NCBI GenBank assembly: GCA_034429215.1
Contig: DAOUGI010000126.1
Span: 49,213-113,212 of the forward strand
Direction of reading: 5' to 3'
Length of the DNA stretch: 64,000 nt
Source: Anaerolineae bacterium
Lineage (GTDB): Bacteria > Chloroflexota > Anaerolineae > JAAYZQ01
Numbering within the stretch: position 1 is the first letter of the stretch; the number at the start of each line of letters is the position of its first letter. Under the pieces are notes generated by a model. That model ran no database searches. It saw only the letters and a list, made by a program, of their open reading frames with translations, and was not told the origin of the DNA. Shown here one piece after another: positions 1 to 64,000 of this stretch. A program made the translations under genes and the position numbers.

Positions 1-19
1 ATTGGCGATTTGGAGAGAA

Positions 20-838
20 ATGAGGTACAATAACGATATGCAGGTTGGCAAGCTCAAGGGCAAGGTCAGAACCAGGACCGGGTCACAACGCCAGGCTGGG
101 CGGTGGACGGGGAATGCGTTCCTGGCCGTGGGCGGGCTGCTGATCGCGGTAGCGGCGTTGTATGGGGCGTATGCTGTATTGACAAACTGGCTGATCGGGC
201 AGGATCGCTACCTGCTGGATGGCGGCATGGCCCGGCTGTCTGTGCCGGAACCGACGCTGACGCCGTCGCCCACGCCAACACCATCGCCTACACCGACGGC
301 TACCCCCCCCCCGACATCCACACCGACGCCCACGCCGATGCCTACCCCGGCGCCGCCGCCGTCGCCGGTGCAGATCCAGATCCCGGCCATCGGCGTCAAG
401 CGGTCGATCATTGCGCTGCCGAGCACTATCGACCGGGCGACCGGCGGCTGGACATGGGACACAAAAAAGCTGTTCCGCTCAGGCCGCAGCGACCTGGTAG
501 GCCATTCGCAGGGCTCGGCCTACCCCGGCCAGGAGGGGAATATGATCCTGGTCGGCCACAACTATGGCTATGGGTACAACGGAGTGTTTGTGTCGCTGGG
601 CCGGCTCAAGGCGGGCAACGAGGTAATCGTGGTCAACCAGCCAGGGCAGACATTCCGTTACCGGGTGACGACGGTGCAGCGGGTCAAGTGGCGCACGAAG
701 GATTTCGCCGAGCTCACGCAGCACCTGACTTTTCTGTCGCCCGGCGGGCCAGAGCGGGTAACGCTGGTGAGCTGCGCCGGGGCCGACGTGGAGCCATTCC
801 CGGAACGGGTATATGTGGTTGCAGAGCGGGTGCAGTAG
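20..838 (+). CDS. Sortase-family transpeptidase, membrane anchored with Pro/Thr-rich linker
   Basis: N-terminal TM helix (AFLAVGGLLIAVAALYGAYAVL). PT-rich linker. Catalytic His context LVGHNYG and Cys motif VTLVSCAG (TLxTC-like). Start is ambiguous: in-frame ATG at 20 and 38, and the ORF is open to the window edge. Confidence 0.8.
   Translation: MRYNNDMQVGKLKGKVRTRTGSQRQAGRWTGNAFLAVGGLLIAVAALYGAYAVLTNWLIGQDRYLLDGGMARLSVPEPTLTPSPTPTPSPTPTATPPPTSTPTPTPMPTPAPPPSPVQIQIPAIGVKRSIIALPSTIDRATGGWTWDTKKLFRSGRSDLVGHSQGSAYPGQEGNMILVGHNYGYGYNGVFVSLGRLKAGNEVIVVNQPGQTFRYRVTTVQRVKWRTKDFAELTQHLTFLSPGGPERVTLVSCAGADVEPFPERVYVVAERVQ
248..367 (+). repeat. Low-complexity Pro/Thr/Ser-rich linker coding region inside the sortase gene
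   Basis: Translation is EPTLTPSPTPTPSPTPTATPPPTSTPTPTPMPTPAPPPSP, from ACN/CCN codon reiteration. Confidence 0.7.
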
Positions 839-871
839 GCCATTCGAAACCACTGAAGAAAGGAACGACAC

Positions 872-2653
872 ATGATCGATCTCAAGGGAGTCCAAGTTCC
901 GGATCATTTTAACGGCATCGGGATGCACGATACGGCCGGCTCAGAGGTGGCGACCTTCTCCTATCAGGAAGCCAAGGCTCACGCCGGGGAGTTGCGCGAT
1001 CACGGCATCACGCTGTACAAGCTCTTTGGCGGGACGACGAAGGTGATGCGGGCCAAGGCCTACGTCGACTCGGGGATCACGACGGCAATGCGCTTTTGGG
1101 TGCTCACGCCATGGGGCCGGCCGCCGGCATCGTGGGTGACGCCCACCGACCAGATCAAGCAGTTCGCGGATGTGGGCGTGCAAATGTTCGAGCTGGGCTG
1201 GAACGAATTCAATATTTCTGCCGAGTGGCCTGACGAGCAGATCCCCGCCGATCCGGCCAAGATCGCCCGCGTCGTAGTAGATGCCTGGGAGGTAGGCCTG
1301 GCCGCCTGCGCCGGCGTTCCCGGCGCCATTCCGCTGTTTCCAAGCAATACGCCGGGGGGAAATGTAGATCACCGGCTGTGCTATCAGGCGATCGTGGCCG
1401 AGCTGCAAAATCGCGGGCTGCTGGATACGGTCCGGCACGTGGCCTGTCACCCGCGGCCGCATAACAATCCGCCCAACACCCAGTGGACGGCAACCAATAC
1501 AGTCACGTTCGATGAGTGGCGGTGGGTCCGGGACCAGTTCGACAACGGCTGTTATCTGTGGGCGACAGAGCATGGCTACAGCTTGAAGGACGATCAGAAT
1601 CACGACTATCCGCAGATCGACCTGAGCATGTGGACCGAGTACAACTGGGACCTGTTCGTGCGGATGGATCCAAAACATGAGAGAGCGATCGAGCCCCAGC
1701 TTGCCGGGGTGATGTATTGGGTCGAGCGAGGCTGGGGCCATTGGGGGGCCTGGGGCAAGGATGCGCTGGTCGATTCGCCCGTTCCGGAGATGCCGGCGCC
1801 ATCGCCGCTGTGGATACGCATGGGCGAGCGCAAGGACGAGCTGGCGTTCAGCCGGTGTGGTGAGGTCACGGCCCCGCCGGTCCAGCTACAGATCATCGAT
1901 CTGATCGAGGCGCTGCCGTGGCGGCCGAACACGTCACGCTGGCTCAAGCGCGACGGGTACGATTTCGTGGTAGTCCACCACACGGGGAACGATTATCCGG
2001 GCGAGACGCAGGAGGAGATGACCGCCGTCATCGAACGGATCAACGCGTTCGTCACCCGCTACTGGAGATGGCCGCGGATCGGCGACCATTTTGTGATCGA
2101 TCCGCAGGGACGGATCTACCAGGTGAACGACCTGCTGGACGTGGTATTTCACGCCGGCAAGGGCAACGCGCGCGGGGTGGGCGTCGACCTGCTGGGAGCG
2201 CTGCACCGCCACCCGCCGACCGAGGCACAGATCACCTCGCTGCGCCGGCTGCGGCAAAAGCTGAACGTTCCGGCCCGGCCCCACTTTGATTTCGTCAACA
2301 CGCAGTGCCCGGGGCGGGTGTGGTGGGCCGAAAAGGCCGAGCTGGTGAACACACCGATCGAGGATCCACCGAATGAGCCGCCCGAGACACCGTACGTGGT
2401 CGAGGTGACCCACCAGGCCGGCATACCGCTGATCGTCGGCGACTATCCGGTGCCCGGCAAGCTGCTGACGATCGAGGGCTTGGGCGGGAACAAGGTCACG
2501 GTCACGGCCGGCAGCAAGATAGAATGGGGCCAGGGCGGTTTCGAGGTGTATGCCATGCCGCCAGGTGCAGCCCACACGATCACGATCGAGGAAGCACAGT
2601 ACGCGGTGCAGGCAGGGGATGGGCTGACAGTTGTGGCGTGGAAACCGGTGTAA
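872..2653 (+). CDS. Protein with N-terminal TIM-barrel/glycosidase-like region and central N-acetylmuramoyl-L-alanine amidase (Amidase_2/PGRP) domain
   Basis: Amidase_2-type motifs: VVVHHTGNDY, HFVIDPQGRIYQV, FHAGKGNARGVGVDLLG, NTQCPG. ATG is preceded by GAAAGGAAC. It lies 34 nt downstream of the sortase gene. Confidence 0.7.
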   Translation: MIDLKGVQVPDHFNGIGMHDTAGSEVATFSYQEAKAHAGELRDHGITLYKLFGGTTKVMRAKAYVDSGITTAMRFWVLTPWGRPPASWVTPTDQIKQFADVGVQMFELGWNEFNISAEWPDEQIPADPAKIARVVVDAWEVGLAACAGVPGAIPLFPSNTPGGNVDHRLCYQAIVAELQNRGLLDTVRHVACHPRPHNNPPNTQWTATNTVTFDEWRWVRDQFDNGCYLWATEHGYSLKDDQNHDYPQIDLSMWTEYNWDLFVRMDPKHERAIEPQLAGVMYWVERGWGHWGAWGKDALVDSPVPEMPAPSPLWIRMGERKDELAFSRCGEVTAPPVQLQIIDLIEALPWRPNTSRWLKRDGYDFVVVHHTGNDYPGETQEEMTAVIERINAFVTRYWRWPRIGDHFVIDPQGRIYQVNDLLDVVFHAGKGNARGVGVDLLGALHRHPPTEAQITSLRRLRQKLNVPARPHFDFVNTQCPGRVWWAEKAELVNTPIEDPPNEPPETPYVVEVTHQAGIPLIVGDYPVPGKLLTIEGLGGNKVTVTAGSKIEWGQGGFEVYAMPPGAAHTITIEEAQYAVQAGDGLTVVAWKPV

Positions 2654-2761
2654 AGGGTTGGAGCACGAACCTCACGAAAGGGCACGAAAAACGCGGAAGG
2701 GGGACTCTGGGAAGGCCGGGATGCCTCTAGGCTGAGAGTTCAAGTAGGAACAATTGAAAGC

Positions 2762-2799
2762 CCTCGGGACACAGACTTGCCACGTCCCGGGGGCTTTTG
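2762..2799. terminator. Hairpin plus T-run between convergent genes (amidase-domain gene and purB)
   Basis: 9-bp stem CCTCGGGAC / GTCCCGGGG with one G-U pair, 13-nt loop, followed by GCTTTTGT. Confidence 0.6.
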
Positions 2800-2814
2800 T
2801 GAGGAGCCAGGCCG

Positions 2815-4218
2815 TTACGGGTCGGGCTCCAGGGCGGCGCGGATGGCAGCAGCCAGGTCGCGGGCGCGGGAAGGGGCGTCACCGACGTAGGCGGAGGCGT
2901 CCAGGAGGACGGCGATCCGCTCGGCCGGCAGGAAAGCCAGCACGGCCGGATCGCTGGTCAGGGAGGCGGGCAGCGGGTTGGGCTGGCCTGTCTGGATCGC
3001 CTGCCAGGCGGCCAGACTGTGGCCGCGGATCCGCTCGTGCATCGCCTGGCGGTCGGCTCCGGCACGGACCAACTCCATGAGCAGCCGCTCGGTGGCGGCA
3101 AAGGCGCCGTAGGCGGTCAGGTTGTAAGCCACGGCCCGGTCGTCGAACAGCAGGCCGTCGACCAGGCGCAGGCTGCGGATCAGCATCTCATCGGCGATGA
3201 GAAACGCCTCGGGCAGGACAAGACGGCGGTTGGCCGAATCGTCGAGGGTGCGCTCCAGGAGCGAATGGGCGGCGTTGTCCCAGGCAACACGGGGCAGGAC
3301 AGCCAGCAGGCGAGCCAGGCTGTCCAAGTTCTCAGCATTGACCGGGTTGCGCTTGAAAGGCATGGCCGACGAGCCGACCTGGGCCGAGCCAAACGGCTCG
3401 CTCCACTCGCCAAAGAGAGGCGATTGGAGGATACGCAGGTCAAAGGCAAAGCGATAGAGGGAGCCGGCCAGCCCGGCCAGACCGTTGAGCACCAGCCAAT
3501 CCTGCTTGCGCGGATAGACCTGGGTGGCGACGGGAAAGGCATCCAGTTCCAGAGCAGCCATGACCCTGGCCTCCAGATCGCCCGGGTTGAGGCCGGCAGG
3601 GGCCAGGAGCTGGGCGTAGGAAGCGGAAGTGCCGGTGGCGCCCCTGAAACCCTTGCCCTTGACGCCGGTCCGCAGGCGTCGGAGCTCTTCCAGGTCGAGC
3701 AGCAGGTCCAGGCCGTATTGGGCCAGCCGGTAGCCGACGGTGGTCGGCTCGGCCGGCTGGATGTGGGTATAGCCGAGGCACGGCTGGCCGGCGCGGGCGT
3801 CGATCTGCTCGGCCAGGCGGGCCAGCAGGGCCCGCAGCCGTTTCAGCACCAGGTCGAGCGCCTCCCGGAGACGAAGGGCATCGGCATTGTCCTCGATGTC
3901 GGCGCTGGTGGCGCCAAGGTGGACGATCCCCCCACCCACCGGGCATTGTTCGGCAAAGGCTTTGATCTCGGCCATCAGGTCGTGCTTGATGGCCGCCTCG
4001 ATCTCGAGGGCGCGGTCGACGTCGACCTGGTCGGCATGGGCGCGCAGGTCGGCGGCTTGCTCGGAAGTGACCAGCCCAAGCTCGGCTTGGGCCTCGGCCA
4101 GGGCAACCCACAGGCGGCGCCACGTGCGGCGCTTGTGGTGCTCGCTCCAGATATGGCGCATGCCGGCAGAAGCGTAACGCCAGGTCAGCGGCGAGATAAA
4201 AGTGTCGTGATCGAACAT
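2815..4218 (-). CDS. purB: Adenylosuccinate lyase
   Basis: Full-length match to the lyase_1/ASL family. Signature SSAMPFKRNPVNAENL. N-terminus MFDHDTFISPLTWRY. The ATG at 4218 is preceded by GGAGG; the longer ORF start at 4242 is unlikely. Confidence 0.92.
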   Translation of the reverse strand: MFDHDTFISPLTWRYASAGMRHIWSEHHKRRTWRRLWVALAEAQAELGLVTSEQAADLRAHADQVDVDRALEIEAAIKHDLMAEIKAFAEQCPVGGGIVHLGATSADIEDNADALRLREALDLVLKRLRALLARLAEQIDARAGQPCLGYTHIQPAEPTTVGYRLAQYGLDLLLDLEELRRLRTGVKGKGFRGATGTSASYAQLLAPAGLNPGDLEARVMAALELDAFPVATQVYPRKQDWLVLNGLAGLAGSLYRFAFDLRILQSPLFGEWSEPFGSAQVGSSAMPFKRNPVNAENLDSLARLLAVLPRVAWDNAAHSLLERTLDDSANRRLVLPEAFLIADEMLIRSLRLVDGLLFDDRAVAYNLTAYGAFAATERLLMELVRAGADRQAMHERIRGHSLAAWQAIQTGQPNPLPASLTSDPAVLAFLPAERIAVLLDASAYVGDAPSRARDLAAAIRAALEPDP

Positions 4219-4279
4219 ACTACCTCCCTTGGCGTATAGCACATAGCTGATAGCTAGCAGCCATCAGCTATACGCTAGC

Positions 4280-5071
4280 TCATCCGTACAGGTCGGGCCG
4301 GCGGTCGTCGAGCCAGGGAAAGACACGGCGACAGCGGTCGACCTGATCAAGATCGAGGGTCGCCTGGAAAAGGTCGGGCTCCAGCTCGCCCTCGACCAGA
4401 ACCTGGCCCCAGGGGTCGACGACGGCAGAGTGGCCGCCAAACGGATCTTGAGCATCGGACCCCACCCCGGCCCGGTTGCAGCCGGCGACAAAGAGCTGGT
4501 TCTCGACGGCACGCGCCTTGAGAAGCAGCCGCCAGTGCTCGACGCGGCGGATCGGCCACTCGGCCGGGATGAGGACGAGCTGCGCCCCGGACTGGGTGTA
4601 GCGCCGCCATATCTCGGGAAAGCGCAGGTCATAGCAGATGGCCAGGGCAGTGCGGCCCCAGGACAGGTCAAAGACAGGCAGGGTGTCGCCGGGCGACAGG
4701 TGGTCGACCTCCCCCATAGGCGCAAAGAGGTGGGCCTTGCGGTACCAGGCAGCCCGCTCGCCGTCCGGGGTGTACAGGGCTGCGGTGTTGTAGGGCCGGC
4801 CAGACGGATTGGCCTCGAGGGCGGTGCCAAGGATGTGCAGGTGGTAGGTGCGGGCGATGCCGGCCATCAGGGCAAAATGGCCACCGTCAAGCGGCGCAGC
4901 ATAGCCGGCAGCATGGACCAGGTCGTAGCCGGTGGGCCACAGCTCGGGCAAGAGGAGCAGGCCGGCGCCGGCGTCGGCGGCCTGAGCGGCCAGCCGGCGG
5001 GCCTCGGCCTCGTTCAGGTCGGGCCGGCCGGGTGTGATGGCCATCTGGGCCAGGGCGATCGTCAATTGCAT
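4280..5071 (-). CDS. Carbon-nitrogen hydrolase (nitrilase/omega-amidase superfamily)
   Basis: MQLTIALAQM..., ELWPTGY (Glu), catalytic Cys context LAICYDLRFPE, and FVAGCNRAG. The ATG at 5071 is preceded by AGGAGG. Confidence 0.85.
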   Translation of the reverse strand: MQLTIALAQMAITPGRPDLNEAEARRLAAQAADAGAGLLLLPELWPTGYDLVHAAGYAAPLDGGHFALMAGIARTYHLHILGTALEANPSGRPYNTAALYTPDGERAAWYRKAHLFAPMGEVDHLSPGDTLPVFDLSWGRTALAICYDLRFPEIWRRYTQSGAQLVLIPAEWPIRRVEHWRLLLKARAVENQLFVAGCNRAGVGSDAQDPFGGHSAVVDPWGQVLVEGELEPDLFQATLDLDQVDRCRRVFPWLDDRRPDLYG

Positions 5072-5150
5072 GTGCGTCCTCCTGTGACTGGTGCCAGTAT
5101 TATACCCGCAAGGAACCAAGCTGTCAATGGCTCAGCAGGCTCTCAGGGTT

Positions 5151-5179
5151 TTGGCAACCAACAAGGCCTGTGCTATAAT
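5151..5179 (+). promoter_or_regulatory. Sigma70-type promoter TTGGCA-17-TATAAT upstream of the S8 peptidase gene
   Basis: The hexamers and the 17-nt spacer were counted directly. This implies a leader of about 155 nt before the ATG at 5342. Confidence 0.5.
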
Positions 5180-5341
5180 TGGACCCGCTGGGCAAGGAAG
5201 CATCTTTCGTATATCCTCGTTTCGATCAAGTGAATAGCAGATCTGTGTTGTGGAGGTGAGGCCTATGGGCTAGGACCACGAAAAGCAGAAGACAGATTTG
5301 TCAATCCGAGCAGTTGAGAGCAAAGAGAGGAGACGATAGAA

Positions 5342-8300
5342 ATGAAAGCTAGAGCGTTACTTTCAATCCTGGCGTTACTGTCCCTGATCATGGTCGCTCT
5401 GCCGACCGCTGCGGCGCCCGGCGCCCCCGACCAAGGCGTCTGGACGTTGGGGCCGACCATGTGCTTTGACCTGACCCGCATCGACGCCGAGTACTCTCCG
5501 GCCGCCGGCAAGGTCTATATCCTGGGCGGCCGCTCCGGCACGACCACCGTGGGCAACATCTACGCCTTTAATCCGGCGACCGGCATCTGCTCCGACACCG
5601 GGGTCGTCATGCCCACTCCCATCTCCAACTATACCGTCAACCTGGTCAATGACGGCACCAACGAGCTGCTGTGCACCTTTGGTGGGCGGAACTCGGCCGG
5701 CGGCACGACCCTGGATGTCCAGTGCTACGACCCGATTGCCAACACCGCCGCAATCAAGACCACCCTGCCAGCCGCCTGGACCGGTTACACCCCAGGCGCC
5801 CAGGTGGTGGTCGACAACAAGGTCTACCTCTTTGGTGGGTTTAATAGCACCACTGCCCCCTACATGACCGCCCGCACCGAAAGGTATGACCCGGTGGCCA
5901 ATACCTTCACCCAGATAGGCGACCTGAACCTGGCCCGAGCCTATCTCCTGGCCGGCGTCGTAGACGGCAAGATCTATGCCTTTGGCGGTGATACCTTTGA
6001 CGGCGCAGCGCTGGTCGCCCAAACAATGGCCGAGGTGATGGCCGATCCGGCTGGCGCCGGGACGTGGGACGATGCAGCCGTGGCCGACCTGCCGATTGCC
6101 GGCGACGAAGGCCGCGCTTTTGCCTTTGACTCGGCCTCGCCCTACGAATTCGCCGGCCAGATCGTGCTGGCGACGATGGCCCAGTGGTCAGGCGCGTCGG
6201 CCGAGGTCGTCCTGTACGACGTGGCCACCAACACCTACGACACGACCTTCCCCGACCTGCTCAACGCCCGGCGCAACCATGCTGATGCCTTTATTCCGAC
6301 CTGCACCGGGGATCCGGCAGATGGACAGCCGGGCATGTGGATCTTTGGCGGCTATCTTACCGGTGACAACCCGCCCTACGCCCCAGCCGAGTATTATCCG
6401 CTAGAGTGCGCCGCCGGGCCGGCGGTGTACCTGTCACCTGCCTTCCAGCAAGATAGCGGCGCTCCCGGCACGGTGGTGACCTACGACCTGATGCTGACTA
6501 ACCAGACAGGGCAGGAGGACACCTTCGACATCGTCTACACCAACGTCTGGACGACGACCGGGCCGGTGACGGTGGGCCCAGTGCCCGACGAGGGCGAGCA
6601 GGCTTTTCAAGTGCAGGTGACGATCCCAGCCGATGCGCAGTGCGTCGACTCTGACCTGGCAGTAGTGACCGCCTGGGACTCGACAAGCACCTACAGCGAC
6701 ACAGCGGAGCTGTTGACAACTGTTGTGGGTGAGCTGGTGGGTGTTGTCAAAGACGCCCACACCGGCCTGCCGATCGAGAATGCGCGGGTATGGGTGGTAG
6801 GGGTGACCGATCCCACCTTCTACGTCGAGCAGCTGACCGACGCGGATGGTCTATACTCCTTCAAGCCAATCCCGGCCGGCGACTATTTGATCACGGCCGC
6901 GGCGTACGGCTACTATACCGTGCTCGATCAATCGCTCACGATCTCGACATGCACCGCCGTTACCCAGAATTTTGACCTGGATGCGTCGGACCCCGACCTC
7001 CTGCCCAAAGCTGTCAGCGTCAATGTGCCGCTAGACAGCTCCAGGATCTTTAACATGTCCCTGGACAACGACGGCACGGGCGACCTGCACTTCCACATCA
7101 CCGAACTCGAGGCTGTCACCGGCCTGTCGCCGAACAAGTCCGATGTAGACATGCCCAGCGGCGTCGATCCGCAGGTGTACGCCGATCTAAAGGCGTCGGC
7201 CGACGGAACAGGCCGGTTCGTGGTCTATCTGAAAGACCAGGCCGCCCTGGAGGCGGCGTTCAACATGGATGACTGGTCGGCGCGGGGACAGTATGTGCTC
7301 GACACGCTGAGGGCAACCGCGCAGCGCAGCCAGGCCGGCCTCTTGGCCGCCCTGGACGGCGCCGGGGTCGACTACGAGTCGCGCTACATCGTCAATGCAG
7401 TAGTGGTTACGGGCAACGCAGGGTTGGTGGACAGCATCGCCGCCCGGCCGGAGGTAGGGTTCATCGGGCCCGACGCCAAGATCCCGGCCCCCAAGCCGGT
7501 GGACAGCAGCGCGGCTCCCGACAGCCCGGAAGTGATCGAGTGGAACATCAAGATGATCCTGGCCGACTCGGTGTGGACCGACTTTGGCGTGACCGGGCAG
7601 GGCATCGTCCTGGCGAACATCGACACGGGCGTGCAATACGACCACCCAGCGCTGGTGCAGCAGTACCGCGGCAACCTGGGCGGCGGCTCATTCGACCACA
7701 ACTATAACTGGTTCGACCCGTACGAGCAGTGCCCGTCGAGCGGCACGGTCCCGTGCGACCCAGGCGGCCACGGCTCGCATACCATGGGCACCATGGTGGG
7801 CAGCGACGATCCCACCAGCCCGATCTCGGCCACCAACGCCATCGGCGTGGCGCCCGGCGCCAAGTGGATAGCCTGCAAGGGCGGCGACGAGGTCAGCGGC
7901 TACCTGCTCAATGCCGAGCTGATCGAGTGCGCCGAGTGGATCCTGGCCCCGTGGGACCTGACCGGGGCCAACCCAGACCCAGCCATGCGGCCCGACGCGG
8001 TGAACAACTCGTGGGGCGGCGGCCAGGCGCAGTGGTGGTACAACCAGGCGATCTATGCCTGGCGGGCGGCGGGCATCTGGCCGTCCTTCTCCAACGGCAA
8101 CGACGGACCGAGCTGCGGCACGGCGGGCGATCCGGGCGAGATGGACAACGCCATCTCGGCCGGCGCAACGTCCAGCACCGACCTAATCGCCAGTTTCTCC
8201 AGCCGCGGCCCGGCGTCGGTGACCGGCCTCATCAAGCCGGACGTGTCGGCGCCCGGCGCGAACGTCCGCTCGTCGGTGCCGACCGACGGCTACGCCAACT

Positions 8301-8764
8301 ATAGCGGCACGTCGATGGCCAGCCCGCACGTGGCGGCCACGGCAGGGTTGATCTGGTCGGCGGTGCCGGAGCTGCGCGGCAACGTGCAGGTCACCGAGTG
8401 GATCATGGAGCAGACGGCCGACGTCAAGCTGGACAACCAGTGCGATACCAACGGAGTGCCGAACAACGTGTACGGTTGGGGGCGGATCAACGCCTACAAC
8501 GCGGTGGATTACGCCCTGGCCAACGTGTGGGACATGCCGTGGTTGACGGTCGATCCGGTCAACGGCGTGGTCGAGCCGAGTGCGACAGAAACGATCGCGC
8601 TGACCTTCGACGCGACAGGGCTGACCATCGGCGAGTGCTACAACGCCCGGCTCAAGGTAGAGTACAACGATCCGTACATCGTCGAGGAGTATATCCCGGT
8701 CGAGATGTGCGTGGTAGAGGCATTCCGCTACTATCTGCCGATCATCACCAAGGCCTACCCATAG
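5342..8764 (+). CDS. Secreted multidomain subtilisin-like serine peptidase (Kelch-type repeats + CarboxypepD_reg-like + internal I9-like propeptide + S8 domain)
   Basis: Signal peptide MKARALLSILALLSLIMVALPTAAAP. Repeated YxxGG Kelch-like motifs. S8 triad contexts LANIDTGV (Asp), GHGSHTMGT (His) and SGTSMASPHVA (Ser). C-terminal tail FRYYLPIITKAYP. Confidence 0.88.
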   Translation: MKARALLSILALLSLIMVALPTAAAPGAPDQGVWTLGPTMCFDLTRIDAEYSPAAGKVYILGGRSGTTTVGNIYAFNPATGICSDTGVVMPTPISNYTVNLVNDGTNELLCTFGGRNSAGGTTLDVQCYDPIANTAAIKTTLPAAWTGYTPGAQVVVDNKVYLFGGFNSTTAPYMTARTERYDPVANTFTQIGDLNLARAYLLAGVVDGKIYAFGGDTFDGAALVAQTMAEVMADPAGAGTWDDAAVADLPIAGDEGRAFAFDSASPYEFAGQIVLATMAQWSGASAEVVLYDVATNTYDTTFPDLLNARRNHADAFIPTCTGDPADGQPGMWIFGGYLTGDNPPYAPAEYYPLECAAGPAVYLSPAFQQDSGAPGTVVTYDLMLTNQTGQEDTFDIVYTNVWTTTGPVTVGPVPDEGEQAFQVQVTIPADAQCVDSDLAVVTAWDSTSTYSDTAELLTTVVGELVGVVKDAHTGLPIENARVWVVGVTDPTFYVEQLTDADGLYSFKPIPAGDYLITAAAYGYYTVLDQSLTISTCTAVTQNFDLDASDPDLLPKAVSVNVPLDSSRIFNMSLDNDGTGDLHFHITELEAVTGLSPNKSDVDMPSGVDPQVYADLKASADGTGRFVVYLKDQAALEAAFNMDDWSARGQYVLDTLRATAQRSQAGLLAALDGAGVDYESRYIVNAVVVTGNAGLVDSIAARPEVGFIGPDAKIPAPKPVDSSAAPDSPEVIEWNIKMILADSVWTDFGVTGQGIVLANIDTGVQYDHPALVQQYRGNLGGGSFDHNYNWFDPYEQCPSSGTVPCDPGGHGSHTMGTMVGSDDPTSPISATNAIGVAPGAKWIACKGGDEVSGYLLNAELIECAEWILAPWDLTGANPDPAMRPDAVNNSWGGGQAQWWYNQAIYAWRAAGIWPSFSNGNDGPSCGTAGDPGEMDNAISAGATSSTDLIASFSSRGPASVTGLIKPDVSAPGANVRSSVPTDGYANYSGTSMASPHVAATAGLIWSAVPELRGNVQVTEWIMEQTADVKLDNQCDTNGVPNNVYGWGRINAYNAVDYALANVWDMPWLTVDPVNGVVEPSATETIALTFDATGLTIGECYNARLKVEYNDPYIVEEYIPVEMCVVEAFRYYLPIITKAYP

Positions 8765-8790
8765 ACGGATAGGCTTATCAGAAGCACAAC

Positions 8791-8820
8791 GAGGGCCGGC
8801 GGGATACCCCGCCGGCCCTC
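8791..8820 (+). terminator. GC-rich hairpin downstream of the S8 peptidase gene
   Basis: GAGGGCCGGCGGG-atac-CCCGCCGGCCCTC, a perfect 13-bp stem. There is no T-run. Confidence 0.55.
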
Positions 8821-8871
8821 GACGTTGCCGGGCAAAGGGGCAATTCTGCAAATGGGGTGATTCGCCTTTAC

Positions 8872-8900
8872 TTGACAACACGCTGTTAGCCACGTATAAT
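8872..8900 (+). promoter_or_regulatory. Perfect-consensus sigma70 promoter TTGACA-17-TATAAT
   Basis: Counted directly. It sits about 255 nt upstream of the ATG at 9162, so a long leader is implied. Confidence 0.6.
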
Positions 8901-9161
8901 GGCTTCACCACGACATCCAACCGCCATCCACACCACCGCTTGACGTGACGGAGAGGCGGCGAGCCTCGCCAATTCGACTCCACCGGTAGATCTGCATTCA
9001 CGTGTCGGGACAGGCAGTCCGCTTGCTGCACAGAGCAGAAAGGAGGCAAACGCGCACAAGAGAACCCGGGGTTGTTTCGTGTGGGGATGATCGATCATAG
9101 AGATATGGCCGGCTGTGCGGCCCTGGTGAGGGCCGGACCGGACCGGAGAAAGGAGTCTCAC

Positions 9162-11351
9162 ATGAGAACGGGCAAGCTACTAGTCTTTGTAGTCATTGTG
9201 GCCTTGGCAATGGGCATGTGGGCGGTCATCGCCGCCGCCGCCCCCGCCGGGTCGGAGACTGACACGAGGGCGGCCATCGCCGAAAAACCGCCGCTCTCGA
9301 CCACCTCACCTGCGCGCCCGCTGGGCAAAGTAAAGCCGGCGGCGCATCCCGAGGCCGTGCTGTGGGATCAGCCGATCAGCACCAACGGCTATGGGGGCGT
9401 GTCCGGCTACAACACCAGCGGACTATTTGGCGCCTATAGTGCCGACGACTTTCAGAACGCCCTCCCATGGGCCATCGGCACCATCTTTGTCGACGGCTTT
9501 GATCAGGCCGCCAACCTGCTCCGGGCCACCTCGCTGACCTGGTACATCTACCCCGATGCTGCCGGTGTGCCGGCCGGCTACCCCGGCGATGGTTCGGGCG
9601 CCGAGATCTGGAGTCTATCCCTGCCGCCTACCGATCCGGCCGTCACCATCGGGCTGGGCGGCCACCAGGACGTCACCCTAAACGTGGCCCTGGCCACCGG
9701 CGGGCCGCTCAACCTGCCGCCCGGCTACTACTGGCTGGTCTTCTACCCCTCCCTCGACTGGGCTCCCGGCCTATACTATTGGTACTTTGCCGGCACGGCG
9801 AACCTGAGCCATCCCCAGATCATCGACCCGACCGACTACTTTGGCGCGGGCTTTACCAGTTGGACCGACTGGACCCTCATCGACCCGACCTACACCGACA
9901 TGGCCTTCCGCCTGGAGGGGGAAGTGGCATCGCCCATCGTATGGGACAAGTATATAGACAGTGAGCCGTGGACGCCGGGCATGACGATCACCCGCCAGAC
10001 CTCGGACACGATCACGGTCCAGGAGGTGCTGCACCTGTCGCCGCCGCCGCAGGCGCGCGCGGCAGAGACGGTGAGTGGCGCGCAGCCGCCGCAGCAGGTG
10101 CTGCCGGCGAGTCGGGTTGGCCAGTCGTATGCCGACGGCGTTGCCGGCGCCGGGCCGTCGCCGGCGCCCCCCCAGGCTGCCCTGACCGCGATCCCGCCGC
10201 CGCCCGGCGCCATCGTGATCAACTTTGACGATGTGGCGGCGCCCTGTAGCTTTGACCAGACAACGGCCCTCCGCGACCAATACGCCGGGCTGGGAGTGCT
10301 GTTTATGGGCCCGGCGGCGAATGACGGCGGCGGCGTCCTCGACCAGTGCGGCAACTTTGGCGTCAGCGGCCACAGCCCGCCCAACTTCCTGGCTTTCAAC
10401 GCGGGCTCGGCCTTCAGCAATGGCGGCATCCCACGGCCGCCTGAGACGATCACGTTCATCAATGGCGCCAGTTACGTCCAGGTCAACGCCGGATCCTACG
10501 GCGGTGCGGGCCAGATCGTCACGATGGAAGCGTTCGACGCCGCAGGCAGCTCCCTGGGAAGCGACAGCCTGACCCTGGCCTCCACCCTCGATACCCTCAG
10601 CATCACCGCCGACGAAATCGCCTGGGTTGTGATTAACACACCGGCGGGGGTCCTTGTACTGGACGACCTGGCCTTCTTACCCCCGACCGTGCCGACCTTT
10701 ATCCAGATCGAGACCTGGGACCCGGCCCACCTCCGCCTGCTCGACTGGGCGGCCACCGGCGGTGGAGTGATCGTCACGCCCGGACGGGTGGAGTGGACCG
10801 GCGAGATCGTCGCCCCGACGACCATCACCCTGACCAAGTGGTTTCACGTCGAGCCGTGCACCTGGACCGAGACGGTGCTGTGGGAGGAGCTGTGGCTGGA
10901 TGGGGTGGAGCTGGAGCAGCGGCCGGTGGTTGTCAACAAGCTGCCGCCGGCGCTGTGGATCGACGCCCTCTATGAGACGTCAGTGTATGCCGGCGCGCCG
11001 GCCAACTTTACCCTGACCTACGGCAACACCGGAGGGTTTGACAACGAGGTGTGGATCCGCAACGACTTTCCACCGGTTGCGCCGTTCGCCGGCTCGGTCC
11101 CGCCGCCGACCAACGTCGATCCCGGCGGCCTGTGGGCCGAGTGGAACCTCGGCGGCCTGCCACAGGGCGCGGCGGGCAACATCGACGTGACGGTGATGGT
11201 CCAGCCCGGCCTGCCGCCGTCGACCACCATCGAGATCTGGGACGGGATCTTGGACCACACCGGCGAGCTGCGCGACTGGGTGCTGATCATCTTCCACGTC
11301 CCCCACCGGACCCATCTGCCGCTGGTGTTCAAGGGTTACGGGCACCCGTAA
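9162..11351 (+). CDS. Secreted protein of unknown function with C-terminal DUF11-like domain
   Basis: The ATG at 9162 is preceded by AAAGGAG. Signal peptide MRTGKLLVFVVIVALAMGMWAVIAAAAPA. DUF11-like stretch ANFTLTYGNTGG...NIDVTVMV. C-terminal tail HRTHLPLVFKGYGHP. The ORF-track start at 9072 is unlikely. Confidence 0.7.
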   Translation: MRTGKLLVFVVIVALAMGMWAVIAAAAPAGSETDTRAAIAEKPPLSTTSPARPLGKVKPAAHPEAVLWDQPISTNGYGGVSGYNTSGLFGAYSADDFQNALPWAIGTIFVDGFDQAANLLRATSLTWYIYPDAAGVPAGYPGDGSGAEIWSLSLPPTDPAVTIGLGGHQDVTLNVALATGGPLNLPPGYYWLVFYPSLDWAPGLYYWYFAGTANLSHPQIIDPTDYFGAGFTSWTDWTLIDPTYTDMAFRLEGEVASPIVWDKYIDSEPWTPGMTITRQTSDTITVQEVLHLSPPPQARAAETVSGAQPPQQVLPASRVGQSYADGVAGAGPSPAPPQAALTAIPPPPGAIVINFDDVAAPCSFDQTTALRDQYAGLGVLFMGPAANDGGGVLDQCGNFGVSGHSPPNFLAFNAGSAFSNGGIPRPPETITFINGASYVQVNAGSYGGAGQIVTMEAFDAAGSSLGSDSLTLASTLDTLSITADEIAWVVINTPAGVLVLDDLAFLPPTVPTFIQIETWDPAHLRLLDWAATGGGVIVTPGRVEWTGEIVAPTTITLTKWFHVEPCTWTETVLWEELWLDGVELEQRPVVVNKLPPALWIDALYETSVYAGAPANFTLTYGNTGGFDNEVWIRNDFPPVAPFAGSVPPPTNVDPGGLWAEWNLGGLPQGAAGNIDVTVMVQPGLPPSTTIEIWDGILDHTGELRDWVLIIFHVPHRTHLPLVFKGYGHP

Positions 11352-11395
11352 ACTGAACCTGCATCAGGTGCAACGCACCGGCGCAGAAATAAAAC

Positions 11396-11425
11396 GAGGG
11401 CCAGTGGGATACCCCGCTAGCCCTC
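11396..11425 (+). terminator. GC-rich hairpin, homologous to the one at 8791-8820
   Basis: GAGGGCCAGTGGG-atac-CCCGCTAGCCCTC. It has the same loop and the same flanks (AACGAGGGCC...GCCCTC.A..TTGCCGG) as the first copy. Confidence 0.5.
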
Positions 11426-11483
11426 AAGTTTGCCGGCGCACGTCCGGCAGAAGCATCCGGCACACGGCCGGCGGCTAGACCCC

Positions 11484-11696
11484 TCAAAAGCCGTCAAAGC
11501 CGACGGTGACCCGGTCGCCGTCGACGATGGTGGGGACAGAGCGGCGGCCGCCGTTGAGCTCCAGCATGCGCCGGAGCGCGGCGGGGTCGTCCTTGGCGTT
11601 GTGCTCGACGTAGCGGACGCCCCGGCGCTCAAAGTCGGCTTTGGCTGCGGCGCAGTGAGGGCAGCCTGGCTTGGTATAGATCTGAATGTCGGACAT
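11484..11696 (-). CDS. Glutaredoxin/NrdH-like small redox protein
   Basis: MSDIQIYTKPGCPHCAAAK with a CPHC active site, and ...RSVPTIVDG in a thioredoxin fold. The ATG at 11696 is preceded by GGAGGAGAG. Confidence 0.85.
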   Translation of the reverse strand: MSDIQIYTKPGCPHCAAAKADFERRGVRYVEHNAKDDPAALRRMLELNGGRRSVPTIVDGDRVTVGFDGF

Positions 11697-11713
11697 GGTC
11701 AACTCTCCTCCCG

Positions 11714-12535
11714 TTACAGTTTTTCCGCGGTGATGGTAAACAAAGTCTTGCGGGGCCGGTGATGCCGGCCCCACTCGATCTGCTGCAGGCAGATCTCGAC
11801 GTCAAATGGGTCGTGGTTCGTCTCGTGCTCGTACAGGACGAGGTCCTCGTACAGGATCTCGGCGTCCTCCAGCTCGCGGCAGTCCAGCACACGCAGCAGG
11901 CCCGACCGGTCGAACAGGTCGCGCCACCAGCCGGGCGTGTGCTGCTTCTTGAAATCGTCCTCGAAAACGTCCACGCCGTCGTCCGGCGGCGGAAGGTGAA
12001 AGCTGTAGACGTAGGGCGGGTTGGCCAGTTGCTCCGGAGTGAACTCGTCGCTCAGGACCTCGGAGCCGATGCAGAGCCGGCCGCCGGGCCGGAGGTGAGG
12101 GAGGAGGTGGCGCAGGAACTCGACCGAGCCGCCGTAGAAACTGAACGAGTTCATGGAAAAGATGGCGTCGAAATAGTCGTCGGCAAAGGGCAGGACGCCG
12201 GTGATGTCGAGGTGGAGGGGAGTGATGCGGTCGCGGTAGCCCCTGGCGGTGAATTTTGCATTCAGGAAGGTGGCCGAGGTCCACAGGTCGACGGCGACGA
12301 CCCGGACGCCAAAATGGCGGGCCAGGAAGATGGAGGTCTCGCCACCCCCGCAGCCCAGGTCGAGCACGACGTTGCCGGGCGTGAGGCGCATCGTCCCGAC
12401 CATCCGGGCGGCCAGGTAGAGCGCGCCGGGGCCAAAGCAGTCGCGGTAGATCTCGTCGCGGGAGTAACCGTCCAACTCCGGATAGCCGGCCCGGTCCGGC
12501 GAGCGAAAGGTTGCTTTTGCCTGTTCGATGTCCAT
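11714..12535 (-). CDS. Class I SAM-dependent methyltransferase
   Basis: Motif I VVLDLGCGGGETSIFLA and a post-I acidic residue (VVAVD). Confidence 0.8.
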   Translation of the reverse strand: MDIEQAKATFRSPDRAGYPELDGYSRDEIYRDCFGPGALYLAARMVGTMRLTPGNVVLDLGCGGGETSIFLARHFGVRVVAVDLWTSATFLNAKFTARGYRDRITPLHLDITGVLPFADDYFDAIFSMNSFSFYGGSVEFLRHLLPHLRPGGRLCIGSEVLSDEFTPEQLANPPYVYSFHLPPPDDGVDVFEDDFKKQHTPGWWRDLFDRSGLLRVLDCRELEDAEILYEDLVLYEHETNHDPFDVEICLQQIEWGRHHRPRKTLFTITAEKL

Positions 12536-12577
12536 AGGTCATGCTCCACTGAGATTATACTTTACTTCGCGACATCG

Positions 12578-12653
12578 TGCAAAACGCACCCCCAATCCCT
12601 GGGAGTGCGTTTCACATGTCCGGTCCCCGACCTGCGATGTTTCTCGAAACATC
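12578..12653 (-). terminator. Two hairpins downstream of the alpha-2-macroglobulin gene; the distal one has a T-run
   Basis: GATGTTT-ctcg-AAACATC at 12636-12653. AAACGCAC...GTGCGTTT at 12582-12612, which on the minus strand is followed by TTTTG. Confidence 0.55.
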
Positions 12654-12666
12654 ACAGGTCGTTTGC

Positions 12667-15600
12667 TTATTCCACGATCACGCGGTCACTGCCGCTCCGG
12701 CCAAAGACCTCGGGCGAGTACATCTCCTCGGCCTTGGCCGGGGGCACGACAAAGGTTCCCGGCGTGGTGGCCCGGGCGATGTAGGTATAGTCGTACACGC
12801 CCTCCCACAGCAGCGCGGCAAAGGCCTCGGCGCGCTCGTCGCGCATGTTCTGGTGCTCGTACCAGGTGCCCCACCACCACCAGCCATAGCGATAATCGGG
12901 CGAGCTGGGGTCCTGCGGGACGTCGCCCGACACGGCCAGGGCCGGGTTGACGATCTCTAGCCCGGCGGGCAGCGGATCGACCAGGGCCACGTGGTAGCGG
13001 CGGTTGTCGGCCACCATTTTCAGCCGGACGCGCACCCTCGCCCCGGCCTTGATGTGCCACACACCCTGCTCGTCGCGGGTCACGTCGGCCGGGTCGTCCA
13101 CCGCCTCGTAGCTGCGCTGGACCACAAAGCCCATATCCACCGGGTCGAGGGTCAGGTCGGTGGGCGCGTAGCGCAGCCCCAGCCGGTAGTAGAGCCGCCC
13201 GGGCCCCTCCTTGCTGACGATCAGGTCCTGCGCCGACCCCAGCGAGGCCAGGTAGGACATGGGGACGCCGGATTCGTGCCGCTCGGTGGTCCGGCCCTGG
13301 TAGGCGTGCTCGCCGACGTAGGTATCGCCCAGCCAGATGCGGGCCACAAAGTCGGGCGTCTGGGATTCAAAGGTGTCAAAGTAGCGGTCGAGCGCCAGCA
13401 GGACAAAGACATTCTCCTGGGTGTTGTCCCAGCGGCCCTGCTTGCGGTGGGCCAGCAGGCCGTTGACCACTTTGGGGATCAGGTCGCTGTCCGGCTCGGC
13501 GGCGATCAGCGCATCCAGAATGATGGCGTCGGTGCGCCGGTCCGAGCGGAGCAGGAGGTAAGCATGGTCGCTGTAGGCCGTGGTGAAATTGGCCGCGCCG
13601 GCCGTCTCTACAGCCCGGTTGGCGATGTGGCGGGCGATGGCCTCCACCTCGGCAGCAGAGCCGGAATCGTCGAGCATCACCTGCCACAACCAGGCCGCCG
13701 CGTCAAGTGACAGCTTTTCCAGGCCGGCTGTGTTCAGCAGCTTCTTGGCCTTGGCCGCGTCGCCGTCGCCCATGAGGTGGCGTACATACAGCGCGTAAGC
13801 GCTGACCGTGTGGCGCGTGTCCTCGCCATACCAGGAGGGGTAATAGCCCTCGATCTGCCTCAAGTAGTCGAGGACGCGCGAGCGCATATCGGCCGGCACG
13901 GCAAAATCCATGCTCTCCGCCCGCTGCAGGGCGTGCGCCACGTGGACGGTGTTGAACGGGATCGACTCGCGGCGGCGGCTCCAGTAGGGGAACCCGCCAT
14001 CGTCGTTTTGCAGCACCTGGAGCCGCTCGATATCTCGCTTGACGGCGCTCTCCATCTCTTCCGGCGCGGGCAGCCCTTCCGCCGAAAAGGCCTGGAGCAC
14101 GTCGCGCAGGGCCGATATGGCCAGGATGCGCGATGCCAACTGCTCGGAACACTCGAAGCGGTAGGAGGTCAGGTAAAGGACGGCGTCGGTCAGCGCCTGG
14201 AGCGCGGTAGAGGAGGTGCTGATCTCCAGGCCGCCGAACTGGGTAAAGACATCATCGCCTACCGCGGCCAGCGGCTGGGCAATGGCCCCTTCGTCGACCA
14301 CGCCGTAGGTGGCAAACGCCTCGGTGGTGGCCGGGGTATAGACCGGCAGCTCCACCGTCGCGGCATCGGCAAACGACCCCGACACGGCGGCTACCTGGAA
14401 GCGGGCGGTGCCGGCCTGGATCGTGATTGCCGGGAAGCGGACCTCGACGCGGTCGCGGGCAGGAACGGTCACCCGCCGGCCCGCGCCGGCGGTCAGCTCC
14501 AGGTTGGTCGCCTGAAGCGCTACGTCGACGGTCAGTGGCTCGTCGGTCTGGTTCTGGACCACCACCGGCAGCTCGAGCTGATCGCCAAAGTTGAGAAAGC
14601 GCGGCGCCGAGGGCCTCACCATCAGCGGCAGCCTGGCGGTGAGGTTAGCCTCCCCCGAGCCAAAGTGGCTGCCGCCGGCGACGGCCACGACCATCACCCG
14701 GTAGCGGGTGAGGTTGTCGGGCAGCGTCACCTCCACCTGAGCCGCGCCGTTGGCATCGGTGCGCACTTTGGGGGCAAAGGTGGCCAGCGGGTTGAAATCG
14801 GTCCGCACCCGGATCGGCTTGGCCTCAGCAGCATCCTCCATCTCTTTCGCGGCGGAAGGGGCCGAAGTTGGTGCGGCCATCTGAAGCACCACGCTCTCCT
14901 CAACCGCCATAGTATCCGCCGCCCCAAGTAGGGCGACTTCGCGGTCCTGCGAGGCCAGGGCCTCGGGATTGGCCAAGATGATGCTGTCTCGGCCGTAACG
15001 GCTTTCCAGGTCGGCCGGACGCTCGGCGTAAAAGACGGCCAGGGGGTCGGCAAGCTGATAGCCGGTCAGGGCCAGGATCGCCTCGTCGACCACGACCACC
15101 GCCAGCTCCGCATCGGCCACCGGCCGGCCGTCGGGGCCGGTCAGCAGCAGGTCCAGCGTCGTCTGGCCGCCTGGCTCCAGCTCCTTTTCGCGCGGCGTCA
15201 CCTGGAGCTTTAGGGTGCGCTGCAGCGGCGGGATGCTCAGGCTGAGCTCGCCCCGCGCGTACGCCGGGCGGGGAGGCGCGCCCTCCACCGCCTCGCCCTG
15301 ATCGTCGGTGCGCGCTGCGGCGCCCACCAGGTCCACCTGGAGGTGGAGGTTGGGGATGTGCTTGTCTTCGATAGGCACGCTCAGAGTGACGGTGCCGTCT
15401 TCAACCCGGAAGCGCTCGGTGTACAGGATGCCGCTGCGGCTCACGGTCAGCAGCCCTTCGGCCGGGCTAAAGGGCGATTGGACCAGGACCTGGGCCACAT
15501 CGCCCGGCTGGTAGCTCTCCTTGTCGGGGATGAGGGTGACCTGTTCCTGCTCTACCTTGCGCGAGACCGGCTGCTGCCCGCCGCTCACCCAGCGGGTGAA

Positions 15601-18600
15601 CTGGCTCTGATTCTTGCGGCCCGACGAGTCGGTAACGGTGGCGGTGATCTGGTATTGGCCGCCCATCTCTGTTTTGAAAGTGCACGACACCGGCTCGGAG
15701 CCAGAGCCCACACTGCACTCCTGGACGTCGACCGCTTCCTGCTGCCAGGTGCCGCGCACGCTCCGCCACTCCATGCGGGCCGCCTGAACCTGGACCGGAC
15801 GGTCGGGCACGGGCGCGCCGTCCAGATCGGTTACGATGATGTCAATATCGAGCGGCTCACCACGCTGGACAAAGGTGCGGTCGCAGCGCAGCCCAACGTA
15901 CAGGTCGGCAGGGTGGACCAGCAGCGTCGTTGCCGCCGCCCACGCCTGGCGATTGACGTCCATGACGGTCGCCTCGGCCCGGATGCTCATCGGCTGGGGC
16001 TCGCCCTCCTGCTCGAAATCGAGCTGGAGAAAGTGGGTGCCCGAGGCATCGGTCACGCCCGAGAAGGTCTCTACCTTTGTCTCACCGCGATAAGGCGGGT
16101 AGTACCAATCCCGGTACCACCAAGGTTGCCAGCGGCCAAAGATGAAATCAGGCCAGTTTGGCGGCGAGTAGCTGCCGGGCGACGAGCTGACCTGCCAGGT
16201 TACCTCCGCGTTCGGTAGGGGACCGCCGGCATAGTAGGCAGCCTCGACTGCCACCGTGGCCGAGCCGCCAGAAGCGTGCGACACAGGGCCGCCGGCAAAG
16301 TAGGGGCCGGGGGTCTCGTTGCGGGCGGTGACTTCGAACTCGGGACGGCGGAACTCTTGGATCTGGAAGCTATGGCCATACTGCCAGCTGGTAGCCAGGT
16401 CGCCCAGGCTGCCCTGGGCGGTGAGCTCGATGGTGGCATAGCCCAGGTTGGCGTTGTTGGGCAGGGTAAAGGCCAGGTCAAAGCCGCCCAAGGCATTGGC
16501 CTCGGCCTGCCCGGTAGCCATTTCGTTGCCTTGGGAGCTGATGACCCGGTAGCTCACCGATTCGACCGGCACCAGGCCGACATCGCCGTCCTGCCGGCTG
16601 CCGACACGCCGCAGCCAACCCTTGACGTGCACCTCTTCACCCGGCCGGTAGATGCCGCGGTCGTCGAACACGTACCAGCGCAGCTCGTCTGACGCCGGCC
16701 TGGATTCCCAGGCCTCGTCGCTCCAGGCATAGGGCGACCGGGGCAGGATGGCCGTGTCGCTGCCCTTTTTCGCCACCAGCAGAACCGCGTTCCGCCCAGA
16801 CAGGTCCAGGCGGGCCGTGCCGTCCTCGCCGGTGACCGCCGCCCCACCGAAAGAGCCAACGCCTCCGCTCCGGTTCTGCCCCTCGATCGTCACGCCGGAC
16901 AGCGGGGCGCCATTCTGGAGGACGGTAGCCCACACCATCATCTGGCCGTGGTCGGCAAAGGCGTCAAGCCCGATGCGGGTTGCCTGCACCCAGACCTGGA
17001 CGGGTTGCCAGTAGCGGTCGCGATCGGGCAGCGGATCTGGCTCGACAATGACGATCAGATGTCCCAAACCGCCCTCCAGGGCCGAGCTCAGGTCGATGCT
17101 CACTTCGGTCAGTGCGTCGGTCGCTGCTTCCAGCGGCATGATCTTGTCGATCGCCGGCCGGCCAAGCGGCTCCGCCTGATAGCCCTGCCGGTAATAGTTC
17201 TCCAGGTAGGTCCTGAAACTGGGCCAGTCGGAAGGCTGCACCTGGTAGGCCCTCACCCTCAGATGTGTATAATTGATGGTATACACCGTCAGCACCGGCG
17301 TCTTGGAGGCCGGGTCCAGCGTGACAAAAGACTCTTCCGGGCCATAGAGAGCCGGCTCGGCCGAGCCGATCTTGAAGGTCAAGCTGGCATCTTGGCCCAG
17401 CGTCTGCCCAAAGATATCCTGCAGCGAGCCGCTGACCACAGCAGTGTAGGTGGTGAGACCCGTGGTGGCCCCATGGATCGTGATGGTGTTGCCAGAGACG
17501 TCGACCGTGGCGCCCGCGAGCGCCAGCTCGATGCGCAGCATCTTATCCTGGTAGACATCGGCGTCGAGCGGGTTGTTGAATTCGATGAACAGGGGAGCGA
17601 GCGGGCGGCAGTCATCCTGGTACCACGAGCAGCCGTGGCGCACGATGCGCAGCGGCGCGTAGGTGCTAAAGCCGTAGCTCTGCGCCTCCGTGCTGACCAG
17701 AGGTCCCTCGGCGGAGGGCGTGCCGGGGCCGACCATGACCGACACGGCGGCATCGGCCGGCAGGGGCTGTTCGGCCACAAAGGCCAGCCAGCGGCTCTCC
17801 TCGGCGCCATCGGCCGCGCGGCCGGCATCCTTGTCGGCAGCGAGATCGTCGGCCGTCGCCAGTCTGACCGGCGCCGGGCTACCACCGGCCGTCACCGCAA
17901 TCGTCTTGAGCACGGCCGCCGGATCGATCCGCTGATCAAAGACGACCAGGAACACCGGGCTCAGCGGCTGCGGGCTGCCGGAGGGTGGGTAGGAGGCGAT
18001 CATGCGCGGCGGAGGCGTGCTAAAGGTCCAGCGCACCTCCTCGGCCAGGACGCCGCCCGTAGCCGACCTGGTGCCGGCCGGGACGGTCGCCACATACTCG
18101 GTGGCCATCGGCAGGCGGTCGATCTGGGTCGAGTCGTATTCAAAGCTCAAGGTCTTGGTGCCGAGCCACTTCCAGGTGCCGGGCAGCGACGGTTCTAGCC
18201 GCACCGGCACGTCGGCGGCCGCGAGCGCCTCGAGGGTCGCCAGGGGCGCCATGGGCTGGTCAAAGGTGACGTTCAGGAACGGGGCCAGCGCGATCTGGCC
18301 CTCAGGGGCATAGCGCAGCACGTGCAGCGGGCCGGCGGCCGGGGGTTCGGGGACGACCACCGCCGCCGGTGGGGGAAAATCCTCCTCCACGGTCTGGCCG
18401 GGCCGGGGCGGCGGAGGAGAATCGGGCGGCAAGTGCAGCTCCATCTGCTCTCCGGGCTCGGCGGTCAGCTCGGGCAAACGGGCCAGGATGGCGGCGATTT
18501 CATCGTCCGACAAGGGCTCACCCTGAACCGGCGGCAGCGACTCAATAGCCTGCTGCCCCGCCTGGCCCTCGCTCAGCCGGATGAGGAGCTGCTCGCCGCC

Positions 18601-18831
18601 GCTCTCGGCCAGGCCGCCGCCCCAATAGCCGACCGAAACGGTCGACTCATAGCCGCTCGACGCGGCCGTGTCGACCAGGGCCGGGTAGGTGGCGCCCTGC
18701 ACCTCAGTGGCGTGCGGGCGCCGCGCCACCAAGATAACGGCTGTCACCGCGACCGCCAGCAGCACAACCGCGCCGGCGGCAATGAGCAGAAACCGCCGGC
18801 TGCGGATCGTTTCCTTCCAGTTTTTGGCCAT
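12667..18831 (-). CDS. Bacterial alpha-2-macroglobulin family protein with thioester motif, N-terminal TM anchor
   Basis: 2054 aa. N-terminal TM helix (FLLIAAGAVVLLAVAVTAVILVA). Ig-like/MG domain repeats. CxEQ thioester motif RFECSEQLAS, coded at 14140-14151. A2M receptor-binding-like C-terminus. Confidence 0.85.
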   Translation of the reverse strand: MAKNWKETIRSRRFLLIAAGAVVLLAVAVTAVILVARRPHATEVQGATYPALVDTAASSGYESTVSVGYWGGGLAESGGEQLLIRLSEGQAGQQAIESLPPVQGEPLSDDEIAAILARLPELTAEPGEQMELHLPPDSPPPPRPGQTVEEDFPPPAAVVVPEPPAAGPLHVLRYAPEGQIALAPFLNVTFDQPMAPLATLEALAAADVPVRLEPSLPGTWKWLGTKTLSFEYDSTQIDRLPMATEYVATVPAGTRSATGGVLAEEVRWTFSTPPPRMIASYPPSGSPQPLSPVFLVVFDQRIDPAAVLKTIAVTAGGSPAPVRLATADDLAADKDAGRAADGAEESRWLAFVAEQPLPADAAVSVMVGPGTPSAEGPLVSTEAQSYGFSTYAPLRIVRHGCSWYQDDCRPLAPLFIEFNNPLDADVYQDKMLRIELALAGATVDVSGNTITIHGATTGLTTYTAVVSGSLQDIFGQTLGQDASLTFKIGSAEPALYGPEESFVTLDPASKTPVLTVYTINYTHLRVRAYQVQPSDWPSFRTYLENYYRQGYQAEPLGRPAIDKIMPLEAATDALTEVSIDLSSALEGGLGHLIVIVEPDPLPDRDRYWQPVQVWVQATRIGLDAFADHGQMMVWATVLQNGAPLSGVTIEGQNRSGGVGSFGGAAVTGEDGTARLDLSGRNAVLLVAKKGSDTAILPRSPYAWSDEAWESRPASDELRWYVFDDRGIYRPGEEVHVKGWLRRVGSRQDGDVGLVPVESVSYRVISSQGNEMATGQAEANALGGFDLAFTLPNNANLGYATIELTAQGSLGDLATSWQYGHSFQIQEFRRPEFEVTARNETPGPYFAGGPVSHASGGSATVAVEAAYYAGGPLPNAEVTWQVSSSPGSYSPPNWPDFIFGRWQPWWYRDWYYPPYRGETKVETFSGVTDASGTHFLQLDFEQEGEPQPMSIRAEATVMDVNRQAWAAATTLLVHPADLYVGLRCDRTFVQRGEPLDIDIIVTDLDGAPVPDRPVQVQAARMEWRSVRGTWQQEAVDVQECSVGSGSEPVSCTFKTEMGGQYQITATVTDSSGRKNQSQFTRWVSGGQQPVSRKVEQEQVTLIPDKESYQPGDVAQVLVQSPFSPAEGLLTVSRSGILYTERFRVEDGTVTLSVPIEDKHIPNLHLQVDLVGAAARTDDQGEAVEGAPPRPAYARGELSLSIPPLQRTLKLQVTPREKELEPGGQTTLDLLLTGPDGRPVADAELAVVVVDEAILALTGYQLADPLAVFYAERPADLESRYGRDSIILANPEALASQDREVALLGAADTMAVEESVVLQMAAPTSAPSAAKEMEDAAEAKPIRVRTDFNPLATFAPKVRTDANGAAQVEVTLPDNLTRYRVMVVAVAGGSHFGSGEANLTARLPLMVRPSAPRFLNFGDQLELPVVVQNQTDEPLTVDVALQATNLELTAGAGRRVTVPARDRVEVRFPAITIQAGTARFQVAAVSGSFADAATVELPVYTPATTEAFATYGVVDEGAIAQPLAAVGDDVFTQFGGLEISTSSTALQALTDAVLYLTSYRFECSEQLASRILAISALRDVLQAFSAEGLPAPEEMESAVKRDIERLQVLQNDDGGFPYWSRRRESIPFNTVHVAHALQRAESMDFAVPADMRSRVLDYLRQIEGYYPSWYGEDTRHTVSAYALYVRHLMGDGDAAKAKKLLNTAGLEKLSLDAAAWLWQVMLDDSGSAAEVEAIARHIANRAVETAGAANFTTAYSDHAYLLLRSDRRTDAIILDALIAAEPDSDLIPKVVNGLLAHRKQGRWDNTQENVFVLLALDRYFDTFESQTPDFVARIWLGDTYVGEHAYQGRTTERHESGVPMSYLASLGSAQDLIVSKEGPGRLYYRLGLRYAPTDLTLDPVDMGFVVQRSYEAVDDPADVTRDEQGVWHIKAGARVRVRLKMVADNRRYHVALVDPLPAGLEIVNPALAVSGDVPQDPSSPDYRYGWWWWGTWYEHQNMRDERAEAFAALLWEGVYDYTYIARATTPGTFVVPPAKAEEMYSPEVFGRSGSDRVIVE

Positions 18832-18921
18832 AAGATCTCCCCCTTGAAAACGGACTTGCTATATGCCAGACGTCAAGGGCGGCAGAGTAGTTCCACACAT
18901 GTCACCGCCGGCCATGCCGTT

Positions 18922-19563
18922 TCAGATCGTCCTGGCATCAAAGAACGCCCGGCCGTCGCCGTGCCAGACGCGAAAGGCTTCGGGTATCCGGGTGCGGTGG
19001 CCCGGATCCAGATCCTCGGGTAGATGATCCTCGGGAAACCAGCCAGATCCCAGCACCTCGACGGCATGAGATGGAGGCGCCGCCGGCTCGTGCTCCAGCG
19101 GCTCGCACAGGAAAAGGAACTGGTAAAGGTGGTGGCGGGTGGGGGTGCCGCACAGCCGCGAGTCAAAGACGCCGACGAGGGAGACGGCGCGGCAGCGGAT
19201 GCCGGTTTCCTCCATAGCCTCGCGCTCGACGCCCTCAGCAGGCGTCTCGCCGACCTCAAGCGCTCCGCCGGGCATGGCCCACTGGCCGTTGTCGGCCCGC
19301 CGGATGAGGAGGATCCGCCCCTGGTCATCGATCACGGCAGCATCGCCGGTGGAGAAGGGGGTAGGGCAGGAAAAGATAGGGTCGCGGAGTGGCTCGATCT
19401 GGTCGAGCGCCTGGCCGCTGACCAGGGCCAGCATCTCCATGGCGATTGTCTGGACGGCGCGGTAGGCCTCCCGGTCGTGGAACCGCTGGGTAAAACGAAG
19501 GCCCATGGCCGAAATGCTGCGCAGTCTATCGGCCCACAGGGCGATCTGTTCGGCGGCAGTCAT
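18922..19563 (-). CDS. NUDIX hydrolase with N-terminal NUDIX-associated helical domain
   Basis: Nudix box GGALEVGETPAEGVEREAMEETG. Confidence 0.85.
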   Translation of the reverse strand: MTAAEQIALWADRLRSISAMGLRFTQRFHDREAYRAVQTIAMEMLALVSGQALDQIEPLRDPIFSCPTPFSTGDAAVIDDQGRILLIRRADNGQWAMPGGALEVGETPAEGVEREAMEETGIRCRAVSLVGVFDSRLCGTPTRHHLYQFLFLCEPLEHEPAAPPSHAVEVLGSGWFPEDHLPEDLDPGHRTRIPEAFRVWHGDGRAFFDARTI

Positions 19564-19565
19564 GG

Positions 19566-19928
19566 CTAGCAGGTCACGTGGAACACGCCGATGACGGCGC
19601 CTTTGGCCTCGTTCCAGGCGTCGATGGCCCGCAGTGTAGGCAGGAGCTTGACCTTGCAGTCCTTGTCTTTGAAATAAGCGGCGGCCTCTGCCGACAGCTC
19701 GACCAGGCCGGTCTGGCCGGTGCCGACGATCAGGCGCTCGGCGCCTTTGTCGTGGATGTGCTTGGCTTCGGCCAGGGAGATGGTGTGCGAGGTGCCATAG
19801 ATCTCTGAGGACAGCTTCTTTTTGCGCTTTTTGACCTGGCCGTCGAGGCCGATCTGGACGTCATAGTCATAGACCTCGCCGGCGATAGTGATCGAGCCGA
19901 ACTCGGTCGCATCGATTTTGGGTTTCAT
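19566..19928 (-). CDS. Mth938-like (DUF498/NDUFAF3-type) domain protein
   Basis: MKPKIDATEFGSITIAGEVYDYDVQI...LIVGTGQTGL...LPTLRAIDAWN. The ATG at 19928 is preceded by AGGAGG. The upstream part of the 165-aa ORF is rejected. Confidence 0.65.
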   Translation of the reverse strand: MKPKIDATEFGSITIAGEVYDYDVQIGLDGQVKKRKKKLSSEIYGTSHTISLAEAKHIHDKGAERLIVGTGQTGLVELSAEAAAYFKDKDCKVKLLPTLRAIDAWNEAKGAVIGVFHVTC

Positions 19929-19968
19929 GGAGAACCTCCTGTAGGGGCAGGCCTCCGTGCCTGCCCTG

Positions 19969-21894
19969 TCAGCGCAAGACGCGCTCGTCGCCAACGCGAC
20001 GGGTGATGCGCTTTTCGTCCAGGTAGTTGACCAGGGCCAGGGCGTATTTGCGGCTGGCGCCAAAGAGGTCGCGGACCTGGGCGACGGTGATCGTCGGGTT
20101 CTCGTGCAAGAAAGCGACGATCCGGTCGCGCATCTGCTCGTAGGTTTCGGTCAAAAAGATGACGTCCTCGTTAAGCCGGACCAGACGGCTCTGCTCGAGC
20201 AGAGCGTTAAGGACTTGAGCGCCGACGATCTCTTCACACTGGGCCACCGACGGCGTGGTATAAGGGCTCTCGCGGAAAAGGTGGAGGAGGTAATCGACCT
20301 GGCGCTGCTGGGCAGGGGTAAAGCTCGCCTGGTGAGAGGCCAGCCGCAGGGTGGTGGCATCCCCGGCCAGCCAGCCCTCGGTGCCGGCCAGGGCAGCGAT
20401 CTCGTTGAACAAGCGTGGGGTGACGGCCGGCAGGCGCTGGCTCAGGCGGCTCTTGACCTCTTCGCGGGGCATGCCGGCGCGCAGTGGGAACTGGGCGTGG
20501 TACTCGCCCAGCAGGCTTTCCAGCCGCTCGCGCAGCTCGCCCCAGCCGGAGCGGGTGACGACGAAATGGGCGTCGGGGATCGGCGGCAGGGGATCGGCGA
20601 TGCTGAATTTGGCATCGAGGACAAGAACCTGGCCGTCGCGGACGAGGACCGGCAAGGCATCCCTGGCCTGCTGCCGCGCCAGGCTGCTGCGGGCCAGCAG
20701 GTCACCCACTTCCGACGGCTGGCGGCGCTCGAGGGCCTGGACCAGGATCTCCTCAGGCGTGCCGTGGATCAGCGTCTCCAGTTGGGCGACGATCTCTGGC
20801 CGAAAGCGCTGGTGACGGCGGCCGGGAAAAGGGTTCACGACGATACCGCCGCCGACGGTGACGCTGGGCGATGGCTGGCGGAGGATGAAACGATCGCCCT
20901 TGACCAGGGCAACCGGCGCGGCCAGGCGGATTTGGACCCAGGCCTCGTCGCCGGGGACCAGGACTTCTTTGTCAAGAAGGCGGACCCAGGCGGGGGCCTC
21001 AGCCGCGCCGCTGAAAAAGTCGACCTGGGCATTGTGCTTTAGCGGGCCGGGGGCATCGGCCAGGTAGCGAAAATGGCAATCGACCAAGGTTGTCGGCTTG
21101 AGCCAGCCGGGCACCGTTACGACCTCGCCGCGCTGTACCTGGTCCTTGCTGACGCCGGTGAGATTGACGGCAACGCGGCTGCCCGGCACGGCCTGCTCGA
21201 CCTTGGCCTTGTGAGTTTGCAGGCCACGGATGCGGGCCCTGAGCCCCGATGGCAGGAACTCGACCTCCTGGCCGGTGGACAGCGGACCATCGCTGAGGGT
21301 GCCGGTGACCACCGTGCCAAAACCAGAGATGGTAAAGACCCGATCGACCGGCAGGCGGGCCCGGCCCACGTTGCGGCGCGGGGCGGCCGTGTCCAGGACG
21401 CGCTCCAGCTCGACGATCAGTTGGTCCAATCCCTGCCGGGTCCGCGCCGAACAGCGGACGATCGGCGCTCTGGTCAGGACGGTGCCGTCGAGAACATCGA
21501 GGAGGTCCGCCTCGACCAGCTCGAGCCAGTCTTCGTCCTGGACGGCGTCGACCTTGGTCAGGGCGACAACGCCCCCGTGAACGTGGAGCAGGTCGAGAAT
21601 AGCCAGGTGCTCGCGGGTTTGGGGCATGACCCCTTCGTCGGCAGCAACGACAAACAGGGCAGCGTCGATACCGCCCACACCGGCGAGCATGTTCTTGATA
21701 AAGTCTTTGTGGCCGGGGACGTCGACGATGCCGACCTGCTCACCGCCCGGCAAGGCCAGCCAGGCAAAGCCCAGGTCGATGGTCATGTCGCGTTCTTTTT
21801 CTTCCTTAAGCCGGTCGGGATCGATGCCGGTCAGGGCATGGACCAGGGTGGACTTGCCATGATCGACGTGGCCGGCGGTGCCTATTACGCGCAA
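19969..21894 (-). CDS. selB: Selenocysteine-specific translation elongation factor
   Basis: GTPase motifs GHVDHGKST, DVPGH and TKVD. Long C-terminal winged-helix extension ending ...RKYALALVNYLDEKRITRRVGDERVLR. TTG start lies 3 nt after the stop of the upstream gene. Confidence 0.88.
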   Translation of the reverse strand: MRVIGTAGHVDHGKSTLVHALTGIDPDRLKEEKERDMTIDLGFAWLALPGGEQVGIVDVPGHKDFIKNMLAGVGGIDAALFVVAADEGVMPQTREHLAILDLLHVHGGVVALTKVDAVQDEDWLELVEADLLDVLDGTVLTRAPIVRCSARTRQGLDQLIVELERVLDTAAPRRNVGRARLPVDRVFTISGFGTVVTGTLSDGPLSTGQEVEFLPSGLRARIRGLQTHKAKVEQAVPGSRVAVNLTGVSKDQVQRGEVVTVPGWLKPTTLVDCHFRYLADAPGPLKHNAQVDFFSGAAEAPAWVRLLDKEVLVPGDEAWVQIRLAAPVALVKGDRFILRQPSPSVTVGGGIVVNPFPGRRHQRFRPEIVAQLETLIHGTPEEILVQALERRQPSEVGDLLARSSLARQQARDALPVLVRDGQVLVLDAKFSIADPLPPIPDAHFVVTRSGWGELRERLESLLGEYHAQFPLRAGMPREEVKSRLSQRLPAVTPRLFNEIAALAGTEGWLAGDATTLRLASHQASFTPAQQRQVDYLLHLFRESPYTTPSVAQCEEIVGAQVLNALLEQSRLVRLNEDVIFLTETYEQMRDRIVAFLHENPTITVAQVRDLFGASRKYALALVNYLDEKRITRRVGDERVLR

Positions 21895-21897
21895 GGT

Positions 21898-23091
21898 CTA
21901 TTCCTGTTTAGGTCGATCTTCAAGAAGGCGGGTTATTTCACCCTGCCAGCGGCGCGCATCCTGGGTCTGAATAGCGATCTGACCTTCCAGGAACTTCCAC
22001 AAGGCGCCGATCTGGATCTGGTGTTGAGATAGCATCTTTTCGACAGGGAGAAAGTGCTCATTGGTTTCCTTGTTACGCTTGGCCTGCTCGCCCCACTGGT
22101 GTTCCCAGCCCAAAACCTCTTTTTTCCAACGCTTTTCGTTTTCCTCCTGCCACTGTTCGAGCTGGTGCTTCTGTCGTTCTTCGGCCAGGCGCTGCAGCTC
22201 GGATGTCTGGGTTTGCTCGCGGGCGATCCGTTCCTGAAAGCGCTCGACCGACGCGACCACCTGGCGGTCTTTTTGAAAAGCCTCGGCGAACTGACCGATG
22301 CGGATGTGAAAATCGTCGATCCGCTTGACCTGCTCGGTTATGGTGGCCAACGCCTCGGCGGTTTGGCGCTTGACCGCTTCCATTTCCAGGAGCTGGCCGT
22401 CGACAAACTCGCGCTGCGCGCCACGGAGCTGGGCCACCAGCTCACGCAGCTCGGTCAGGTTGCGCTCCTGGCGGACCGTGGTGTCCTGGATGGTCTGCGT
22501 CCGCGAGTTGAGCTGCTCGGTGCGCTTGAGGGCCTCGAGCGATTCCTGCTGCAGTTGGGCGACGCGCTTGGCTTCCTGCTGGCGGGCGTCTTCGAGGAAG
22601 GGAATGGGACGCAGGCGGTCTTCTGTTTCCTTGGTCAGAGCGGCGACCTGTTGTTGCACGTTCAGCACCGTCTCGCCCACGCGCTGCTGTTCGGCCTTGC
22701 GCAGGGCTACTTCTTCGTCAAGGCGAGGCAGTCGCTGGAGGTCACGGCGGATCTCATTGACGGCCCGCGAGGTATTGTCACGCTCGATGGCCCGCACCCG
22801 CTCGGCCTCGCGGGTTTCGTGCTGGCGGCGCTCCTCCGCCTCCTGGAGCATCAACGTTACTTCGTCTTTGAGCTGGCGCAAGGCAGCCTCGAGCTGGCTG
22901 AACTTGAGGAGTTGGGCCTGCAGGCCGGCCAGGCGGCCCTCCAGGTCCTGGATGGTGCGCGACTGGTCACTGAGCTGCCCTTCCTGGCTCTCGAGCCGCT
23001 GCTGAAGCCGGATTAGCTCGGCCTTGTCGCGGCGGTGCTCTTCGTCCAGCCAGGTCGTCATCTGCGTGAGTTGATTTATTTCCATCGACAT
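21898..23091 (-). CDS. Coiled-coil protein of unknown function
   Basis: Heptad-rich and E/Q/R/L-rich throughout, with no recognisable catalytic motif. Start ATG at 23091 (MSMEINQ...). Confidence 0.5.
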   Translation of the reverse strand: MSMEINQLTQMTTWLDEEHRRDKAELIRLQQRLESQEGQLSDQSRTIQDLEGRLAGLQAQLLKFSQLEAALRQLKDEVTLMLQEAEERRQHETREAERVRAIERDNTSRAVNEIRRDLQRLPRLDEEVALRKAEQQRVGETVLNVQQQVAALTKETEDRLRPIPFLEDARQQEAKRVAQLQQESLEALKRTEQLNSRTQTIQDTTVRQERNLTELRELVAQLRGAQREFVDGQLLEMEAVKRQTAEALATITEQVKRIDDFHIRIGQFAEAFQKDRQVVASVERFQERIAREQTQTSELQRLAEERQKHQLEQWQEENEKRWKKEVLGWEHQWGEQAKRNKETNEHFLPVEKMLSQHQIQIGALWKFLEGQIAIQTQDARRWQGEITRLLEDRPKQE

Positions 23092-23147
23092 GGGTAATGC
23101 CTCTCCATAATGTGAGCGATTCAAATCACTGCCACAAATCGCAGGGC

Positions 23148-23804
23148 CTAATCATTCAAGGTGACGATCTCGCCCGAGACGACAAAGATGATGCGCTCGG
23201 CGATATTGGTCGTCCGGTCGGCGATCCGCTCCAGGTTGTGGGCGACCCACAACAGGTAGGTGGCCTGCTGGATAGTCCGCGGATCTCGCACCATGATCGC
23301 CAGCAGGTCGTCAAAGACCTGGCTATATAGGTTGTCCACCACCGTATCGGCCGCCGCGACCCGGCGAGCGGTCTCGGCGTCCCGGTCGGCAAAGGCCTGT
23401 AGGATGTCCAACAACATGCGGCGGCCCTCTTCGGCCATGTGCGGAATGTCGATCAGAGGTTTGATAAACGGCTGGCCGGCCAGCCTGATCGCCAGCTTGG
23501 CGATGCCTTCGGTATAGTCGCCGATCCGCTCCAGCTCTGCAGCGATGTTGGTCACGGCCAACAGGGTGCGCAGATCGCCGGCCATCGGCTGCTGGGTGGC
23601 GATCAGAACCAGGCACTTTTCGTCGATGTCGTGTTGAGCACTGTTGACTTGATCGTCGCCGTCGATGACCTGCTGAGCCAGCTTGACGTCCTGGCGGACA
23701 AGGGCCTGGATCGACAGGTCGAGCGCATGGGCCACCATCTGCCCCACCAGCAACAGGTCCTCCAGCAACTCGTCAATCTGTTCTTTGAATACTTGCCTGA
23801 CCAT
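23148..23804 (-). CDS. phoU: Phosphate signalling complex protein PhoU
   Basis: Two PhoU repeats: ...AELERIGDYTEGIA... and ...AHNLERIADRTTNIAE.... The ATG at 23804 is preceded by GGAGGAGA. The longer 290-aa ORF is rejected. Confidence 0.88.
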   Translation of the reverse strand: MVRQVFKEQIDELLEDLLLVGQMVAHALDLSIQALVRQDVKLAQQVIDGDDQVNSAQHDIDEKCLVLIATQQPMAGDLRTLLAVTNIAAELERIGDYTEGIAKLAIRLAGQPFIKPLIDIPHMAEEGRRMLLDILQAFADRDAETARRVAAADTVVDNLYSQVFDDLLAIMVRDPRTIQQATYLLWVAHNLERIADRTTNIAERIIFVVSGEIVTLND

Positions 23805-23824
23805 GGTCTCCTCCGTTAGGCTGC

Positions 23825-25189
23825 CTAATAGTGTATATCCACCGGGGTGCCGATCTCGGCCCAATCGTAGACACGCTTGGCAGCAGCGGTGTCCAGTATG
23901 ACGCAGCCATAGGATTGCTTCGTGCCCAGCAGCCCACCCCACATGACGCTGCCGTCGGGACGGATGGGCAGGGCGTGTATGCCGTTTTCGATGCGTCCAA
24001 CGTAGTAGATGCCCAGCCAATAGGGCATTTTGAGCCGCCAGACGCTGGAATAGGCCATTTCGATCTTGTCCAGGACGTGGTAATGGCCGGTGGCGGTATC
24101 GCGGCCGGGCAGTCCGGTGGAGGTGGCATAACTATAGACCAGCTTGTCACCCTCCCAGGCGTAAAAGTGCTGGTCGCCGATGTCGATCTCGATCCGCTTG
24201 GGCGGGAAGAGCTCGAGCATGACGGCGTCGAGGTGGGTTTGCGCCTCGGCGTCGCCAGGTTGGAGGGTCAGGGCCATCTCCAGATCGATCCGGGCCTCCT
24301 TATACTTGGCCTTTTCTTCGTAGGTGATTCCCCGCTGGCGGTAAGCCTGAGCCAACGAGGCAACGGTATCCGGATAGTCAGGGATGGCGTCGTGGACCGG
24401 GGTGAGGGCCTCAATCGCTGCCGTCCAGTCGCCGGCAGCGAGCGCCTCCTGCCCGGCCAGGAAGGAGCGGGTTGCCTGCTGCCAGCGGCCTGCCTGGGCG
24501 TCATCCGGCGCCAGGGCCACGGCCTGATCAAACTGGCTGAGGGCATCGGTTGTCTGCCGGTCCCGGACCAGGGCCTGGCCATAGGTCAAGTGGGTCGTGG
24601 CGGCCCAACGCTGCACCTCGTCACCACCCGGGTCGACACTGTCCATGATCTTGACAATCTCAAAGGCGCGCTGCCAGTCGGCCTGGGCCAGGGCCGTCTC
24701 TAGTTGGGGGGCAAACTCGGCCACGATCTGACCGGGCATCAGGGTCGGCACTGGTGTGGAGCCAGGGCCGGGTGTGGGCAAGAGCCAGGCCAGGCTGGCG
24801 TCGATCGGTCCCCAAACGAGCACCGCCGCCAAAGCAACCACAGCGATGACGGCGAACAGCAAGAAAAGCCTGATTGAGGCCGAACGCGCCGGCGACGGAG
24901 CAGGGACTACCAGGCGGGCCGGCGCCGGAACGGCCATGGCCGGGTCGAGGATCAGGGCCTGGCGCAGGGGCGCCTGCCGGTCGTCTGGGTCGTCGGCCAG
25001 CCGCGCCAGGAGATGCCAGGCCTCAGCGCAGGCCGGATCGGCCTCGACGGCAGCGCGCAAGAGGCAACGCGCCCCGGCAGCATCGCCCTCACGGGCAAGG
25101 ATGCGGGCCGCATCGAGGTGGAGCTGGGCCTGGTGGCCGGGATCGGCGCTCTGATAAAAGCGTTGCAGGCTTGTCCGGTCGTTTGCCAA
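23825..25189 (-). CDS. TPR-repeat protein with C-terminal L,D-transpeptidase (YkuD) domain, single TM
   Basis: YkuD motifs ...NGIHALP... and catalytic SYGCVIL. TPR-like N-terminal and central parts. TM helix IRLFLLFAVIAVVALAAVLVW. TTG start. Confidence 0.8.
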   Translation of the reverse strand: MANDRTSLQRFYQSADPGHQAQLHLDAARILAREGDAAGARCLLRAAVEADPACAEAWHLLARLADDPDDRQAPLRQALILDPAMAVPAPARLVVPAPSPARSASIRLFLLFAVIAVVALAAVLVWGPIDASLAWLLPTPGPGSTPVPTLMPGQIVAEFAPQLETALAQADWQRAFEIVKIMDSVDPGGDEVQRWAATTHLTYGQALVRDRQTTDALSQFDQAVALAPDDAQAGRWQQATRSFLAGQEALAAGDWTAAIEALTPVHDAIPDYPDTVASLAQAYRQRGITYEEKAKYKEARIDLEMALTLQPGDAEAQTHLDAVMLELFPPKRIEIDIGDQHFYAWEGDKLVYSYATSTGLPGRDTATGHYHVLDKIEMAYSSVWRLKMPYWLGIYYVGRIENGIHALPIRPDGSVMWGGLLGTKQSYGCVILDTAAAKRVYDWAEIGTPVDIHY

Positions 25190-25219
25190 TCTAGTTGCGA
25201 AAATCCTCTCTAAATAGAC

Positions 25220-25248
25220 TGCCCCTCACCCCGCGCCCCACAGGGGCA
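25220..25248. repeat. Partial copy of GC-rich repeat family B (CCCCTCACCCC core) forming a hairpin
   Basis: TGCCCCTCACCCCGCGCCCCACAGGGGCA. It shares the 11-mer CCCCTCACCCC with the copy at 58469-58544. Confidence 0.4.
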
Positions 25249-25342
25249 AGCAAGCAGGAACAGGCTTATTATAACACCAAACGCTCACATCCGCCAAACA
25301 GTTCCCAGGCGCGATGCAGTGAGTGCGTCGCACCTTACACCT

Positions 25343-25371
25343 TTGCGGCTAGGGACAAAGTAGGGTATAAT
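25343..25371 (+). promoter_or_regulatory. Sigma70-type promoter TTGCGG-17-TATAAT for the rmd-gmd operon
   Basis: Hexamers and spacer were counted directly. It is 47 nt upstream of the ATG at 25418. Confidence 0.5.
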
Positions 25372-25417
25372 AGCCGGCGAAAGGCGCAAGGGGGCGATAC
25401 TGGGCGCAGGGGAGGGC

Positions 25418-26371
25418 ATGTTGAAAGCACTGATCACCGGCATTTCAGGCTTTGTCGGCAGTTACCTGGCCGAATACCTGCTGGAACAACCAGGCTGGCA
25501 GGTGGCAGGAACGGTGTTCGGGCCGTATGCCAACATCGCCGATCTGCGCGGGAAGCTAGAGCTGTACCCTGCCGAGCTGTCGCGGCTGGACGTGATGACC
25601 TTCATCCTGCAAGAGTGCCAACCAGACGCGATCTTTCACTTGGCCGCGCAGCCGCTGGTGCAGGTGTCCAGGCAGGATCCGTGGGGCACGCTCGAAACAA
25701 ACATCCGGGTGCAGCTCAATGTGCTGGAAGGGGTAGTCCAAGTCAAGCCCGATTGCCGGGTGCTGGTAGTCGGCTCGGCAGAGGAGTATGGGCTGGTGAC
25801 GGCGGAGGATCTGCCGATCGACGAGGACACGCCTTTCCGGCCGCTGAGTCCGTATGCAACAAGCAAGGTCGCCCAGGATCTGTTGGGACTGCAATACTAT
25901 CTGACAAACCACCTGCATGTGGTCCGCGTGCGGCCGTTCAACCACATCGGCCCCCGCCAAAGGTCGGGCTTTGTCACCCCCGACCTGGCTCGGCAGATCG
26001 CGGCCGCAGAAGTTGGCCTACAGCCGCCGGTGATCGATGTGGGGAACCTGGCAGCCCGGCGTGATTTTTCGGACGTGCGGGACGTGGTCCGCGCTTATGT
26101 GCTGGCGATCACCGATGGAGAAGCCGGGCAGGTGTACAATGTTGGCTCGGGGCGGTCGCGCTCGATCCAGGAGGTGCTCGATTCCCTGCTGGCGTTGAGT
26201 TCAACGTCCATCGAGGTGCGGCAGGACCCGCAACGGATGCGGCCTTCGGATGTGCCGGATATGGTGTGCGATGCCAGCCGCCTGCGTCAAAAGACGGGCT
26301 GGCAGCCAGCTATTTCGTTCGAACAGAGCTTGAGCGATGTGCTGGAATATTGGCGGGCAGAAGTGAGATAA
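25418..26371 (+). CDS. rmd: GDP-4-dehydro-6-deoxy-D-mannose reductase-like NAD-dependent epimerase/dehydratase
   Basis: ITGISGFVGSYL Rossmann motif. SPYATSK (YxxxK). RPFNHIGPRQ. VGNLAARRDFSDVRDV. Collinear by eye with characterised Rmd proteins and adjacent to gmd. Confidence 0.7.
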   Translation: MLKALITGISGFVGSYLAEYLLEQPGWQVAGTVFGPYANIADLRGKLELYPAELSRLDVMTFILQECQPDAIFHLAAQPLVQVSRQDPWGTLETNIRVQLNVLEGVVQVKPDCRVLVVGSAEEYGLVTAEDLPIDEDTPFRPLSPYATSKVAQDLLGLQYYLTNHLHVVRVRPFNHIGPRQRSGFVTPDLARQIAAAEVGLQPPVIDVGNLAARRDFSDVRDVVRAYVLAITDGEAGQVYNVGSGRSRSIQEVLDSLLALSSTSIEVRQDPQRMRPSDVPDMVCDASRLRQKTGWQPAISFEQSLSDVLEYWRAEVR

Positions 26372-26419
26372 ACTAGATCCTACAGGTTTCCAGAATTCCA
26401 GGGTCTTGAGGGATAAGGG

Positions 26420-27394
26420 ATGAGCAAGAGAGCATTGATTACCGGGATTACCGGGCAAGACGGTTCGTACCTCGCCGAGATGCTGCTGGAAAAGGGGTAT
26501 GAGGTGATCGGCATGGTGCGCCGGTCGAGCACGGTGAACTTTGGGCGGATCGAGCATATCCAGGATCAGATCGTGCTGGTCCAGGGCGATCTGCTGGACC
26601 AGACGTCGCTGATCGACATCATGCGCGAATATCAGCCCGATGAGATCTATAACCTGGCAGCCCAGAGCTTTGTGCCGATCTCGTGGAAGCAGCCGGTGCT
26701 GACCGGCGAGTTCACGGCGTTGGGGGTAACGCGGATGCTGGAAGCGATGCGCGCTACAGTGCCCGGCGCCCGTTTTTACCAGGCATCGTCGAGTGAGATG
26801 TTTGGCAAGGTGCACGAGGTGCCACAAAACGAACGGACGCCCTTTTACCCGCGCAGTCCGTACGGGGTGGCCAAGGTGTACGGGCACTGGATCACAGTCA
26901 ATTACCGAGAGAGCTATGGCCTTTTCGCTTGCTCGGGCATTCTATTCAACCACGAGAGTCCGCGGCGAGGGCTAGAGTTCGTGACGCGCAAAGTATCCCA
27001 CGGGGCGGCTCAGATCAAGCTGGGGCTGGCCCACCAGTTGCAGCTGGGCAACCTGGAGGCGCGCCGCGACTGGGGCTTTGCCGGAGATTATGTCGAGGCA
27101 ATGTGGCGGATGCTGCAGCAAGAGTCGCCTGACGATTACGTGGTCGGCACAGGCGAGACGCGCTCGGTGCGCGAGCTGTGCCAGGTGGCGTTCGGCTACT
27201 TGGGCCTGGATTGGGAAAAGCACGTGGCGGTCGATCCAAAGCTGATCCGGCCGGCAGAGGTAGACCTGCTGGTCAGCGATCCGCGCAAGGCATGGGAAAA
27301 GCTGGGCTGGCAGCGGACTGTGTCGTTCGAAAGGTTGATCCAGATGATGGTGGATGCGGACCTTGCCCAGCTAAAAAAAGCACACCGAGGGTAG
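26420..27394 (+). CDS. gmd: GDP-mannose 4,6-dehydratase
   Basis: [65 protein letters not shown]. Confidence 0.92.
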
Positions 27395-27400
27395 ACAAGC

Positions 27401-28819
27401 ATGACAATAAAGTTTGGGACCGACGGCTGGCGCGGCCGGATCGCCGAAGATTATACGTTCGACAATGTGCGGCGCTGCACGCAGGGGTTTGCCGCCTATT
27501 TGATGAACCATGGCAAGCGTGGGGAGAAAGTAGTGGTCGGGCACGACCGGCGGTTTGGCTCGGAGCAGTTTGCCGCTGCCGCTGCCGAGGTACTGGCCGC
27601 CAATGGTTTCCTGGTGCGGCTGACGCCGAGGGCAACGCCGACGCCGGTTATTTCCTATTCGGTGCTGGTTCAACAGGCCGTCGGCGCGATCAATATCACC
27701 GCCAGCCATAACCCACCCCTGGACAACGGCTTCAAAGTGCGCGATGAGCACGGAGGGGCCATAGCTCCGGAAGGCCTGCTTGAGATCGAAGCGGGGATCC
27801 CCCCGGTGAAAAAGGTCAAGCGGCTGCCCCTGGAGCAAGCGCTGTCCCAGGGCCGCGTCGCCTATTGGGACCCTGACCCGGACTATTTGGCACAGCTGGC
27901 GCGGATGATCGACGTCCAGCCGATAAAAGATGCCGGGCTGACGGTGGTGGTAGATTGCATGTGGGGCAACGGGGCCGGCTGGTTTCCGCACATACTGGCC
28001 GGAGGCAAGACCAGAATCGTGGAGGTCCACTCTGAGCGAAACCCGCTGTTTCCGGGCATGAGCCGGCCCGAGCCAATCCCGCCCAATGTGGACGAAGGGT
28101 TGGCTATGGTCAAGAAGGTGGGCGCCAATGCGGCGATCATCAACGACGGCGACGCCGACCGGGTAGGGCTGGGCGACGAGCAGGGGCGGTTCATCAACCA
28201 ACTGCAAGTATATGCCCTGCTGGCCATGTACTTCCTGGAAGTGCGGGGCGAGCGAGGGCCGATCGTCAAGACCTTGTCCACCACGTCGATGCTGGAAAAG
28301 CTGGGCAAGCTGTACGGGGTGCCGGTATACCAGACCGGCGTTGGTTTCAAGTATGTGGCGCCCAAGATGATAGAGACGGACGCGCTGCTTGGCGGCGAGG
28401 AGAGCGGGGGTTATGCCTTCCGCGGCCACGTGCCAGAGCGGGACGGGATCCTGGCCGGGTTGTATATCCTGGACCTGATGGTCCGGCTCAACAAGACACC
28501 GTCACAGTTGATCGACCACCTGTATGCCCAGATTGGAGAGCACTATTACGACCGGGTGGACACCCGCTTTCCGCCAGAGCTGCGTGACGCGACCCGGCAG
28601 CGGATCCTGGACGCCAAGCCGGCGTCCATCGGCGGGCTGGCGGTCACCGGCCTGGACACGACCGACGGCTTTAAATTCGGGCTGGCCGACGGGGGATGGG
28701 TGCTGATCCGGTTCTCAGGGACAGAGCCGGTGCTGCGCGTGTACTGTGAGACGACAAGGCAGGATAGGGTGCGGCCGATCCTGGAGGATGGGCTCAAGAT
28801 TACGGGATTGAAACCGTAA
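27401..28819 (+). CDS. Phosphomannomutase/phosphoglucomutase (alpha-D-phosphohexomutase)
   Basis: Active-site loop [13 protein letters not shown], metal loop NDGDADR, sugar loop GGEESGG. Confidence 0.88.
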
Positions 28820-29616
28820 TGTTGATCGACACACACGCCCATCTCGACTTGCCGCAGTTCGACGCCGATCGCACTGAGGTGGTCGAGCGAGCGCAGGCGG
28901 CAGGGGTGAGGATTATCGTCAACGCCGGCGCCGATTTGGAATCGAGCCGGCGGGCGGTGGCGTTGGCCGCGCAGTACCCGGAAGTGCATGCCAGCGTGGG
29001 GGTGCATCCGCACGACGCCAAGACGCTCGACGGAGAGGCGCTGGCGGCGCTGCGCGAGTTGGCCCGCCAGCCAAAGGTGGTGGCAGTCGGGGAGATCGGG
29101 CTCGATTTTTATCGCAACCTGTCGCCCCAGGATGTGCAACGGCGGGCATTTCAGGCGCAGCTGGCCTGGGCAGCCAGGCTGGGCAAGCCGGTGATCGTCC
29201 ACGATCGCGAGGCCCACGCCGAGGTGCTCAAAACGCTGACCAGTTGGGCAGCTGGCCTGATGAGGTCACCCCTGGCCGGGCGGGTGGGGGTGTTGCACTC
29301 CTTCTCGGGCGACCTGTTGATGGCCGAGCAAGCTATCGAATTGGGCTTTTACATCTCGATCTCGGGACCGGTGACCTACCAGAATGCGCGACGCCTGGCC
29401 GAAATCGTGCAGGCGCTGCCGCTCGAACGGCTGCTGATCGAGACCGACTGTCCGTATCTGACGCCACATCCGCACCGGGGCAAGCGGAACGAGCCGGCCT
29501 ACGTGCGGCTGGTCGCCGAGAAGGTGGCAGAGATCAAGGGCCTGACCCTCGACGAGGTAGCGGCGGCGACAACCGCCAATGCCAGGCGGTTGTTCGAGCT
29601 GGAAGCTGAAAGTTAG
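28819..29616 (+). CDS. tatD: TatD-family metal-dependent hydrolase
   Basis: [30 protein letters not shown]. The start overlaps the upstream stop (TAATG). Confidence 0.88.
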   Translation: MLIDTHAHLDLPQFDADRTEVVERAQAAGVRIIVNAGADLESSRRAVALAAQYPEVHASVGVHPHDAKTLDGEALAALRELARQPKVVAVGEIGLDFYRNLSPQDVQRRAFQAQLAWAARLGKPVIVHDREAHAEVLKTLTSWAAGLMRSPLAGRVGVLHSFSGDLLMAEQAIELGFYISISGPVTYQNARRLAEIVQALPLERLLIETDCPYLTPHPHRGKRNEPAYVRLVAEKVAEIKGLTLDEVAAATTANARRLFELEAES

Positions 29617-29660
29617 ATTAGAGGCTGAAAGTTAAAAGTTGGAAGCTGAAAATCCAACCG
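29598..29660 (+). repeat. Three phased direct repeats of GGAAGCTGAAA / GCTGAAAGTTA, about 20 bp apart
   Basis: GGAAGCTGAAAGTTA at 29601, GAGGCTGAAAGTTA at 29621 and GGAAGCTGAAAATCC at 29641. The tract is AT-rich and spans the tatD stop. Confidence 0.6.
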
Positions 29661-29667
29661 CTAACAT
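29639..29667 (+). promoter_or_regulatory. Candidate promoter TTGGAA-17-TAACAT for the polyprenyl synthase gene
   Basis: Counted directly. The -35 element lies inside the third repeat unit. Confidence 0.35.
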
Positions 29668-29702
29668 CGGCTCTCCGACACTCAAATAGATGAGGAAGTA
29701 GA

Positions 29703-30698
29703 TTGAAGACAATTCCGTTGTTGGAACCGCTGGCCGAAGAGTTGGAGCTGGTCGAGCTCAAGCTGCACGAGACGCCACAATCAGAACACCCGCAGTTGAC
29801 GGCGGTGTTGAACCACCTGTTAGGCAGCGGCGGCAAGCGGCTGCGCCCGGCGTTGGCCCTGCTGGCCGGCCGTTTCTACCCTGCCGAGCTGGACAAACTG
29901 GTCGCCCTGGCGGCGTCGACAGAGATGCTGCACACGGCGACCCTGGTCCACGACGATCTGATCGATGGAGCAGTGCTCCGCCGTGGCAATCCGACGCTGA
30001 ACGCGTCGTGGAGCTCGGGAACGACGGTGCTGGCCGGTGACTATTTCTTTGCCCGGGCCGCGGCGCTGAATGCCGAGACAGGCAACGTGCGGGTGGTGAC
30101 CATCTTTGCCAACACCCTGATGGCCATTTCCACCGGCGAGCTGCGCCAGATCTTGGACCGGCGCGACGTGCCGTCTATCGACAACAAGGAAACCTGGAAG
30201 ACAGCGCTGGGGCGCTATGACCAGCGGATCGAGGCCAAGACCGCATCGCTGTTTGCCGCGGCCACCGAGGCAGCAGCGGTGCTGAGCGGCGCACCCGAGC
30301 CGGAGGTCATCGCCCTGCGCGAGTATGGCCGGCTGCTGGGCATGGGCTTTCAGATCGTGGACGATGTGCTCGATTTCCAGGGCGACCAGGCTGAGCTGGG
30401 CAAGCCGGTGGCCGGCGACCTGCGGGAAGGGATCGTTACCCTGCCGGCGCTCTATTACCTGCATGACCATCCAGAGGACAGCCGGGTGGGGATGGTGGTG
30501 CGCGGCACCAACGTGAACGAGCGCATGGTCGGCGACGTGGTAGCGGCGATCCAGGAATCAGGGGCGATCAGCCAGGCGCTGGACCGGGCGGGGGAGTTTG
30601 TGACACGCAGCCAGGCTGCGCTGGCCGCCTTGCCCGACCGCCCGCCGCGGGACACCCTGTACGAGCTGGCGGAGTACAGTCTGTCGCGGCGCCGGTAG
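29703..30698 (+). CDS. Polyprenyl diphosphate synthase (trans-IPPS, hepta/octaprenyl type)
   Basis: First DDxxD context LVHDDLIDG and second context IVDDVLDF. TTG start as in the ORF track. Confidence 0.85.
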   Translation: MKTIPLLEPLAEELELVELKLHETPQSEHPQLTAVLNHLLGSGGKRLRPALALLAGRFYPAELDKLVALAASTEMLHTATLVHDDLIDGAVLRRGNPTLNASWSSGTTVLAGDYFFARAAALNAETGNVRVVTIFANTLMAISTGELRQILDRRDVPSIDNKETWKTALGRYDQRIEAKTASLFAAATEAAAVLSGAPEPEVIALREYGRLLGMGFQIVDDVLDFQGDQAELGKPVAGDLREGIVTLPALYYLHDHPEDSRVGMVVRGTNVNERMVGDVVAAIQESGAISQALDRAGEFVTRSQAALAALPDRPPRDTLYELAEYSLSRRR

Positions 30699-30709
30699 AC
30701 CATTCGCGG

Positions 30710-30764
30710 CGCTCAGGATGACAATCCTCCAAAAGAGGTCAACCTGAGCGAAGCGAAGCATCTC
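30710..30764. repeat. Dispersed repeat family A (core CCTGAGCGAAGCGAAGC), paired half-sites
   Basis: CGCTCAGGATGACAA (inverted half) ... GTCAACCTGAGCGAAGCGAAGCATCTC. A further degenerate core (CATGCTGAGCAAAGCGAAC) overlaps the GT2 start at 30776. Confidence 0.65.
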
Positions 30765-30775
30765 GGCAAAATGCC

Positions 30776-31765
30776 ATGCTGAGCAAAGCGAACGGGGACC
30801 CTATCGACCTGACGGTAGTCATTGTAAGCTGGAACGTCTGCGACCTGCTGCGGCGCTGCCTAAAGTCGGTTTTGGATTCAGATCCAGACCCAGTCGAGGC
30901 CCACACCTCCGGCCAACCCCAGGTAGAAATCATCGTTGTGGACAATGCGAGCAGCGACGGAAGCGCAGAGATGGTGCGCGCCGAGTTTCCGCAGGTGCGG
31001 CTGATCGCCAACGCCGAGAACCGAGGGTTCACGGCGGCCAACAACCAGGGCCTGGCAGCCGGCCGGGGCCGCTACCTGATGCTGCTGAACCCCGACACCG
31101 AGCTGGCCGGCGACGCGCTGGCGACGATGGCCGGCTACCTGGACGAGCATCCGCAGGTCGGGGTGCTGGGACCGCAGCTCCGCTACGGCGACGGCCGGCT
31201 GCAATCGTCGCGCCGGCGATTTCCGACGTTGGTCACCGCCCTGTTTGAGAGCACCGTTGTCGGCGAGTGGTGGCCCAACAACCCATTCGCCCGCCGCTAC
31301 CGGATGGCCGACACATCCGACGATGCGATTCAGCCGGTCGATTGGCTGGTGGGCGCCTGCCTGCTCGTCCGCCGCGAGGTCTACCGGCAGGTCGGCGGCC
31401 TGGACGAAGGCTTTTTCATGTATTCGGAGGAGGTAGATTGGTGCCGGCGGATCAGGTCGGCCGGGTGGGAGATCGTCTACCTGCCGGCGGCAGCGGTGAT
31501 CCACTACGAGGGCAAGAGCAGCGAGCAAGTTGTCGCAGCCCGGCATATCTATTTCCAGAGCAGCAAGGTACGCTATTTTCGCAAACACCACGGCGCGGCG
31601 CAGGCCGAGCTGCTGCGCCGGTTCCTGCTGTCCACCTACGTTTACCAGTGGGCGCGGGAAGGGCTCAAGTGGCTGATCGGTCTCAAGCGGCCGATGCGGG
31701 CCGAGCGGATGAAGGCCTATCGCCAGGTACTCCGCTCAGGCCTGCGCCCCCCCCAACGACGATGA
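30776..31765 (+). CDS. Family 2 glycosyltransferase
   Basis: VVIVSWN..., VVDNASSDGS, a DxD region, and a rhamnosyltransferase-like GT-A fold. Confidence 0.82.
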   Translation: MLSKANGDPIDLTVVIVSWNVCDLLRRCLKSVLDSDPDPVEAHTSGQPQVEIIVVDNASSDGSAEMVRAEFPQVRLIANAENRGFTAANNQGLAAGRGRYLMLLNPDTELAGDALATMAGYLDEHPQVGVLGPQLRYGDGRLQSSRRRFPTLVTALFESTVVGEWWPNNPFARRYRMADTSDDAIQPVDWLVGACLLVRREVYRQVGGLDEGFFMYSEEVDWCRRIRSAGWEIVYLPAAAVIHYEGKSSEQVVAARHIYFQSSKVRYFRKHHGAAQAELLRRFLLSTYVYQWAREGLKWLIGLKRPMRAERMKAYRQVLRSGLRPPQRR

Positions 31766-32937
31766 AAGTACTCTTTATCACCGGCGAGTTTCCGCCCATG
31801 CAGGGCGGGGTAGGCGATTACACCCGAGAGATCGGGCTGGCGATGCGCGACCTGGGCTGTGAAGTAGCGGTGGCCAGCTCAACACAGGCCGGGCAGGTCC
31901 CAGGGCTGACAGTCTACCCCATGATCAAGAGCTGGGGGTGGGGCAGTTGGGGCGCGCTGCTCGACCTGGTCCGCCGCGAGCGTCCCGATGTCGTCCACAT
32001 CCAGTATCAGGCAGCGGCCTATGGGCTGCACCCGGCGATCAACCTGTTCCCCCGGCGACTCCGCCGGCTGGGCAGCGAGCGGCCCGGCGTGGCGGTCACT
32101 TTCCACGATCTGCGGGTGCCCTACCTGTTCCCCAAGGCTGGCCGGCTGCGCCCGTGGATCGTGCATGAGCTGGCGCGCGGCTGCGACCTGGCGATCACCA
32201 CCAACCGCGACGACCACGAGGCGCTGCGGCAGGCGCTGCGTCCCGGCCGCCAGGTGCAGGCGCTGGTGCCGATCGGGTCGAACATCGCCCCACCACAGGC
32301 CTTGGCCTCATACGACCGCGACGCCTGGCGGGCCAGGTGGGGGGTCGGACCGGAGGATCTGCTGCTGTGCTTCTTTGGCTTTGTCAACGACCGCAAAGGG
32401 GTAGATACGCTGCTCCAGGCGCTCCGGTTTCTGGTCGTCGAGCCGGGCGAGGCCGCCAACCCGCACTTGCTGATGATCGGCGGGCAGACGGGAGCGAGCG
32501 ATCCGACCAACGTGGCCTATCTGGCCCGCATCCGGGCGCTGATCGACGAGCTGGGGTTGGGCGCGCGGGTACAGTGGACCGGCTACACACCCGCCGAGGA
32601 GGTGTCGGCCAACTTTTGGGCGGCGGATTTGTGCGTGCTGCCGTTTCGCGACGGGGTGTCGCTGCTGCATGGCACGCTTCACGCCGCGCTGGCCCACGGG
32701 ATGGCGATCGTGACGACACGGCCGCGGGCCGCGCTGCCGGAGCTAGTTGATGGGGAGAATATTGTCCTGGCGCCGCCGGGCGACCCGGCGGCTCTGGCGG
32801 CGGCGATCCGCCGGCTGGCGGCCGATGCAGCTCTGCGCCACAGGATCGGCGCGGGGGCCAGGGTACTGGCGGAGCAGTTTGGCTGGAGCCGGATCGCGGC
32901 CGATACGCTAGAGCTGTATCGCAAAATTAAGACCTGA
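31762..32937 (+). CDS. Family 4 (GT-B) glycosyltransferase
   Basis: MKVLFITGEFPPMQGGVGDYT. C-terminal EX7E-like region (...PFRDGVSLLHGTLHAALAHGMAIV). ATGA overlap with the GT2 stop. The long 556-aa ORF N-terminus is rejected. The stop codon lies inside the left IS inverted repeat. Confidence 0.8.
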   Translation: MKVLFITGEFPPMQGGVGDYTREIGLAMRDLGCEVAVASSTQAGQVPGLTVYPMIKSWGWGSWGALLDLVRRERPDVVHIQYQAAAYGLHPAINLFPRRLRRLGSERPGVAVTFHDLRVPYLFPKAGRLRPWIVHELARGCDLAITTNRDDHEALRQALRPGRQVQALVPIGSNIAPPQALASYDRDAWRARWGVGPEDLLLCFFGFVNDRKGVDTLLQALRFLVVEPGEAANPHLLMIGGQTGASDPTNVAYLARIRALIDELGLGARVQWTGYTPAEEVSANFWAADLCVLPFRDGVSLLHGTLHAALAHGMAIVTTRPRAALPELVDGENIVLAPPGDPAALAAAIRRLAADAALRHRIGAGARVLAEQFGWSRIAADTLELYRKIKT

Positions 32938-34425
32938 CACTCAATTTTTGCGCAAAATTCGGGGGGTAGCAATCCGAATCTGCTGAACCTTAACAACTGA
33001 GGTAGAATGGCACAACCGCGTTATGGAGGTGTGCCATGCCGACTATCATTCGTTTGGCGGACATGCCAGATGAGACGAGCTTCGCGCCTCTCGGAGTCCT
33101 GGGTTATTGCTTGACTCGTACTCAGTTTCTGGCCCCCGTATGGGCAGATCTGAAACTTCGGCTCAAAACAGTGGACTATACGCCACAAACCAAGCTCCTG
33201 GAACTGCTGGTCTGCATCCTGACGGGTTGCCGAGCTATCGCCCAGGTCAATACCCGGCTGCGGCCAGACGTCGCCCTGGCTCGGGCTTGGGGACAGGAGC
33301 AATTTGCCGAGCAATCAACCCTGACGCGGACTCTCGACGCCTTCACTGATACGGCAGTCACCCAGTTGCGGCACGGGGTGGACGCGTGGTTCCGTCAAGA
33401 GAGCCAAGCGTTGCGCCATGACTTTGCCGCCGATTGGCTGTGGCTCGATATCGACCTATCGCCCTTACCGATCTCCAAGCATGCCGAAGGCAGTACCAAG
33501 GGCAAGCAAGCCAAGAAGAACCGCTACGGCCGGCAACTGGCCCGCGTGCACGCCCCACAGTATCATGAGACGCTCTTCTCCCGGTTATATGCGGGCAGGC
33601 AAGAGAGCAGTCCGGCTTACATACCAACGGTGGATGCCCTGAACGCCTTTCTGAACCTGACTTTGGCCCAGAAGCAGCGTACCGTGCTACGCTCTGACGC
33701 TGGCTTTGGCAGTGACGCCAACGTCAATTATGCCCTCCATGCCGAGTGGCAGGTGTTGACCAAGACCAAGGGGGCAAACGTCCTCAGATCTTTGCCAACC
33801 AGGTAGCAGCTGAGGGCTGGGAACCGCTCAGGTATGACCGTTGGGTAGCACAAGCCGTCAAGCCACCTACCTATGAGCGTCCTACCGACTGTTTGGTGCT
33901 TCGCTGGCTGACTCCTCGTGGTGAGATCAAGCATGCCATTGTCGTCTGTTCCATTCCGGGCTGGACGATGGCCGATATTATCGCTCATTACGATGACCGC
34001 GGTGCGTGCGAGACCGAGATCCAGGCGGACAAAGGTGGTCTGAAGATGGAACGACGCCGCAAGAAACGTCTGGCAGCCCAGGAAGCGTTGATCCTGCTGA
34101 CGGATGTCGCCCACAACCTTCTGGCGTGGATTCCGCAATGGATGTTTCCAGGCGAGCCATTAGCCGCCTTCGGCACAACGCGGTTGGTAGAGGACGTCTT
34201 GCATCTACCCGGACGCCTGATCTTTCACGGTGAACGGTTGGCAGAAGTGCAACTCAACCAGTTGCACCCTTATGCCGAGCAGGTGGCGGCCGGCCTTCAG
34301 CGGCTCCTCGACCACTTCGGTAGCCCATGAGCCGTGATTCATGTTGGCTTCTACCTCTATTGGTAAAGTGCTACCTCGGGTGGGATTGCTCCCCCCCGAA
34401 TTTTGCGCAAAATTAGAGTGACAGG
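32933..34425 (+). mobile_element. IS4-family insertion sequence with ~43-bp imperfect terminal inverted repeats
   Basis: Left end CCTGACACTCAATTTTTGCGCAAAATTCGGGGGGTAGCAATCC (32933-32975). Reverse complement of the right end CCTGTCACTCTAATTTTGCGCAAAATTCGGGGGGGAGCAATCC (34383-34425). GC content is visibly lower than in the flanks. No clear target-site duplication. Confidence 0.8.
33036..34330 (+). pseudogene. IS4-family DDE transposase split into two frames
   Basis: ORFs 33036-33806 and 33746-34330 overlap in different frames. The shift maps near the G5 run in ACCAAGGGGGCAAAC (~33770). The second part carries the Y-x2-R-x3-E-x6-K signature (YDDRGACETEIQADK). Confidence 0.7.
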
Positions 34426-34439
34426 TTTGGCCAAACCTG
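34422..34439. terminator. Perfect 18-bp palindrome CAGGTTTGGCCAAACCTG abutting the right IS end
   Basis: Seen directly and followed by CCAGGTCTTTT. It lies between the GT4/IS block and the convergent lipoprotein gene. Confidence 0.45.
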
Positions 34440-34465
34440 CCAGGTCTTTTCGCACGCTTACAGCC

Positions 34466-35185
34466 CTACATCGGCGCTTCGATAGTTACCGGTGCGTTAA
34501 AGTTGGAGAACAGCATCAGCATCACCAAGTTGACGTTGGCCTCCATGTCCCCGGTTATCACAATATCCCCGCTGACGGTCGACTTGAGCATATAGCTGTT
34601 CTCCTTGTCGATCCAGTAGTCAGCCTTGAGGTTCACGTCGCCGCCGGCGCCCAACGACTCAGACAGGCCGAGAGGAGCATCCTTGACCATGCCGGTCAGG
34701 TGATAAGCCGGCCGGCCATCGACCGTCTCTTCACCAACCAAGGTTAGGTTCTCGACATCTTCCGGCTTGACCCCCGATATAGAGTTGGTATCGACCGGGA
34801 GGCCGGCTTCCGCGGCGGTGGTAGTCTGCCATTCGCCGGTGGTTGACTCGCTGATGTAGGTGGTGGGGCTGATGACGACCATGTCCGCTATGACACTCTG
34901 GCCCATCATGTCCATCGTCATCGTTCCCTTGAAGCGGTCAGGGTTCTGCATATCACCCTTCAAGGTCATGGGTATCTGCAACGTCATGCCCTGGGTGGTC
35001 ATGGTCATTTGCATGGTCATGTCGATGTGGACCGAATCCACCTCTTCCATGGCTGTGGATGCGGCTTGGAGGATGTCCGCAGCAGGAGGCGGCGTGGGCG
35101 TCGCCGTCGGCTCAGAGTCGCCACAGGCGACCACGAACAGGGCGAGCGCCACCAAAACGATCACGGGCAGCATGAACTTTTTCAT
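34466..35185 (-). CDS. Met-rich lipoprotein (LppX/LolA-like fold suspected)
   Basis: Lipobox signal MKKFMLPVIVLVALALFVVAC. Met-rich stretch DMTMQMTMTTQGMTLQIPMTLKGDMQ...GTMTMDMMGQ. The ATG is preceded by GAGGAG. GC content is lower than in neighbouring genes. Confidence 0.6.
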   Translation of the reverse strand: MKKFMLPVIVLVALALFVVACGDSEPTATPTPPPAADILQAASTAMEEVDSVHIDMTMQMTMTTQGMTLQIPMTLKGDMQNPDRFKGTMTMDMMGQSVIADMVVISPTTYISESTTGEWQTTTAAEAGLPVDTNSISGVKPEDVENLTLVGEETVDGRPAYHLTGMVKDAPLGLSESLGAGGDVNLKADYWIDKENSYMLKSTVSGDIVITGDMEANVNLVMLMLFSNFNAPVTIEAPM

Positions 35186-35432
35186 CTTCTTCTCCTCTGT
35201 TTTCGTCGTTTAACGGGGCGACGAAGCCCACATGGGATGGAACCGCTGTCCATCTGGCCGGCACAGGTGCAGGCAAGCAAGGGCCTCTCTGTGTAATGGG
35301 CACCTGATCTGGTCAGATTATAGACCAGAAGGGAAGGAATGTCAATCCGTTTTTCCCGGTTGGCCGGGCCTATTTGAAGGGTTGCTGCTTGTCGTTTTCG
35401 CCCAGGTGGGGTACAATGGGCGCGGAGGAATT

Positions 35433-36977
35433 GTGTCTGTCGAGAGAAAAGAGCCAGCAGGTGTACCAGAGATCCCCGCCAGGGGATCTGAGCCTGTCAG
35501 GTTTGTGGCAGCGATCATCGGGGTTTATCTGGCGCTGGCGGTGCTGTTCGCAGTCTATACGCCGGCGTGGCAGAACCCCGATGAGCCGGCCCATTACAAT
35601 TACGTCAAATACCTGGCCGAGCAGCACCGCTTCCCGGTGCTCAAACCGGGCGATTATCCGGCCGCCTACCTGGAGGAGATAAAAGCTGCCCACTTTCCGC
35701 CAGAGATGGGCATCGACCCGATCCGCTACGAGTTCCACCAGCCGCCGCTCTACTACCTGCTGGCAGTGGCGGTCTACCGGGTGTCCGGCGGGGCGCTGCT
35801 GCCGCTGCGGCTGCTGACGGTGGCGCTCGGGGTAGCCCTACTGCTGGTGGTGTATTGGGCGGCACAGGAAGTAGCGCCCCGGCGGCCTGGCCTGGCCCTG
35901 GGAGCGGCGGCGTTTGCCAGCCTGCTGCCCATGCACCTGGCCCAGTCGGCCGCGGCCGGCAACGACCTGCTGGCCGAGTTGCTGCTGGCGACGATCGTGC
36001 TGCTGGCGATCCGGTATATCAAGATGCCGGCAGCCGGGGCGGACGGCCGTTCGACGAGGCAGGCAGTGGTGTTGGGAGTAGCGACGGGGCTGGCGTTCGT
36101 GACGAAATCGGGGATCTATGTGGCGCTGCCGCTGGCGGTACTGGCTATTGCGGCACGGCAAATATGGCTGGAGGAGCGGCCCTTTTCGGGCAAGGCATTT
36201 GTCAAGACGGCTGGGTTGTACCTGCTGCCGGCGATTGCGATGGCGCTGCCATGGTGGGCGCGCAACGTGGCCCACTATGGCGGGCTGGATCTGCTTGGGT
36301 TGGAGCGGCACAACCTGGTAGTAGCCGGGCAGTTGCGGACGTCCGAGTTTTTGGCCGCCCACGGGACGGCCCGCTGGCTGGGCGACCTGGGATTGACGAC
36401 CTTCCGCAGCTTTTGGGGGCAGTTTGGCTGGATGGGGGTCTTGCTCGACGCGCGGATATACCAGGGGCTGGCCGTATGGTCGGGGGTGGCGCTGGCCGGG
36501 CTGGTCGCCTGGGCAGTAAGCGCCTGGCAGCAGGCGAGGAAAGGCTGGCGCCCGGCGCGGTGGCAGGCCGCCGCAGGCGGGCTGCTGGCCCTGCTGGCGC
36601 TGTTCAGCGCAGGCAGCTACCTGTGGTACAACACCCAGTTCGTCCAGTTCCAGGGGCGCTACCTATTCACCGCACTGGCGCCGATCAGCCTGGCGGCAGC
36701 GGTGGGCTGGCGCCAGGCGCTGCGCCGCGAGACCGCCTGGCCCCTGGCAGCGCTGTTGCTCGGCGGCGCGGTGGTGGTGGCGGGTGGCAGCCTGCTGGCC
36801 GGCGATCTGGCCACGTGGCCGGCGCTCATGCTCGGTGTGGCCGGGGCGGCGTTCGTTGCGCGGCGGTTCGCGCCCCAGCGCTGGGACCCGGCGATCGAGG
36901 CGCTGCCCTGCTTGCTGCTCATCCCGCTGGACGTGGCGTGCCTGTTCCTGTTCATTGTCCCCCAACTGGCGCGGTGA
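35433..36977 (+). CDS. Polytopic membrane glycosyltransferase, GT39/ArnT-PMT-like
   Basis: Many TM helices. Conserved first-loop region TPAWQNPDEPAHYNYVKYL. The GTG at 35433 is preceded by GGAGG. The start is uncertain because the ORF is open from 35232. Confidence 0.6.
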   Translation: MSVERKEPAGVPEIPARGSEPVRFVAAIIGVYLALAVLFAVYTPAWQNPDEPAHYNYVKYLAEQHRFPVLKPGDYPAAYLEEIKAAHFPPEMGIDPIRYEFHQPPLYYLLAVAVYRVSGGALLPLRLLTVALGVALLLVVYWAAQEVAPRRPGLALGAAAFASLLPMHLAQSAAAGNDLLAELLLATIVLLAIRYIKMPAAGADGRSTRQAVVLGVATGLAFVTKSGIYVALPLAVLAIAARQIWLEERPFSGKAFVKTAGLYLLPAIAMALPWWARNVAHYGGLDLLGLERHNLVVAGQLRTSEFLAAHGTARWLGDLGLTTFRSFWGQFGWMGVLLDARIYQGLAVWSGVALAGLVAWAVSAWQQARKGWRPARWQAAAGGLLALLALFSAGSYLWYNTQFVQFQGRYLFTALAPISLAAAVGWRQALRRETAWPLAALLLGGAVVVAGGSLLAGDLATWPALMLGVAGAAFVARRFAPQRWDPAIEALPCLLLIPLDVACLFLFIVPQLAR

Positions 36978-36987
36978 GGGCGGCACG

Positions 36988-37845
36988 GTGATAGACCTGC
37001 ACGTCCACTCAACCTGCTCGGCCGACGGGGGAGCGAGCATCGTCGACTATGCCCGGCGGGCGCAGGAGCTGGGGCTGGTCGAGGTCGGCCTGTGCGAGCA
37101 CGCCGATTTCGACCCGCGCGACCGGAGCTACGGCTACCTGGATCTGGCCCGCTACGACCGGGAGATGGCAGAGGCGCGGGCTAAAACGCCGCGAGTCCTG
37201 CTGCGGCAAGGGGTGGAGATCACCTACCAGGCCGGCCTGGAAGCTGAGATCCGGGCGTGGCTGGCCCGCAAGGATTGGGATTACGTCATCGCTTCGGTCC
37301 ACCTGGTGGATTATGACGACGGCTGGGCGATGGTCTCCGAGCCGCCGGCGGCGGAGGCCTATTTTAGCAACCACAGCCAGCGCCAGGCCTACGTGCCCTA
37401 TTTTGAGGAGCTGCTGCGCGCGGCCCGCAGCAGCCTGGGCGACGTGCTGGGGCATTTTGACCTGGTCAAGCGCTATGGGGTGGCATGCTATGGCCAGTTT
37501 GAGCCTGAGGTTTTTGCCGATGAGATCCGCGCCGTGCTGCGGGCCGCGGTCGAGGCGGGGGTGGGGCTGGAGATCAACGCCTCTGGGCTGCGCCAGGCGC
37601 CGGGGGAGCCCTATCCGGGGTTGACGATACTGCGCTGGTACCGCGAGCTGGGCGGCGAGATCCTGACGGTCGGCTCGGATGCGCACTGCGTCGAGCACCT
37701 GGCAGCCGGCGCAGACCAGGCGCTGGCGCTGGCATTGGCGGCAGGTTTTACGGCCATCACCACGTTCGACGCACGGGCGCCACGGTGGATCGCGATCAGC
37801 GATTTCCGATCACGGGACCCATTCCTGCAACCTGACGGCGGTTGA
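36988..37845 (+). CDS. PHP-domain phosphoesterase (histidinol-phosphatase HisJ family)
   Basis: VIDLHVHSTCSADG, GLCEHADF and ...ASVHLVD.... GTG start at 36988. Confidence 0.75.
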   Translation: MIDLHVHSTCSADGGASIVDYARRAQELGLVEVGLCEHADFDPRDRSYGYLDLARYDREMAEARAKTPRVLLRQGVEITYQAGLEAEIRAWLARKDWDYVIASVHLVDYDDGWAMVSEPPAAEAYFSNHSQRQAYVPYFEELLRAARSSLGDVLGHFDLVKRYGVACYGQFEPEVFADEIRAVLRAAVEAGVGLEINASGLRQAPGEPYPGLTILRWYRELGGEILTVGSDAHCVEHLAAGADQALALALAAGFTAITTFDARAPRWIAISDFRSRDPFLQPDGG

Positions 37846-37862
37846 TGCGTAAAGAGGGGTGA

Positions 37863-37891
37863 TTGCCAGAAAAAAGAACTGCTGGTATAAT
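37863..37891 (+). promoter_or_regulatory. Sigma70-type promoter TTGCCA-17-TATAAT
   Basis: Counted directly. It is 26 nt upstream of the ATG at 37917, which has an AGGAGG Shine-Dalgarno sequence. Confidence 0.55.
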
Positions 37892-37916
37892 CTGTGACAA
37901 TGTACAGGAGGTAGAA

Positions 37917-38627
37917 ATGGACATTGGAAAAGCGTTCAGTTTCGTGTTCGAGGACGATCGCTGGATCACCAAGATCCTGATCGCCGCCGCCATCCTGGCG
38001 GTAGGATGGGTGTTCTGCTGGTTGTTGGGCGTCCCGCTGCTGCTGGCTTTTCTGCTGCTGGCCGGCTACCAGGTCGAGATCACCCGGCGGGTAATCCGGG
38101 GCGTGACGCCGGTGCTGCCCGAGTGGGATGACTGGGGCAAGCTGCTCGTCGAAGGCATCAAGTTTGCGGTCATCGGCCTCGTGTATGCCCTGCCGGCCAT
38201 CGTCGTGAGCATCTGCCTGGGTGTGCCGCTGAGCTTGTGGGGAGAGAACGGCAACGGCGACGCCACCTGGGCCAGTTGGGTGTTCGGCCTGCCCATGACC
38301 GGCATGAACATCATGTGGGGCATCTTCACCGCCCTGGTACTGCCTGCAGCCGTCGCCTTTTACGTGGTCAACGACGATCTGGCCGCCGCCTTTCGCTTCG
38401 GCGAGGTGGTCCGCTTTACCTTCAAGAACATCAAGACCTACATCATCACCGCGATCATGGGCTGGGTGGCGGGATTGATCGGCGGCCTGGGCACCTGGCT
38501 ATGCCTCATCGGCTGGCTGGCGACCTACCCGTACTCGATCATGGTCACCGGTCACCTGTATGGCCAGGCCTACCTGGAAGCAACCCAGCCGGCCGCGTTG
38601 GCGCCGGCGCCTGAACCCGAATCATAG
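37917..38627 (+). CDS. DUF4013-like integral membrane protein
   Basis: MDIGKAFSFVFEDDRWITKILIAAAI, which is the typical DUF4013 N-terminus. Multiple TM helices. Confidence 0.6.
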   Translation: MDIGKAFSFVFEDDRWITKILIAAAILAVGWVFCWLLGVPLLLAFLLLAGYQVEITRRVIRGVTPVLPEWDDWGKLLVEGIKFAVIGLVYALPAIVVSICLGVPLSLWGENGNGDATWASWVFGLPMTGMNIMWGIFTALVLPAAVAFYVVNDDLAAAFRFGEVVRFTFKNIKTYIITAIMGWVAGLIGGLGTWLCLIGWLATYPYSIMVTGHLYGQAYLEATQPAALAPAPEPES

Positions 38628-38654
38628 CCGGGCATATAGGCAGAGCCAAGCTCG

Positions 38655-38716
38655 TCAACCTGGGCGAAGCGAAGCGCCGCTAACACCGGACCTCTCGCTT
38701 CGCTCAGGATGACAAC
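38655..38716. repeat. Dispersed repeat family A, inverted pair forming a long hairpin
   Basis: GTCAACCTGGGCGAAGCGAAGC...CTCGCTTCGCTCAGGATGACAAC. Confidence 0.65.
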
Positions 38717-38766
38717 ATGTCTGCCAGGACTTCGCCCGGCCGGCTATCATCGAAGGAGGCAATGTA

Positions 38767-39267
38767 ATGTTTTGTCCAGCGTGTGGTGCACCAAATGAAG
38801 AGGGAACTGCATTCTGCGGGAACTGTGGCGCGGCATTGAGCGCCGATGCCATTCCGCCCGCCGAAGAGGCGCCGCTGCAAAGCGACGCACCGGAGGAGGT
38901 GGCGCTGATGATCCCGCCCCCACCCCCGCCGCCAGAGCCGCCGGGACCTTCCGTCAGGGCGGTGGGATCTCCCGTGCCGACCAACGGCATGGCCATCGCC
39001 TCACTGATCCTGGGCATCGCCGGGCTGACGGTGGTGCCGACGATCGGGAGTGTGCTGGCCTTGATCCTTGGCTATATGGGCAAGCGCGACATCCGCCAAC
39101 GCCCAACCGAGACGACGGGCGAAGGGCTGGCCACCGCCGGCATCGTGATGGGCTGGATCGGGATAGTGCTGACCGTGTTGGTCGCGTGCGGTCTCATCGC
39201 CTGGTTCAGCATCTGCGCCCTCGCGTCCAGCGGTGCGACGTACGAGTCATTCCTGCTAGTGCCATAG
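38767..39267 (+). CDS. Zinc-ribbon + Pro-rich linker + DUF4190-like membrane domain protein
   Basis: MFCPACGAPNEEGTAFCGNCG, PPPPPPPEPPGP, then NGMAIASLILGIAGL. Confidence 0.6.
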   Translation: MFCPACGAPNEEGTAFCGNCGAALSADAIPPAEEAPLQSDAPEEVALMIPPPPPPPEPPGPSVRAVGSPVPTNGMAIASLILGIAGLTVVPTIGSVLALILGYMGKRDIRQRPTETTGEGLATAGIVMGWIGIVLTVLVACGLIAWFSICALASSGATYESFLLVP

Positions 39268-39277
39268 GAACCAGACC

Positions 39278-39844
39278 ATGGCCGGTGTGCTGAACGTTTT
39301 CACCGCCTTTGGCCTGTCGTCGGCAGCGGGCCTCAACGCCTACGTGCCCTTGTTGGTCGTGGCGTTGCTGGCCCGCTTTACCGATCTGATCGAGCTCAAG
39401 GCCCCCTGGGACGCGCTCGAATCGCCGTGGACGATCGGCGTGCTGGCGGTGCTGCTGCTGATCGAGATCGTGGCCGACAAAGTGCCGGCGGTAGATTCGA
39501 TCAACGACACGATCCAGACCTTCATCCGGCCGACCGCCGGGGCGATCCTGTTCGCAGCCAGTGTGGGGACCGCGGGCAAGGTGGACTCGGTGCTGGCAAT
39601 CATCTGCGGGCTGCTGCTCGCCGGCGGGGTGCACGCCACCAAGGCCACCGCCCGGCCGCTTGTCACCGCGACAACCGCCGGAACCATGAACCCAGTGGTC
39701 AGCACGGTCGAGGACGGGGTGTCCTTGATCGTGTCGATCTTGGCCATCGTCGCGCCGATCATTGGGGTGATACTGGTGGTGCTGATCGCCATCTGGTTCA
39801 TCCGCTGGTGGCGGAGGCGGCGGGCAGAACGGGAGTGGGGGTGA
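39278..39844 (+). CDS. DUF4126-like membrane protein
   Basis: FGLSSAAGLNAYVPLLVVALLARF and IEIVADKVPAVDSINDTIQTFIRP. Confidence 0.6.
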   Translation: MAGVLNVFTAFGLSSAAGLNAYVPLLVVALLARFTDLIELKAPWDALESPWTIGVLAVLLLIEIVADKVPAVDSINDTIQTFIRPTAGAILFAASVGTAGKVDSVLAIICGLLLAGGVHATKATARPLVTATTAGTMNPVVSTVEDGVSLIVSILAIVAPIIGVILVVLIAIWFIRWWRRRRAEREWG

Positions 39845-39848
39845 GGCG

Positions 39849-40322
39849 ATGACGGACAAGCAAACGTTGGCGGCCCGCCGGGGCCTCTATTTTGAAGAGT
39901 TCGAAGTGGGGCAGTCGATCGCCAGCGCCGGGCGGACGGTGACCGAGGCCGACGTGGTAGCCTTTGCCAGCCTGAGCGGCGACTGGAACTCGATCCACAC
40001 CGACGCCGAGTATGCGCGCCAGGCGCCGTTCGGCCAGCGGGTGGCCCACGGGTTGCTGGGATTGTCGATCGCCAGCGGGTTAGCGACGCGGCTGGGGTTC
40101 ATGGAAGGGACCGTCCTGGCCTTTCGCGAGCTGGGCGAGTGGAAGTTCAGCCTGCCGATCTACCTGGGCGACACGATCCGGCTGCGGGCCACAGTGGCCG
40201 AGCTGAAAGCGATGGGCCGGCTGGGCGGCGGGCTGGTCACCTTCAAGGTCGAGCTGCTGAACCAGAAGGATGACGTGGTGCAGCGCGGCACGTGGAGTGT
40301 GCTCGTAAAAAGCCGCGGGTAG
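39849..40322 (+). CDS. MaoC-like (R)-specific enoyl-CoA hydratase/dehydratase
   Basis: Hot-dog fold motif SGDWNSIHTDAEYA...FGQRVAHGLL. Confidence 0.82.
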   Translation: MTDKQTLAARRGLYFEEFEVGQSIASAGRTVTEADVVAFASLSGDWNSIHTDAEYARQAPFGQRVAHGLLGLSIASGLATRLGFMEGTVLAFRELGEWKFSLPIYLGDTIRLRATVAELKAMGRLGGGLVTFKVELLNQKDDVVQRGTWSVLVKSRG

Positions 40323-40327
40323 TTGCT

Positions 40328-40768
40328 CTACTCTCCATTCGAAAAATGAACCAGCTCGACGTGAGCCTGTTCCAGGAAGGAACGGGCGATCTCGTCGGGA
40401 TAATCGCCGGCATAGACGACACGCTCTATGCCGGCGTTGATGATCATCTTGGCACAGCTCAGACAGGGCTGGTGGGTGACGTACAGGGTGCTGTGGGACA
40501 CGTCCACACCGTGGAGGGCGCCCTGGATGATGGCGTTCTGCTCGGCGTGGAGCGTCCGGACACAGTGGCCGTTGACGATCAGGCAGCCGGCCTCGGTGCA
40601 GTGGGGCAGGCCGCGCGGTGAGCCGTTGTAGCCAGTGGTCAGGATCCGCTTGTCGCGGACGATGACGGCGCCCACCGACGCCCGCGGGCAGGTGCTCCGC
40701 CGGGCAACCTGGAAGGTAATGTCCATAAAGTAGCTATCCCACGAGGGGCGGTCGGACTGTGGTTCCAT
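40328..40768 (-). CDS. dCMP/cytidine deaminase family zinc enzyme
   Basis: HAEQNAI and PCLSCAKMI zinc motifs. Confidence 0.85.
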   Translation of the reverse strand: MEPQSDRPSWDSYFMDITFQVARRSTCPRASVGAVIVRDKRILTTGYNGSPRGLPHCTEAGCLIVNGHCVRTLHAEQNAIIQGALHGVDVSHSTLYVTHQPCLSCAKMIINAGIERVVYAGDYPDEIARSFLEQAHVELVHFSNGE

Positions 40769-40771
40769 CGG

Positions 40772-41932
<1,161 letters not shown>

Positions 41933-42235
41933 TTTGGGTTGGACCTCCTTGTCCGGTTGTGGGTCCTGTTTCAGGGTGCGGATCGTCCAGCGATCCGCGT
42001 CCTCATTATACCACAGCTCAAAGAAATCGCCAGATTGAACCCGCACACGAAAGGCCGGGCCTTCCGGCGCGCGCCACCGCCGCTCGACGTGGGCCACCTC
42101 GCAGCGGCGTCCCTGCCAGACAAAGGCGCGCGGCTCCTGGGCGTAGGTGTGGCCGGAGTAGCACTCGACCTGGGGCCTGTCCTGCCCGCACCCGTGGCGC
42201 AGGCACAGGTGCGCGAGAGCAAAGGGCTCAGTCAT
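41933..42235 (-). other. In-frame 101-codon upstream extension of the aminotransferase ORF (possible fused N-terminal domain or independent upstream ORF)
   Basis: The ATG at 42235 overlaps the stop of the upstream gene (ATGACTGA). There is no stop codon before the aminotransferase ATG. Sequence ...FVWQGRRCEVAHVERRWRAPEGPAFRVRVQSGDFFELWYNEDADRWTIR. Confidence 0.3.
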
Positions 42236-43235
42236 GGGCCTCGGCAAAATCGACCTGGGACGAGTCGCCCACGTTCAGCACCCGGTAGCGGCCGCGGACG
42301 AACGCCTCCTTGCCGATGAGCGACCGGTCGAGCATGGTGTCGTCGATCGAGGCGCCCTCGTCGATGATCGAGTCGCGGACGATGGAATGGAGGACGGTGC
42401 TGTGCTCGGCGATGGTGACGTAAGGGCCGACGATCGAGTGCTCGACGCGCGCCGTGGGGGCGATATAGACCGGCGGGATGACGACCGAGTTGACCGGCGC
42501 CGCCTGACTGCCGTTGGCCTGGCCATGCTGGAGCAGAAAGCGGTTGGTCTGGAGCACATCCTTGGGGGTGCCGCAGTCTTCCCAGTAGGTGACCTGGCGC
42601 ACGCCAAAGCGAGCGCCCTTTTCCACCATCAGGTTCAGGGCGTCGGCCAGCCAGTACTCGCCCTTGGCCTGGATGTCGCGGGCCATCAGCTCTTCGATGG
42701 CGCGGACCAGCCATGCCGCGTCGCGGACATAGTAGGCGCCGATGACGGCCAGCCGGTTGTCGAAGGTGTCGGGCTTTTCGACCAGGCGGGTCACCCGGCC
42801 GTCGGGGTCGAGAACCGCCACGCCAAAGCGGCGGGGATCGGCCACCTCTTTGACGTACAGGACCCCATCCAGACCCGACTCTTCCAGCCCGTGCAGGTCG
42901 GCGTCAAAAACGGTGTCGACAAAGACGATCAGGACCGGCCCGGACAGGCATTCGCGCGCCAGCCAGAGGGCATGGGCCTGGCCGAGCAGCTCCTTTTGCT
43001 CGACGTAGCGGGCCGGGTAGGGATAGCCGCCGGCCTCATAGTATTCCTGGATCTGGTCGCCCAGCCAGCCGACGACAAAGGTCAGCTCGTCCACATGGAC
43101 GTCGAGGCCGGCCAGCTTGTCGAGGATGTGGCCAAGCACCGGCTTGCCGGCGACGTTGAGCAACGGCTTGGGTTTGGACCAGGTATGGGGCCGCATGCGC
43201 TTGCCAAAGCCGGCCAAAGGGATGATTACTTGCAT
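42228..43235 (-). CDS. Sugar-phosphate nucleotidyltransferase with C-terminal left-handed beta-helix
   Basis: MQVIIPLAGFGKRMRP...KPLL (GxGxR motif). Hexapeptide-repeat C-terminus. The 509-aa ORF N-terminus overlapping gatA is rejected. Confidence 0.82.
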   Translation of the reverse strand: MQVIIPLAGFGKRMRPHTWSKPKPLLNVAGKPVLGHILDKLAGLDVHVDELTFVVGWLGDQIQEYYEAGGYPYPARYVEQKELLGQAHALWLARECLSGPVLIVFVDTVFDADLHGLEESGLDGVLYVKEVADPRRFGVAVLDPDGRVTRLVEKPDTFDNRLAVIGAYYVRDAAWLVRAIEELMARDIQAKGEYWLADALNLMVEKGARFGVRQVTYWEDCGTPKDVLQTNRFLLQHGQANGSQAAPVNSVVIPPVYIAPTARVEHSIVGPYVTIAEHSTVLHSIVRDSIIDEGASIDDTMLDRSLIGKEAFVRGRYRVLNVGDSSQVDFAEAHD

Positions 43236-43239
43236 GTCG

Positions 43240-44742
43240 TCAACTCTCCATGTCAATCGATGGTAGTGCCGGCCGCCGCAGGTGCCAGTCGGTGGCCTGC
43301 TCGTAGGCGTGGGCGGCGCGCAGGACGGTGACCTCGTCAAAAGCACGGCCCATGATCTGAAGGCCGATCGGCAGGCCGGCCCGGTCAAAGCCGCACGGCA
43401 GCGATATGCCGCACAGGCCGGCCAGCGACAGGGCCAGGGTAAAGACGTCGGCCAGGTACATCTGCAAGGGGTCGCCGGCCTTTTCGCCGATCCTGAACGC
43501 AGTGGCCGGCGTGGTCGGCGCGGCCAACAGGTCGCATTGCTGCCAGACCTGCTCGAAATCGCGGCGGATGAGGGTGCGGACCTGGCCGGCCTTGAGGTAG
43601 TAGGCGTCATAGTAGCCGGCCGACAGGGCATAGGCGCCGAGCATGATCCGCCGCTTGACCTCGGGGCCAAAGCCCTGGCCCCGCGTCTGCCGGTAGCCGT
43701 CCCACAGGGCCTGCCCTGAGCCCGTCGAAGGGTCGCCGCCGGCGACAGACAGGCCATAGCGGACGCCGTCGTAGCGGGCCAGGTTGGCCGACGCTTCGGC
43801 GGGGGCGATCAGGTAGTAGGCCGGCAAGGCATACTCGGTGTGGGGCAGCGACACGGATACGATCTCGGCGCCCAGGCCGGCCAACAGGGCGATGGCGTCG
43901 CGGACCGCCGCCTCGACCTCGGGCTGGATGCCTTCCAGGAAATATTCACGCGGCACGCCGACCCGCAGGCCGCGCAGATCGCCGGTCAGGGTGGCCAGGT
44001 AGTCGGGCACCGGCAGGTCGACGGAGGTCGAATCGCGCGGGTCGTGACCGGCGATAGCGCCCAGGAGGACGGCCGCGTCGGCCACGGTGGCGGCCAGGGG
44101 GCCGATCTGGTCGAGGGACGAGGCAAAGGCGACCAGCCCCCAGCGGCTGACGCGGCCGTAGGTCGGCTTGAGGCCGACGATGCCGCACAGGGCGGCCGGC
44201 TGGCGGACGCTGCCGCCGGTGTCGCTGCCCAAGGCGCCGAGGGCCAGCCCGGCGGCAATCGCTGCGGCGCTGCCGCCGCTGGAACCACCCGGCACGCGGT
44301 CCAGATCCCACGGGTTGTGGGTGGTAAAAAAGGCCGAGTTCTCGGTGGACGATCCCATGGCGAACTCGTCGGTGTTGGTCTTGCCGAGGATGACCGCCCC
44401 GGCAGCCCGCAGCCTGTCCACGGCGGCGGCGCTGAAAGGCGGCACATAGTTCTCGAGGATGCGCGAGCCGCAGGTGGTGGGCAGCCCTTCGACACAGATG
44501 ACGTCCTTGACGGCCAGCGGCACGCCCAACAGCGGATGGTCCTCGCCGGCGGCCCGGCGCCGGTCGGCCTCGGCGGCCTGGTCAAGGGCCATCTCGGGGG
44601 CGAGGGTCAGGTAGGCTTTGAGGTCATTGTCGAGGGCCACGATCCGGTCCAACAACGCCTGGGTCAGCGCCACGGAAGAGATGTCACCCGCGCGGAGCAG
44701 GCGATGGGCCTGGCGGATGGTCAAGGGCAGAATACCGGTCAT
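43240..44742 (-). CDS. gatA: Glutamyl-tRNA(Gln) amidotransferase subunit A
   Basis: Amidase signature [14 protein letters not shown] and LAVKDVI. The start ATG overlaps the gatC stop (ATGA). Confidence 0.92.
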
Positions 44743-45068
44743 TCGGTACCGCCGGGAGTCGGCTCGGAGGCCGAGGGCAATATGATCGGCACGCGGAAGC
44801 AGCCGTTCTCGACGGCCGGGGCGTTGGCCAGGACGTCTTCGACCGGCAGGGAAGGGCGGGCCTCGTCGTCGCGCATGACGTTTTCGAGGGGCAAGACGGT
44901 CGCGGTCAGGGGGATGTCGCCGGTGTCCAACTGTCGCAGCCGCTCGGCGTACTCCAGGACCGCCGACAATTGGAGCCGGAAGGTCTCTCGCTCCTGCTCG
45001 GTCAATGCCAGCTTGGCCAAATCGGCCACATGATCCACTTGTTTGAGGCTCAGCTCCGCGGCGGTCAT
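44739..45068 (-). CDS. gatC: Glutamyl-tRNA(Gln) amidotransferase subunit C
   Basis: [16 protein letters not shown]...[15 protein letters not shown]...MRDDE. Located immediately upstream of gatA. Confidence 0.88.
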
Positions 45069-45132
45069 CGCCGTGCATTATAGCACCTAATCAAGGATGT
45101 GGCAAAAATCGTCCAGGCGGGGCCGTCGATTG

Positions 45133-45161
45133 TTGCGCCTGATTTCGAAAGATGGTATAAT
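45133..45161 (+). promoter_or_regulatory. Sigma70-type promoter TTGCGC-17-TATAAT
   Basis: Counted directly. The -10 element ends 1 nt before the ATG at 45163, which argues for the ATG at 45181 as the kinase start. Confidence 0.45.
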
Positions 45162-45180
45162 TATGTCAGAGAGACCGTCT

Positions 45181-46461
45181 ATGAAGCGTAACGACGTGGA
45201 TACAACAGAACTGGAAAAGGTCATCAAGGGGCTGCAAACGGACAAGGACCAGCTCCGCGCTGCCTATATGTCGGTCAGCCAGCGGCTGATCGGCCTGCGC
45301 CTGGTGCAGCACATCGCCCAGGAGCTGGCCACCGAGCTGGACGTGGACCGGCTGCTGTCGCGCATCCTGTGCACCGCGCTCGACGCGGTCGACGGGACGG
45401 CCGGCTCGCTGCTGCTGCTCGATCCGAGCGGGAAGGAGCTGATCTTTGCCGTGGTCGAAGGCGGCCGGGGGGCAGAGCTGCAGGGCCAGCGGATGAGCGC
45501 CGATCAGGGCCTGGCCGGCTGGGTGGTGCGCCACAACCACCCGGTTATCGTAGACGACGCCCAGCATGACAACCGGTTTTTCCGCGAGATCACAGACGGG
45601 ACAACGCTGGAGGTCGGCTCGGTGTTGTGCGCGCCGCTGGTTACCAGGGACCAGGTGATCGGCGCCCTGCAGATCCTGAACAAGGCAGAAGGCGCCCACT
45701 TTGACGACGACGACCTGGACCTGCTGACGGCGTTTGCCGCCCAGTCGGCGACGGCGATCGAGAGCGCCCGGCTGTACCAGGACCTGCGAAGGGAGCGGGA
45801 CCGGCTGATCGTGGTAGACGAAGAGGCGCGGCGGCGGCTGGCGCGCGACCTGCACGACGGCCCGGCCCAGATGCTGGCGTCGATGCTCATGACGGTCGAT
45901 TTTATCCAGAGGCTGCTCGACCGCTTCCCGGAGCGGGTGCCGGAGGAGCTGACAGAGCTGCGCAACCTGGGCGAAAAGGCGTTATACCAGGTGCGCACGC
46001 TGCTGTTCGAGCTGCGGCCGGTGATCCTGGAGACGCGCGGGCTGGCGCCGGCGCTGGAAGCATACGTCGAGCGGCAGCGGAGCGAGGGCAGCCTGGAGTT
46101 TCACCTGGACGCCGGCAAGTTTTCCGGCCGGCTGATCCCCACAGCCGAGCGGACGATATTCGACATTATCCAGGAGGCGGTGGGCAACGTCAAGAAGCAC
46201 GCCCAAGCGAAAAATGTGTGGATCGCCCTGGCGGCGGCAGACGATCACCTGCTGGTCGGGGTGCGGGACGACGGGCGGGGTTTTGACGTGGAGCGGATGA
46301 GAGCGGAGTATGACAAGCGGAGCAGCCTGGGGATGCTCAACATGGAAGAGCGGGCGCAGGCCGTCGGCGGCAAGCTGTCGATCCAGTCGCAGCCGGGGAC
46401 CGGGACGACCATCAGGCTGAGCGCGCCGCTGGAACCGCTGCGGGCTGAAGAGCCGGGCTAG
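45181..46461 (+). CDS. GAF-domain sensor histidine kinase (HisKA_3/NarL-partner type)
   Basis: GAF region. H-box RRRLARDLHDGPAQ. HATPase motifs QEAVGNVKKHA, VRDDGRGFD and GMLNMEERA...GTGTTI. An alternative start is at 45163. No response regulator gene is adjacent. Confidence 0.82.
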   Translation: MKRNDVDTTELEKVIKGLQTDKDQLRAAYMSVSQRLIGLRLVQHIAQELATELDVDRLLSRILCTALDAVDGTAGSLLLLDPSGKELIFAVVEGGRGAELQGQRMSADQGLAGWVVRHNHPVIVDDAQHDNRFFREITDGTTLEVGSVLCAPLVTRDQVIGALQILNKAEGAHFDDDDLDLLTAFAAQSATAIESARLYQDLRRERDRLIVVDEEARRRLARDLHDGPAQMLASMLMTVDFIQRLLDRFPERVPEELTELRNLGEKALYQVRTLLFELRPVILETRGLAPALEAYVERQRSEGSLEFHLDAGKFSGRLIPTAERTIFDIIQEAVGNVKKHAQAKNVWIALAAADDHLLVGVRDDGRGFDVERMRAEYDKRSSLGMLNMEERAQAVGGKLSIQSQPGTGTTIRLSAPLEPLRAEEPG

Positions 46462-46512
46462 GCCCGGTAACCTCGTACAACATCGAACTCTTCGCTTGCC
46501 CCGGGCGATCTC

Positions 46513-46592
46513 TGAAGGCGCGGAGCGCCTCCCGCCACCGCGCTCGGGATCTGCGTGGAGCAGCGTTCCCACGGCCCCCGCAGGAACGAGAA
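46513..46592. repeat. Dispersed repeat family C (GGCGC-loop-GCGCCTCC ... GCGCTCGGGA ... GGAACGAGAA)
   Basis: Alignable with 53869-53926. Shared blocks are the AGGCGC/GCGCCTCC hairpin, GCGCTCGGGA and GGAACGAGAA. Confidence 0.5.
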
Positions 46593-46599
46593 AATCTGT

Positions 46600-47076
46600 T
46601 CAAACGCTCAACTTTTTCGCCATGTAGAGGGAAGTCGCCTCGTAGCCTGCCTGTTGGTACAGGGCGATAGCCGCCTGGTTGTGGCCAAACACATGAAGTG
46701 AAATCGTATCGAGTCCCAGCTCTTTGGCTTTTTCTTCCAGTGCGGTCAGGGTTTGCCGGCCGTAGCCTCGCCTGCGAAACTCCTCGTAAATCAAAAAATC
46801 GTAGACGAACGCCGAGGGGTGTGATGCTTCGTCCCTCACGGCAAACCAGATCATTCCGACTTGGACCCCGACATGGTCATCCTCAAGTGAAAACAGGTAA
46901 TGGTTCTTGGATGCTACGCCATCGGGAAGAAGCTGCAGGAACTCTTTTTCGGCTTTCTGAAGAGCCTCGGAAGGATGCCAATTGCCCGCCCGGATATGCT
47001 CCTGGGCATATTCTTTAACAGAGCGCCGGCGGTATGCCTGGAATTCTTTTTCCGTCATTGGAACTAATCGCACCAT
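46600..47076 (-). CDS. GNAT-family N-acetyltransferase
   Basis: Acetyl-CoA motif FRRRGYGRQTLTALEEKAKELG. GC content is visibly lower than in the surroundings. Confidence 0.82.
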   Translation of the reverse strand: MVRLVPMTEKEFQAYRRRSVKEYAQEHIRAGNWHPSEALQKAEKEFLQLLPDGVASKNHYLFSLEDDHVGVQVGMIWFAVRDEASHPSAFVYDFLIYEEFRRRGYGRQTLTALEEKAKELGLDTISLHVFGHNQAAIALYQQAGYEATSLYMAKKLSV

Positions 47077-47077
47077 G

Positions 47078-47290
47078 TTATACTCTCTCCTTTGCCGATG
47101 GTTGATCGCGCTCGAAGCAGCCCTGAGGGACGTCCTGTCTCAGGTACTCGATGGCTGCCTCAAGCTGCGAGTCGATCTCTTGCAGCAACAGCTCCCGGTC
47201 CAGCTCGACCCGGATGTCCGGAATCACGCCATGTCCTTCGAGCACCGTGCCATCCGGAACAATGATCTGCACTACGGGATAGAGGAGCAT
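47078..47290 (-). pseudogene. C-terminal relic of a peptidase S41 (tail-specific protease) gene
   Basis: ...IIVPDGTVLEGHGVIPDIRVELD... matches the S41 C-terminal region only. An in-frame stop lies 12 codons upstream of the first Met (47324-47326). Confidence 0.5.
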
Positions 47291-47410
47291 GGCTCCATTC
47301 CTTCCAGGCCTGTGGCCTCTGACTCACCATAGTATAGCCATCAGATGGGGGAGCTGTCATCCCCCAAGTAGGGGATTTGGCGAGGAAAGGTCACTGCTCG
47401 GATTGAGATC

Positions 47411-48202
47411 TCAGCTCGAGGCGCTGGCGTAGCGGCGCAGGCCCAGGCGGAAGAGCAGGGAGGAAGCGGCGAGCAGGGCCAGGGCGGCGAGCAGGGCAGC
47501 GACCAGGGTCAGGCCAGACAGGGCGCCGGTGAGGGCCTGGGCGGGCACGGTGGTCATCAGGCCCACGGGCACCACCCAGGTTAGCACAAGGCGCAGCCAA
47601 CCGGGATAGAGGCCTACGGGGTAGCGGGCCATGCTAAAGAGGCCGTCGAACACCCAGGTGAAGAGAAAGCCGGGGTTCCACAGGGTCAGGGCCGAGAAGG
47701 CGAGCAGGATGGCGTAGAGGATGGCCACGCCGATCAGCAGGGCGAGCAGGAAGGTCGCCAGCCGCAGCGGCGTCAGCGACTGCCCCAACTGAGCCACGGC
47801 CACGGCCAGCACGGCCAGCCCCAGGGCCAGGTCCACCAGGGCGAACGGCCGCCAGTGACGCACGCTGGCCAGGAACTGGGGGTTGACCGGCCGCAGCAGG
47901 GTAAAATCGAACTGCCCGTTCCAGATCTCGCCGTCCATGCCGGCCAGGGCTTCCAGGCTCGGGCCGATAAAGAGCCCGCGCAGGGCGCTCAGGGTGAGGT
48001 AGACGCCCAGCAGGGCCAGGGTCGAGGGCAGGTCCCAGCCGCGGATCGTCTCTATCTGGCCAAAGATGACGAGCACGCCCAGCACGCCGGTGGCCAGGTT
48101 GAGCACCGAGTGGAACAGGCTCAGCCAGAAATTGGCGCGGTAGGCCAGCTCGTTCTGGGCCGAGGCCCGGGCAAATTGGCGGACAAGTCTCAAGTGGTAC
48201 AC
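47411..48202 (-). CDS. ABC-2-type exporter permease
   Basis: Six predicted TM helices. N-terminus LVRQFARASAQNELAYRANFWLSLF is typical of the ABC2_membrane_6-like family. GTG start. Confidence 0.7.
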   Translation of the reverse strand: MYHLRLVRQFARASAQNELAYRANFWLSLFHSVLNLATGVLGVLVIFGQIETIRGWDLPSTLALLGVYLTLSALRGLFIGPSLEALAGMDGEIWNGQFDFTLLRPVNPQFLASVRHWRPFALVDLALGLAVLAVAVAQLGQSLTPLRLATFLLALLIGVAILYAILLAFSALTLWNPGFLFTWVFDGLFSMARYPVGLYPGWLRLVLTWVVPVGLMTTVPAQALTGALSGLTLVAALLAALALLAASSLLFRLGLRRYASASS

Positions 48203-48205
48203 GGA

Positions 48206-49027
48206 TCAACCTCCCACCGCCGAGTAGCGGCGCAGGCCGGCGCGCCACAGGGCGACAAAGAGCAGCAGGGCGACGCCGAGCCAGGCGGCCTGGACGGCAA
48301 ACCCGGCCCATATCTCGGCCGGGGTCAACTGGCCGGCCAGCACCTCCACCGGAAAGGCGACCATGTAGCGGAAAGGCAGGGCCCGCGCCGCCCCCTGCAG
48401 CAGGCCGGGCAGCAGCAGCGTGGGCGCCACCTGGCCGCCGATGAGAAAGATCAGCGATTCCTGCAGCGAGAGCAAGGCGTCGGCCCGCGTGGCCCAGAAG
48501 GAGAGCAGGGCGAGCCAGTAGCCCCACAGCCAGCGCAGCGCCCAGGCCAGGACCAGCGCCGGCAGGAAGGCCAGGGCGTTGCCCCAGGTGACGTGCAGCT
48601 CGGGGCGCAGCAGCAGGGCCAGGATGGCGGCCAGGGGCAGGGCAAAGGTCATGAATACGACCTTGACGGCTGCCTCGGAGGCCAGGGCATCATAGATGGG
48701 CGAAAGGGGGCGCACCAGCAAAAAGTTCATGCGCCCGTAGCGGATGCCGTCGCCCACGGTCCAGTTGTTGGTGCTGAAGGTGAGCTGATTGACCAGGATG
48801 AGGACCACGTAATAGCCCACCAGCTCGCCGCGGCTGAGGCCTCCCACCGGCTGCTCGCCGGCGGCGGTGGACCAGACCAGCAGGTAGACCAGGAGGGGGA
48901 CCATCCAGGAAAAGGCCACCAGGTAGAAAAAGCCGCGGTGCTGCAGCCACGAGAGCCAGGTAGCCCGGATCAGGGCCCATCCGCCGCGGAGGTTGCCGGC
49001 ACGCAGATTGTCTGAAAGCAGGCTCAT
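48206..49027 (-). CDS. ABC-2-type exporter permease (second subunit)
   Basis: MSLLSDNLRAGNLRGGWALIRATWLSWLQHRGFF. Polytopic. The start overlaps the ATPase stop (ATGA). The 439-aa ORF N-terminus is rejected. Confidence 0.7.
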   Translation of the reverse strand: MSLLSDNLRAGNLRGGWALIRATWLSWLQHRGFFYLVAFSWMVPLLVYLLVWSTAAGEQPVGGLSRGELVGYYVVLILVNQLTFSTNNWTVGDGIRYGRMNFLLVRPLSPIYDALASEAAVKVVFMTFALPLAAILALLLRPELHVTWGNALAFLPALVLAWALRWLWGYWLALLSFWATRADALLSLQESLIFLIGGQVAPTLLLPGLLQGAARALPFRYMVAFPVEVLAGQLTPAEIWAGFAVQAAWLGVALLLFVALWRAGLRRYSAVGG

Positions 49028-50022
49028 GCCGCCGCCTCCTGATAAATCTGGTCGATGACGGCGTCGATGGGCGGGTCCTCCACGGCCAGGTCGGCCACGG
49101 GCAGTGTATTCAGCAGGTGGGCGGTGAGGGCCGGGGCCTGATCGCTGGCAACGCGCAGCGCCAGGCGGCCGTTCTCCTGCTCGATCACGTCCACGCCGGC
49201 GGGCAGCGACGGTGCGGGCGACGGCCCGCCGGCGCCGCTGCCAAAGGTGACGCGCACCAGCTTGAAGGGGGCGAGCCGATGGGCCAGGCCCTTGAGCTGG
49301 CCGTCGTACAGGAGCTGCCCGTGGTGGATGAGGATGACGCGCGGGCAGAGGGCCACGACGTCGGCCATGTAGTGGCTGGTGAGGATGACGGTCACGCCGC
49401 TGCGGCGGTTGTACTCGCCGAGAAAGCGCCGCAGCCGCCCCTGCATCGAGACGTCGAGGCCCAGCGTCGGCTCGTCGAGAAAGAGAACCTGGGGGCAGTG
49501 GAGCAGGCCGGCGATGAGCTCGCACTTCATGCGCTCGCCCAGCGACAGGTTGCGCACCGGCCGGGCCAGCAGCTCCTCCATGTCCAGCAGCGCCACCAGC
49601 TCGGCCAGTGTCCGGCGGTACTCGGCCGGCGGCACGCGGTAGATGCGGGCCAGCACGTCAAAGGTCTCCAGCGGCGGGATGTCCCACAGCATCTGGCTCT
49701 TGTTGCCCATGACCATGCTGATGCGCCGGAGGTAGGCCGGGCGGCGCTCCCAAGGCGTGTGGCCCAGGACGGCGGCCCGCCCCGCGGTGGGATGCAGCAG
49801 GCCGCTGAGCATCTTGAGCGTCGTCGTCTTGCCGGCGCCGTTGGGCCCGATAAAGCCCACCATCTCGCCGGCGGCGACGTCAAAGCAGATGTCGCGCACG
49901 GCGTCCACGTCGCGGTAGGTGCGCCGCACCAGGCCCTTCAGGGAAGCCCGCAGGCCTGCTTCCCGCTCGGGCACGCGGTAGGTTTTGCACAGGTTTCGCA
50001 CCTGGATTTGACATTCTGTCAT
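49024..50022 (-). CDS. ABC transporter ATP-binding protein
   Basis: Walker A GPNGAGKTTT, signature LSLGERMK, Walker B LFLDEPTLGLD. The ATG at 50022 is preceded by GAGGAG. Confidence 0.9.
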   Translation of the reverse strand: MTECQIQVRNLCKTYRVPEREAGLRASLKGLVRRTYRDVDAVRDICFDVAAGEMVGFIGPNGAGKTTTLKMLSGLLHPTAGRAAVLGHTPWERRPAYLRRISMVMGNKSQMLWDIPPLETFDVLARIYRVPPAEYRRTLAELVALLDMEELLARPVRNLSLGERMKCELIAGLLHCPQVLFLDEPTLGLDVSMQGRLRRFLGEYNRRSGVTVILTSHYMADVVALCPRVILIHHGQLLYDGQLKGLAHRLAPFKLVRVTFGSGAGGPSPAPSLPAGVDVIEQENGRLALRVASDQAPALTAHLLNTLPVADLAVEDPPIDAVIDQIYQEAAA

Positions 50023-50050
50023 CTCTTCTCCTCGCATGGCCGGACGGTTT

Positions 50051-50827
50051 CTAGGCGGTGGCCGGGCGGTAGCGCAGCCAGACCCGGCCCCCGGCGCCGG
50101 TCCGGCCGGGTTGCACTTGAGCCGAGATAAGCTCCAGCTTGATCGGCATCTCACCGGGGCCCAGAGCGGGCGAGGTGAACAGTGCGGGCGTGTCAGAGCC
50201 GCCGACGACACCGGGCAGGAATTCGACGTTGACCTCGTCCACCAGCCCGGCCCGCAGCAGGGCGCCGTTGAGCCGGCCACCGGCGGTGGAGATGAGGCTT
50301 TGCACGCCCAGCCGGACGCCCAGCTTGTCCAGGGCGGCGGCCAGATCGACCTGTTCCCGGCCGGCCACCAGGTAGGGGATCGCCTCGTGCCGCAGGTAGG
50401 CCAGGTACTCGGCCGGGGTATGGCGCCCCACCAGGACGAGCAGGTGCCAGCCCTGCCAGCTTTCGCCAAAGGCGGCGCCGTCCTTTATCCAGCCCCGGCC
50501 GCGGCCCCGGCCGTCGACGACGACGAACCAGCCGGCGTGTCCGGGGCGCTCGACGACGGCAGGGGGCAGGAAATCGTCGTACAGGGCGGCCGCATCTCCC
50601 TCCACGGGCGGCAACGGCTGGGGCTCGTCCCCGTCGCGGACGAAGGAGCCGCTGCCCTCCAAAGTCGCGCCGGGGCGGTGGAAGAGCTTGAGCCACTCGA
50701 AGGTGTCGCTGCCCTCGTCGAGGGCCTGCCAGCGCTCATCGCCCCACAGCAGCAGGTGGTCGCGGGAGGCCGCCAGCCGGCCGTCCAGGGAAGCGCTGTT
50801 GAACGTCACTACTTTCGGTCTTGCCAT
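50051..50827 (-). CDS. RibD C-terminal/dihydrofolate-reductase-like domain protein
   Basis: MARPKVVTFNSASLDGRLA... and ...GGRLNGALLRAGLVDEV.... Confidence 0.75.
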   Translation of the reverse strand: MARPKVVTFNSASLDGRLAASRDHLLLWGDERWQALDEGSDTFEWLKLFHRPGATLEGSGSFVRDGDEPQPLPPVEGDAAALYDDFLPPAVVERPGHAGWFVVVDGRGRGRGWIKDGAAFGESWQGWHLLVLVGRHTPAEYLAYLRHEAIPYLVAGREQVDLAAALDKLGVRLGVQSLISTAGGRLNGALLRAGLVDEVNVEFLPGVVGGSDTPALFTSPALGPGEMPIKLELISAQVQPGRTGAGGRVWLRYRPATA

Positions 50828-50843
50828 GGTCAGTGTCTCCTTT

Positions 50844-50895
50844 GCTGCCCATTGTGTGCGGCCCGATGGGTTTCGGGCAGCTTCCCCTTATTATA
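50844..50895 (-). promoter_or_regulatory. TATAAT -10 element and structured 5' leader of the RibD_C/ABC-2 operon
   Basis: Minus-strand TATAAT at 50890-50895. 7-bp stem GCTGCCC/GGGCAGC (50844-50881) encloses an inner hairpin GCCCGA/TCGGGC and ends just 5' of the AAAGGAGAC Shine-Dalgarno sequence. Confidence 0.45.
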
Positions 50896-50906
50896 CCACC
50901 TTGGTG

Positions 50907-51027
50907 TGCAAGTGGAGGGTTATAGGAGACGGGCAGCAAGTGGAGGGGAATGAGACCGTATCCCCGACCCCGCGGCTATGATGCTTGTCCTTTACCAGAG
51001 CCTAAACCCTGGTCTGCAAATGGAGGG
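50907..51027 (-). repeat. Three direct copies of CCCTCCA(C/T)TTGC between the MerR gene and the RibD_C-like gene
   Basis: Plus-strand TGCAAGTGGAGGG (50907-50919), AGCAAGTGGAGGG (50935-50947) and TGCAAATGGAGGG (51015-51027). Confidence 0.6.
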
Positions 51028-51048
51028 TTGCGGGCCGGCGCCCTGGCT

Positions 51049-51804
51049 TTAATCCCCGTATTCGCGGATCATGGCCTCCAGTTGGCCGATGATCTCCGCC
51101 GCCCGCGCCTCTTGCTCGGCCAGGGTGGAAAGCCAGCGGTCGGCCGCGCTATAGATCTCCTCGTCGGGCCGGGGCGTATCCAACACCTGTCGCAGGTCCT
51201 GGCCCGAGGCCCCGTCCAGGTGCAGCATCATGCGCAAAATGGCCATCTGGCTGTAGCCGGCGCGGTTTAGCATGCGGATGACCCGCAGGCGACCAAACTC
51301 GGCGGCGCCGTACAGCCGGTAGCCGCTCTCCGGGTCGCGCGGCACCCGGATCAGGCCGTTGCGCTCCCAGTTGCGCAGCATGTCGGTGGTCACCCCCAGC
51401 CGCCGGGCTGCCTCGCCGATGCGCAGCCGCTGCGAGGCGCCATCGACGGCCACACCCTGGGCCCAGCGCTCCAGCAGGCCGGCGGCCGCCTCGGCCTGGG
51501 CGCGCTCGGCCTGCACCAGAGCCAGGTGGTGGTAGGCCTGCTCCAGGGCGCCCCCGAGGTCGCCCGACGCGGCGCAGCGCACCAGGTCGAGGGCCGACTG
51601 GCGGATGTTGGGGCCCGGCCAGCCGCCATGCAGGGCGGCGCGGGCCAGGCGCATCTGGTCCAGGTGGCGCCGGCTGTAGAGGCGATAGCCGCCGGGGCTG
51701 CGCGGAACGGGCGGCAAAAAGCCCCACTCCTCGTAGAGGCGCACGGTGTTGGCGTGCACGCCTACTTGACGAGCGATTTCCGAGGTGTACAGATGCTGTT
51801 TCAC
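51049..51804 (-). CDS. MerR-family regulator with two tandem MerR-type HTH domains
   Basis: HTH 1 is YTSEIARQVGVHANTVRLYEEWGFLPPVPRSPGGYRLYSRRHLDQM. HTH 2 is LRIGEAARRLGVTTDMLRNWERNGLIRVPRDPESGYRLYGAAEFGRL. GTG start. Confidence 0.8.
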   Translation of the reverse strand: MKQHLYTSEIARQVGVHANTVRLYEEWGFLPPVPRSPGGYRLYSRRHLDQMRLARAALHGGWPGPNIRQSALDLVRCAASGDLGGALEQAYHHLALVQAERAQAEAAAGLLERWAQGVAVDGASQRLRIGEAARRLGVTTDMLRNWERNGLIRVPRDPESGYRLYGAAEFGRLRVIRMLNRAGYSQMAILRMMLHLDGASGQDLRQVLDTPRPDEEIYSAADRWLSTLAEQEARAAEIIGQLEAMIREYGD

Positions 51805-52051
51805 GCTGCCCCTTTTCTCATTGCGCGCCGATTATAGCATTGCCGCGACCAGGACACAAACCGGGGAACCCGGAACGGCTGTTGGGGGTGGGAAGGGAAA
51901 GGGAGTTTGTTGGGCTCCCGCAGCGGAAGAGAGGCGAGGATGGTAGGAGGGGCCTGTCATAGGATGGAGCGCCTGTTGGCAGGTGGGGCCAGACGTGGTA
52001 TACTCGCCGGCAAGGACCGATCAGCAAAATACACGGCAAACGGAGGCTGAG

Positions 52052-53845
52052 ATGGAATCAAAGGGGTTGTTCCAGCTTGTAGTGACCCTGGCGCTGCTGG
52101 CAGCGCTCGGGGGGGTTGTGCTCGCTTCTGCCGCCACCGCCTATCCAGATCCAGGTGGAGCCGCACCGATTACACCCGGCCACGGGGCATCCGCTGCCCA
52201 GGCGGAAGCGCCTGCAACAGGCAGGGCGCAGGGCAGACCATTCGGCGAGGCTATCATTGTCGACCACTCCAGCACGGATATCACGGCGGTGCCGCAGGAG
52301 TGGATAGAGGAGGCCAAGCTCGAGCTTCACATCGCGTACGGGCATACTTCTCACGGCGGCCAACTGACAAGCGGGATGGCCGACTTGATCGGCTTTGCCA
52401 ACAATGGGGGCCTGGGGCTCGCACTTCCCTACAACATTTTTGATTTCAACAGCGGCGGAACGAACGGGGCGCTGGATCTGCGCGAGCCTTTTGCGGGTGA
52501 CGCCGGCTATTACCCTCAGTGGGTAGACGAGACCACAACGTATCTCGGCCTTCCCGATCCCGATACGGGCCGGGGAACGAACAACCCTGATATAAACGTC
52601 GTGATCTGGTCGTGGTGCGGCCAGGTATCAGGGTACACCGAACAGCAGATGCTGGACCAATATCTGCTGCCGATGACCCAGTTGGAGGCGGACTATTACG
52701 GCATTACCTTTGTGTATATGACCGGCCACTCGGACGGGTCGGGCGAAGAGGGGAACCTGCACCTGCGCAACCAGCAGATCAGGAATTACTGCGCAGCGAA
52801 CGGCAAGGTGCTGTACGATTTCTATCACATTGAGATGTACGATCCGGATGAGAGCTATTTCGGCGACAAGGCGGTCAACGACAACTGCGACTATGATTCT
52901 GACGGCGACGGCACACGCGACAGGAACTGGGCTATAGACTGGCAGGGCGCGCACGATGTGGGCGTTGATTGGTACGATTGCAGTTGCGCTCACAGCCAGG
53001 CGCTGAACTGCAATCAGAAGGCCTATGCGGTCTGGTGGCTGTGGGCGCGGCTGGCAGGATGGAACGGCGGCCAGGAGGGCGGATCGCAAAAGGCGGCCTC
53101 AACCGCGGTGGCGGACCACGGCCAGACCTTTACCTACACGATCACCGTTCGAGACACCGGCGCACCTGTCACTGCCACCGTGTACCTGACCGACGAGGTG
53201 CCCGCGGGGCTCGTGTATGTACCCGGCACGATAACCGCCACGACCGGCATTGCCACCGACGCCGATGCTCCCATCCTGCGCTGGGCTGGGGTCCTGAGCC
53301 CCACTTCCGTGGCGACGGTGACCTTTGGCGTCGTCGTGGAGACCCCTGAGCCCCAGGTGATCACCAACAGCGCCGTTATCGCCTCGCCGGGATACGAGCC
53401 GATTACGGTGACGGCCGTTATCACCACGGTGAACAGCGATCTGCCGGACCTGAGCCCGTCGCACAAGGCGGCCAATCGATTCAGCGGCGAGTATGGCGAC
53501 TGGATCACCTACACCGTCAAGATCTGCAACGCTCCGGGGCCGTTATACGACACAGTGTGGCTTACCGACACGGTCCCAGACGGCCTGATGTATGTATCGG
53601 GGACACTGACGAGCACGGCCGGCGTCGTTTCCGACGCCGCGGCCCCGGCTCTGTACTGGTCGGGTGACCTGGCTCCCTCGCCGTGTGTCACGATTGGCTA
53701 TGCGGTCACCGTGACGGCGCTTTCGCCCCAGGCCATCGCCAACAACGCCATCATCGCCATGTGGGGCCATGCACCGATCACCCGCACGGTCACGATCCTC
53801 GTGAATCCTCGCAGGCTGTTCCTGCCCGTGGTTGTCAAGGAGTGA
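52052..53845 (+). CDS. Secreted protein: unknown Cys/Asp-rich N-terminal domain + two DUF11 repeats
   Basis: Signal peptide MESKGLFQLVVTLALLAALGGVVLASAATA. DUF11 units FTYTITVRDTG...LTDEVPAGLVYVPGT and ITYTVKICNAPG...LTDTVPDGLMYVSGT. C-terminal tail RRLFLPVVVKE. Confidence 0.7.
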   Translation: MESKGLFQLVVTLALLAALGGVVLASAATAYPDPGGAAPITPGHGASAAQAEAPATGRAQGRPFGEAIIVDHSSTDITAVPQEWIEEAKLELHIAYGHTSHGGQLTSGMADLIGFANNGGLGLALPYNIFDFNSGGTNGALDLREPFAGDAGYYPQWVDETTTYLGLPDPDTGRGTNNPDINVVIWSWCGQVSGYTEQQMLDQYLLPMTQLEADYYGITFVYMTGHSDGSGEEGNLHLRNQQIRNYCAANGKVLYDFYHIEMYDPDESYFGDKAVNDNCDYDSDGDGTRDRNWAIDWQGAHDVGVDWYDCSCAHSQALNCNQKAYAVWWLWARLAGWNGGQEGGSQKAASTAVADHGQTFTYTITVRDTGAPVTATVYLTDEVPAGLVYVPGTITATTGIATDADAPILRWAGVLSPTSVATVTFGVVVETPEPQVITNSAVIASPGYEPITVTAVITTVNSDLPDLSPSHKAANRFSGEYGDWITYTVKICNAPGPLYDTVWLTDTVPDGLMYVSGTLTSTAGVVSDAAAPALYWSGDLAPSPCVTIGYAVTVTALSPQAIANNAIIAMWGHAPITRTVTILVNPRRLFLPVVVKE

Positions 53846-53868
53846 CCGGGACGTTGGCCCGGTGGTGA

Positions 53869-53926
53869 GCCGGAGGCGCTCTGCGCCTCCGGCCGCTGCG
53901 CTCGGGAGCGGCGCGGGAACGAGAAG
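53869..53926. repeat. Dispersed repeat family C; its hairpin probably acts as terminator
   Basis: GCCGGAGGCGC-tct-GCGCCTCCGGC (53869-53893), followed by GCGCTCGGGA...GGGAACGAGAA. Confidence 0.5.
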
Positions 53927-53937
53927 AACGCTGAGGG

Positions 53938-54513
53938 TCAGGTGCGCGCGGGCGGCGCGTCGCCTGCACCCTCTTGTCGGCCATCCGCTCCGAATGCCGG
54001 GTGAAACTCAACGGCGCCCTGCGGAACATGGCTGTCAAAAGACAGGGCGAAGAAAGCCTCTTCCGGCACCCCATCGCAGTCAAGCCCGCGGATGTTGTTC
54101 TGGAACCCAAAGCGGCCATAGTACCCCGGATGTCCCACGAGGCAGCATCCCCGGGCGCCAAGGTCCTTCAGACGCAATAGCCCTGCCCGGATCAACGCGC
54201 TGCCAATCCCCCTTTGCTGGCATTCCGGCAATACCGACACAGGCCCGAGCCCATACCAATCCGGGGTGCCGTCGGAAATCGTCACCGGGGAGAAGGAGAT
54301 ATGCCCCACGACGCGCCCATCCACCTCAGCTACCAGCGAGACCGCGAGCGCCTCGGCGGCGCGCAGTGCGGCAACGATGAAATGCTCCGTCTGGTTGCTA
54401 ATGGCCAGGGTCTTGAACGCAGCAGCCGTAACCTCGGCGATGGCGCCGACGTCGTCGCTCGTTTCACTTCTGATTAGTACCTTGTCCGTCACGTGCCTGA
54501 ATCCCTCTCTCAT
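53938..54513 (-). CDS. GNAT-family N-acetyltransferase
   Basis: ...VLPECQQRGIGSALIRAGLLRLKDLGA... acetyl-CoA motif. Confidence 0.8.
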   Translation of the reverse strand: MREGFRHVTDKVLIRSETSDDVGAIAEVTAAAFKTLAISNQTEHFIVAALRAAEALAVSLVAEVDGRVVGHISFSPVTISDGTPDWYGLGPVSVLPECQQRGIGSALIRAGLLRLKDLGARGCCLVGHPGYYGRFGFQNNIRGLDCDGVPEEAFFALSFDSHVPQGAVEFHPAFGADGRQEGAGDAPPART

Positions 54514-54603
54514 GGGCTAGACTCACAACGTCATTATAGCAGGTATCCAAGAGCCGGTCAACCCCCATCGGAACAGCATCGCTCGCCACAGCGGTATGCG
54601 AAT

Positions 54604-54649
54604 TTGACACATGATGGATTATAGTGTAATATATGCGTTAGTCATATAT
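54604..54649 (+). promoter_or_regulatory. Promoter TTGACA-17-TAATAT overlapped by a 7-7-7 inverted repeat (candidate PadR operator)
   Basis: TTGACA at 54604-54609 and TAATAT at 54627-54632. ATATATG (54629-54635), N7, CATATAT (54643-54649). Confidence 0.5.
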
Positions 54650-54674
54650 AGGATGACAGATAAGAGGTGAGGGT

Positions 54675-55067
54675 ATGTGTGAGGGACACCACAGTGAGCG
54701 GATGGGCAGCGAAGGCCGGTGCCATCGCCACGGAGGCCATGTGCGCAGCTTTATCCAGCCCCGGCTGCTGCTGCTGCTGGCGGCCAAGCCGGCGCACGGC
54801 TATGAGCTGATGGACCGGCTCGGCCAGGAGGAGGACCCGGGGGCCGACCCCGGGCTGCTGTACCGGACGCTGCGCCAGTTCGAGGAAGAGGGGCTGGTGC
54901 GGTCGTCGTGGGACACGGAGGGCCGCGGCGCGGCCCGGCGGGTGTACGAGATCACCGACGAGGGGATCGACTACTTGCACGCCTGGGCGGTGAATATCCG
55001 CCGCACCCGGGAGCGGCTGGAGCGGTTCCTGAGCGACTATGAGGCCCATTTCCAGGTTGGAGAATAG
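54675..55067 (+). CDS. PadR-family transcriptional regulator with His/Cys-rich N-terminal extension
   Basis: LLLLLAAKPAHGYELMDRL...LLYRTLRQFEEEGLV...RRVYEITDEG. N-terminus MCEGHHSERMGSEGRCHRHGGH. Confidence 0.85.
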   Translation: MCEGHHSERMGSEGRCHRHGGHVRSFIQPRLLLLLAAKPAHGYELMDRLGQEEDPGADPGLLYRTLRQFEEEGLVRSSWDTEGRGAARRVYEITDEGIDYLHAWAVNIRRTRERLERFLSDYEAHFQVGE

Positions 55068-55143
55068 ACGCTCGCCCGGCCATCCCGCCAAGGGAACGGA
55101 CGGGTGAGCCGACCGGTAGATTCGAAGAAAGGAGGTGAAACAT

Positions 55144-55464
55144 ATGAGAAAACATGACGAGCATCACCACTGCCACGGTCACGGCGGTGAGGGTCACTGG
55201 GGCAAAGGCCCGCAGCACCCCCATCACGGCCACGGCGGACACGAGGGGCACGAGTGCTGCGGCGGACACGGTGGGCATCGACGCCACGACGGCGAGTGCT
55301 GCCGCGGCGGCGAGGGCAGGGGCATGGGCCCCGGCGCCCCCTTCAGGCGGCACTTTCCCACGCGCGAAGAGCAGATCGCCTGGCTCGAGGAGTACCTGAA
55401 AGAGCTTCAGGCCGAAGCCAAGGGCGTGGAAGAGCGGATCGCCGAGCTGCAAGCCGGCGAGTAA
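55144..55464 (+). CDS. His/Cys-rich small protein with DUF5320-like C-terminal coiled coil
   Basis: MRKHDEHHHCHGHGGEGHWGKGPQHPHHGHGGHEGHECCGGHGGHRRHDGECC... then REEQIAWLEEYLKELQAEAKGVEERIAEL. The ATG at 55144 is 8 nt after AAAGGAGG. Confidence 0.7.
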   Translation: MRKHDEHHHCHGHGGEGHWGKGPQHPHHGHGGHEGHECCGGHGGHRRHDGECCRGGEGRGMGPGAPFRRHFPTREEQIAWLEEYLKELQAEAKGVEERIAELQAGE

Positions 55465-55466
55465 GA

Positions 55467-55505
55467 GGGACGGGCGGCGCACCTATTGGGTGCGCCGCCC
55501 GTCCC
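55467..55505. terminator. Perfect 17-bp-stem hairpin between convergent genes
   Basis: GGGACGGGCGGCGCACC-tattg-GGTGCGCCGCCCGTCCC. Confidence 0.7.
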
Positions 55506-55513
55506 TATTGGGC

Positions 55514-56959
55514 TCACTCCCCCACACCCTCCAGGTCGCGGTCGGCGGCGCGCAGGATGTCGTCCAGCTCACCGATGACGCCGTCGGGCAGGGGATCGAC
55601 CAGGGGGCCTTCGAGGATGGCCCGGACCTGCTCGCGGGCGGCCGAGTAGAGGGTGGGCCGGCCCAGCTCGGCCCAGGCTTCGTAGGTGTGGCGGTCGAAG
55701 AGGCGGGGGATGTAGAACTCGCCGCTGCGGGCCGCCCGGCGGGTGCCTTTTTCCATCAAAAAGTGGCCGCCCGGCCCCACGGCGGCTATCTCGTCAAAGA
55801 GGTCTTTTTCGGGCGCGCAGTCGACCCCCTCGCACAGCCGCTGGCACAGGTGGGCGATCTCGTTGTCGACCAGGATCTGTTCGAGGACCAACAACTGGTC
55901 GCTTTCGATCTCGCCATAGCCGACGATGATGTCGGCGCCGGCCATGGCCGGGGGGAGGGTGGTGATCAGCTTTTCGATGACGGCTTCGGGCCCGGCGATC
56001 TTGGCGTCGGAGGTGCAGCCCGCCCCGCCGTTGGGCAGATCGTAAAAGCGGCCCATGGCGGCCAGCGCGGCGGACTGGAGGCCCATCTCGGCGGTGCCGG
56101 CCAGGTAGCCGCCGCTGCGAAAGTCGAGCGAGCCGATGGCGCTAGCGTAGATGAGAGGCCGGCCGGGGTGGGCGAGCTGGTAGATGACGATGGCCGACAG
56201 GGCCTCGGCGTTGGCCACGGCGATGTTGGAGAAGAGACCGGCCGGGCCGGTGGTGCCGTTGACCGGCATGGGCATGAGCATGACCGGCAGGTCGAACTCG
56301 CCCAGCTCCAGGTAGGCGTCGAGCATCTGTCCATCGTGGGTCAGGGGGGCGATGGTGCAGTAGATGAGGGAATAGTCCTTGCATGCCTTGAGCGCGTCTT
56401 CGCTGCCGGCGACCGCCTTGAGGGCGGCGACCAGGTAGGGCACCTGCTCGACGCAGTGCAGCTCGTGCTGGGCGTGCTTGGACGAGTATTTGATCATGGT
56501 GACGAACTCGTGGAGCGCCCGGGAGTGGGCCGGAGCATCGGAGGCGCAGGTGGGCGCCCAGGACATGACGCCCAGGTCGGCCTGCTGAAAGACGCGCAGA
56601 GAGTCCTGGATGTCGCGGCGGGTGCCGTAGCGCCGCTCGCCGGTGTCGAAATCGACGACAAAGGCGGCGGTGCCGTCGATGCCGTAGCGGGAGGCGGGCG
56701 AGGGCAGCGGAAGGCTCAGGGCGGGGTTGCGGGCGCCCAGGACGAACGACTTGGGGGTGGTGGCCAGGGCCTGCTCTACCAGCTCGACGGGGATGCGGGC
56801 GATGCCGGCGCCGTCGTCGATCTGGGCGCCGCAGCGGCGGAGGATGGGCAGGGCCTTGTGGCCGTGAAAGCGGACGCCCACCTCGGCCAGGATGCGGAGG
56901 CTCTGGTTGTGGACGCGGAGCTGTTCTTCTTGGGAAAGGGCTTGTGCGGTAAATTTCAT
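55514..56959 (-). CDS. MttB-superfamily (trimethylamine methyltransferase-like) protein, non-Pyl, paralog 1
   Basis: 481 aa with no in-frame TAG. LSQEEQLRVHNQSLRILAEVGVRF, PMPVNGTTGP, ...VGPGGHFL.... Confidence 0.8.
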   Translation of the reverse strand: MKFTAQALSQEEQLRVHNQSLRILAEVGVRFHGHKALPILRRCGAQIDDGAGIARIPVELVEQALATTPKSFVLGARNPALSLPLPSPASRYGIDGTAAFVVDFDTGERRYGTRRDIQDSLRVFQQADLGVMSWAPTCASDAPAHSRALHEFVTMIKYSSKHAQHELHCVEQVPYLVAALKAVAGSEDALKACKDYSLIYCTIAPLTHDGQMLDAYLELGEFDLPVMLMPMPVNGTTGPAGLFSNIAVANAEALSAIVIYQLAHPGRPLIYASAIGSLDFRSGGYLAGTAEMGLQSAALAAMGRFYDLPNGGAGCTSDAKIAGPEAVIEKLITTLPPAMAGADIIVGYGEIESDQLLVLEQILVDNEIAHLCQRLCEGVDCAPEKDLFDEIAAVGPGGHFLMEKGTRRAARSGEFYIPRLFDRHTYEAWAELGRPTLYSAAREQVRAILEGPLVDPLPDGVIGELDDILRAADRDLEGVGE

Positions 56960-56979
56960 ATGGGTTCTCCTTCAAAAAT

Positions 56980-57004
56980 AGATGCTTCGCTTCGCTCAGC
57001 ATGG
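56980..57004. repeat. Dispersed repeat family A copy overlapping the 3' end of MttB paralog 2
   Basis: AGATGCTTCGCTTCGCTCAGCATGG. Its reverse complement is CCATGCTGAGCGAAGCGAAGCATCT. Confidence 0.65.
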
Positions 57005-58444
57005 CAGATGATGGGCGCCTGCCCTGGCACGGGCTTCAAGGCGGGCCAGGTCGCGCTCGACGGGGTCGGGCAGGGGCAAGGGGCGATGGGTTACCAGCAG
57101 GTGGGACACCTGGTCGCGGAGGTCGGACAGCAGGTCGGGGCGGCCGGCAGCGTTCCAATGCTCAAAGGTGTCGCCGACGCCCACCTTGCTGATGTACCAC
57201 TCGCCGCGGCGGATGCCGTCGCGGCCGGATGGCTCGGCCAGAAAGTGGCCGCCCGGCCCCACGGCGTCGATTACCTCTTCGAGCCACCGGTCGGGGCCGG
57301 TGCCAATGCCGGCGCACAGCCGCCTGCAGCGGCGGAAGACTTCGACGTCGATCAGAAGCTGCTCCAGGCTGAGGATGGTCGCTCCGCCCAGCAGGCCGGG
57401 GCCGAGCAGGAGGTCGGGCCAGGAGAGGGCGGGCAGGGCCCAGTTGAGCGCCCGCTCGTAGCCGGCCTGGATGCTGGGGATGTGGTGGCCGGTGCCACCG
57501 GTGGAGGTCTCGGAGGGCAGGCCGTAGTAGCGGGCCATTTCGGTGACGGCGGCGCCAAGGAGAGCGTGCTCGACCTGGCCGCCGGTGTACCGGCCGGAGT
57601 GGGGGTCCATGACGCCCGGAGCGGGAGCATAGATGACCGGGGCGCCCGGGGCGGCGGCCTGGACGAGGCAGAGCATGGCCAGCACTTCGCAGTTGGCCAG
57701 GACGAGGGTGGAGATGAGGCCGGCAGGGGCGGTGGCGCCCATGATCGGCATGGGCATGATGGCCACCGGCAGGTCCCAGCCGACGGTCTCCAGGTAGGCG
57801 TCGGTGTAATCGGCCTCGATGACCAGCGGCGACAGGGGGCAGAGCAGGAAGGAGACGGGGTGCAGGCGGCGGACCTCCTCTTGGCTGCCAAAGACGGCCT
57901 GGAGCACTTCTAGCATCCAGCGGGACTGCTCGGGGGTGACCGGACAATCCTGGACGTGCTTGGAGAAGCAGCGGAAGATGTCCCGCCAGTAGGCGACGAG
58001 GTCGCCCAGGGAGCGCTCGGCAAAGGTTGGCTCGACCATGGCCCAATAGACGCCGACCTCGTCGAGGACGTCGAGCAGGCGGGTGGCGGCCAGCCAGTCG
58101 GCGGCGATCGCCGGCCGCCGCTCGCCGGTCAGGCTGTCATAGACAAAGACGGCGCCCCCGTCGGCCTGGAGGACGCACTCGCCGGCGTTCATGGGGAGGG
58201 ACCAACCCGGCCGGCGGCCGCCCAGGCTGAAGCGGCGCGGGGCCGCTTGCAGGCAGGTCTCGACCAGGGCGCGGGGGAAGCGGACGATGGCGGTGCAGTC
58301 GTCGACTTGAGCGCCGGCCTCGGCCAGGATGCGCCTGCCACGGGAGGTGTCCACCCGGACGCCGGTGGCGGACAGGAGGTGGAGGGTGCGGTCGTGCACC
58401 TGGGCGCGGTCGTTTTCGGACAGAATCTGCAGCGCTGCTCTCAT
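56996..58444 (-). CDS. MttB-superfamily protein, non-Pyl, paralog 2
   Basis: 482 aa. LSENDRAQVHDRTLHLLSATGVRV, PMPIMGATAP, VGPGGHFLAE. The last codons (..CCA TGC TGA) lie in a family A repeat. Confidence 0.8.
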   Translation of the reverse strand: MRAALQILSENDRAQVHDRTLHLLSATGVRVDTSRGRRILAEAGAQVDDCTAIVRFPRALVETCLQAAPRRFSLGGRRPGWSLPMNAGECVLQADGGAVFVYDSLTGERRPAIAADWLAATRLLDVLDEVGVYWAMVEPTFAERSLGDLVAYWRDIFRCFSKHVQDCPVTPEQSRWMLEVLQAVFGSQEEVRRLHPVSFLLCPLSPLVIEADYTDAYLETVGWDLPVAIMPMPIMGATAPAGLISTLVLANCEVLAMLCLVQAAAPGAPVIYAPAPGVMDPHSGRYTGGQVEHALLGAAVTEMARYYGLPSETSTGGTGHHIPSIQAGYERALNWALPALSWPDLLLGPGLLGGATILSLEQLLIDVEVFRRCRRLCAGIGTGPDRWLEEVIDAVGPGGHFLAEPSGRDGIRRGEWYISKVGVGDTFEHWNAAGRPDLLSDLRDQVSHLLVTHRPLPLPDPVERDLARLEARARAGAHHLPC

Positions 58445-58468
58445 TCAGGGCCGATCCTTGAAATTAGA

Positions 58469-58544
58469 TCTCCCCCTCACCCCAACCCTGCCACCTCACC
58501 GGTGGCACTGTACAGCGGTCTCCCCAAAGGGGAGAGGGAGCTAG
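58469..58544. repeat. GC-rich repeat family B (two hairpins + C/G tracts) in the spacer 5' of MttB paralog 2
   Basis: TCTCCCCCTCACCCCAACCCTGCCACCTCACCGGTGGCACTGTACAGCGGTCTCCCCAAAGGGGAGAGGGAGCTAG. Alignable with 62741-62811. Confidence 0.65.
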
Positions 58545-59722
58545 TGTGGGTCCATTTCTACCAGGCCGTAGGGCAGGTCGTAGGTTGGCATCAGGGACAG
58601 GTAGGGATCGGGGTCGAAGGCCTCGGGACCCAGGACGCCGCTTGCCTGCCAGACGCCGCTGGCCAGGAGATCCATGGCTATCACCGGGCAGGCGCCGGTC
58701 TGGAAGGCGACGGCCTGGCAGCCGTACTTGGCCATGCTGAAAGCGTTGTCGGTGGACTGGTAGAGGTAGACCTGGCGGGGCCTGCCGTCTTGCCAACCGG
58801 TGACCCAGGCGCCGACGCAGGTCTTGCCGGTCATCCGGCCGCCGAGGCGGGCGGGGTCGGGCAGGCAGGCCACCACGACGTCGCGCGGCGCGACCCGGAC
58901 CCCTTTGACATTGACCGGCTCGGCGCTGTCCATGCCCAGCAGCTTGATGACCTTGATGGCGTTCATGAACTGGGCATCGAGCCCATATTTGAAGGTGACC
59001 CGCCGGCACTTGATCCAGCGGGGGATGAGCACGACCTCTTCGTGCTCGACACTGACACACTCGACCGGCCCGATGCCCTCGGGAAAGTTGAAAACCTCCG
59101 GATCGGAAAATGGCGGCGTGACGAGCCAGCCTTTGTCCCGCTCCCAGACGAGAGCGGGGTCGGTGCACTCTTCGATGGTGTCGATGATGGAAAAGGTGGG
59201 GGCAAAGTCGTAACCGCTGATTTTCAGGGCGCCCACGTCGCGGATGGCTATCTCGTCGATCTCGTCGAACAGGTGCTTGGCGGCATATTTGGCCAAGACG
59301 TCGGACGCGCCGGGATCCATGCCGATGCCCAGGATGGCCAGCAGCCCCTTTCGCTCCCAATCGCCGGCGCGGGCGAACTGGTAGGCGCCCATGTTGGAGC
59401 CGGTGTCTTCCATGGCCATGTCGAGGTAGGCGCAGCCGGCCTGGAAGGCGGCGTCGAAGATGAAGCGGTTGTAAAAGTTGGTGACGGCGTTCATGATGAG
59501 GTCGACGCCGTGCCGGCGGGCCAGGGCCACGATCTGGGCGGTGTCCCTGGCGTCGACCTGCTCGACCGGGAAGGTATCGGGCGACGCCAGCTTGTGGCGC
59601 ACTTCACGGGCGCGCTCCAGGCTATAGTCGGCCAGGACCATCTTTTCGAGCCAGGGGCGGCCAGCGGCGACGGTAGCGATCGCCTCGCCTACAGCCCCCA
59701 CACCGATGAGAAGTACTTTCAT
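58541..59722 (-). CDS. Saccharopine dehydrogenase-family NAD(P) oxidoreductase
   Basis: MKVLLIGVGAVGEAI Rossmann motif. The Sacchrp_dh N- and C-domain layout is collinear by eye. The ATG at 59722 is preceded by AAGGAGG. Confidence 0.78.
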   Translation of the reverse strand: MKVLLIGVGAVGEAIATVAAGRPWLEKMVLADYSLERAREVRHKLASPDTFPVEQVDARDTAQIVALARRHGVDLIMNAVTNFYNRFIFDAAFQAGCAYLDMAMEDTGSNMGAYQFARAGDWERKGLLAILGIGMDPGASDVLAKYAAKHLFDEIDEIAIRDVGALKISGYDFAPTFSIIDTIEECTDPALVWERDKGWLVTPPFSDPEVFNFPEGIGPVECVSVEHEEVVLIPRWIKCRRVTFKYGLDAQFMNAIKVIKLLGMDSAEPVNVKGVRVAPRDVVVACLPDPARLGGRMTGKTCVGAWVTGWQDGRPRQVYLYQSTDNAFSMAKYGCQAVAFQTGACPVIAMDLLASGVWQASGVLGPEAFDPDPYLSLMPTYDLPYGLVEMDPH

Positions 59723-59748
59723 GCTGCGCCTCCTTGAAAATGGGTAAA

Positions 59749-59796
59749 GAGATGCTTCGCTTCGCAGCCGCGAGCGGCCCTGCATGTCAGCATGAC
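59749..59796. repeat. Dispersed repeat family A copy (interrupted) between MttB paralog 3 and the dehydrogenase gene
   Basis: GAGATGCTTCGCTTCGC-(AGCCGCGAGCGGCCCTGCATG)-TCAGCATGAC. Confidence 0.55.
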
Positions 59797-59813
59797 GGTC
59801 CTGTCAGACGCTC

Positions 59814-61265
59814 CTAGATGTCTCGGTCGGCCGCGGCCAGGATGCGCGACAGCTCGGCCTGCTGCGCTCGCTCCAGCGGCCGGGGATGGTGGTTGTTCAG
59901 GATCCAGTCGACCTTGTCGCGGGCCACGTCGATCGGGTCGCGGAGCCCACCGGTCCCGTCGGGTTGGCCGGTGAGGCCGGAAAAGACCCGGCGGCGCATC
60001 TGGTCGCGGGTGTGGCGCTGGCGCATAAAGTGGCCGCGCGGCCCGACCGCCTTGATGACGTCGAGGGCCAGCGCTTCGCTGCTGGTGTCCAGCCCGGCCG
60101 CCTCGATGCGGACCCGGTGGTAGACGTCGCTGTCGAGCACGACCGCCTCGGGGTAGAGGAGGGTGCACGCCTCGAGCAGGCCCAGGCCGCTGCCGGTCTC
60201 GGCGCCGACCAGGGTGCACAGCAGCAGGGAAGAGGCCGCGTCGCCGGCCGACTGCCAGCCGGGCACCGGGGCGTCGGTGCCAAAGACGCCGGCCAGCGAC
60301 GGCACGCCCCAGCCGTGGGCCAGCTCGACGCCCAGCGCATAGGGCAAGGTCCCCTCCCAGGCGGTGGCCAGGTAGCCGCCGCTGTGGGGGTGCATGATGC
60401 CGGGCATGAGCGAGTGGTAGACCGGCGCGCCGGGGGCGGCCATCTGGATGAGGGCCATGGCGGCCACGATCTCGGCGTCGCCGGCCACGAGCGTGCCGGC
60501 CACCGTGGCCGGACCGGTCGAGCCGACGTTGGCCATGGACATGAAACCGACGGGCAGGCCGGCCTCGGCAAAGACGAGGGCCGATTCGATCCCCTCTTTG
60601 TCCTGGCCGAGGGGGGCGATGCAGCAGACCAGCAGGGACAGGGGCGGGCGACGGCGCATGGCCGCATCGTCGCCGGCGACGACGCGGGCCATCTCGACGG
60701 CATAACGGGCGGCCCTTTCGCCCATGACCGTCTCGGACTGGACGTGCTTGACGGTGTTGTTGAAAGAGGCGTCCAGCTCGTGGAGCGGGGCGGTGGCCGG
60801 GAAGTCGGCGGCGCTGACGATGGGCCAGTAAAAGCCGATGGAGGACAGGTAGTCGGCCACGCGGGCCATGGCGGCCACGTCCTCCTTGGTCGAGCGGCGC
60901 CGGCGGCGGGTCTGAAAGTCGATCGTCTCTACGCCGCAGCCGTCGGTGGCGCAATAGAGGGCTTTGCCGTCCAGGACAAGGTCGTGGGCCGGCGAGCGGG
61001 CGCCCATGGTGTAAAAGCGGGGGGCGCGGGCCATGGCATCGAGCACGACGCCGGGCGGCAGGCGGACGATCTGCCGGTCGAAATCGACCCGCGCGCCGTG
61101 CTCGGCATAGATGTGCAGGGCCCTGGCCGAGGGGCAGTGGATGCCGACCTGGTCCAGGACGTCCAGCACGGCCGAGCGGAGCCGGTGCAACTGCTCGTCG
61201 TCCAGGATGCGCAGGTGATAAGCCGGGGCGATCGGCTGGAGCGGCGGGGTGGCGGTGCAGCTCAT
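59814..61265 (-). CDS. MttB-superfamily protein, non-Pyl, paralog 3
   Basis: 483 aa starting MSCTATPPLQPIAPAYHLRILDDEQL. The start overlaps the stop of paralog 4 (ATGA). The 755-aa ORF N-terminus is rejected. Confidence 0.8.
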   Translation of the reverse strand: MSCTATPPLQPIAPAYHLRILDDEQLHRLRSAVLDVLDQVGIHCPSARALHIYAEHGARVDFDRQIVRLPPGVVLDAMARAPRFYTMGARSPAHDLVLDGKALYCATDGCGVETIDFQTRRRRRSTKEDVAAMARVADYLSSIGFYWPIVSAADFPATAPLHELDASFNNTVKHVQSETVMGERAARYAVEMARVVAGDDAAMRRRPPLSLLVCCIAPLGQDKEGIESALVFAEAGLPVGFMSMANVGSTGPATVAGTLVAGDAEIVAAMALIQMAAPGAPVYHSLMPGIMHPHSGGYLATAWEGTLPYALGVELAHGWGVPSLAGVFGTDAPVPGWQSAGDAASSLLLCTLVGAETGSGLGLLEACTLLYPEAVVLDSDVYHRVRIEAAGLDTSSEALALDVIKAVGPRGHFMRQRHTRDQMRRRVFSGLTGQPDGTGGLRDPIDVARDKVDWILNNHHPRPLERAQQAELSRILAAADRDI

Positions 61266-62716
61266 TCGCGCAGCTCCTGCTGGGCCGCGGCCAGGATGCG
61301 GGCCAATTCGGCCTGTTTGGCCCCTTCGAGCGGAGCCGGGTGGTGGTTGTCGAGGATCCAGCGGACCTGCTCGCGGGCCACCTGCTGCGGGTCGCGGTAG
61401 TGGCCGGTATCGTCCAGGTGGTGGGTGATGGCGCGGAGCATCGATTGGCGCATGTGCTTGATGGTGTGCTTTTCGAGCAGGAAATGCCCGCCGGGCTTGA
61501 CGGAGGCGATGACGTCGAGGGCCAGGGTCTCGGGGCTGATCTCCACGGCCTGGAGGTAGTAGCGGGCGCGGTGGTAGAGGTCGCTGTCCATGACGAGCTG
61601 CTCGGGGTTGAGGAGGGTATAGGTGCGGGCCAGGCCCATGCCGGTGACGATCTCGGCGCCGGTGAGGCCGACCAGAAAGCTGTCGAGGGCCGTCTCGGCG
61701 GCCGACTGCCAGGTGCCGGCGGTGAGGGAATCGGTGCCGAAGCAGGCGCCCAACGACGGCATGCCCCAGTGGTGGGCCATTTCGACCACGGCGTAGCGGC
61801 CACGGCTGTCGAGGGGGTAGCTGACATAGCCGCCGGTGCGCATGTCGGCCCAGGCGTGCATCAGGGAGTGGAAGACAGGCGCTCCGGGCGAGGCAAGCTG
61901 GATCAGGACCGCCGCGCTGACGATCTCGGCGTCGCCCACAGCCAGCGCGCCGGCCAGGGTGACGGGCGCGGTGGTGCCCATGGTGGGCATGGCCAGAAAG
62001 CCGACCGGGATGCCGGCCTCGGCCATGACGAGGGTGCCCTCGATGCCGTGCTTGTCCTGGGACAGCGGGGCGATGGTGCACACCACCAGCGACAGGGGAG
62101 GACGGCGGCGAAGCTCCTCACGGCTGCCGGCGATCACCGTGCCCATCTCGACGGCGTAGCGGCATTCGGCCTCGCCCATGATCGTTTCGCTCTGGACGTG
62201 CTTGACGGTGTTGTTCCAGGAGGCATCCATCTCTTGCAGAGGAGCGGTCCGGCCATAATCCTGGGCGCTGACCATGGGCCAGTAAAAGGCGACGGAGGAG
62301 AGATAGTCGGACACGCGGGCCATCATGCCGACGTCGGCTTTGCACGACAGGCGGCGCTGACCGGTGTCGAGGTCGACGGTCTCGGTGCCGCAGCCATCGG
62401 TGGTGAAAAAGGTCGCGCCGTCCTCGAGGTGGAGGTCAAAGGCCGGGTCGCGGGCGCCCAGGTGGAAGTAGCGGGGCAGGGTGGACAAGGCCTTGAACAC
62501 CAGGTCCCTGGGGATCTTGCAGACCTGGGTGGCGCGGTCTATGCGGGCGCCGTGATCGGCCAGGATGGTCAGCGCCCTGTCGGAGGGGAAGCGGACCCCC
62601 ACCTCTTCCATGATGCGGAGGGTGGCTTCCTGGAGCCGATCCAACTGGTCATCGGTCAGGAAGCGCAGGGCATAGGATGAACGGATCGGTTCGATGGCAG
62701 GTGTGTTTTCGGGCAT
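61262..62716 (-). CDS. MttB-superfamily protein, non-Pyl, paralog 4
   Basis: 484 aa starting MPENTPAIEPIRSSYALRFLTDDQL, with AAGGAG upstream of the ATG. Collinear with paralog 3 (DASWNNTVKHVQSETIMGE versus DASFNNTVKHVQSETVMGE). Confidence 0.8.
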   Translation of the reverse strand: MPENTPAIEPIRSSYALRFLTDDQLDRLQEATLRIMEEVGVRFPSDRALTILADHGARIDRATQVCKIPRDLVFKALSTLPRYFHLGARDPAFDLHLEDGATFFTTDGCGTETVDLDTGQRRLSCKADVGMMARVSDYLSSVAFYWPMVSAQDYGRTAPLQEMDASWNNTVKHVQSETIMGEAECRYAVEMGTVIAGSREELRRRPPLSLVVCTIAPLSQDKHGIEGTLVMAEAGIPVGFLAMPTMGTTAPVTLAGALAVGDAEIVSAAVLIQLASPGAPVFHSLMHAWADMRTGGYVSYPLDSRGRYAVVEMAHHWGMPSLGACFGTDSLTAGTWQSAAETALDSFLVGLTGAEIVTGMGLARTYTLLNPEQLVMDSDLYHRARYYLQAVEISPETLALDVIASVKPGGHFLLEKHTIKHMRQSMLRAITHHLDDTGHYRDPQQVAREQVRWILDNHHPAPLEGAKQAELARILAAAQQELRE

Positions 62717-62740
62717 TTGGCTTTCTCCTTTTGTTGGGGA

Positions 62741-62811
62741 TTCCCCCCACCCCACCCTGTCCCCCTTCGGGTGGCACCGTACAGCGGTCTCCCCCCTGGG
62801 GAGAGGGCTAG
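62741..62811. repeat. GC-rich repeat family B in the spacer 5' of MttB paralog 4
   Basis: TTCCCCCCACCCCACCCTGTCCCCCTTCGGGTGGCACCGTACAGCGGTCTCCCCCCTGGGGAGAGGGCTAG. Confidence 0.65.
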
Positions 62812-63746
62812 ACCTCTCCCACTTTTTTGAGCACTTTGTGCGGGTCAAAGGCGTCGCGCAGGCCGTCGCCGATATAGTTGGCCGAGATGATGGTCAGAAA
62901 GATCATCAGGCCGGGAAAGATGGCCAGCCAAGGGTACTTGGTCAGGTACTCTTGGGCGTTGCTCAGCAGGTTGCCCCAGCTCGGCGTGGGGGGCTGGATG
63001 CCAAAGCCCAGGAAGCTCAGCCCTGACTCTTCGATGATGGCATAGCCCAGCCCCAAAGTGGCTTCGACGATGATGGGGCCGATGGCGTTGGGCAGGATGT
63101 GGGTGACGATGAGCCGGCGGTTCGAGGCCCCCACGCAGCGGGCGGCGGTGACGAAATCCATCTCGCGGATGGTGAGAAAGGCGGCGCGGACCAGCCGGGC
63201 GAAGGTCATCCACGACAGCGCGCCTATCACCAGGCCGATGGTGAGGACGTTGTTCCGCTCGAACAGCGGGGCGTCGACCTCGCGCAGGATGGCGCTGAGC
63301 AGGATCAGGACAAGGAACGCCGGCAGGGAGAGAAAGATGTCGGTCAGGCGCATCAGGATGGTGTCCACCCGCCCACCGTAAAAGCCGGCCACCGCGCCTA
63401 TGGGCACACCGATGGCCAGCGAGATGGCGACGACAAGAAGGCCGACCAGCAGGGAAATGCGCCCGCCATAGAGCACCCGGGTCAGCAGATCGCGGCCGAG
63501 GGCATCGGCGCCCATGGGGTGCTGCCAGGAAGGCGGCTGGAAGCGGGCCGAGAGGTCGGAGATTTCCGGATCGTAGGGCGATAGGGAGGCCAGGAGAACG
63601 GCCAGGGTGAGCAGGCCCAGGACGATGGCTCCGACGATGGCCCCGGGGTGGCGGCGGAAGCGGCGCCAGACGCTCATGCTCCCGCTGCGGGCGCTAACCC
63701 GAGAGGTTTCCGAGGCGATGTTTGCCGGGGCGGTAGATTGAGACAT
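62808..63746 (-). CDS. Peptide/opine-type ABC transporter permease (DppC/OppC family)
   Basis: N-terminal OppC-type segment and the binding-protein-dependent transport motif region ...ARCVGASNRRLIVTHILPNAIGPIIV.... Confidence 0.85.
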   Translation of the reverse strand: MSQSTAPANIASETSRVSARSGSMSVWRRFRRHPGAIVGAIVLGLLTLAVLLASLSPYDPEISDLSARFQPPSWQHPMGADALGRDLLTRVLYGGRISLLVGLLVVAISLAIGVPIGAVAGFYGGRVDTILMRLTDIFLSLPAFLVLILLSAILREVDAPLFERNNVLTIGLVIGALSWMTFARLVRAAFLTIREMDFVTAARCVGASNRRLIVTHILPNAIGPIIVEATLGLGYAIIEESGLSFLGFGIQPPTPSWGNLLSNAQEYLTKYPWLAIFPGLMIFLTIISANYIGDGLRDAFDPHKVLKKVGEV

Positions 63747-63756
63747 GGTGAGAGCC

Positions 63757-64000
63757 CTAATCGTAGCGGATCCGGGGATCGACGACGGCGTAGAGGACGT
63801 CGGCCAGGAGGTTGGACAGGATGATGGCCGCGGCGCCGATGATCAGGACGGCCAGCAGGACGGGATAGTCGCGCTGGAGGGCCGACTGGTAGTAGAGGCG
63901 GCCCATGCCGGGCCAGGAGAAGATCATCTCGACAAAGACGGTGCCGCCGATGAGGTAGGGCAGGTCCAGGGCAAGGAGGGTCACCAGGGGGATGACCGCG
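63757..64000 (-). CDS. Peptide/opine-type ABC transporter permease (DppB/OppB family), C-terminal part; gene runs off the window
   Basis: ...ETIFSWPGMGRLYYQSALQRDYPVLLAV...LLADVLYAVVDPRIRYD. The reading frame is open to position 64000. Confidence 0.8.
   Translation of the reverse strand, partial: AVIPLVTLLALDLPYLIGGTVFVEMIFSWPGMGRLYYQSALQRDYPVLLAVLIIGAAAIILSNLLADVLYAVVDPRIRYD

Follow-up and report, generated by a model that had tools for sequence, protein, structure and literature searches.

The locus described here raises the question of whether a similar C-terminal tail on three otherwise unlike proteins is a signal, what such a signal might do, and whether the sortase encoded nearby would act on it. 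We addressed this in a stretch of 64,000 nt (the window; Table 1), in related loci and proteins, and by comparison with curated families.

Three secreted proteins end in a similar short tail

The three tails had been picked out in a sequence-only reading of the window, and translation reproduces them exactly and in frame: the S8/Kelch peptidase ends in EAFRYYLPIITKAYP, the 729-aa protein in VPHRTHLPLVFKGYGHP and the DUF11 protein in NPRRLFLPVVVKE. The residue before L-P in these tails is Y, H and F, respectively, and either 1, 3 or 5 residues follow the K. All three carriers have a signal peptide, as had been noted, and these are of SPase-I type; the start of the DUF11 protein is likely the ATG at 52052 rather than the first in-frame GTG at 51983. 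Their architectures are also as unrelated as first described, with S8 and Kelch domains in one, DUF11 repeats in another, and no domain found in the 729-aa protein by Pfam and NCBIfam searches. The regular expression suggested in the sequence-only reading has 6 matches over the six frames of the window, 3 of them being these C-termini, each in a long ORF with 1-5 residues left before the stop. By chance, ~0.002 such C-termini would be expected among the ~77 likely genes of the window (Poisson P(≥3) ~1e-9).

Table 1 Positions of the tag carriers, their tails and other genes of the window
Feature	Position	Strand	Description
Sortase gene	20-838	+	Membrane-anchored, divergent, class-F-like; N-terminal TM segment, Pro/Thr linker, catalytic domain
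S8/Kelch peptidase gene	5342-8764	+	1140-aa secreted Kelch / CarboxypepD_reg / S8 peptidase; tag carrier
S8 peptidase signal peptide			MKARALLSILALLSLIMVALPTAAAP; SPase-I-type
S8 peptidase tail	8723-8761	+	YLP-box FRYYLPIITKAYP; core YLPIITK 8732-8752; stop codon 8762-8764
729-aa protein gene	9162-11351	+	Secreted; tag carrier
729-aa protein signal peptide			MRTGKLLVFVVIVALAMGMWAVIAAAAP; SPase-I-type
729-aa protein tail	11304-11348	+	Degenerate YLP-box HRTHLPLVFKGYGHP; core HLPLVFK 11313-11333; H for Y
L,D-transpeptidase-like gene	23825-25189	-	
DUF11 protein gene	52052-53845	+	597-aa secreted; unannotated N-terminal domain and two DUF11 repeats; tag carrier
DUF11 protein signal peptide			MESKGLFQLVVTLALLAALGGVVLASAATA; SPase-I-type
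DUF11 protein tail	53810-53842	+	YLP-box RRLFLPVVVKE; core FLPVVVK 53819-53839

The tail is conserved, C-terminal and confined to predicted secreted proteins

The tail is kept among relatives of all three proteins; orthologues of the DUF11 protein, for example, terminate in RIYLPLILR, RFYLPLVLKEQ, AYLPLIMKEN and similar sequences. The consensus is Φ-Y-L-P-[LVI]-[VIL]-Φ-[K/R] with 0-7 further residues before the protein ends, giving a tag of ~10 residues. The originally proposed consensus is refined at the residue before L-P, which is second only to P in information: of 42 distinct tails, 33 have Y there. At the basic position, 20 of them have K and 15 have R. A strict C-terminal tag is present in 80 of 120 relatives of the S8 peptidase, with an extension past K/R that varies from 0 to 7 residues, and the 138,428 residues scanned contain a single internal match. 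A sharper form of the motif, scanned over the long ORFs of the window and of fetched loci (1.0 M residues), ends 0-5 residues before the stop in 20 of 26 matches against 0.34 expected, although this count does not come from independent samples since the loci were partly chosen via tagged families. More generally, the tagged proteins sampled belong to related families, so that the counts overstate independence. A rare internal copy of the tag lies at a domain boundary (L049), and in another protein (P0247) a copy is followed by 18 residues.

The link to secretion suggested by the first three examples holds in a larger set of ORFs, in which the N-terminus is signal-peptide-like in all 18 tagged ORFs vs. 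140 of 577 untagged ones (24%). The tag is strictly C-terminal, conserved and found only where the N-terminus is signal-peptide-like. Among the domains of the carriers are S8, M28, C11, PKD, Kelch and DUF11, and the tail comes after PKD, DUF11, Kelch, S8-associated and unannotated domains. Tagged genes occur in tandem pairs in the window and at four other loci (L052, L062, L065 and L092). Control loci from Clostridia, 110 kb in all, contained no such tail. These data support the tail as a real C-terminal module that stands by itself on predicted Sec-secreted proteins of unrelated architecture.

Structure models agree with a module of this kind. In the AF2 model of the S8 peptidase (mean pLDDT 78), residues 1130-1140 are coil with pLDDT <50 and come after the last strand (residues 1115-1125). 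For the 729-aa protein, the model is confident only for the C-terminal β-sandwich (residues 593-716), and residues 717-729 are again coil with pLDDT <50. In two carriers, the tail is therefore modelled as an unstructured extension past the last β-sandwich domain. Relatives of the N-terminal domain of the DUF11 protein provide a further clue to function: the closest ones terminate in a YLP-box (see below), and those from other lineages have PEP-CTERM-like, T9SS-type, TM-plus-basic or dockerin-like ends. The tag takes the slot occupied by recognised sorting modules in homologues from other phyla.

The nature of the carriers could also suggest a signal for processing or turnover rather than for localisation. 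The tail might be a C-terminal pro-peptide junction, or a site for a secreted or tail-specific protease (possibly one of the tagged S8 peptidases), and would then govern maturation or degradation. Most of the carriers found are proteases (S8, M28, C11), they can be encoded in tandem, and the tail is a hydrophobic and exposed C-terminal peptide. However, the protease bias is partly a sampling artefact because the query was an S8 protein, and there are PKD, Kelch, DUF11 and PLD-like carriers as well as the 729-aa protein. Moreover, homologues have a sorting or anchoring module rather than a pro-peptide in this slot, and the residues past K/R are too short and too variable for a pro-domain, making this explanation very unlikely in our opinion.

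The tails probably correspond to the curated YLP-box

The tag is not new as a putative signal. NCBIfam already has two models for a "YLP-box putative sorting motif-containing protein", NF050076 (sort_motif_YLP, 11 positions, curated cutoff 15 bits) and NF053834 (ultrashort_CTERM, 10 positions, cutoff 10 bits), as well as NF053836 ("sortase_YLP", cutoff 125 bits), the curators' proposed YLP-box partner. A literature search retrieved no publication and no experiment on YLP-box sorting, cleavage or attachment, and the family stands as a database hypothesis. The window tails share with the curated YLP-box the core basic-x-x-Y-L-P-L-V-x-K/R and the extreme C-terminal location, but they are degenerate (H or F for Y; I-I-T for L-V-x) and either score below cutoff or are not reported. 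The best of them, that of the DUF11 protein, aligns over all 11 positions of NF050076 with 13.2 bits; the S8 and 729-aa tails have no reported match on the curated models. Tails of relatives score higher. The tail of an S8 orthologue that is 83% identical (P0296) scores 13.1 bits on NF053834, and two orthologues of the 729-aa protein, with tails HRTYLPLVCKGFSP and YIYLPVVYKNFVAHP, reach 15.6 bits on NF050076 and 13.6 bits on NF053834, respectively. Among the orthologue and co-family tails above the cutoff of one or both models are those of P0005 (15.6), P0011 (16.3), P0002 (17.1/16.1), P0301 (14.0) and P0362 (18.6/16.8). As a control, none of 10 untagged C-termini from the window matches NF050076 or NF053834.

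With a motif this short, and with two of the three window tails under the curated HMM thresholds, the likeness might be put down to chance, to compositional bias or to the last strand of a common homologous domain. We give this virtually no credence, as the data contradict it: chance would produce 0.002 such tails per window, conservation extends over three unrelated families, the Clostridia controls have none, and the tail is found after differing types of domain and, in both models, beyond the fold itself.

The tag lacks the TM helix and Arg cluster of tripartite sorting signals

As noted in the sequence-only reading, the tail is unlike LPXTG, PEP-CTERM and GlyGly-CTERM signals in having no hydrophobic helix and no charged tail after it. 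The well-studied small C-terminal sorting signals are all tripartite, with the TM helix holding the substrate at the membrane; in PEP-CTERM/exosortase, PGF-CTERM/archaeosortase, GlyGly-CTERM/rhombosortase and MYXO-CTERM/myxosortase, a motif, a TM helix and an Arg cluster are combined, and cleavage is by intramembrane or membrane-embedded enzymes (bioRxiv 10.1101/2023.06.07.544157). Like these four, the YLP-box is short, C-terminal, restricted to a lineage and carried by many secreted proteins per genome, and PEP-CTERM-like ends are found in the same slot in homologues of the N-terminal domain of the DUF11 protein, but it has no TM segment. LPXTG signals (sortase classes A-F), a genuine LPPGTG-TM-RRR example of which adjoins the sortase of the window, are likewise C-terminal on signal-peptide-bearing surface proteins, including paralogous ones with unrelated domains, and share the L-P dipeptide. 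In contrast to these, the YLP-box has [VIL]-Φ in place of T-G (positions 4-5 after L-P), and instead of a ~20-residue hydrophobic helix and an Arg cluster there are just 0-7 residues past a single K/R.

Among signals without a TM helix, the T9SS C-terminal domain of Bacteroidota is also a sorting element of signal-peptide-bearing hydrolases and adhesins, in the same slot in homologues. It is, however, a folded domain of ~80-100 residues that serves for passage across the outer membrane, whereas the YLP-box is an unstructured peptide of ~10 residues. Its phylum, Chloroflexota, is usually described as having no classical outer membrane. The conserved basic residue of the YLP-box recalls Braun lipoprotein, an envelope protein attached by L,D-transpeptidases through a Lys at its C-terminus, and the window does contain an L,D-transpeptidase-like gene. 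Yet the basic residue of the YLP-box is often not the last one. With K in only 20 of 42 distinct tails and R in 15, a role as lysine nucleophile is unlikely.

A putative tag for retention on the envelope

A module-like tail that is conserved, restricted to secreted proteins, devoid of a TM helix or Arg cluster and located in the slot of sorting signals fits a sorting or attachment tag. We consider it probable that the three tails belong to the YLP-box. This "ultrashort" tag would retain Sec-exported proteins on the envelope and is found on many predicted Sec-exported hydrolases and adhesin-like proteins of Anaerolineae (Chloroflexota). The idea of a sorting, processing or attachment tag is partly supported, in that the tail is autonomous, conserved, restricted to predicted secreted proteins and in a sorting-signal slot; that it sorts or retains its carriers, that it is cleaved and which enzyme would do so, we infer from comparative evidence. 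Following Sec export and removal of the signal peptide, the exposed tail would be recognised by a dedicated extracytoplasmic enzyme or receptor, and the carrier would be kept on the cell envelope and not be lost to the medium. In the leading version, that of the NCBIfam curators, a dedicated sortase-family transpeptidase of the NF053836 type would cut inside the L-P core or directly behind it, and the K/R with the few residues after it would be the leaving group.

Without a TM helix, there is no obvious means to hold a soluble protein near a membrane-bound enzyme. The tail could instead be an uncleaved, linear docking peptide that binds non-covalently to an S-layer, sheath or peptidoglycan-associated receptor and so keeps exoenzymes on the filament surface. 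Two models show it exposed and without structure, no partner enzyme was found near any tagged gene, and the internal copy of L049 and the copy with 18 further residues in P0247 fit binding better than C-terminal transpeptidation. On the other hand, the near-absolute C-terminal position (80 vs. 1 internal) would be needless for a binding peptide, for which any exposed linker would do, the variable extension of 0-7 residues past K/R can be read as more leaving-group-like, and the curators' profiling indicated a sortase-family partner, NF053836. On balance, we regard docking as somewhat unlikely.

The sortase of the window probably has a client of its own

The sortase gene noted at the start of the window is real by two measures: its product matches PF04203 with 75 bits (cutoff 26.6) and has an intact triad of H186 (LVGHN), C258 (TLVSC) and R269, invariant among 27 relatives. 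It is not a member of NF053836, however, scoring 12.8 bits (E 0.083) vs. a cutoff of 125. Nor was an NF053836 member found in the window and the 10 kb upstream (together ~74 kb of the source MAG) or among 6 paralogous Chloroflexota sortases, where the best score is 16.8 bits, or near any tagged gene. A more conventional candidate client is at hand: 1.5 kb upstream of the window, a protein is encoded with LPPGTG, a TM helix and an RRR end, and the three-gene module of LPPxTG protein, TPR protein and sortase recurs at no fewer than nine related loci in addition to the source genome. Most likely, the window sortase serves this different LPPxTG-TM-RRR substrate and is probably outside the YLP-box system.

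Could it nevertheless recognise the L-P core of the YLP-box, cleave there and link the proteins to the wall, alongside its LPPxTG client? The L-P dipeptide is common to both motifs, the triad is intact, and two tagged genes of the window lie 4.5 kb from the sortase; at L005, the distance to a tagged S8/PKD gene is 2.4 kb. Tag and sortase family also occur on the same contig or MAG in every checkable case (the window, L005 and DAOUHB01 with L012 and L037), and apparently common contigs of 513,607 nt (P0009, P0035, P0299) and 74,851 nt (P0042, P0301) suggest the same, although co-occurrence data that include no negative genomes cannot discriminate. By contrast, 323 kb of sortase neighbourhoods in other genomes contain one further tagged gene, and the order sortase-purB-nitrilase-tagged S8 is not present in L003, L014 and L017. 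The syntenic tripartite client is typical of a dedicated sortase-substrate pair, and the T-G kept in LPPxTG clients is missing from the YLP-box. Being outside the separate model that the curators made for the YLP-box sortase, and part of a conserved module with its own tripartite substrate, the window sortase is a poor candidate for the YLP-box enzyme, and we think it unlikely to process the tag.

More tentatively, the YLP-box might be a working sorting signal of a new architecture, linear, ~10 residues long and devoid of a TM helix or Arg cluster, with an enzyme or receptor other than the class-F-like LPPxTG sortases of the genome and perhaps no sortase at all. In that case, dozens of Sec-exported hydrolases of filamentous Anaerolineae would be held at the envelope or sheath by such tags, against the tripartite rule of every characterised small C-terminal sorting signal. 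As for the class of the window sortase, its best score among the class models is on NF033748 (class F), at 54 bits vs. a cutoff of 166, and some of its relatives are named "class F sortase" by NCBI.

Three secreted proteins of the window end in the same tail

Three secreted proteins encoded in the window end in a motif of about ten residues with an L-P core, the YLP-box. The sequence-only reading had placed these tails at the C-termini of an S8 peptidase, a 729-aa protein and a DUF11 protein, and had assigned signal peptides to all three; our own reading of each tail is identical, and each N-terminus carries a signal peptide of the typical Sec/SPase-I type. The observation holds up and is far from random: the motif pattern proposed there matches six times over all six frames of the window, and three of the six are these C-termini, 1-5 residues ahead of the stop in long ORFs. 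From the amino-acid composition and the ~77 likely genes of the window, ~0.002 such C-termini are expected by chance (Poisson P(>=3) ~1e-9). Relatives of the window proteins carry the labels Anaerolineae, Anaerolineales or Chloroflexota. Tandem tagged pairs on the same strand are frequent (5342-11351 in the window, and L052:1343-10724, L062, L065 and L092:987-9471 among the fetched loci), and consist of an S8 peptidase and a second tagged protein, for example S8/Kelch or M28/PKD.

Tagged proteins of the window and genes of the neighbouring sortase module (plain coordinates are window positions; L122 is the source contig upstream of the window)
Feature	Position	Strand	Remarks
Sortase	20-838	+	
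593-aa protein, Amidase_2 (N-acetylmuramoyl-L-alanine amidase) domain	872-2653	+	directly after the sortase; no signal peptide
S8 peptidase (Kelch / CarboxypepD_reg / S8), 1140 aa	5342-8764	+	C-terminus ...EAFRYYLPIITKAYP
729-aa protein, no known domain	9162-11351	+	adjoins S8 gene; C-terminus ...HRTHLPLVFKGYGHP
DUF11 protein, 597 aa	likely start ATG 52052	+	C-terminus ...PRRLFLPVVVKE
N-terminal domain of DUF11 protein, ~280 residues (~60-345)	52229-53086	+	no Pfam or PDB match
LPPGTG client, 204-aa Cys-rich secreted protein	L122:7846-8460	-	~1.5-2.2 kb upstream of window position 1; C-terminus ...HAGLPPGTGIDLPAPVVVGGLAFLGVAFLGVGIVVRRRTK
TPR/cNMP-binding protein	L122:8571-9902	-	middle gene of sortase module

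The tails probably belong at the edge of a curated motif family

In NCBIfam release 20 the name 'YLP-box putative sorting motif-containing protein' is given to two very short curated models, NF050076 (sort_motif_YLP), with 11 positions, and NF053834 (ultrashort_CTERM), with 10; the same release contains NF053836 (sortase_YLP, 'putative sortase'). Judged by profile matches, the window tails are probably peripheral members of this already curated family, because tails of orthologues or co-family proteins reach the curated cutoffs (P0002 17.1/16.1, P0005 15.6, P0362 18.6/16.8, and P0296 with 13.1 bits on NF053834), the window DUF11 tail aligns over all 11 positions at 13.2 bits, under the cutoff of 15, and the tails of the S8 and 729-aa proteins have degenerated too far for the curated YLP models to report a match. 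Ten untagged window C-termini, taken as a control, gave no YLP match. The proposal of a distinct sorting tag thus holds in part: a sorting or retention role is the best-supported reading of the tail, as discussed below, but the tag is not new, since NCBIfam already contains the hypothesis. We found no paper on the YLP-box, nor relevant work on sortases of Anaerolineae or on class F sortases in Chloroflexi, and a 2023 preprint by the curators treats every recognised small sorting signal as tripartite and leaves YLP unmentioned (bioRxiv 10.1101/2023.06.07.544157). With the window the family gains three probable members, of which two are of the degenerate kind that curated models overlook.

The tail is conserved and strictly C-terminal

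Rare internal copies aside, the tail is a conserved, autonomous and strictly C-terminal element. It is kept among relatives of all three proteins. A strict version, [YFWH][LI]P[LIVMA][LIVMFYCTA].[KR] followed by no more than 10 residues, is present in 80 of the 120 best S8 peptidase relatives, with degenerate versions in most of the remainder, and matches internally just once in the 138,428 residues of the S8 relatives. In the nearest S8 orthologues from metagenomes the C-terminus reads ...YIPLLFK. Relatives of the 729-aa protein end in ...RTYLPLVCKGFSP, ...YIYLPVVYKNFVAHP and ...CVYLPLIVKNYTP, its partial homologues of PKD or Kelch architecture in ...KLYLPLVMKNH, ...RIYLPIVTGGD and ...GIYLPLTIK, and those relatives of the DUF11 protein that retain DUF11 in ...RIYLPLILR, ...RFYLPLVLKEQ, ...AYLPLIMKEN and similar strings. 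The consensus of 42 distinct tails is Φ-Y(33)-L(37)-P(42)-[L26 V6 I6]-[V19 I13 L5]-Φ-[K20 R15], followed by 0-7 residues; two to three positions ahead of the motif, R or Y is enriched.

In long six-frame ORFs of all fetched DNA (~1.0 M residues), 20 of 26 motif matches lie 0-5 residues from the stop, against 0.34 expected, although such counts overstate independence because the samples are related families. A signal-peptide-like N-terminus was scored in 18/18 tagged ORFs vs. 140/577 untagged likely genes by the same crude heuristic. There is no class of YLP-boxes placed just after a signal peptide near the N-terminus, and internal matches to the loose core fall mostly in TM segments. The rare exceptions to the C-terminal rule are a phospholipase-D-like protein (L049:3928-7308, minus strand), in which an internal YLP-box, AIYLPMVFKEHQTP, sits at a domain boundary ahead of a 187-residue lamin-tail-like domain, and the protein P0247, with 18 further residues behind IYLPLVMRNF. 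A 282-aa secreted protein of no known domain (L122:6942-7790, plus strand) has SVYLPNVMWN, which lacks the K/R, ~50 residues from its N-terminus; this string is probably coincidental.

In AlphaFold2 models of two carriers the tail lies beyond the folded part. For the S8 protein (mean pLDDT 78), the final predicted strand spans residues 1115-1125, and residues 1130-1140 are modelled as coil with pLDDT <50. For the 729-aa protein, confidence is limited to the C-terminal β-sandwich (593-716, pLDDT 84-95), and the stretch behind it, 717-729, is again coil at pLDDT <50. The protein to which this β-sandwich (the last ~125 residues) belongs matches no Pfam or NCBIfam model. Parts of it are found again in proteins with PKD, InhA or Kelch domains, and it may thus be pieced together from uncharacterised surface domains.

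The neighbouring sortase has a client of its own

The sortase is genuine (PF04203, 75 bits), with the invariant His/Cys/Arg triad, a TM anchor at the N-terminus and a Pro/Thr linker; solved sortases resemble it only remotely, and it stays under the cutoff for class F (54 vs. 166 bits). It is unlikely to be the YLP-box enzyme. Wherever checked, tag and sortase family do occur on one contig or in one MAG, but the checked set includes no negative genomes and the co-occurrence therefore says little. Against such a role, the sortase scores 12.8 bits on sortase_YLP (cutoff 125), and has a conventional, conserved client, whose end consists of LPPGTG, a TM helix and RRR. At least nine related loci (L003, L005, L006, L008-L013) share the gene order of LPPxTG protein, TPR/cNMP-binding protein and sortase, and paralogous sortases have PPDTG, PPESG or VPPDTG clients adjacent. 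Since neither NCBIfam nor Pfam has a model that picks up the LPPxTG client, sortase and client are apparently a dedicated enzyme-substrate pair of Anaerolineae that has escaped curation. In 323 kb of sortase neighbourhoods from other genomes we found one further tagged gene only, and elsewhere the surroundings of tagged genes contain no sortase-like gene. NF053836 has no member among the window's sortase, six paralogous Chloroflexota sortases and one Clostridia sortase, nor among all ORFs in ~1.4 Mb of fetched DNA, where by eye the weak matches are all shadow ORFs. The ORF at 39260-39844 was rejected as a classical sortase substrate, being a multi-pass membrane protein. The Amidase_2 gene has no homologue at any other sortase locus and is thus an insertion specific to this genome.

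A sorting or retention tag is the best-supported reading

Taken together, the comparisons are best accounted for if the YLP-box acts as a C-terminal sorting or retention tag, and slot equivalence is the strongest comparative argument. The N-terminal domain of the DUF11 protein is a widespread, uncharacterised secreted domain, found again in thousands of proteins of other lineages, where the homologues end in a PEP-CTERM-like signal, a T9SS-type C-terminal domain, a TM and basic anchor, or a dockerin-like end; its closest relatives carry the YLP-box in that C-terminal slot. An exhaustive search with the full-length DUF11 protein gave 4611 relatives at E<=1e-3, and most matches listed fall on this domain. 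The tag is carried by S8, M28 and C11 peptidases and by PLD-like, PKD, Kelch and DUF11 proteins, a cargo of large exo-hydrolases and adhesin-like proteins such as surface-sorting systems usually serve.

The variable stub of 0-7 residues after K/R would behave like a leaving group; the main rival to a cleaved tag is a non-covalent docking peptide. No partner gene recurs beside the tagged genes (L037-L041, L042-L121), whose neighbours are housekeeping genes. PDZ-type recognition of a free carboxylate is disfavoured by the variable number of residues behind the motif, and the interchange of K (20) and R (15) makes an Lpp-like attachment through a C-terminal lysine nucleophile unlikely.

All small prokaryotic C-terminal sorting signals that have been characterised by experiment (LPXTG, PEP-CTERM, PGF-CTERM, GlyGly-CTERM, MYXO-CTERM) depend on a TM helix that keeps the substrate at a membrane enzyme (bioRxiv 10.1101/2023.06.07.544157). 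The YLP-box, in contrast, has 10 residues and no TM helix and, if it sorts, would need another means of substrate capture. As a sorting or retention tag it would mark a substantial part of the proteases and adhesin-like proteins secreted by Anaerolineae, a major and poorly cultured environmental class, and its recognition would allow the surface-retained exoproteome to be predicted better from Chloroflexota MAGs. It is also a defined peptide that can be used in biochemical tests. The nearest sortase should not be presumed the partner of such a tag, as the LPPxTG client here illustrates.

Other envelope genes in the window

Two further genes on the minus strand are of interest for the envelope. 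One (12667-18831) encodes a 2054-aa alpha-2-macroglobulin-like protein with a membrane anchor at its N-terminus; the other (23825-25189) appears by eye to combine TPR-like repeats with a putative YkuD-like L,D-transpeptidase C-terminus.

Follow-up and report, generated by a model that had tools for sequence, protein, structure and literature searches.

Organisation of the locus

The window considered here, that is the whole stretch of 64,000 nucleotides that was analysed, ends in a co-directional string of minus-strand genes, for which open reading frame calls and Pfam matches bear out the order first proposed in the initial annotation: OppB-like, OppC-like, MttB-4, MttB-3, saccharopine-dehydrogenase-like, MttB-2 and MttB-1. 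The OppB-like ABC permease is represented by its 3' part (from 63757 past the window edge at 64000; PF00528, E 2e-18) and is followed by an OppC-like permease of 312 aa (62808-63746; PF00528 and PF12911 OppC_N). The four MttB-like genes, here also designated by their orthogroups M4 to M1, are MttB-4 (61262-62716, 484 aa; PF06253, E 4e-60), MttB-3 (59814-61265, 483 aa; PF06253, E 5e-58), MttB-2 (56996-58444, 482 aa; PF06253, E 9e-64) and MttB-1 (55514-56959, 481 aa; PF06253, E 2e-81). Between MttB-3 and MttB-2 lies the saccharopine-dehydrogenase-family gene (58541-59722, 393 aa; PF03435 and PF16653), its start being placed at the ATG downstream of an AGGAGG site. As initially described, all four MttB reading frames are full length and free of in-frame TAG, since the terminal stop is the sole stop of each.

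The intergenic gaps within the string are of -4, 36 and 91-96 nt, the first of these being the ATGA overlap of MttB-4 and MttB-3, located at 61262-61265 as had been claimed. The sense strand of the string contains no convincing candidate for an internal promoter or terminator, and co-transcription is plausible from this layout. Just past the MttB-1 stop, between this gene and a convergent plus-strand ORF, the inverted repeat and its fold energy define a G+C-rich hairpin (55463-55509; -45.7 kcal/mol, z-score -9.3 against shuffled sequences) with a perfect stem of 17 bp, in agreement with the strong hairpin previously noted at the end of the string; it is followed by no U tract on the operon strand and is a probable bidirectional terminator. 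A hairpin-forming repeat of 65 nt, likewise read on the minus strand, occupies the intergenic spaces upstream of MttB-4 (62743-62807) and of MttB-2 (58474-58538). Its copies are 78% identical and number two in the window, where none would be expected; the repeat is absent from the relatives searched and matches no Rfam family.

The initial annotation had pointed beyond position 64000 for a solute-binding protein, and there a SBP_bac_5 protein (590 aa) is indeed encoded, upstream of OppB (346 aa in full) and OppC. The family-5 binding protein and the two permeases constitute an importer of the Opp/Dpp/Nik type. In the five cassettes whose gene calls carry Pfam annotation, one of them on the source contig, no OppD or OppF ATPase gene is adjacent, and in the metagenome loci, according to the gene calls made in the survey, the binding protein, OppB, OppC and MttB genes abut with no space between them. 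The NCBIfam Opp/Nik-type matches of the OppB-like and binding proteins all fall below cut-off, as does, narrowly, the best match of the OppC-like protein (Opp4C). The binding protein resembles peptide and nickel binders, so weakly that its ligand is not indicated by this likeness.

The four methyltransferase paralogs

Membership of the MttB family is evident from PF06253 scores of 197-274 bits against a gathering cut-off of 25, with coverage of profile positions from about 27 to 497 of 500. The two diverged pairs noticed at the outset are real: M3 and M4 share 54% identity and M1 and M2 36-37%, the remaining pairs being at 31-34%. Across the orthologs, identity amounts to 57-72% within orthogroups and 26-36% between them, with 51-55% for M3 versus M4. 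For example, M4 orthologs in three loci (L003, L005 and L007) are 67-69% identical to MttB-4, M2 orthologs are 57-61% identical to MttB-2, and MttB-1 is represented by more than 120 ortholog clusters of 64-93% identity. M1-M4 are four ancient orthogroups and not recent copies.

In a PDB search with M1 and M4 as queries, 7xcl was the best match of both (E 4e-59 and 2e-50, respectively). The AF2 model of M1 (pLDDT 82, pTM 0.86) superimposes on 7xcl with a TM score of 0.90 and on 2qne/9yce with 0.87, retaining the full-length fold including the C-terminal region, and the alignment of M4 to the chains of 7xcl and 2qne/9yce likewise spans the full length. The paralogs thus share the TIM-barrel fold of 7XCL and 2QNE with its oligomerisation regions at both termini, the fold of M2 and M3 being assigned from Pfam and paralog alignment. 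In a comparison set made up of MttB, MtgB and 4YYC, the paralogs lie outside the characterised clades, with 24-29% identity to Methanosarcina barkeri MttB and Desulfitobacterium hafniense MtgB. They also score 311-346 bits against the NCBIfam equivalog TIGR02369 (trimeth_pyl), below its cut-off of 525. Their assignment as pyrrolysine-independent enzymes holds at the equivalent residue, which is Thr in MttB-1 and Gly in MttB-2, MttB-3 and MttB-4, and across the orthologs T or S in M1, G in M2, G or A in M3 and G in M4. The M1 site lies within an xTSDAK motif resembling the OSDAK of Pyl-MttB, and the cis-peptide residue Gly110 is kept without variation in M1-M4.

Conservation of the cassette

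The initial annotation had made its claim of novelty dependent on the arrangement being kept in relatives. On surveying the neighbourhoods we found that it recurs in 85 related loci, and on this count the claim therefore stands. All four orthogroups are present in 42 of the 85, and the conserved core consists of the binding protein, OppB and OppC together with M1-M4, most commonly in the orders SBP-B-C-M4-M3-M2-M1 and SBP-B-C-M2-M4-M3-M1, with M4 and M3 next to each other almost without exception. The cassette, which is uncharacterised, is widespread in Chloroflexota of the Anaerolineae type and is common in Anaerolineae of sediments, wetlands, peat and soils. Its surroundings vary: in L003 it is embedded among class-III aminotransferases, whilst L118, L108 and L115 combine M2/M3-type genes with a second, distant saccharopine-dehydrogenase-family gene and, variously, an arginase-family gene, genes for DMGDH-like flavoenzymes and an aminotransferase.

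A central question then is how such methyltransferases would be served with a corrinoid protein. Pfam scans of about 40 ORFs, the one search that covered RamA-type activases, detect no corrinoid protein or pterin-binding methyltransferase in the window, as first reported. A six-frame phmmer search of the window with corrinoid and pterin-binding queries from relatives yields a best E of 0.19, and the DxHxxG...SxL...GG motif is absent from it. Nor do the partner genes envisaged just upstream of the window appear in 10 kb of the source contig on the upstream side of OppC, of which about 6.6 kb lie past the window end. The reading of this absence as a sign of unusual chemistry is nevertheless contradicted by the relatives, where the same cassette directly adjoins partner genes. 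A gene for an MtgC-like corrinoid protein (PF02607 and PF02310; TIGR02370 231 bits against a cut-off of 215) stands beside the cassette in L003, L004, L005, L105, L130, L148, L159, L161 and L166, and a PF00809 pterin-binding gene directly 3' of M1 in 9 loci. One or both partners adjoin the cassette in 8 of 24 informative loci, a set restricted to those in which all four paralogs occur and no less than 1.2 kb of sequence can be seen downstream. The lack of a corrinoid partner thus characterises this locus and not the system. Both partners are absent from five of the six cassettes in which both flanks are visible, and for this reason a corrinoid-independent mode may exist. In Ruegeria pomeroyi, unlinked and shared partners of MtgB are on record (PMC12478193).

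The dehydrogenase initially treated as part of the pathway proves to be accessory to the cassette and not of its core, being present in 5 of the 42 four-paralog loci by the survey's own gene calls. It is a member of a carboxy(nor)spermidine-dehydrogenase-like family. Both Sacchrp_dh domains (PF03435 and PF16653) extend over its full length, it matches PDB entries 4ina, 4rl6 and 8deb throughout (E 1e-47 to 5e-58, the last for 4ina), and it groups in a clade containing MttB-linked copies; against the NF043000 equivalog it reaches 200 bits where the cut-off is 800. The link to lysine or opines suggested for it is not borne out, for the family is tied to polyamine-type clusters and not to lysine or opine genes, its usual neighbours being class-III aminotransferases, an aldehyde dehydrogenase, a PotABCD-like transporter and AsnC. 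No carboxy(nor)spermidine decarboxylase gene occurs in the window's cluster, in which every gene was annotated, and none of the neighbour families that recur in 80 annotated loci is a decarboxylase either. The aminotransferase, aldehyde dehydrogenase and Pot-like importer suggest catabolism rather than spermidine synthesis. Because most cassettes are devoid of the dehydrogenase, the link to a polyamine-like substrate rests on a minority of loci.

Pocket signatures and the class of substrate

The substrates cited for the MttB family are trimethylamine and five acidic quaternary amines (PMC12155760), those of the characterised non-Pyl members being acidic quaternary amines throughout (PMC13080624; PMC12155760). 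In MtgB the substrate is held by Y97 and F356 through cation-pi contacts and by R312 and H348 at the carboxylate, and Arg at R312 is kept in every non-Pyl member of known function (PMC13080624). We mapped these positions by sequence alignment to MtgB and surveyed them in 228 orthologs across M1-M4, none of which has Arg at the R312 position. This is instead a small residue (S, G or T) in M1, Glu in 45 and Gln in 5 of 50 M2 orthologs, Leu in all 88 of M3 and Leu in 48 of 51 of M4. Likewise, the F356 position is Asp in M1 (39/39), Ser or Ala in M2, Cys in M3 (85/88) and Tyr in M4, Y97 aligns with Gly in the paralogs, and H348 has no counterpart in any of the four. The resulting M4 signature (Leu/Tyr/Gly) is kept in 48-51 of the 51 orthologs.

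Since these pockets are without the acid-pairing Arg, and M2 offers Glu and M1 Asp, the substrates are most likely non-acidic, cationic methylated amines, such as methylated di- or polyamine-like compounds. The absence of a residue common to the characterised relatives suggests that probably a new class of methylated amine is demethylated.

Proposed function and alternatives

We favour, with a probability of about 0.6, a catabolic cassette in which an importer and four corrinoid-type MttB enzymes, with partners acting in trans, would process non-acidic cationic methylated amines. The SBP_bac_5-OppB-OppC importer, energised by ATPases encoded elsewhere, would take up one or several N-methylated amines. 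Each of the TIM-barrel methyltransferases M1-M4 would then bind one methylammonium substrate and, we infer, move a methyl group onto the Co(I) of a small corrinoid protein, from which a pterin-binding methyltransferase would hand it to tetrahydrofolate. We predict that the genes for the corrinoid protein, pterin-binding methyltransferase and reductive activase lie outside the operon, elsewhere in the genome, and that these partners are shared. The dehydrogenase probably acts on a secondary-amine C-N bond in the carbon skeleton, cleaving or forming it either ahead of demethylation or afterwards.

The number of paralogs invites other explanations. M4 and M3, and perhaps M2 and M1, could form heterodimers assembled like the trimer-of-dimers of M. 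barkeri MttB, such that the cassette would encode one or two enzymes and not four. The strict co-occurrence of the orthogroups in 42 loci accords with this idea, as does the M4-to-M3 adjacency, counted 65 times in the same order among the related loci, often with overlapping or abutting stops and starts (ATGA in the window). In the MttB-MttC crystal each corrinoid protein touches a dimer pair and the dimerisation loop of the partner subunit steadies the catalytic pair (PMC9842639), and the M1 model includes the C-terminal region of this loop. The characterised family members are, however, homo-oligomers (PMC9842639), M2 and M1 are apart in the second commonest gene order, and each orthogroup has its own strongly conserved pocket signature, as would four separately selected active sites. 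An obligate hetero-oligomer is moreover difficult to reconcile with M1 orthologs of 68-69% identity that stand alone (L169) or are accompanied by a corrinoid protein only (L168), and on balance we regard such assemblies as rather unlikely.

It is very unlikely, in our estimation, that the four paralogs completely demethylate one poly-N-methylated compound in the stepwise manner initially suggested and leave its amine to be oxidised by the dehydrogenase. There are four distinct, co-inherited types of active site, of which the M1 Asp and M2 Glu could conceivably accommodate a tertiary or secondary methylamine in its protonated form, and the dehydrogenase and the aminotransferases near some loci could act on the freed amine; yet M1 occurs alone, and variant loci recruit DMGDH-like flavoenzymes (three copies in L118, and also L108 and L149), the usual route for demethylating tertiary and secondary amines. 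Furthermore, the characterised non-Pyl members each take one methyl group off a quaternary amine, and tertiary and lower amines are known to require pyrrolysine enzymes (PMC13080624; PMC9842639). The opposite extreme would be an island of four independent methyltransferases for four compounds served by one broad importer, comparable to Eubacterium limosum with its many MttB paralogs for one quaternary amine each (PMC12155760). The distinct pocket signatures and the ability of M1 to stand alone are compatible with it, but strict co-inheritance, a single transporter and a fixed M4-M3 order would not be expected of such an island across orthologs of 57-72% identity, and all four substrates would depend on a lone binding protein for delivery, all of which makes it highly improbable.

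A bolder extension of the favoured corrinoid-dependent cassette is quite improbable. This would be a Pyl-independent corrinoid system for non-acidic cationic N-methylated amines (methylated di- or polyamines, or peptide conjugates), whose four pockets would act on several methylammonium centres or on one after another, with tertiary or secondary amines at the M1 Asp and M2 Glu among them, possibly within M4/M3 and M2/M1 heterodimers. If true, it would extend the MttB superfamily past the single demethylation of acidic quaternary amines. In anoxic or micro-oxic soils and sediments, methylated nitrogen compounds may have an unrecognised sink in the cassette. Metagenome studies annotate every non-Pyl MttB homolog as 'mtgB, glycine betaine' (e.g. 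PMC6081815), a label that is probably wrong for this clade. Four co-inherited paralogs devoid of the Arg, two of them with acidic pocket residues, therefore offer a concrete lead, open to testing, towards a new class of substrate.

Comparison with known systems

The MtgB/MtgC/MtgA system of D. hafniense (PDB 2QNE, 9YCE) belongs to the same PF06253 superfamily, has the same fold (TM 0.87) and lacks pyrrolysine, and in relatives of the cassette an MtgC-like corrinoid protein and a pterin-binding methyltransferase are encoded in cis. The cassette paralogs are nonetheless only 24-28% identical to MtgB, all four lack Y97, R312 and H348, and the aromatic character of F356 is retained in M4 only; moreover, there are four paralogs and not one, and an Opp-type importer in place of a betaine transporter. 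The Pyl MttB of M. barkeri (7XCL) shares with M1 the xSDAK around the Pyl site and is itself non-Arg at the R312 position (Tyr), whereas the cassette has no in-frame UAG, Thr/Ser or Gly at Pyl334, and no conservation of Tyr364. Carboxy(nor)spermidine dehydrogenase (8DEB, 4INA, 4RL6; NF043000) has the same two Pfam domains as the cassette dehydrogenase, which differs in that no decarboxylase partner gene adjoins it.

The MthB/MthK phosphocholine system of E. limosum (PMC12155760) is a precedent for a substrate-modifying accessory enzyme in an MttB cluster, and by analogy the dehydrogenase could have a comparable accessory role. The accessory enzyme families differ, however, and MthK generates an acidic handle for recognition by the conserved Arg, a residue that the cassette paralogs lack. 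Finally, R. pomeroyi MtgB is a single, alphaproteobacterial glycine-betaine enzyme whose partners MtgC and MtgD, shared with a split methionine synthase, are unlinked and act in trans (PMC12478193). For the genome of the window we likewise propose that the partners are encoded apart from the MttB genes and act in trans.

Organisation and flanks of the gene string

The minus strand of the window carries seven genes in one direction between 55514 and 64000, in the order first noted, and every assignment in the string is backed by Pfam: an OppB-like gene that is partial in the window (from 63757 to 64000), an OppC-like gene of 312 aa (62808-63746), MttB-4 (484 aa, 61262-62716), MttB-3 (483 aa, 59814-61265), a saccharopine-dehydrogenase-family gene of 393 aa (58541-59722; hereafter the dehydrogenase), MttB-2 (482 aa, 56996-58444) and MttB-1 (481 aa, 55514-56959). 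The four MttB-type genes match PF06253 with E-values from 1e-58 to 1e-81 and, as the initial annotation held, are all full length, with no in-frame TAG or other internal stop. The overlap of MttB-4 and MttB-3 at a shared ATGA is likewise confirmed, as is the division into two diverged pairs (54% identity between MttB-3 and MttB-4, 36-37% between MttB-1 and MttB-2, and 31-34% for the remaining pairs). The string ends, as had been read, at a 17-bp G+C-rich hairpin located 3' of the MttB-1 stop between convergent genes (-45.7 kcal/mol; z -9.3 relative to shuffles). A riboswitch or other known RNA within the operon was considered and rejected, there being no Rfam match over 15 kb at permissive thresholds.

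Past the window end the source contig completes OppB and also has a gene for an SBP_bac_5 binding protein; farther out are unrelated genes encoding a PMP-repeat protein, a hydrolase, an APH kinase, a DEAD helicase and a ferredoxin. Nearest homologs are MAG proteins named Anaerolineae or Chloroflexota, which makes an Anaerolineae-type Chloroflexota the probable host. Of the genes to be looked for beyond 64000, the solute-binding protein was found, while neither OppD/F ATPases nor corrinoid or pterin-binding partner genes occur within 10 kb upstream of OppC. The importer (positions 3157-6915 of locus L001, the source contig) comprises a binding protein and two permeases. Since no ATPase gene is seen beside the importer in the cassette loci with annotated genes (L001 and the relatives' loci L003, L005, L007 and L170) or in the closely packed metagenome loci, either other loci must supply the ATPases or the mode of transport is unusual. 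Matches of the binding protein in PDB and NCBIfam are weak and mixed (NikA, AppA, DppA, the staphylopine protein CntA) and uninformative as to its ligand.

Conservation of the cassette

The arrangement is kept in relatives, among which 85 cassette loci were annotated locally. Three contexts of dehydrogenase homologs with 65-72% identity (L003, L005, L007) contain four MttB genes together with SBP_bac_5, OppB and OppC, and 80 further loci came from scanning metagenomes with an alignment of M3, M1 to M4 denoting the orthogroups of MttB-1 to MttB-4. The genes of the fetched loci were predicted by simple ORF picking on GC3, a crude method; each protein was placed in the orthogroup of its best phmmer hit, and all trees are neighbour-joining. 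The commonest core order is SBP-B-C-M4-M3-M2-M1, the alternative being SBP-B-C-M2-M4-M3-M1; all four MttB genes are present in 42 loci, and M4 is followed directly by M3 in 65 instances. Because each window paralog has one best match per locus, with identities of 57-72% within orthogroups and 26-36% between them (M3 versus M4 excepted, at about 54%), these comparisons indicate that the four genes have long been inherited together and did not arise by recent amplification at the locus. In the M2-M4-M3-M1 variant (L107, L117, L119, L128, L133, L135, L143), three opposite-strand genes recur immediately downstream of M1, encoding a PF02274 amidinotransferase/arginine-deiminase-fold protein, a protein of ~265 aa without annotation and, in many cases, a SAM methyltransferase.

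Corrinoid and pterin-binding partners

The initial annotation saw no corrinoid partner in the window, and Pfam scans of ~40 ORFs bear this out for both corrinoid protein and pterin-binding methyltransferase. Hidden partner genes were found neither by these scans nor by a six-frame phmmer search of the window with the relatives' corrinoid and pterin-binding proteins (best E 0.19), nor by a corrinoid motif scan, which returned nothing. In relatives, a corrinoid protein of 215-236 aa (PF02607+PF02310) adjoins the cassette in L003, L004, L005, L105, L130, L148, L159, L161 and L166, that of L005 being MtgC-like and passing TIGR02370 (231 bits versus 215), and a PF00809 pterin-binding gene lies directly 3' of M1 in nine loci. 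Among the 24 loci with the complete paralog set and 1.2 kb or more of visible downstream sequence, a partner is present in 8; it is lacking in five of the six with both flanks visible, so that the absence of partners in cis, as in the window, is the commoner state of the cassette. An experimentally documented precedent is provided by Ruegeria pomeroyi, in which MtgB genes are unlinked from a shared MtgC and MtgD (PMC12478193). We infer canonical corrinoid/THF chemistry, with the partners acting in trans.

Pocket residues

The four MttB proteins of the window share 24-29% identity with Methanosarcina barkeri MttB and Desulfitobacterium hafniense MtgB, and all fall under the TIGR02369 cut-off of NCBIfam. 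At the Pyl-equivalent position, whose inspection had been proposed, M1 has Thr/Ser, M2 and M4 Gly, and M3 Gly/Ala, none being pyrrolysine. Alignment shows that the glycine-betaine residues of MtgB, Y97, R312 and H348 (PMC13080624), are missing from all four. The MtgB authors report that every member with an established function retains R312 and that these enzymes all act on acidic quaternary amines (PMC13080624); the MthB paper agrees, choline requiring prior phosphorylation (PMC12155760). In counts over 39-88 orthologs per orthogroup, the R312 position is S/G/T in M1, Glu in 45 of 50 M2 sequences (Gln in 5), Leu in 88/88 of M3 and Leu in 48/51 of M4, and the F356 position is Asp (39/39), Ser/Ala, Cys (85/88) and Tyr/Phe (51/51), respectively. 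The pocket signature is thus specific to each orthogroup and maintained under selection, and an acidic betaine fits none of the four; the acidic pocket residues of M1 and M2 suggest that the substrates may be cationic. The equivalent of Gly110, which belongs to the MttB cis-peptide (PMC9842639), is invariant across the four orthogroups, and an AF2 model of M1 (pLDDT 82) aligns with MttB at TM 0.90 and with MtgB at 0.87.

The dehydrogenase

The best structural relatives of the dehydrogenase are of the carboxyspermidine-dehydrogenase type (4INA, 4RL6, 8DEB), the NCBIfam carboxynorspermidine synthase model scoring 200 bits against a cut-off of 800. A scan of GTDB species genomes gave 80 homologous loci (51-67% identity) from Chloroflexota, Actinomycetota (including Streptomyces) and Anoxynatronum, only one of which (L010) has MttB genes; the recurrent neighbours elsewhere are several class-III aminotransferases, an aldehyde dehydrogenase and a PotABCD-like transporter, as well as AsnC, amino-acid permeases and DAO oxidases. 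In the neighbour-joining tree, MttB-linked dehydrogenases form one clade with a few second copies from the aminotransferase/PotABCD-like clusters. The gene occurs in a minority of cassette loci and at two positions, between M3 and M2 in the window's closest relatives (L089, L092-L094) and otherwise upstream of the SBP gene, which is why the idea that it defines the pathway and belongs to its core was rejected; it is an accessory component of polyamine type. In three variant loci (L118, L108, L115), genes of M2/M3 type are paired with a second saccharopine-dehydrogenase-family gene that is only distantly related; L108 also carries an aminotransferase and a DMGDH-like gene. The association, which recurs independently, ties the MttB paralogs to chemistry of the secondary-amine or polyamine type and not to lysine or opine genes, compounds of these two kinds having been the examples offered by the initial annotation; a full-text search found no description of an MttB-saccharopine-dehydrogenase link in the literature.

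L118 (1-14523) contains three DMGDH-like (DAO+GCV_T) genes, M3- and M2-type MttB genes, an M28 peptidase, the distant saccharopine-dehydrogenase-family gene, an arginase-family gene and a class-III aminotransferase. Clusters of this type, including L108 and L115, suggest that a methylated compound of guanidino- or polyamine-like character is fully demethylated and then degraded. An apparently undescribed cluster recurs in Chloroflexota and Actinomycetota, around position 10000 (L023, L028, L037, L054, L055, L057, L083 and ~20 others). It combines a carboxyspermidine-dehydrogenase-like gene, duplicated in some loci, with several class-III aminotransferases, an aldehyde dehydrogenase, AsnC and an ABC importer of PotABCD-like type, and looks like a polyamine catabolic pathway using an NAD(P)-dependent secondary-amine dehydrogenase.

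Short repeats and other features of the window

A G+C-rich, hairpin-forming intergenic repeat of 65 nt precedes each MttB pair, just upstream of MttB-2 (58474-58538) and of MttB-4 (62743-62807), the copies being 78% identical. With only these two copies in the window, no Rfam match and none in the relatives' cassettes, it resembles a REP-like element specific to this genome more than a conserved regulator. The window has three exact copies of the 16-mer GCGAAGCGAAGCATCT (0.08 expected): two precede the MttB-1 (56980-56995) and dehydrogenase (59750-59765) start codons by 20-30 nt, and the third is near the start of a glycosyltransferase gene (30748-30763). Both elements were rejected as conserved regulators, being confined to loci of the same genome and absent from relatives with 85-90% identical proteins.

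Elsewhere in the window, a minus-strand gene for the selenocysteine-specific elongation factor SelB (19969-21897) implies selenocysteine use by the organism. Next to it lies an ORF of 417 aa (21898-23151) that matches no Pfam family, and a minus-strand ORF of ~2064 aa (12667-18858) has a coding-like GC3.

Proposed scheme and its alternatives

In the scheme we favour, one or more non-acidic N-methylated amines would be taken up by the cell, the four MttB-type enzymes would methylate a corrinoid protein encoded in trans, the methyl groups would pass on to THF, and the amine skeleton would undergo accessory processing by the dehydrogenase. We put the probability of this general scheme at about 0.6, and regard the substrate class, read from pocket residues, as less secure than the scheme itself. 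That the paralogs form hetero-oligomeric complexes is favoured by the coupling of M4 to M3 and by the dimer-pair architecture of MttB-MttC (PMC9842639), but this reading is weakened by M1 orthologs found alone or with a corrinoid protein only, and by the separation of M2 from M1 in one common gene order. Stepwise demethylation of one substrate by the four paralogs lacks precedent among enzymes without pyrrolysine, and some variant loci recruit DMGDH-like enzymes for the later steps; four unrelated substrate specificities, in turn, fit poorly with strict co-inheritance beside one transporter.

Comparison with known systems

What is known here is the MttB-superfamily corrinoid methyltransferase system, and what is unusual is the four-orthogroup architecture, the Opp-type importer and the non-canonical pocket. 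No description of this cassette was found by full-text search of the literature, in which metagenome papers label such genes simply mtgB (e.g. PMC6081815). The cassette is a good and testable lead to new substrates, with no evidence so far of new chemistry. MtgB is distinguished from M1-M4 by its glycine-betaine residues, and Pyl-MttB by its pyrrolysine; the four orthogroups have in common the glycine of the Pyl-MttB cis-peptide.
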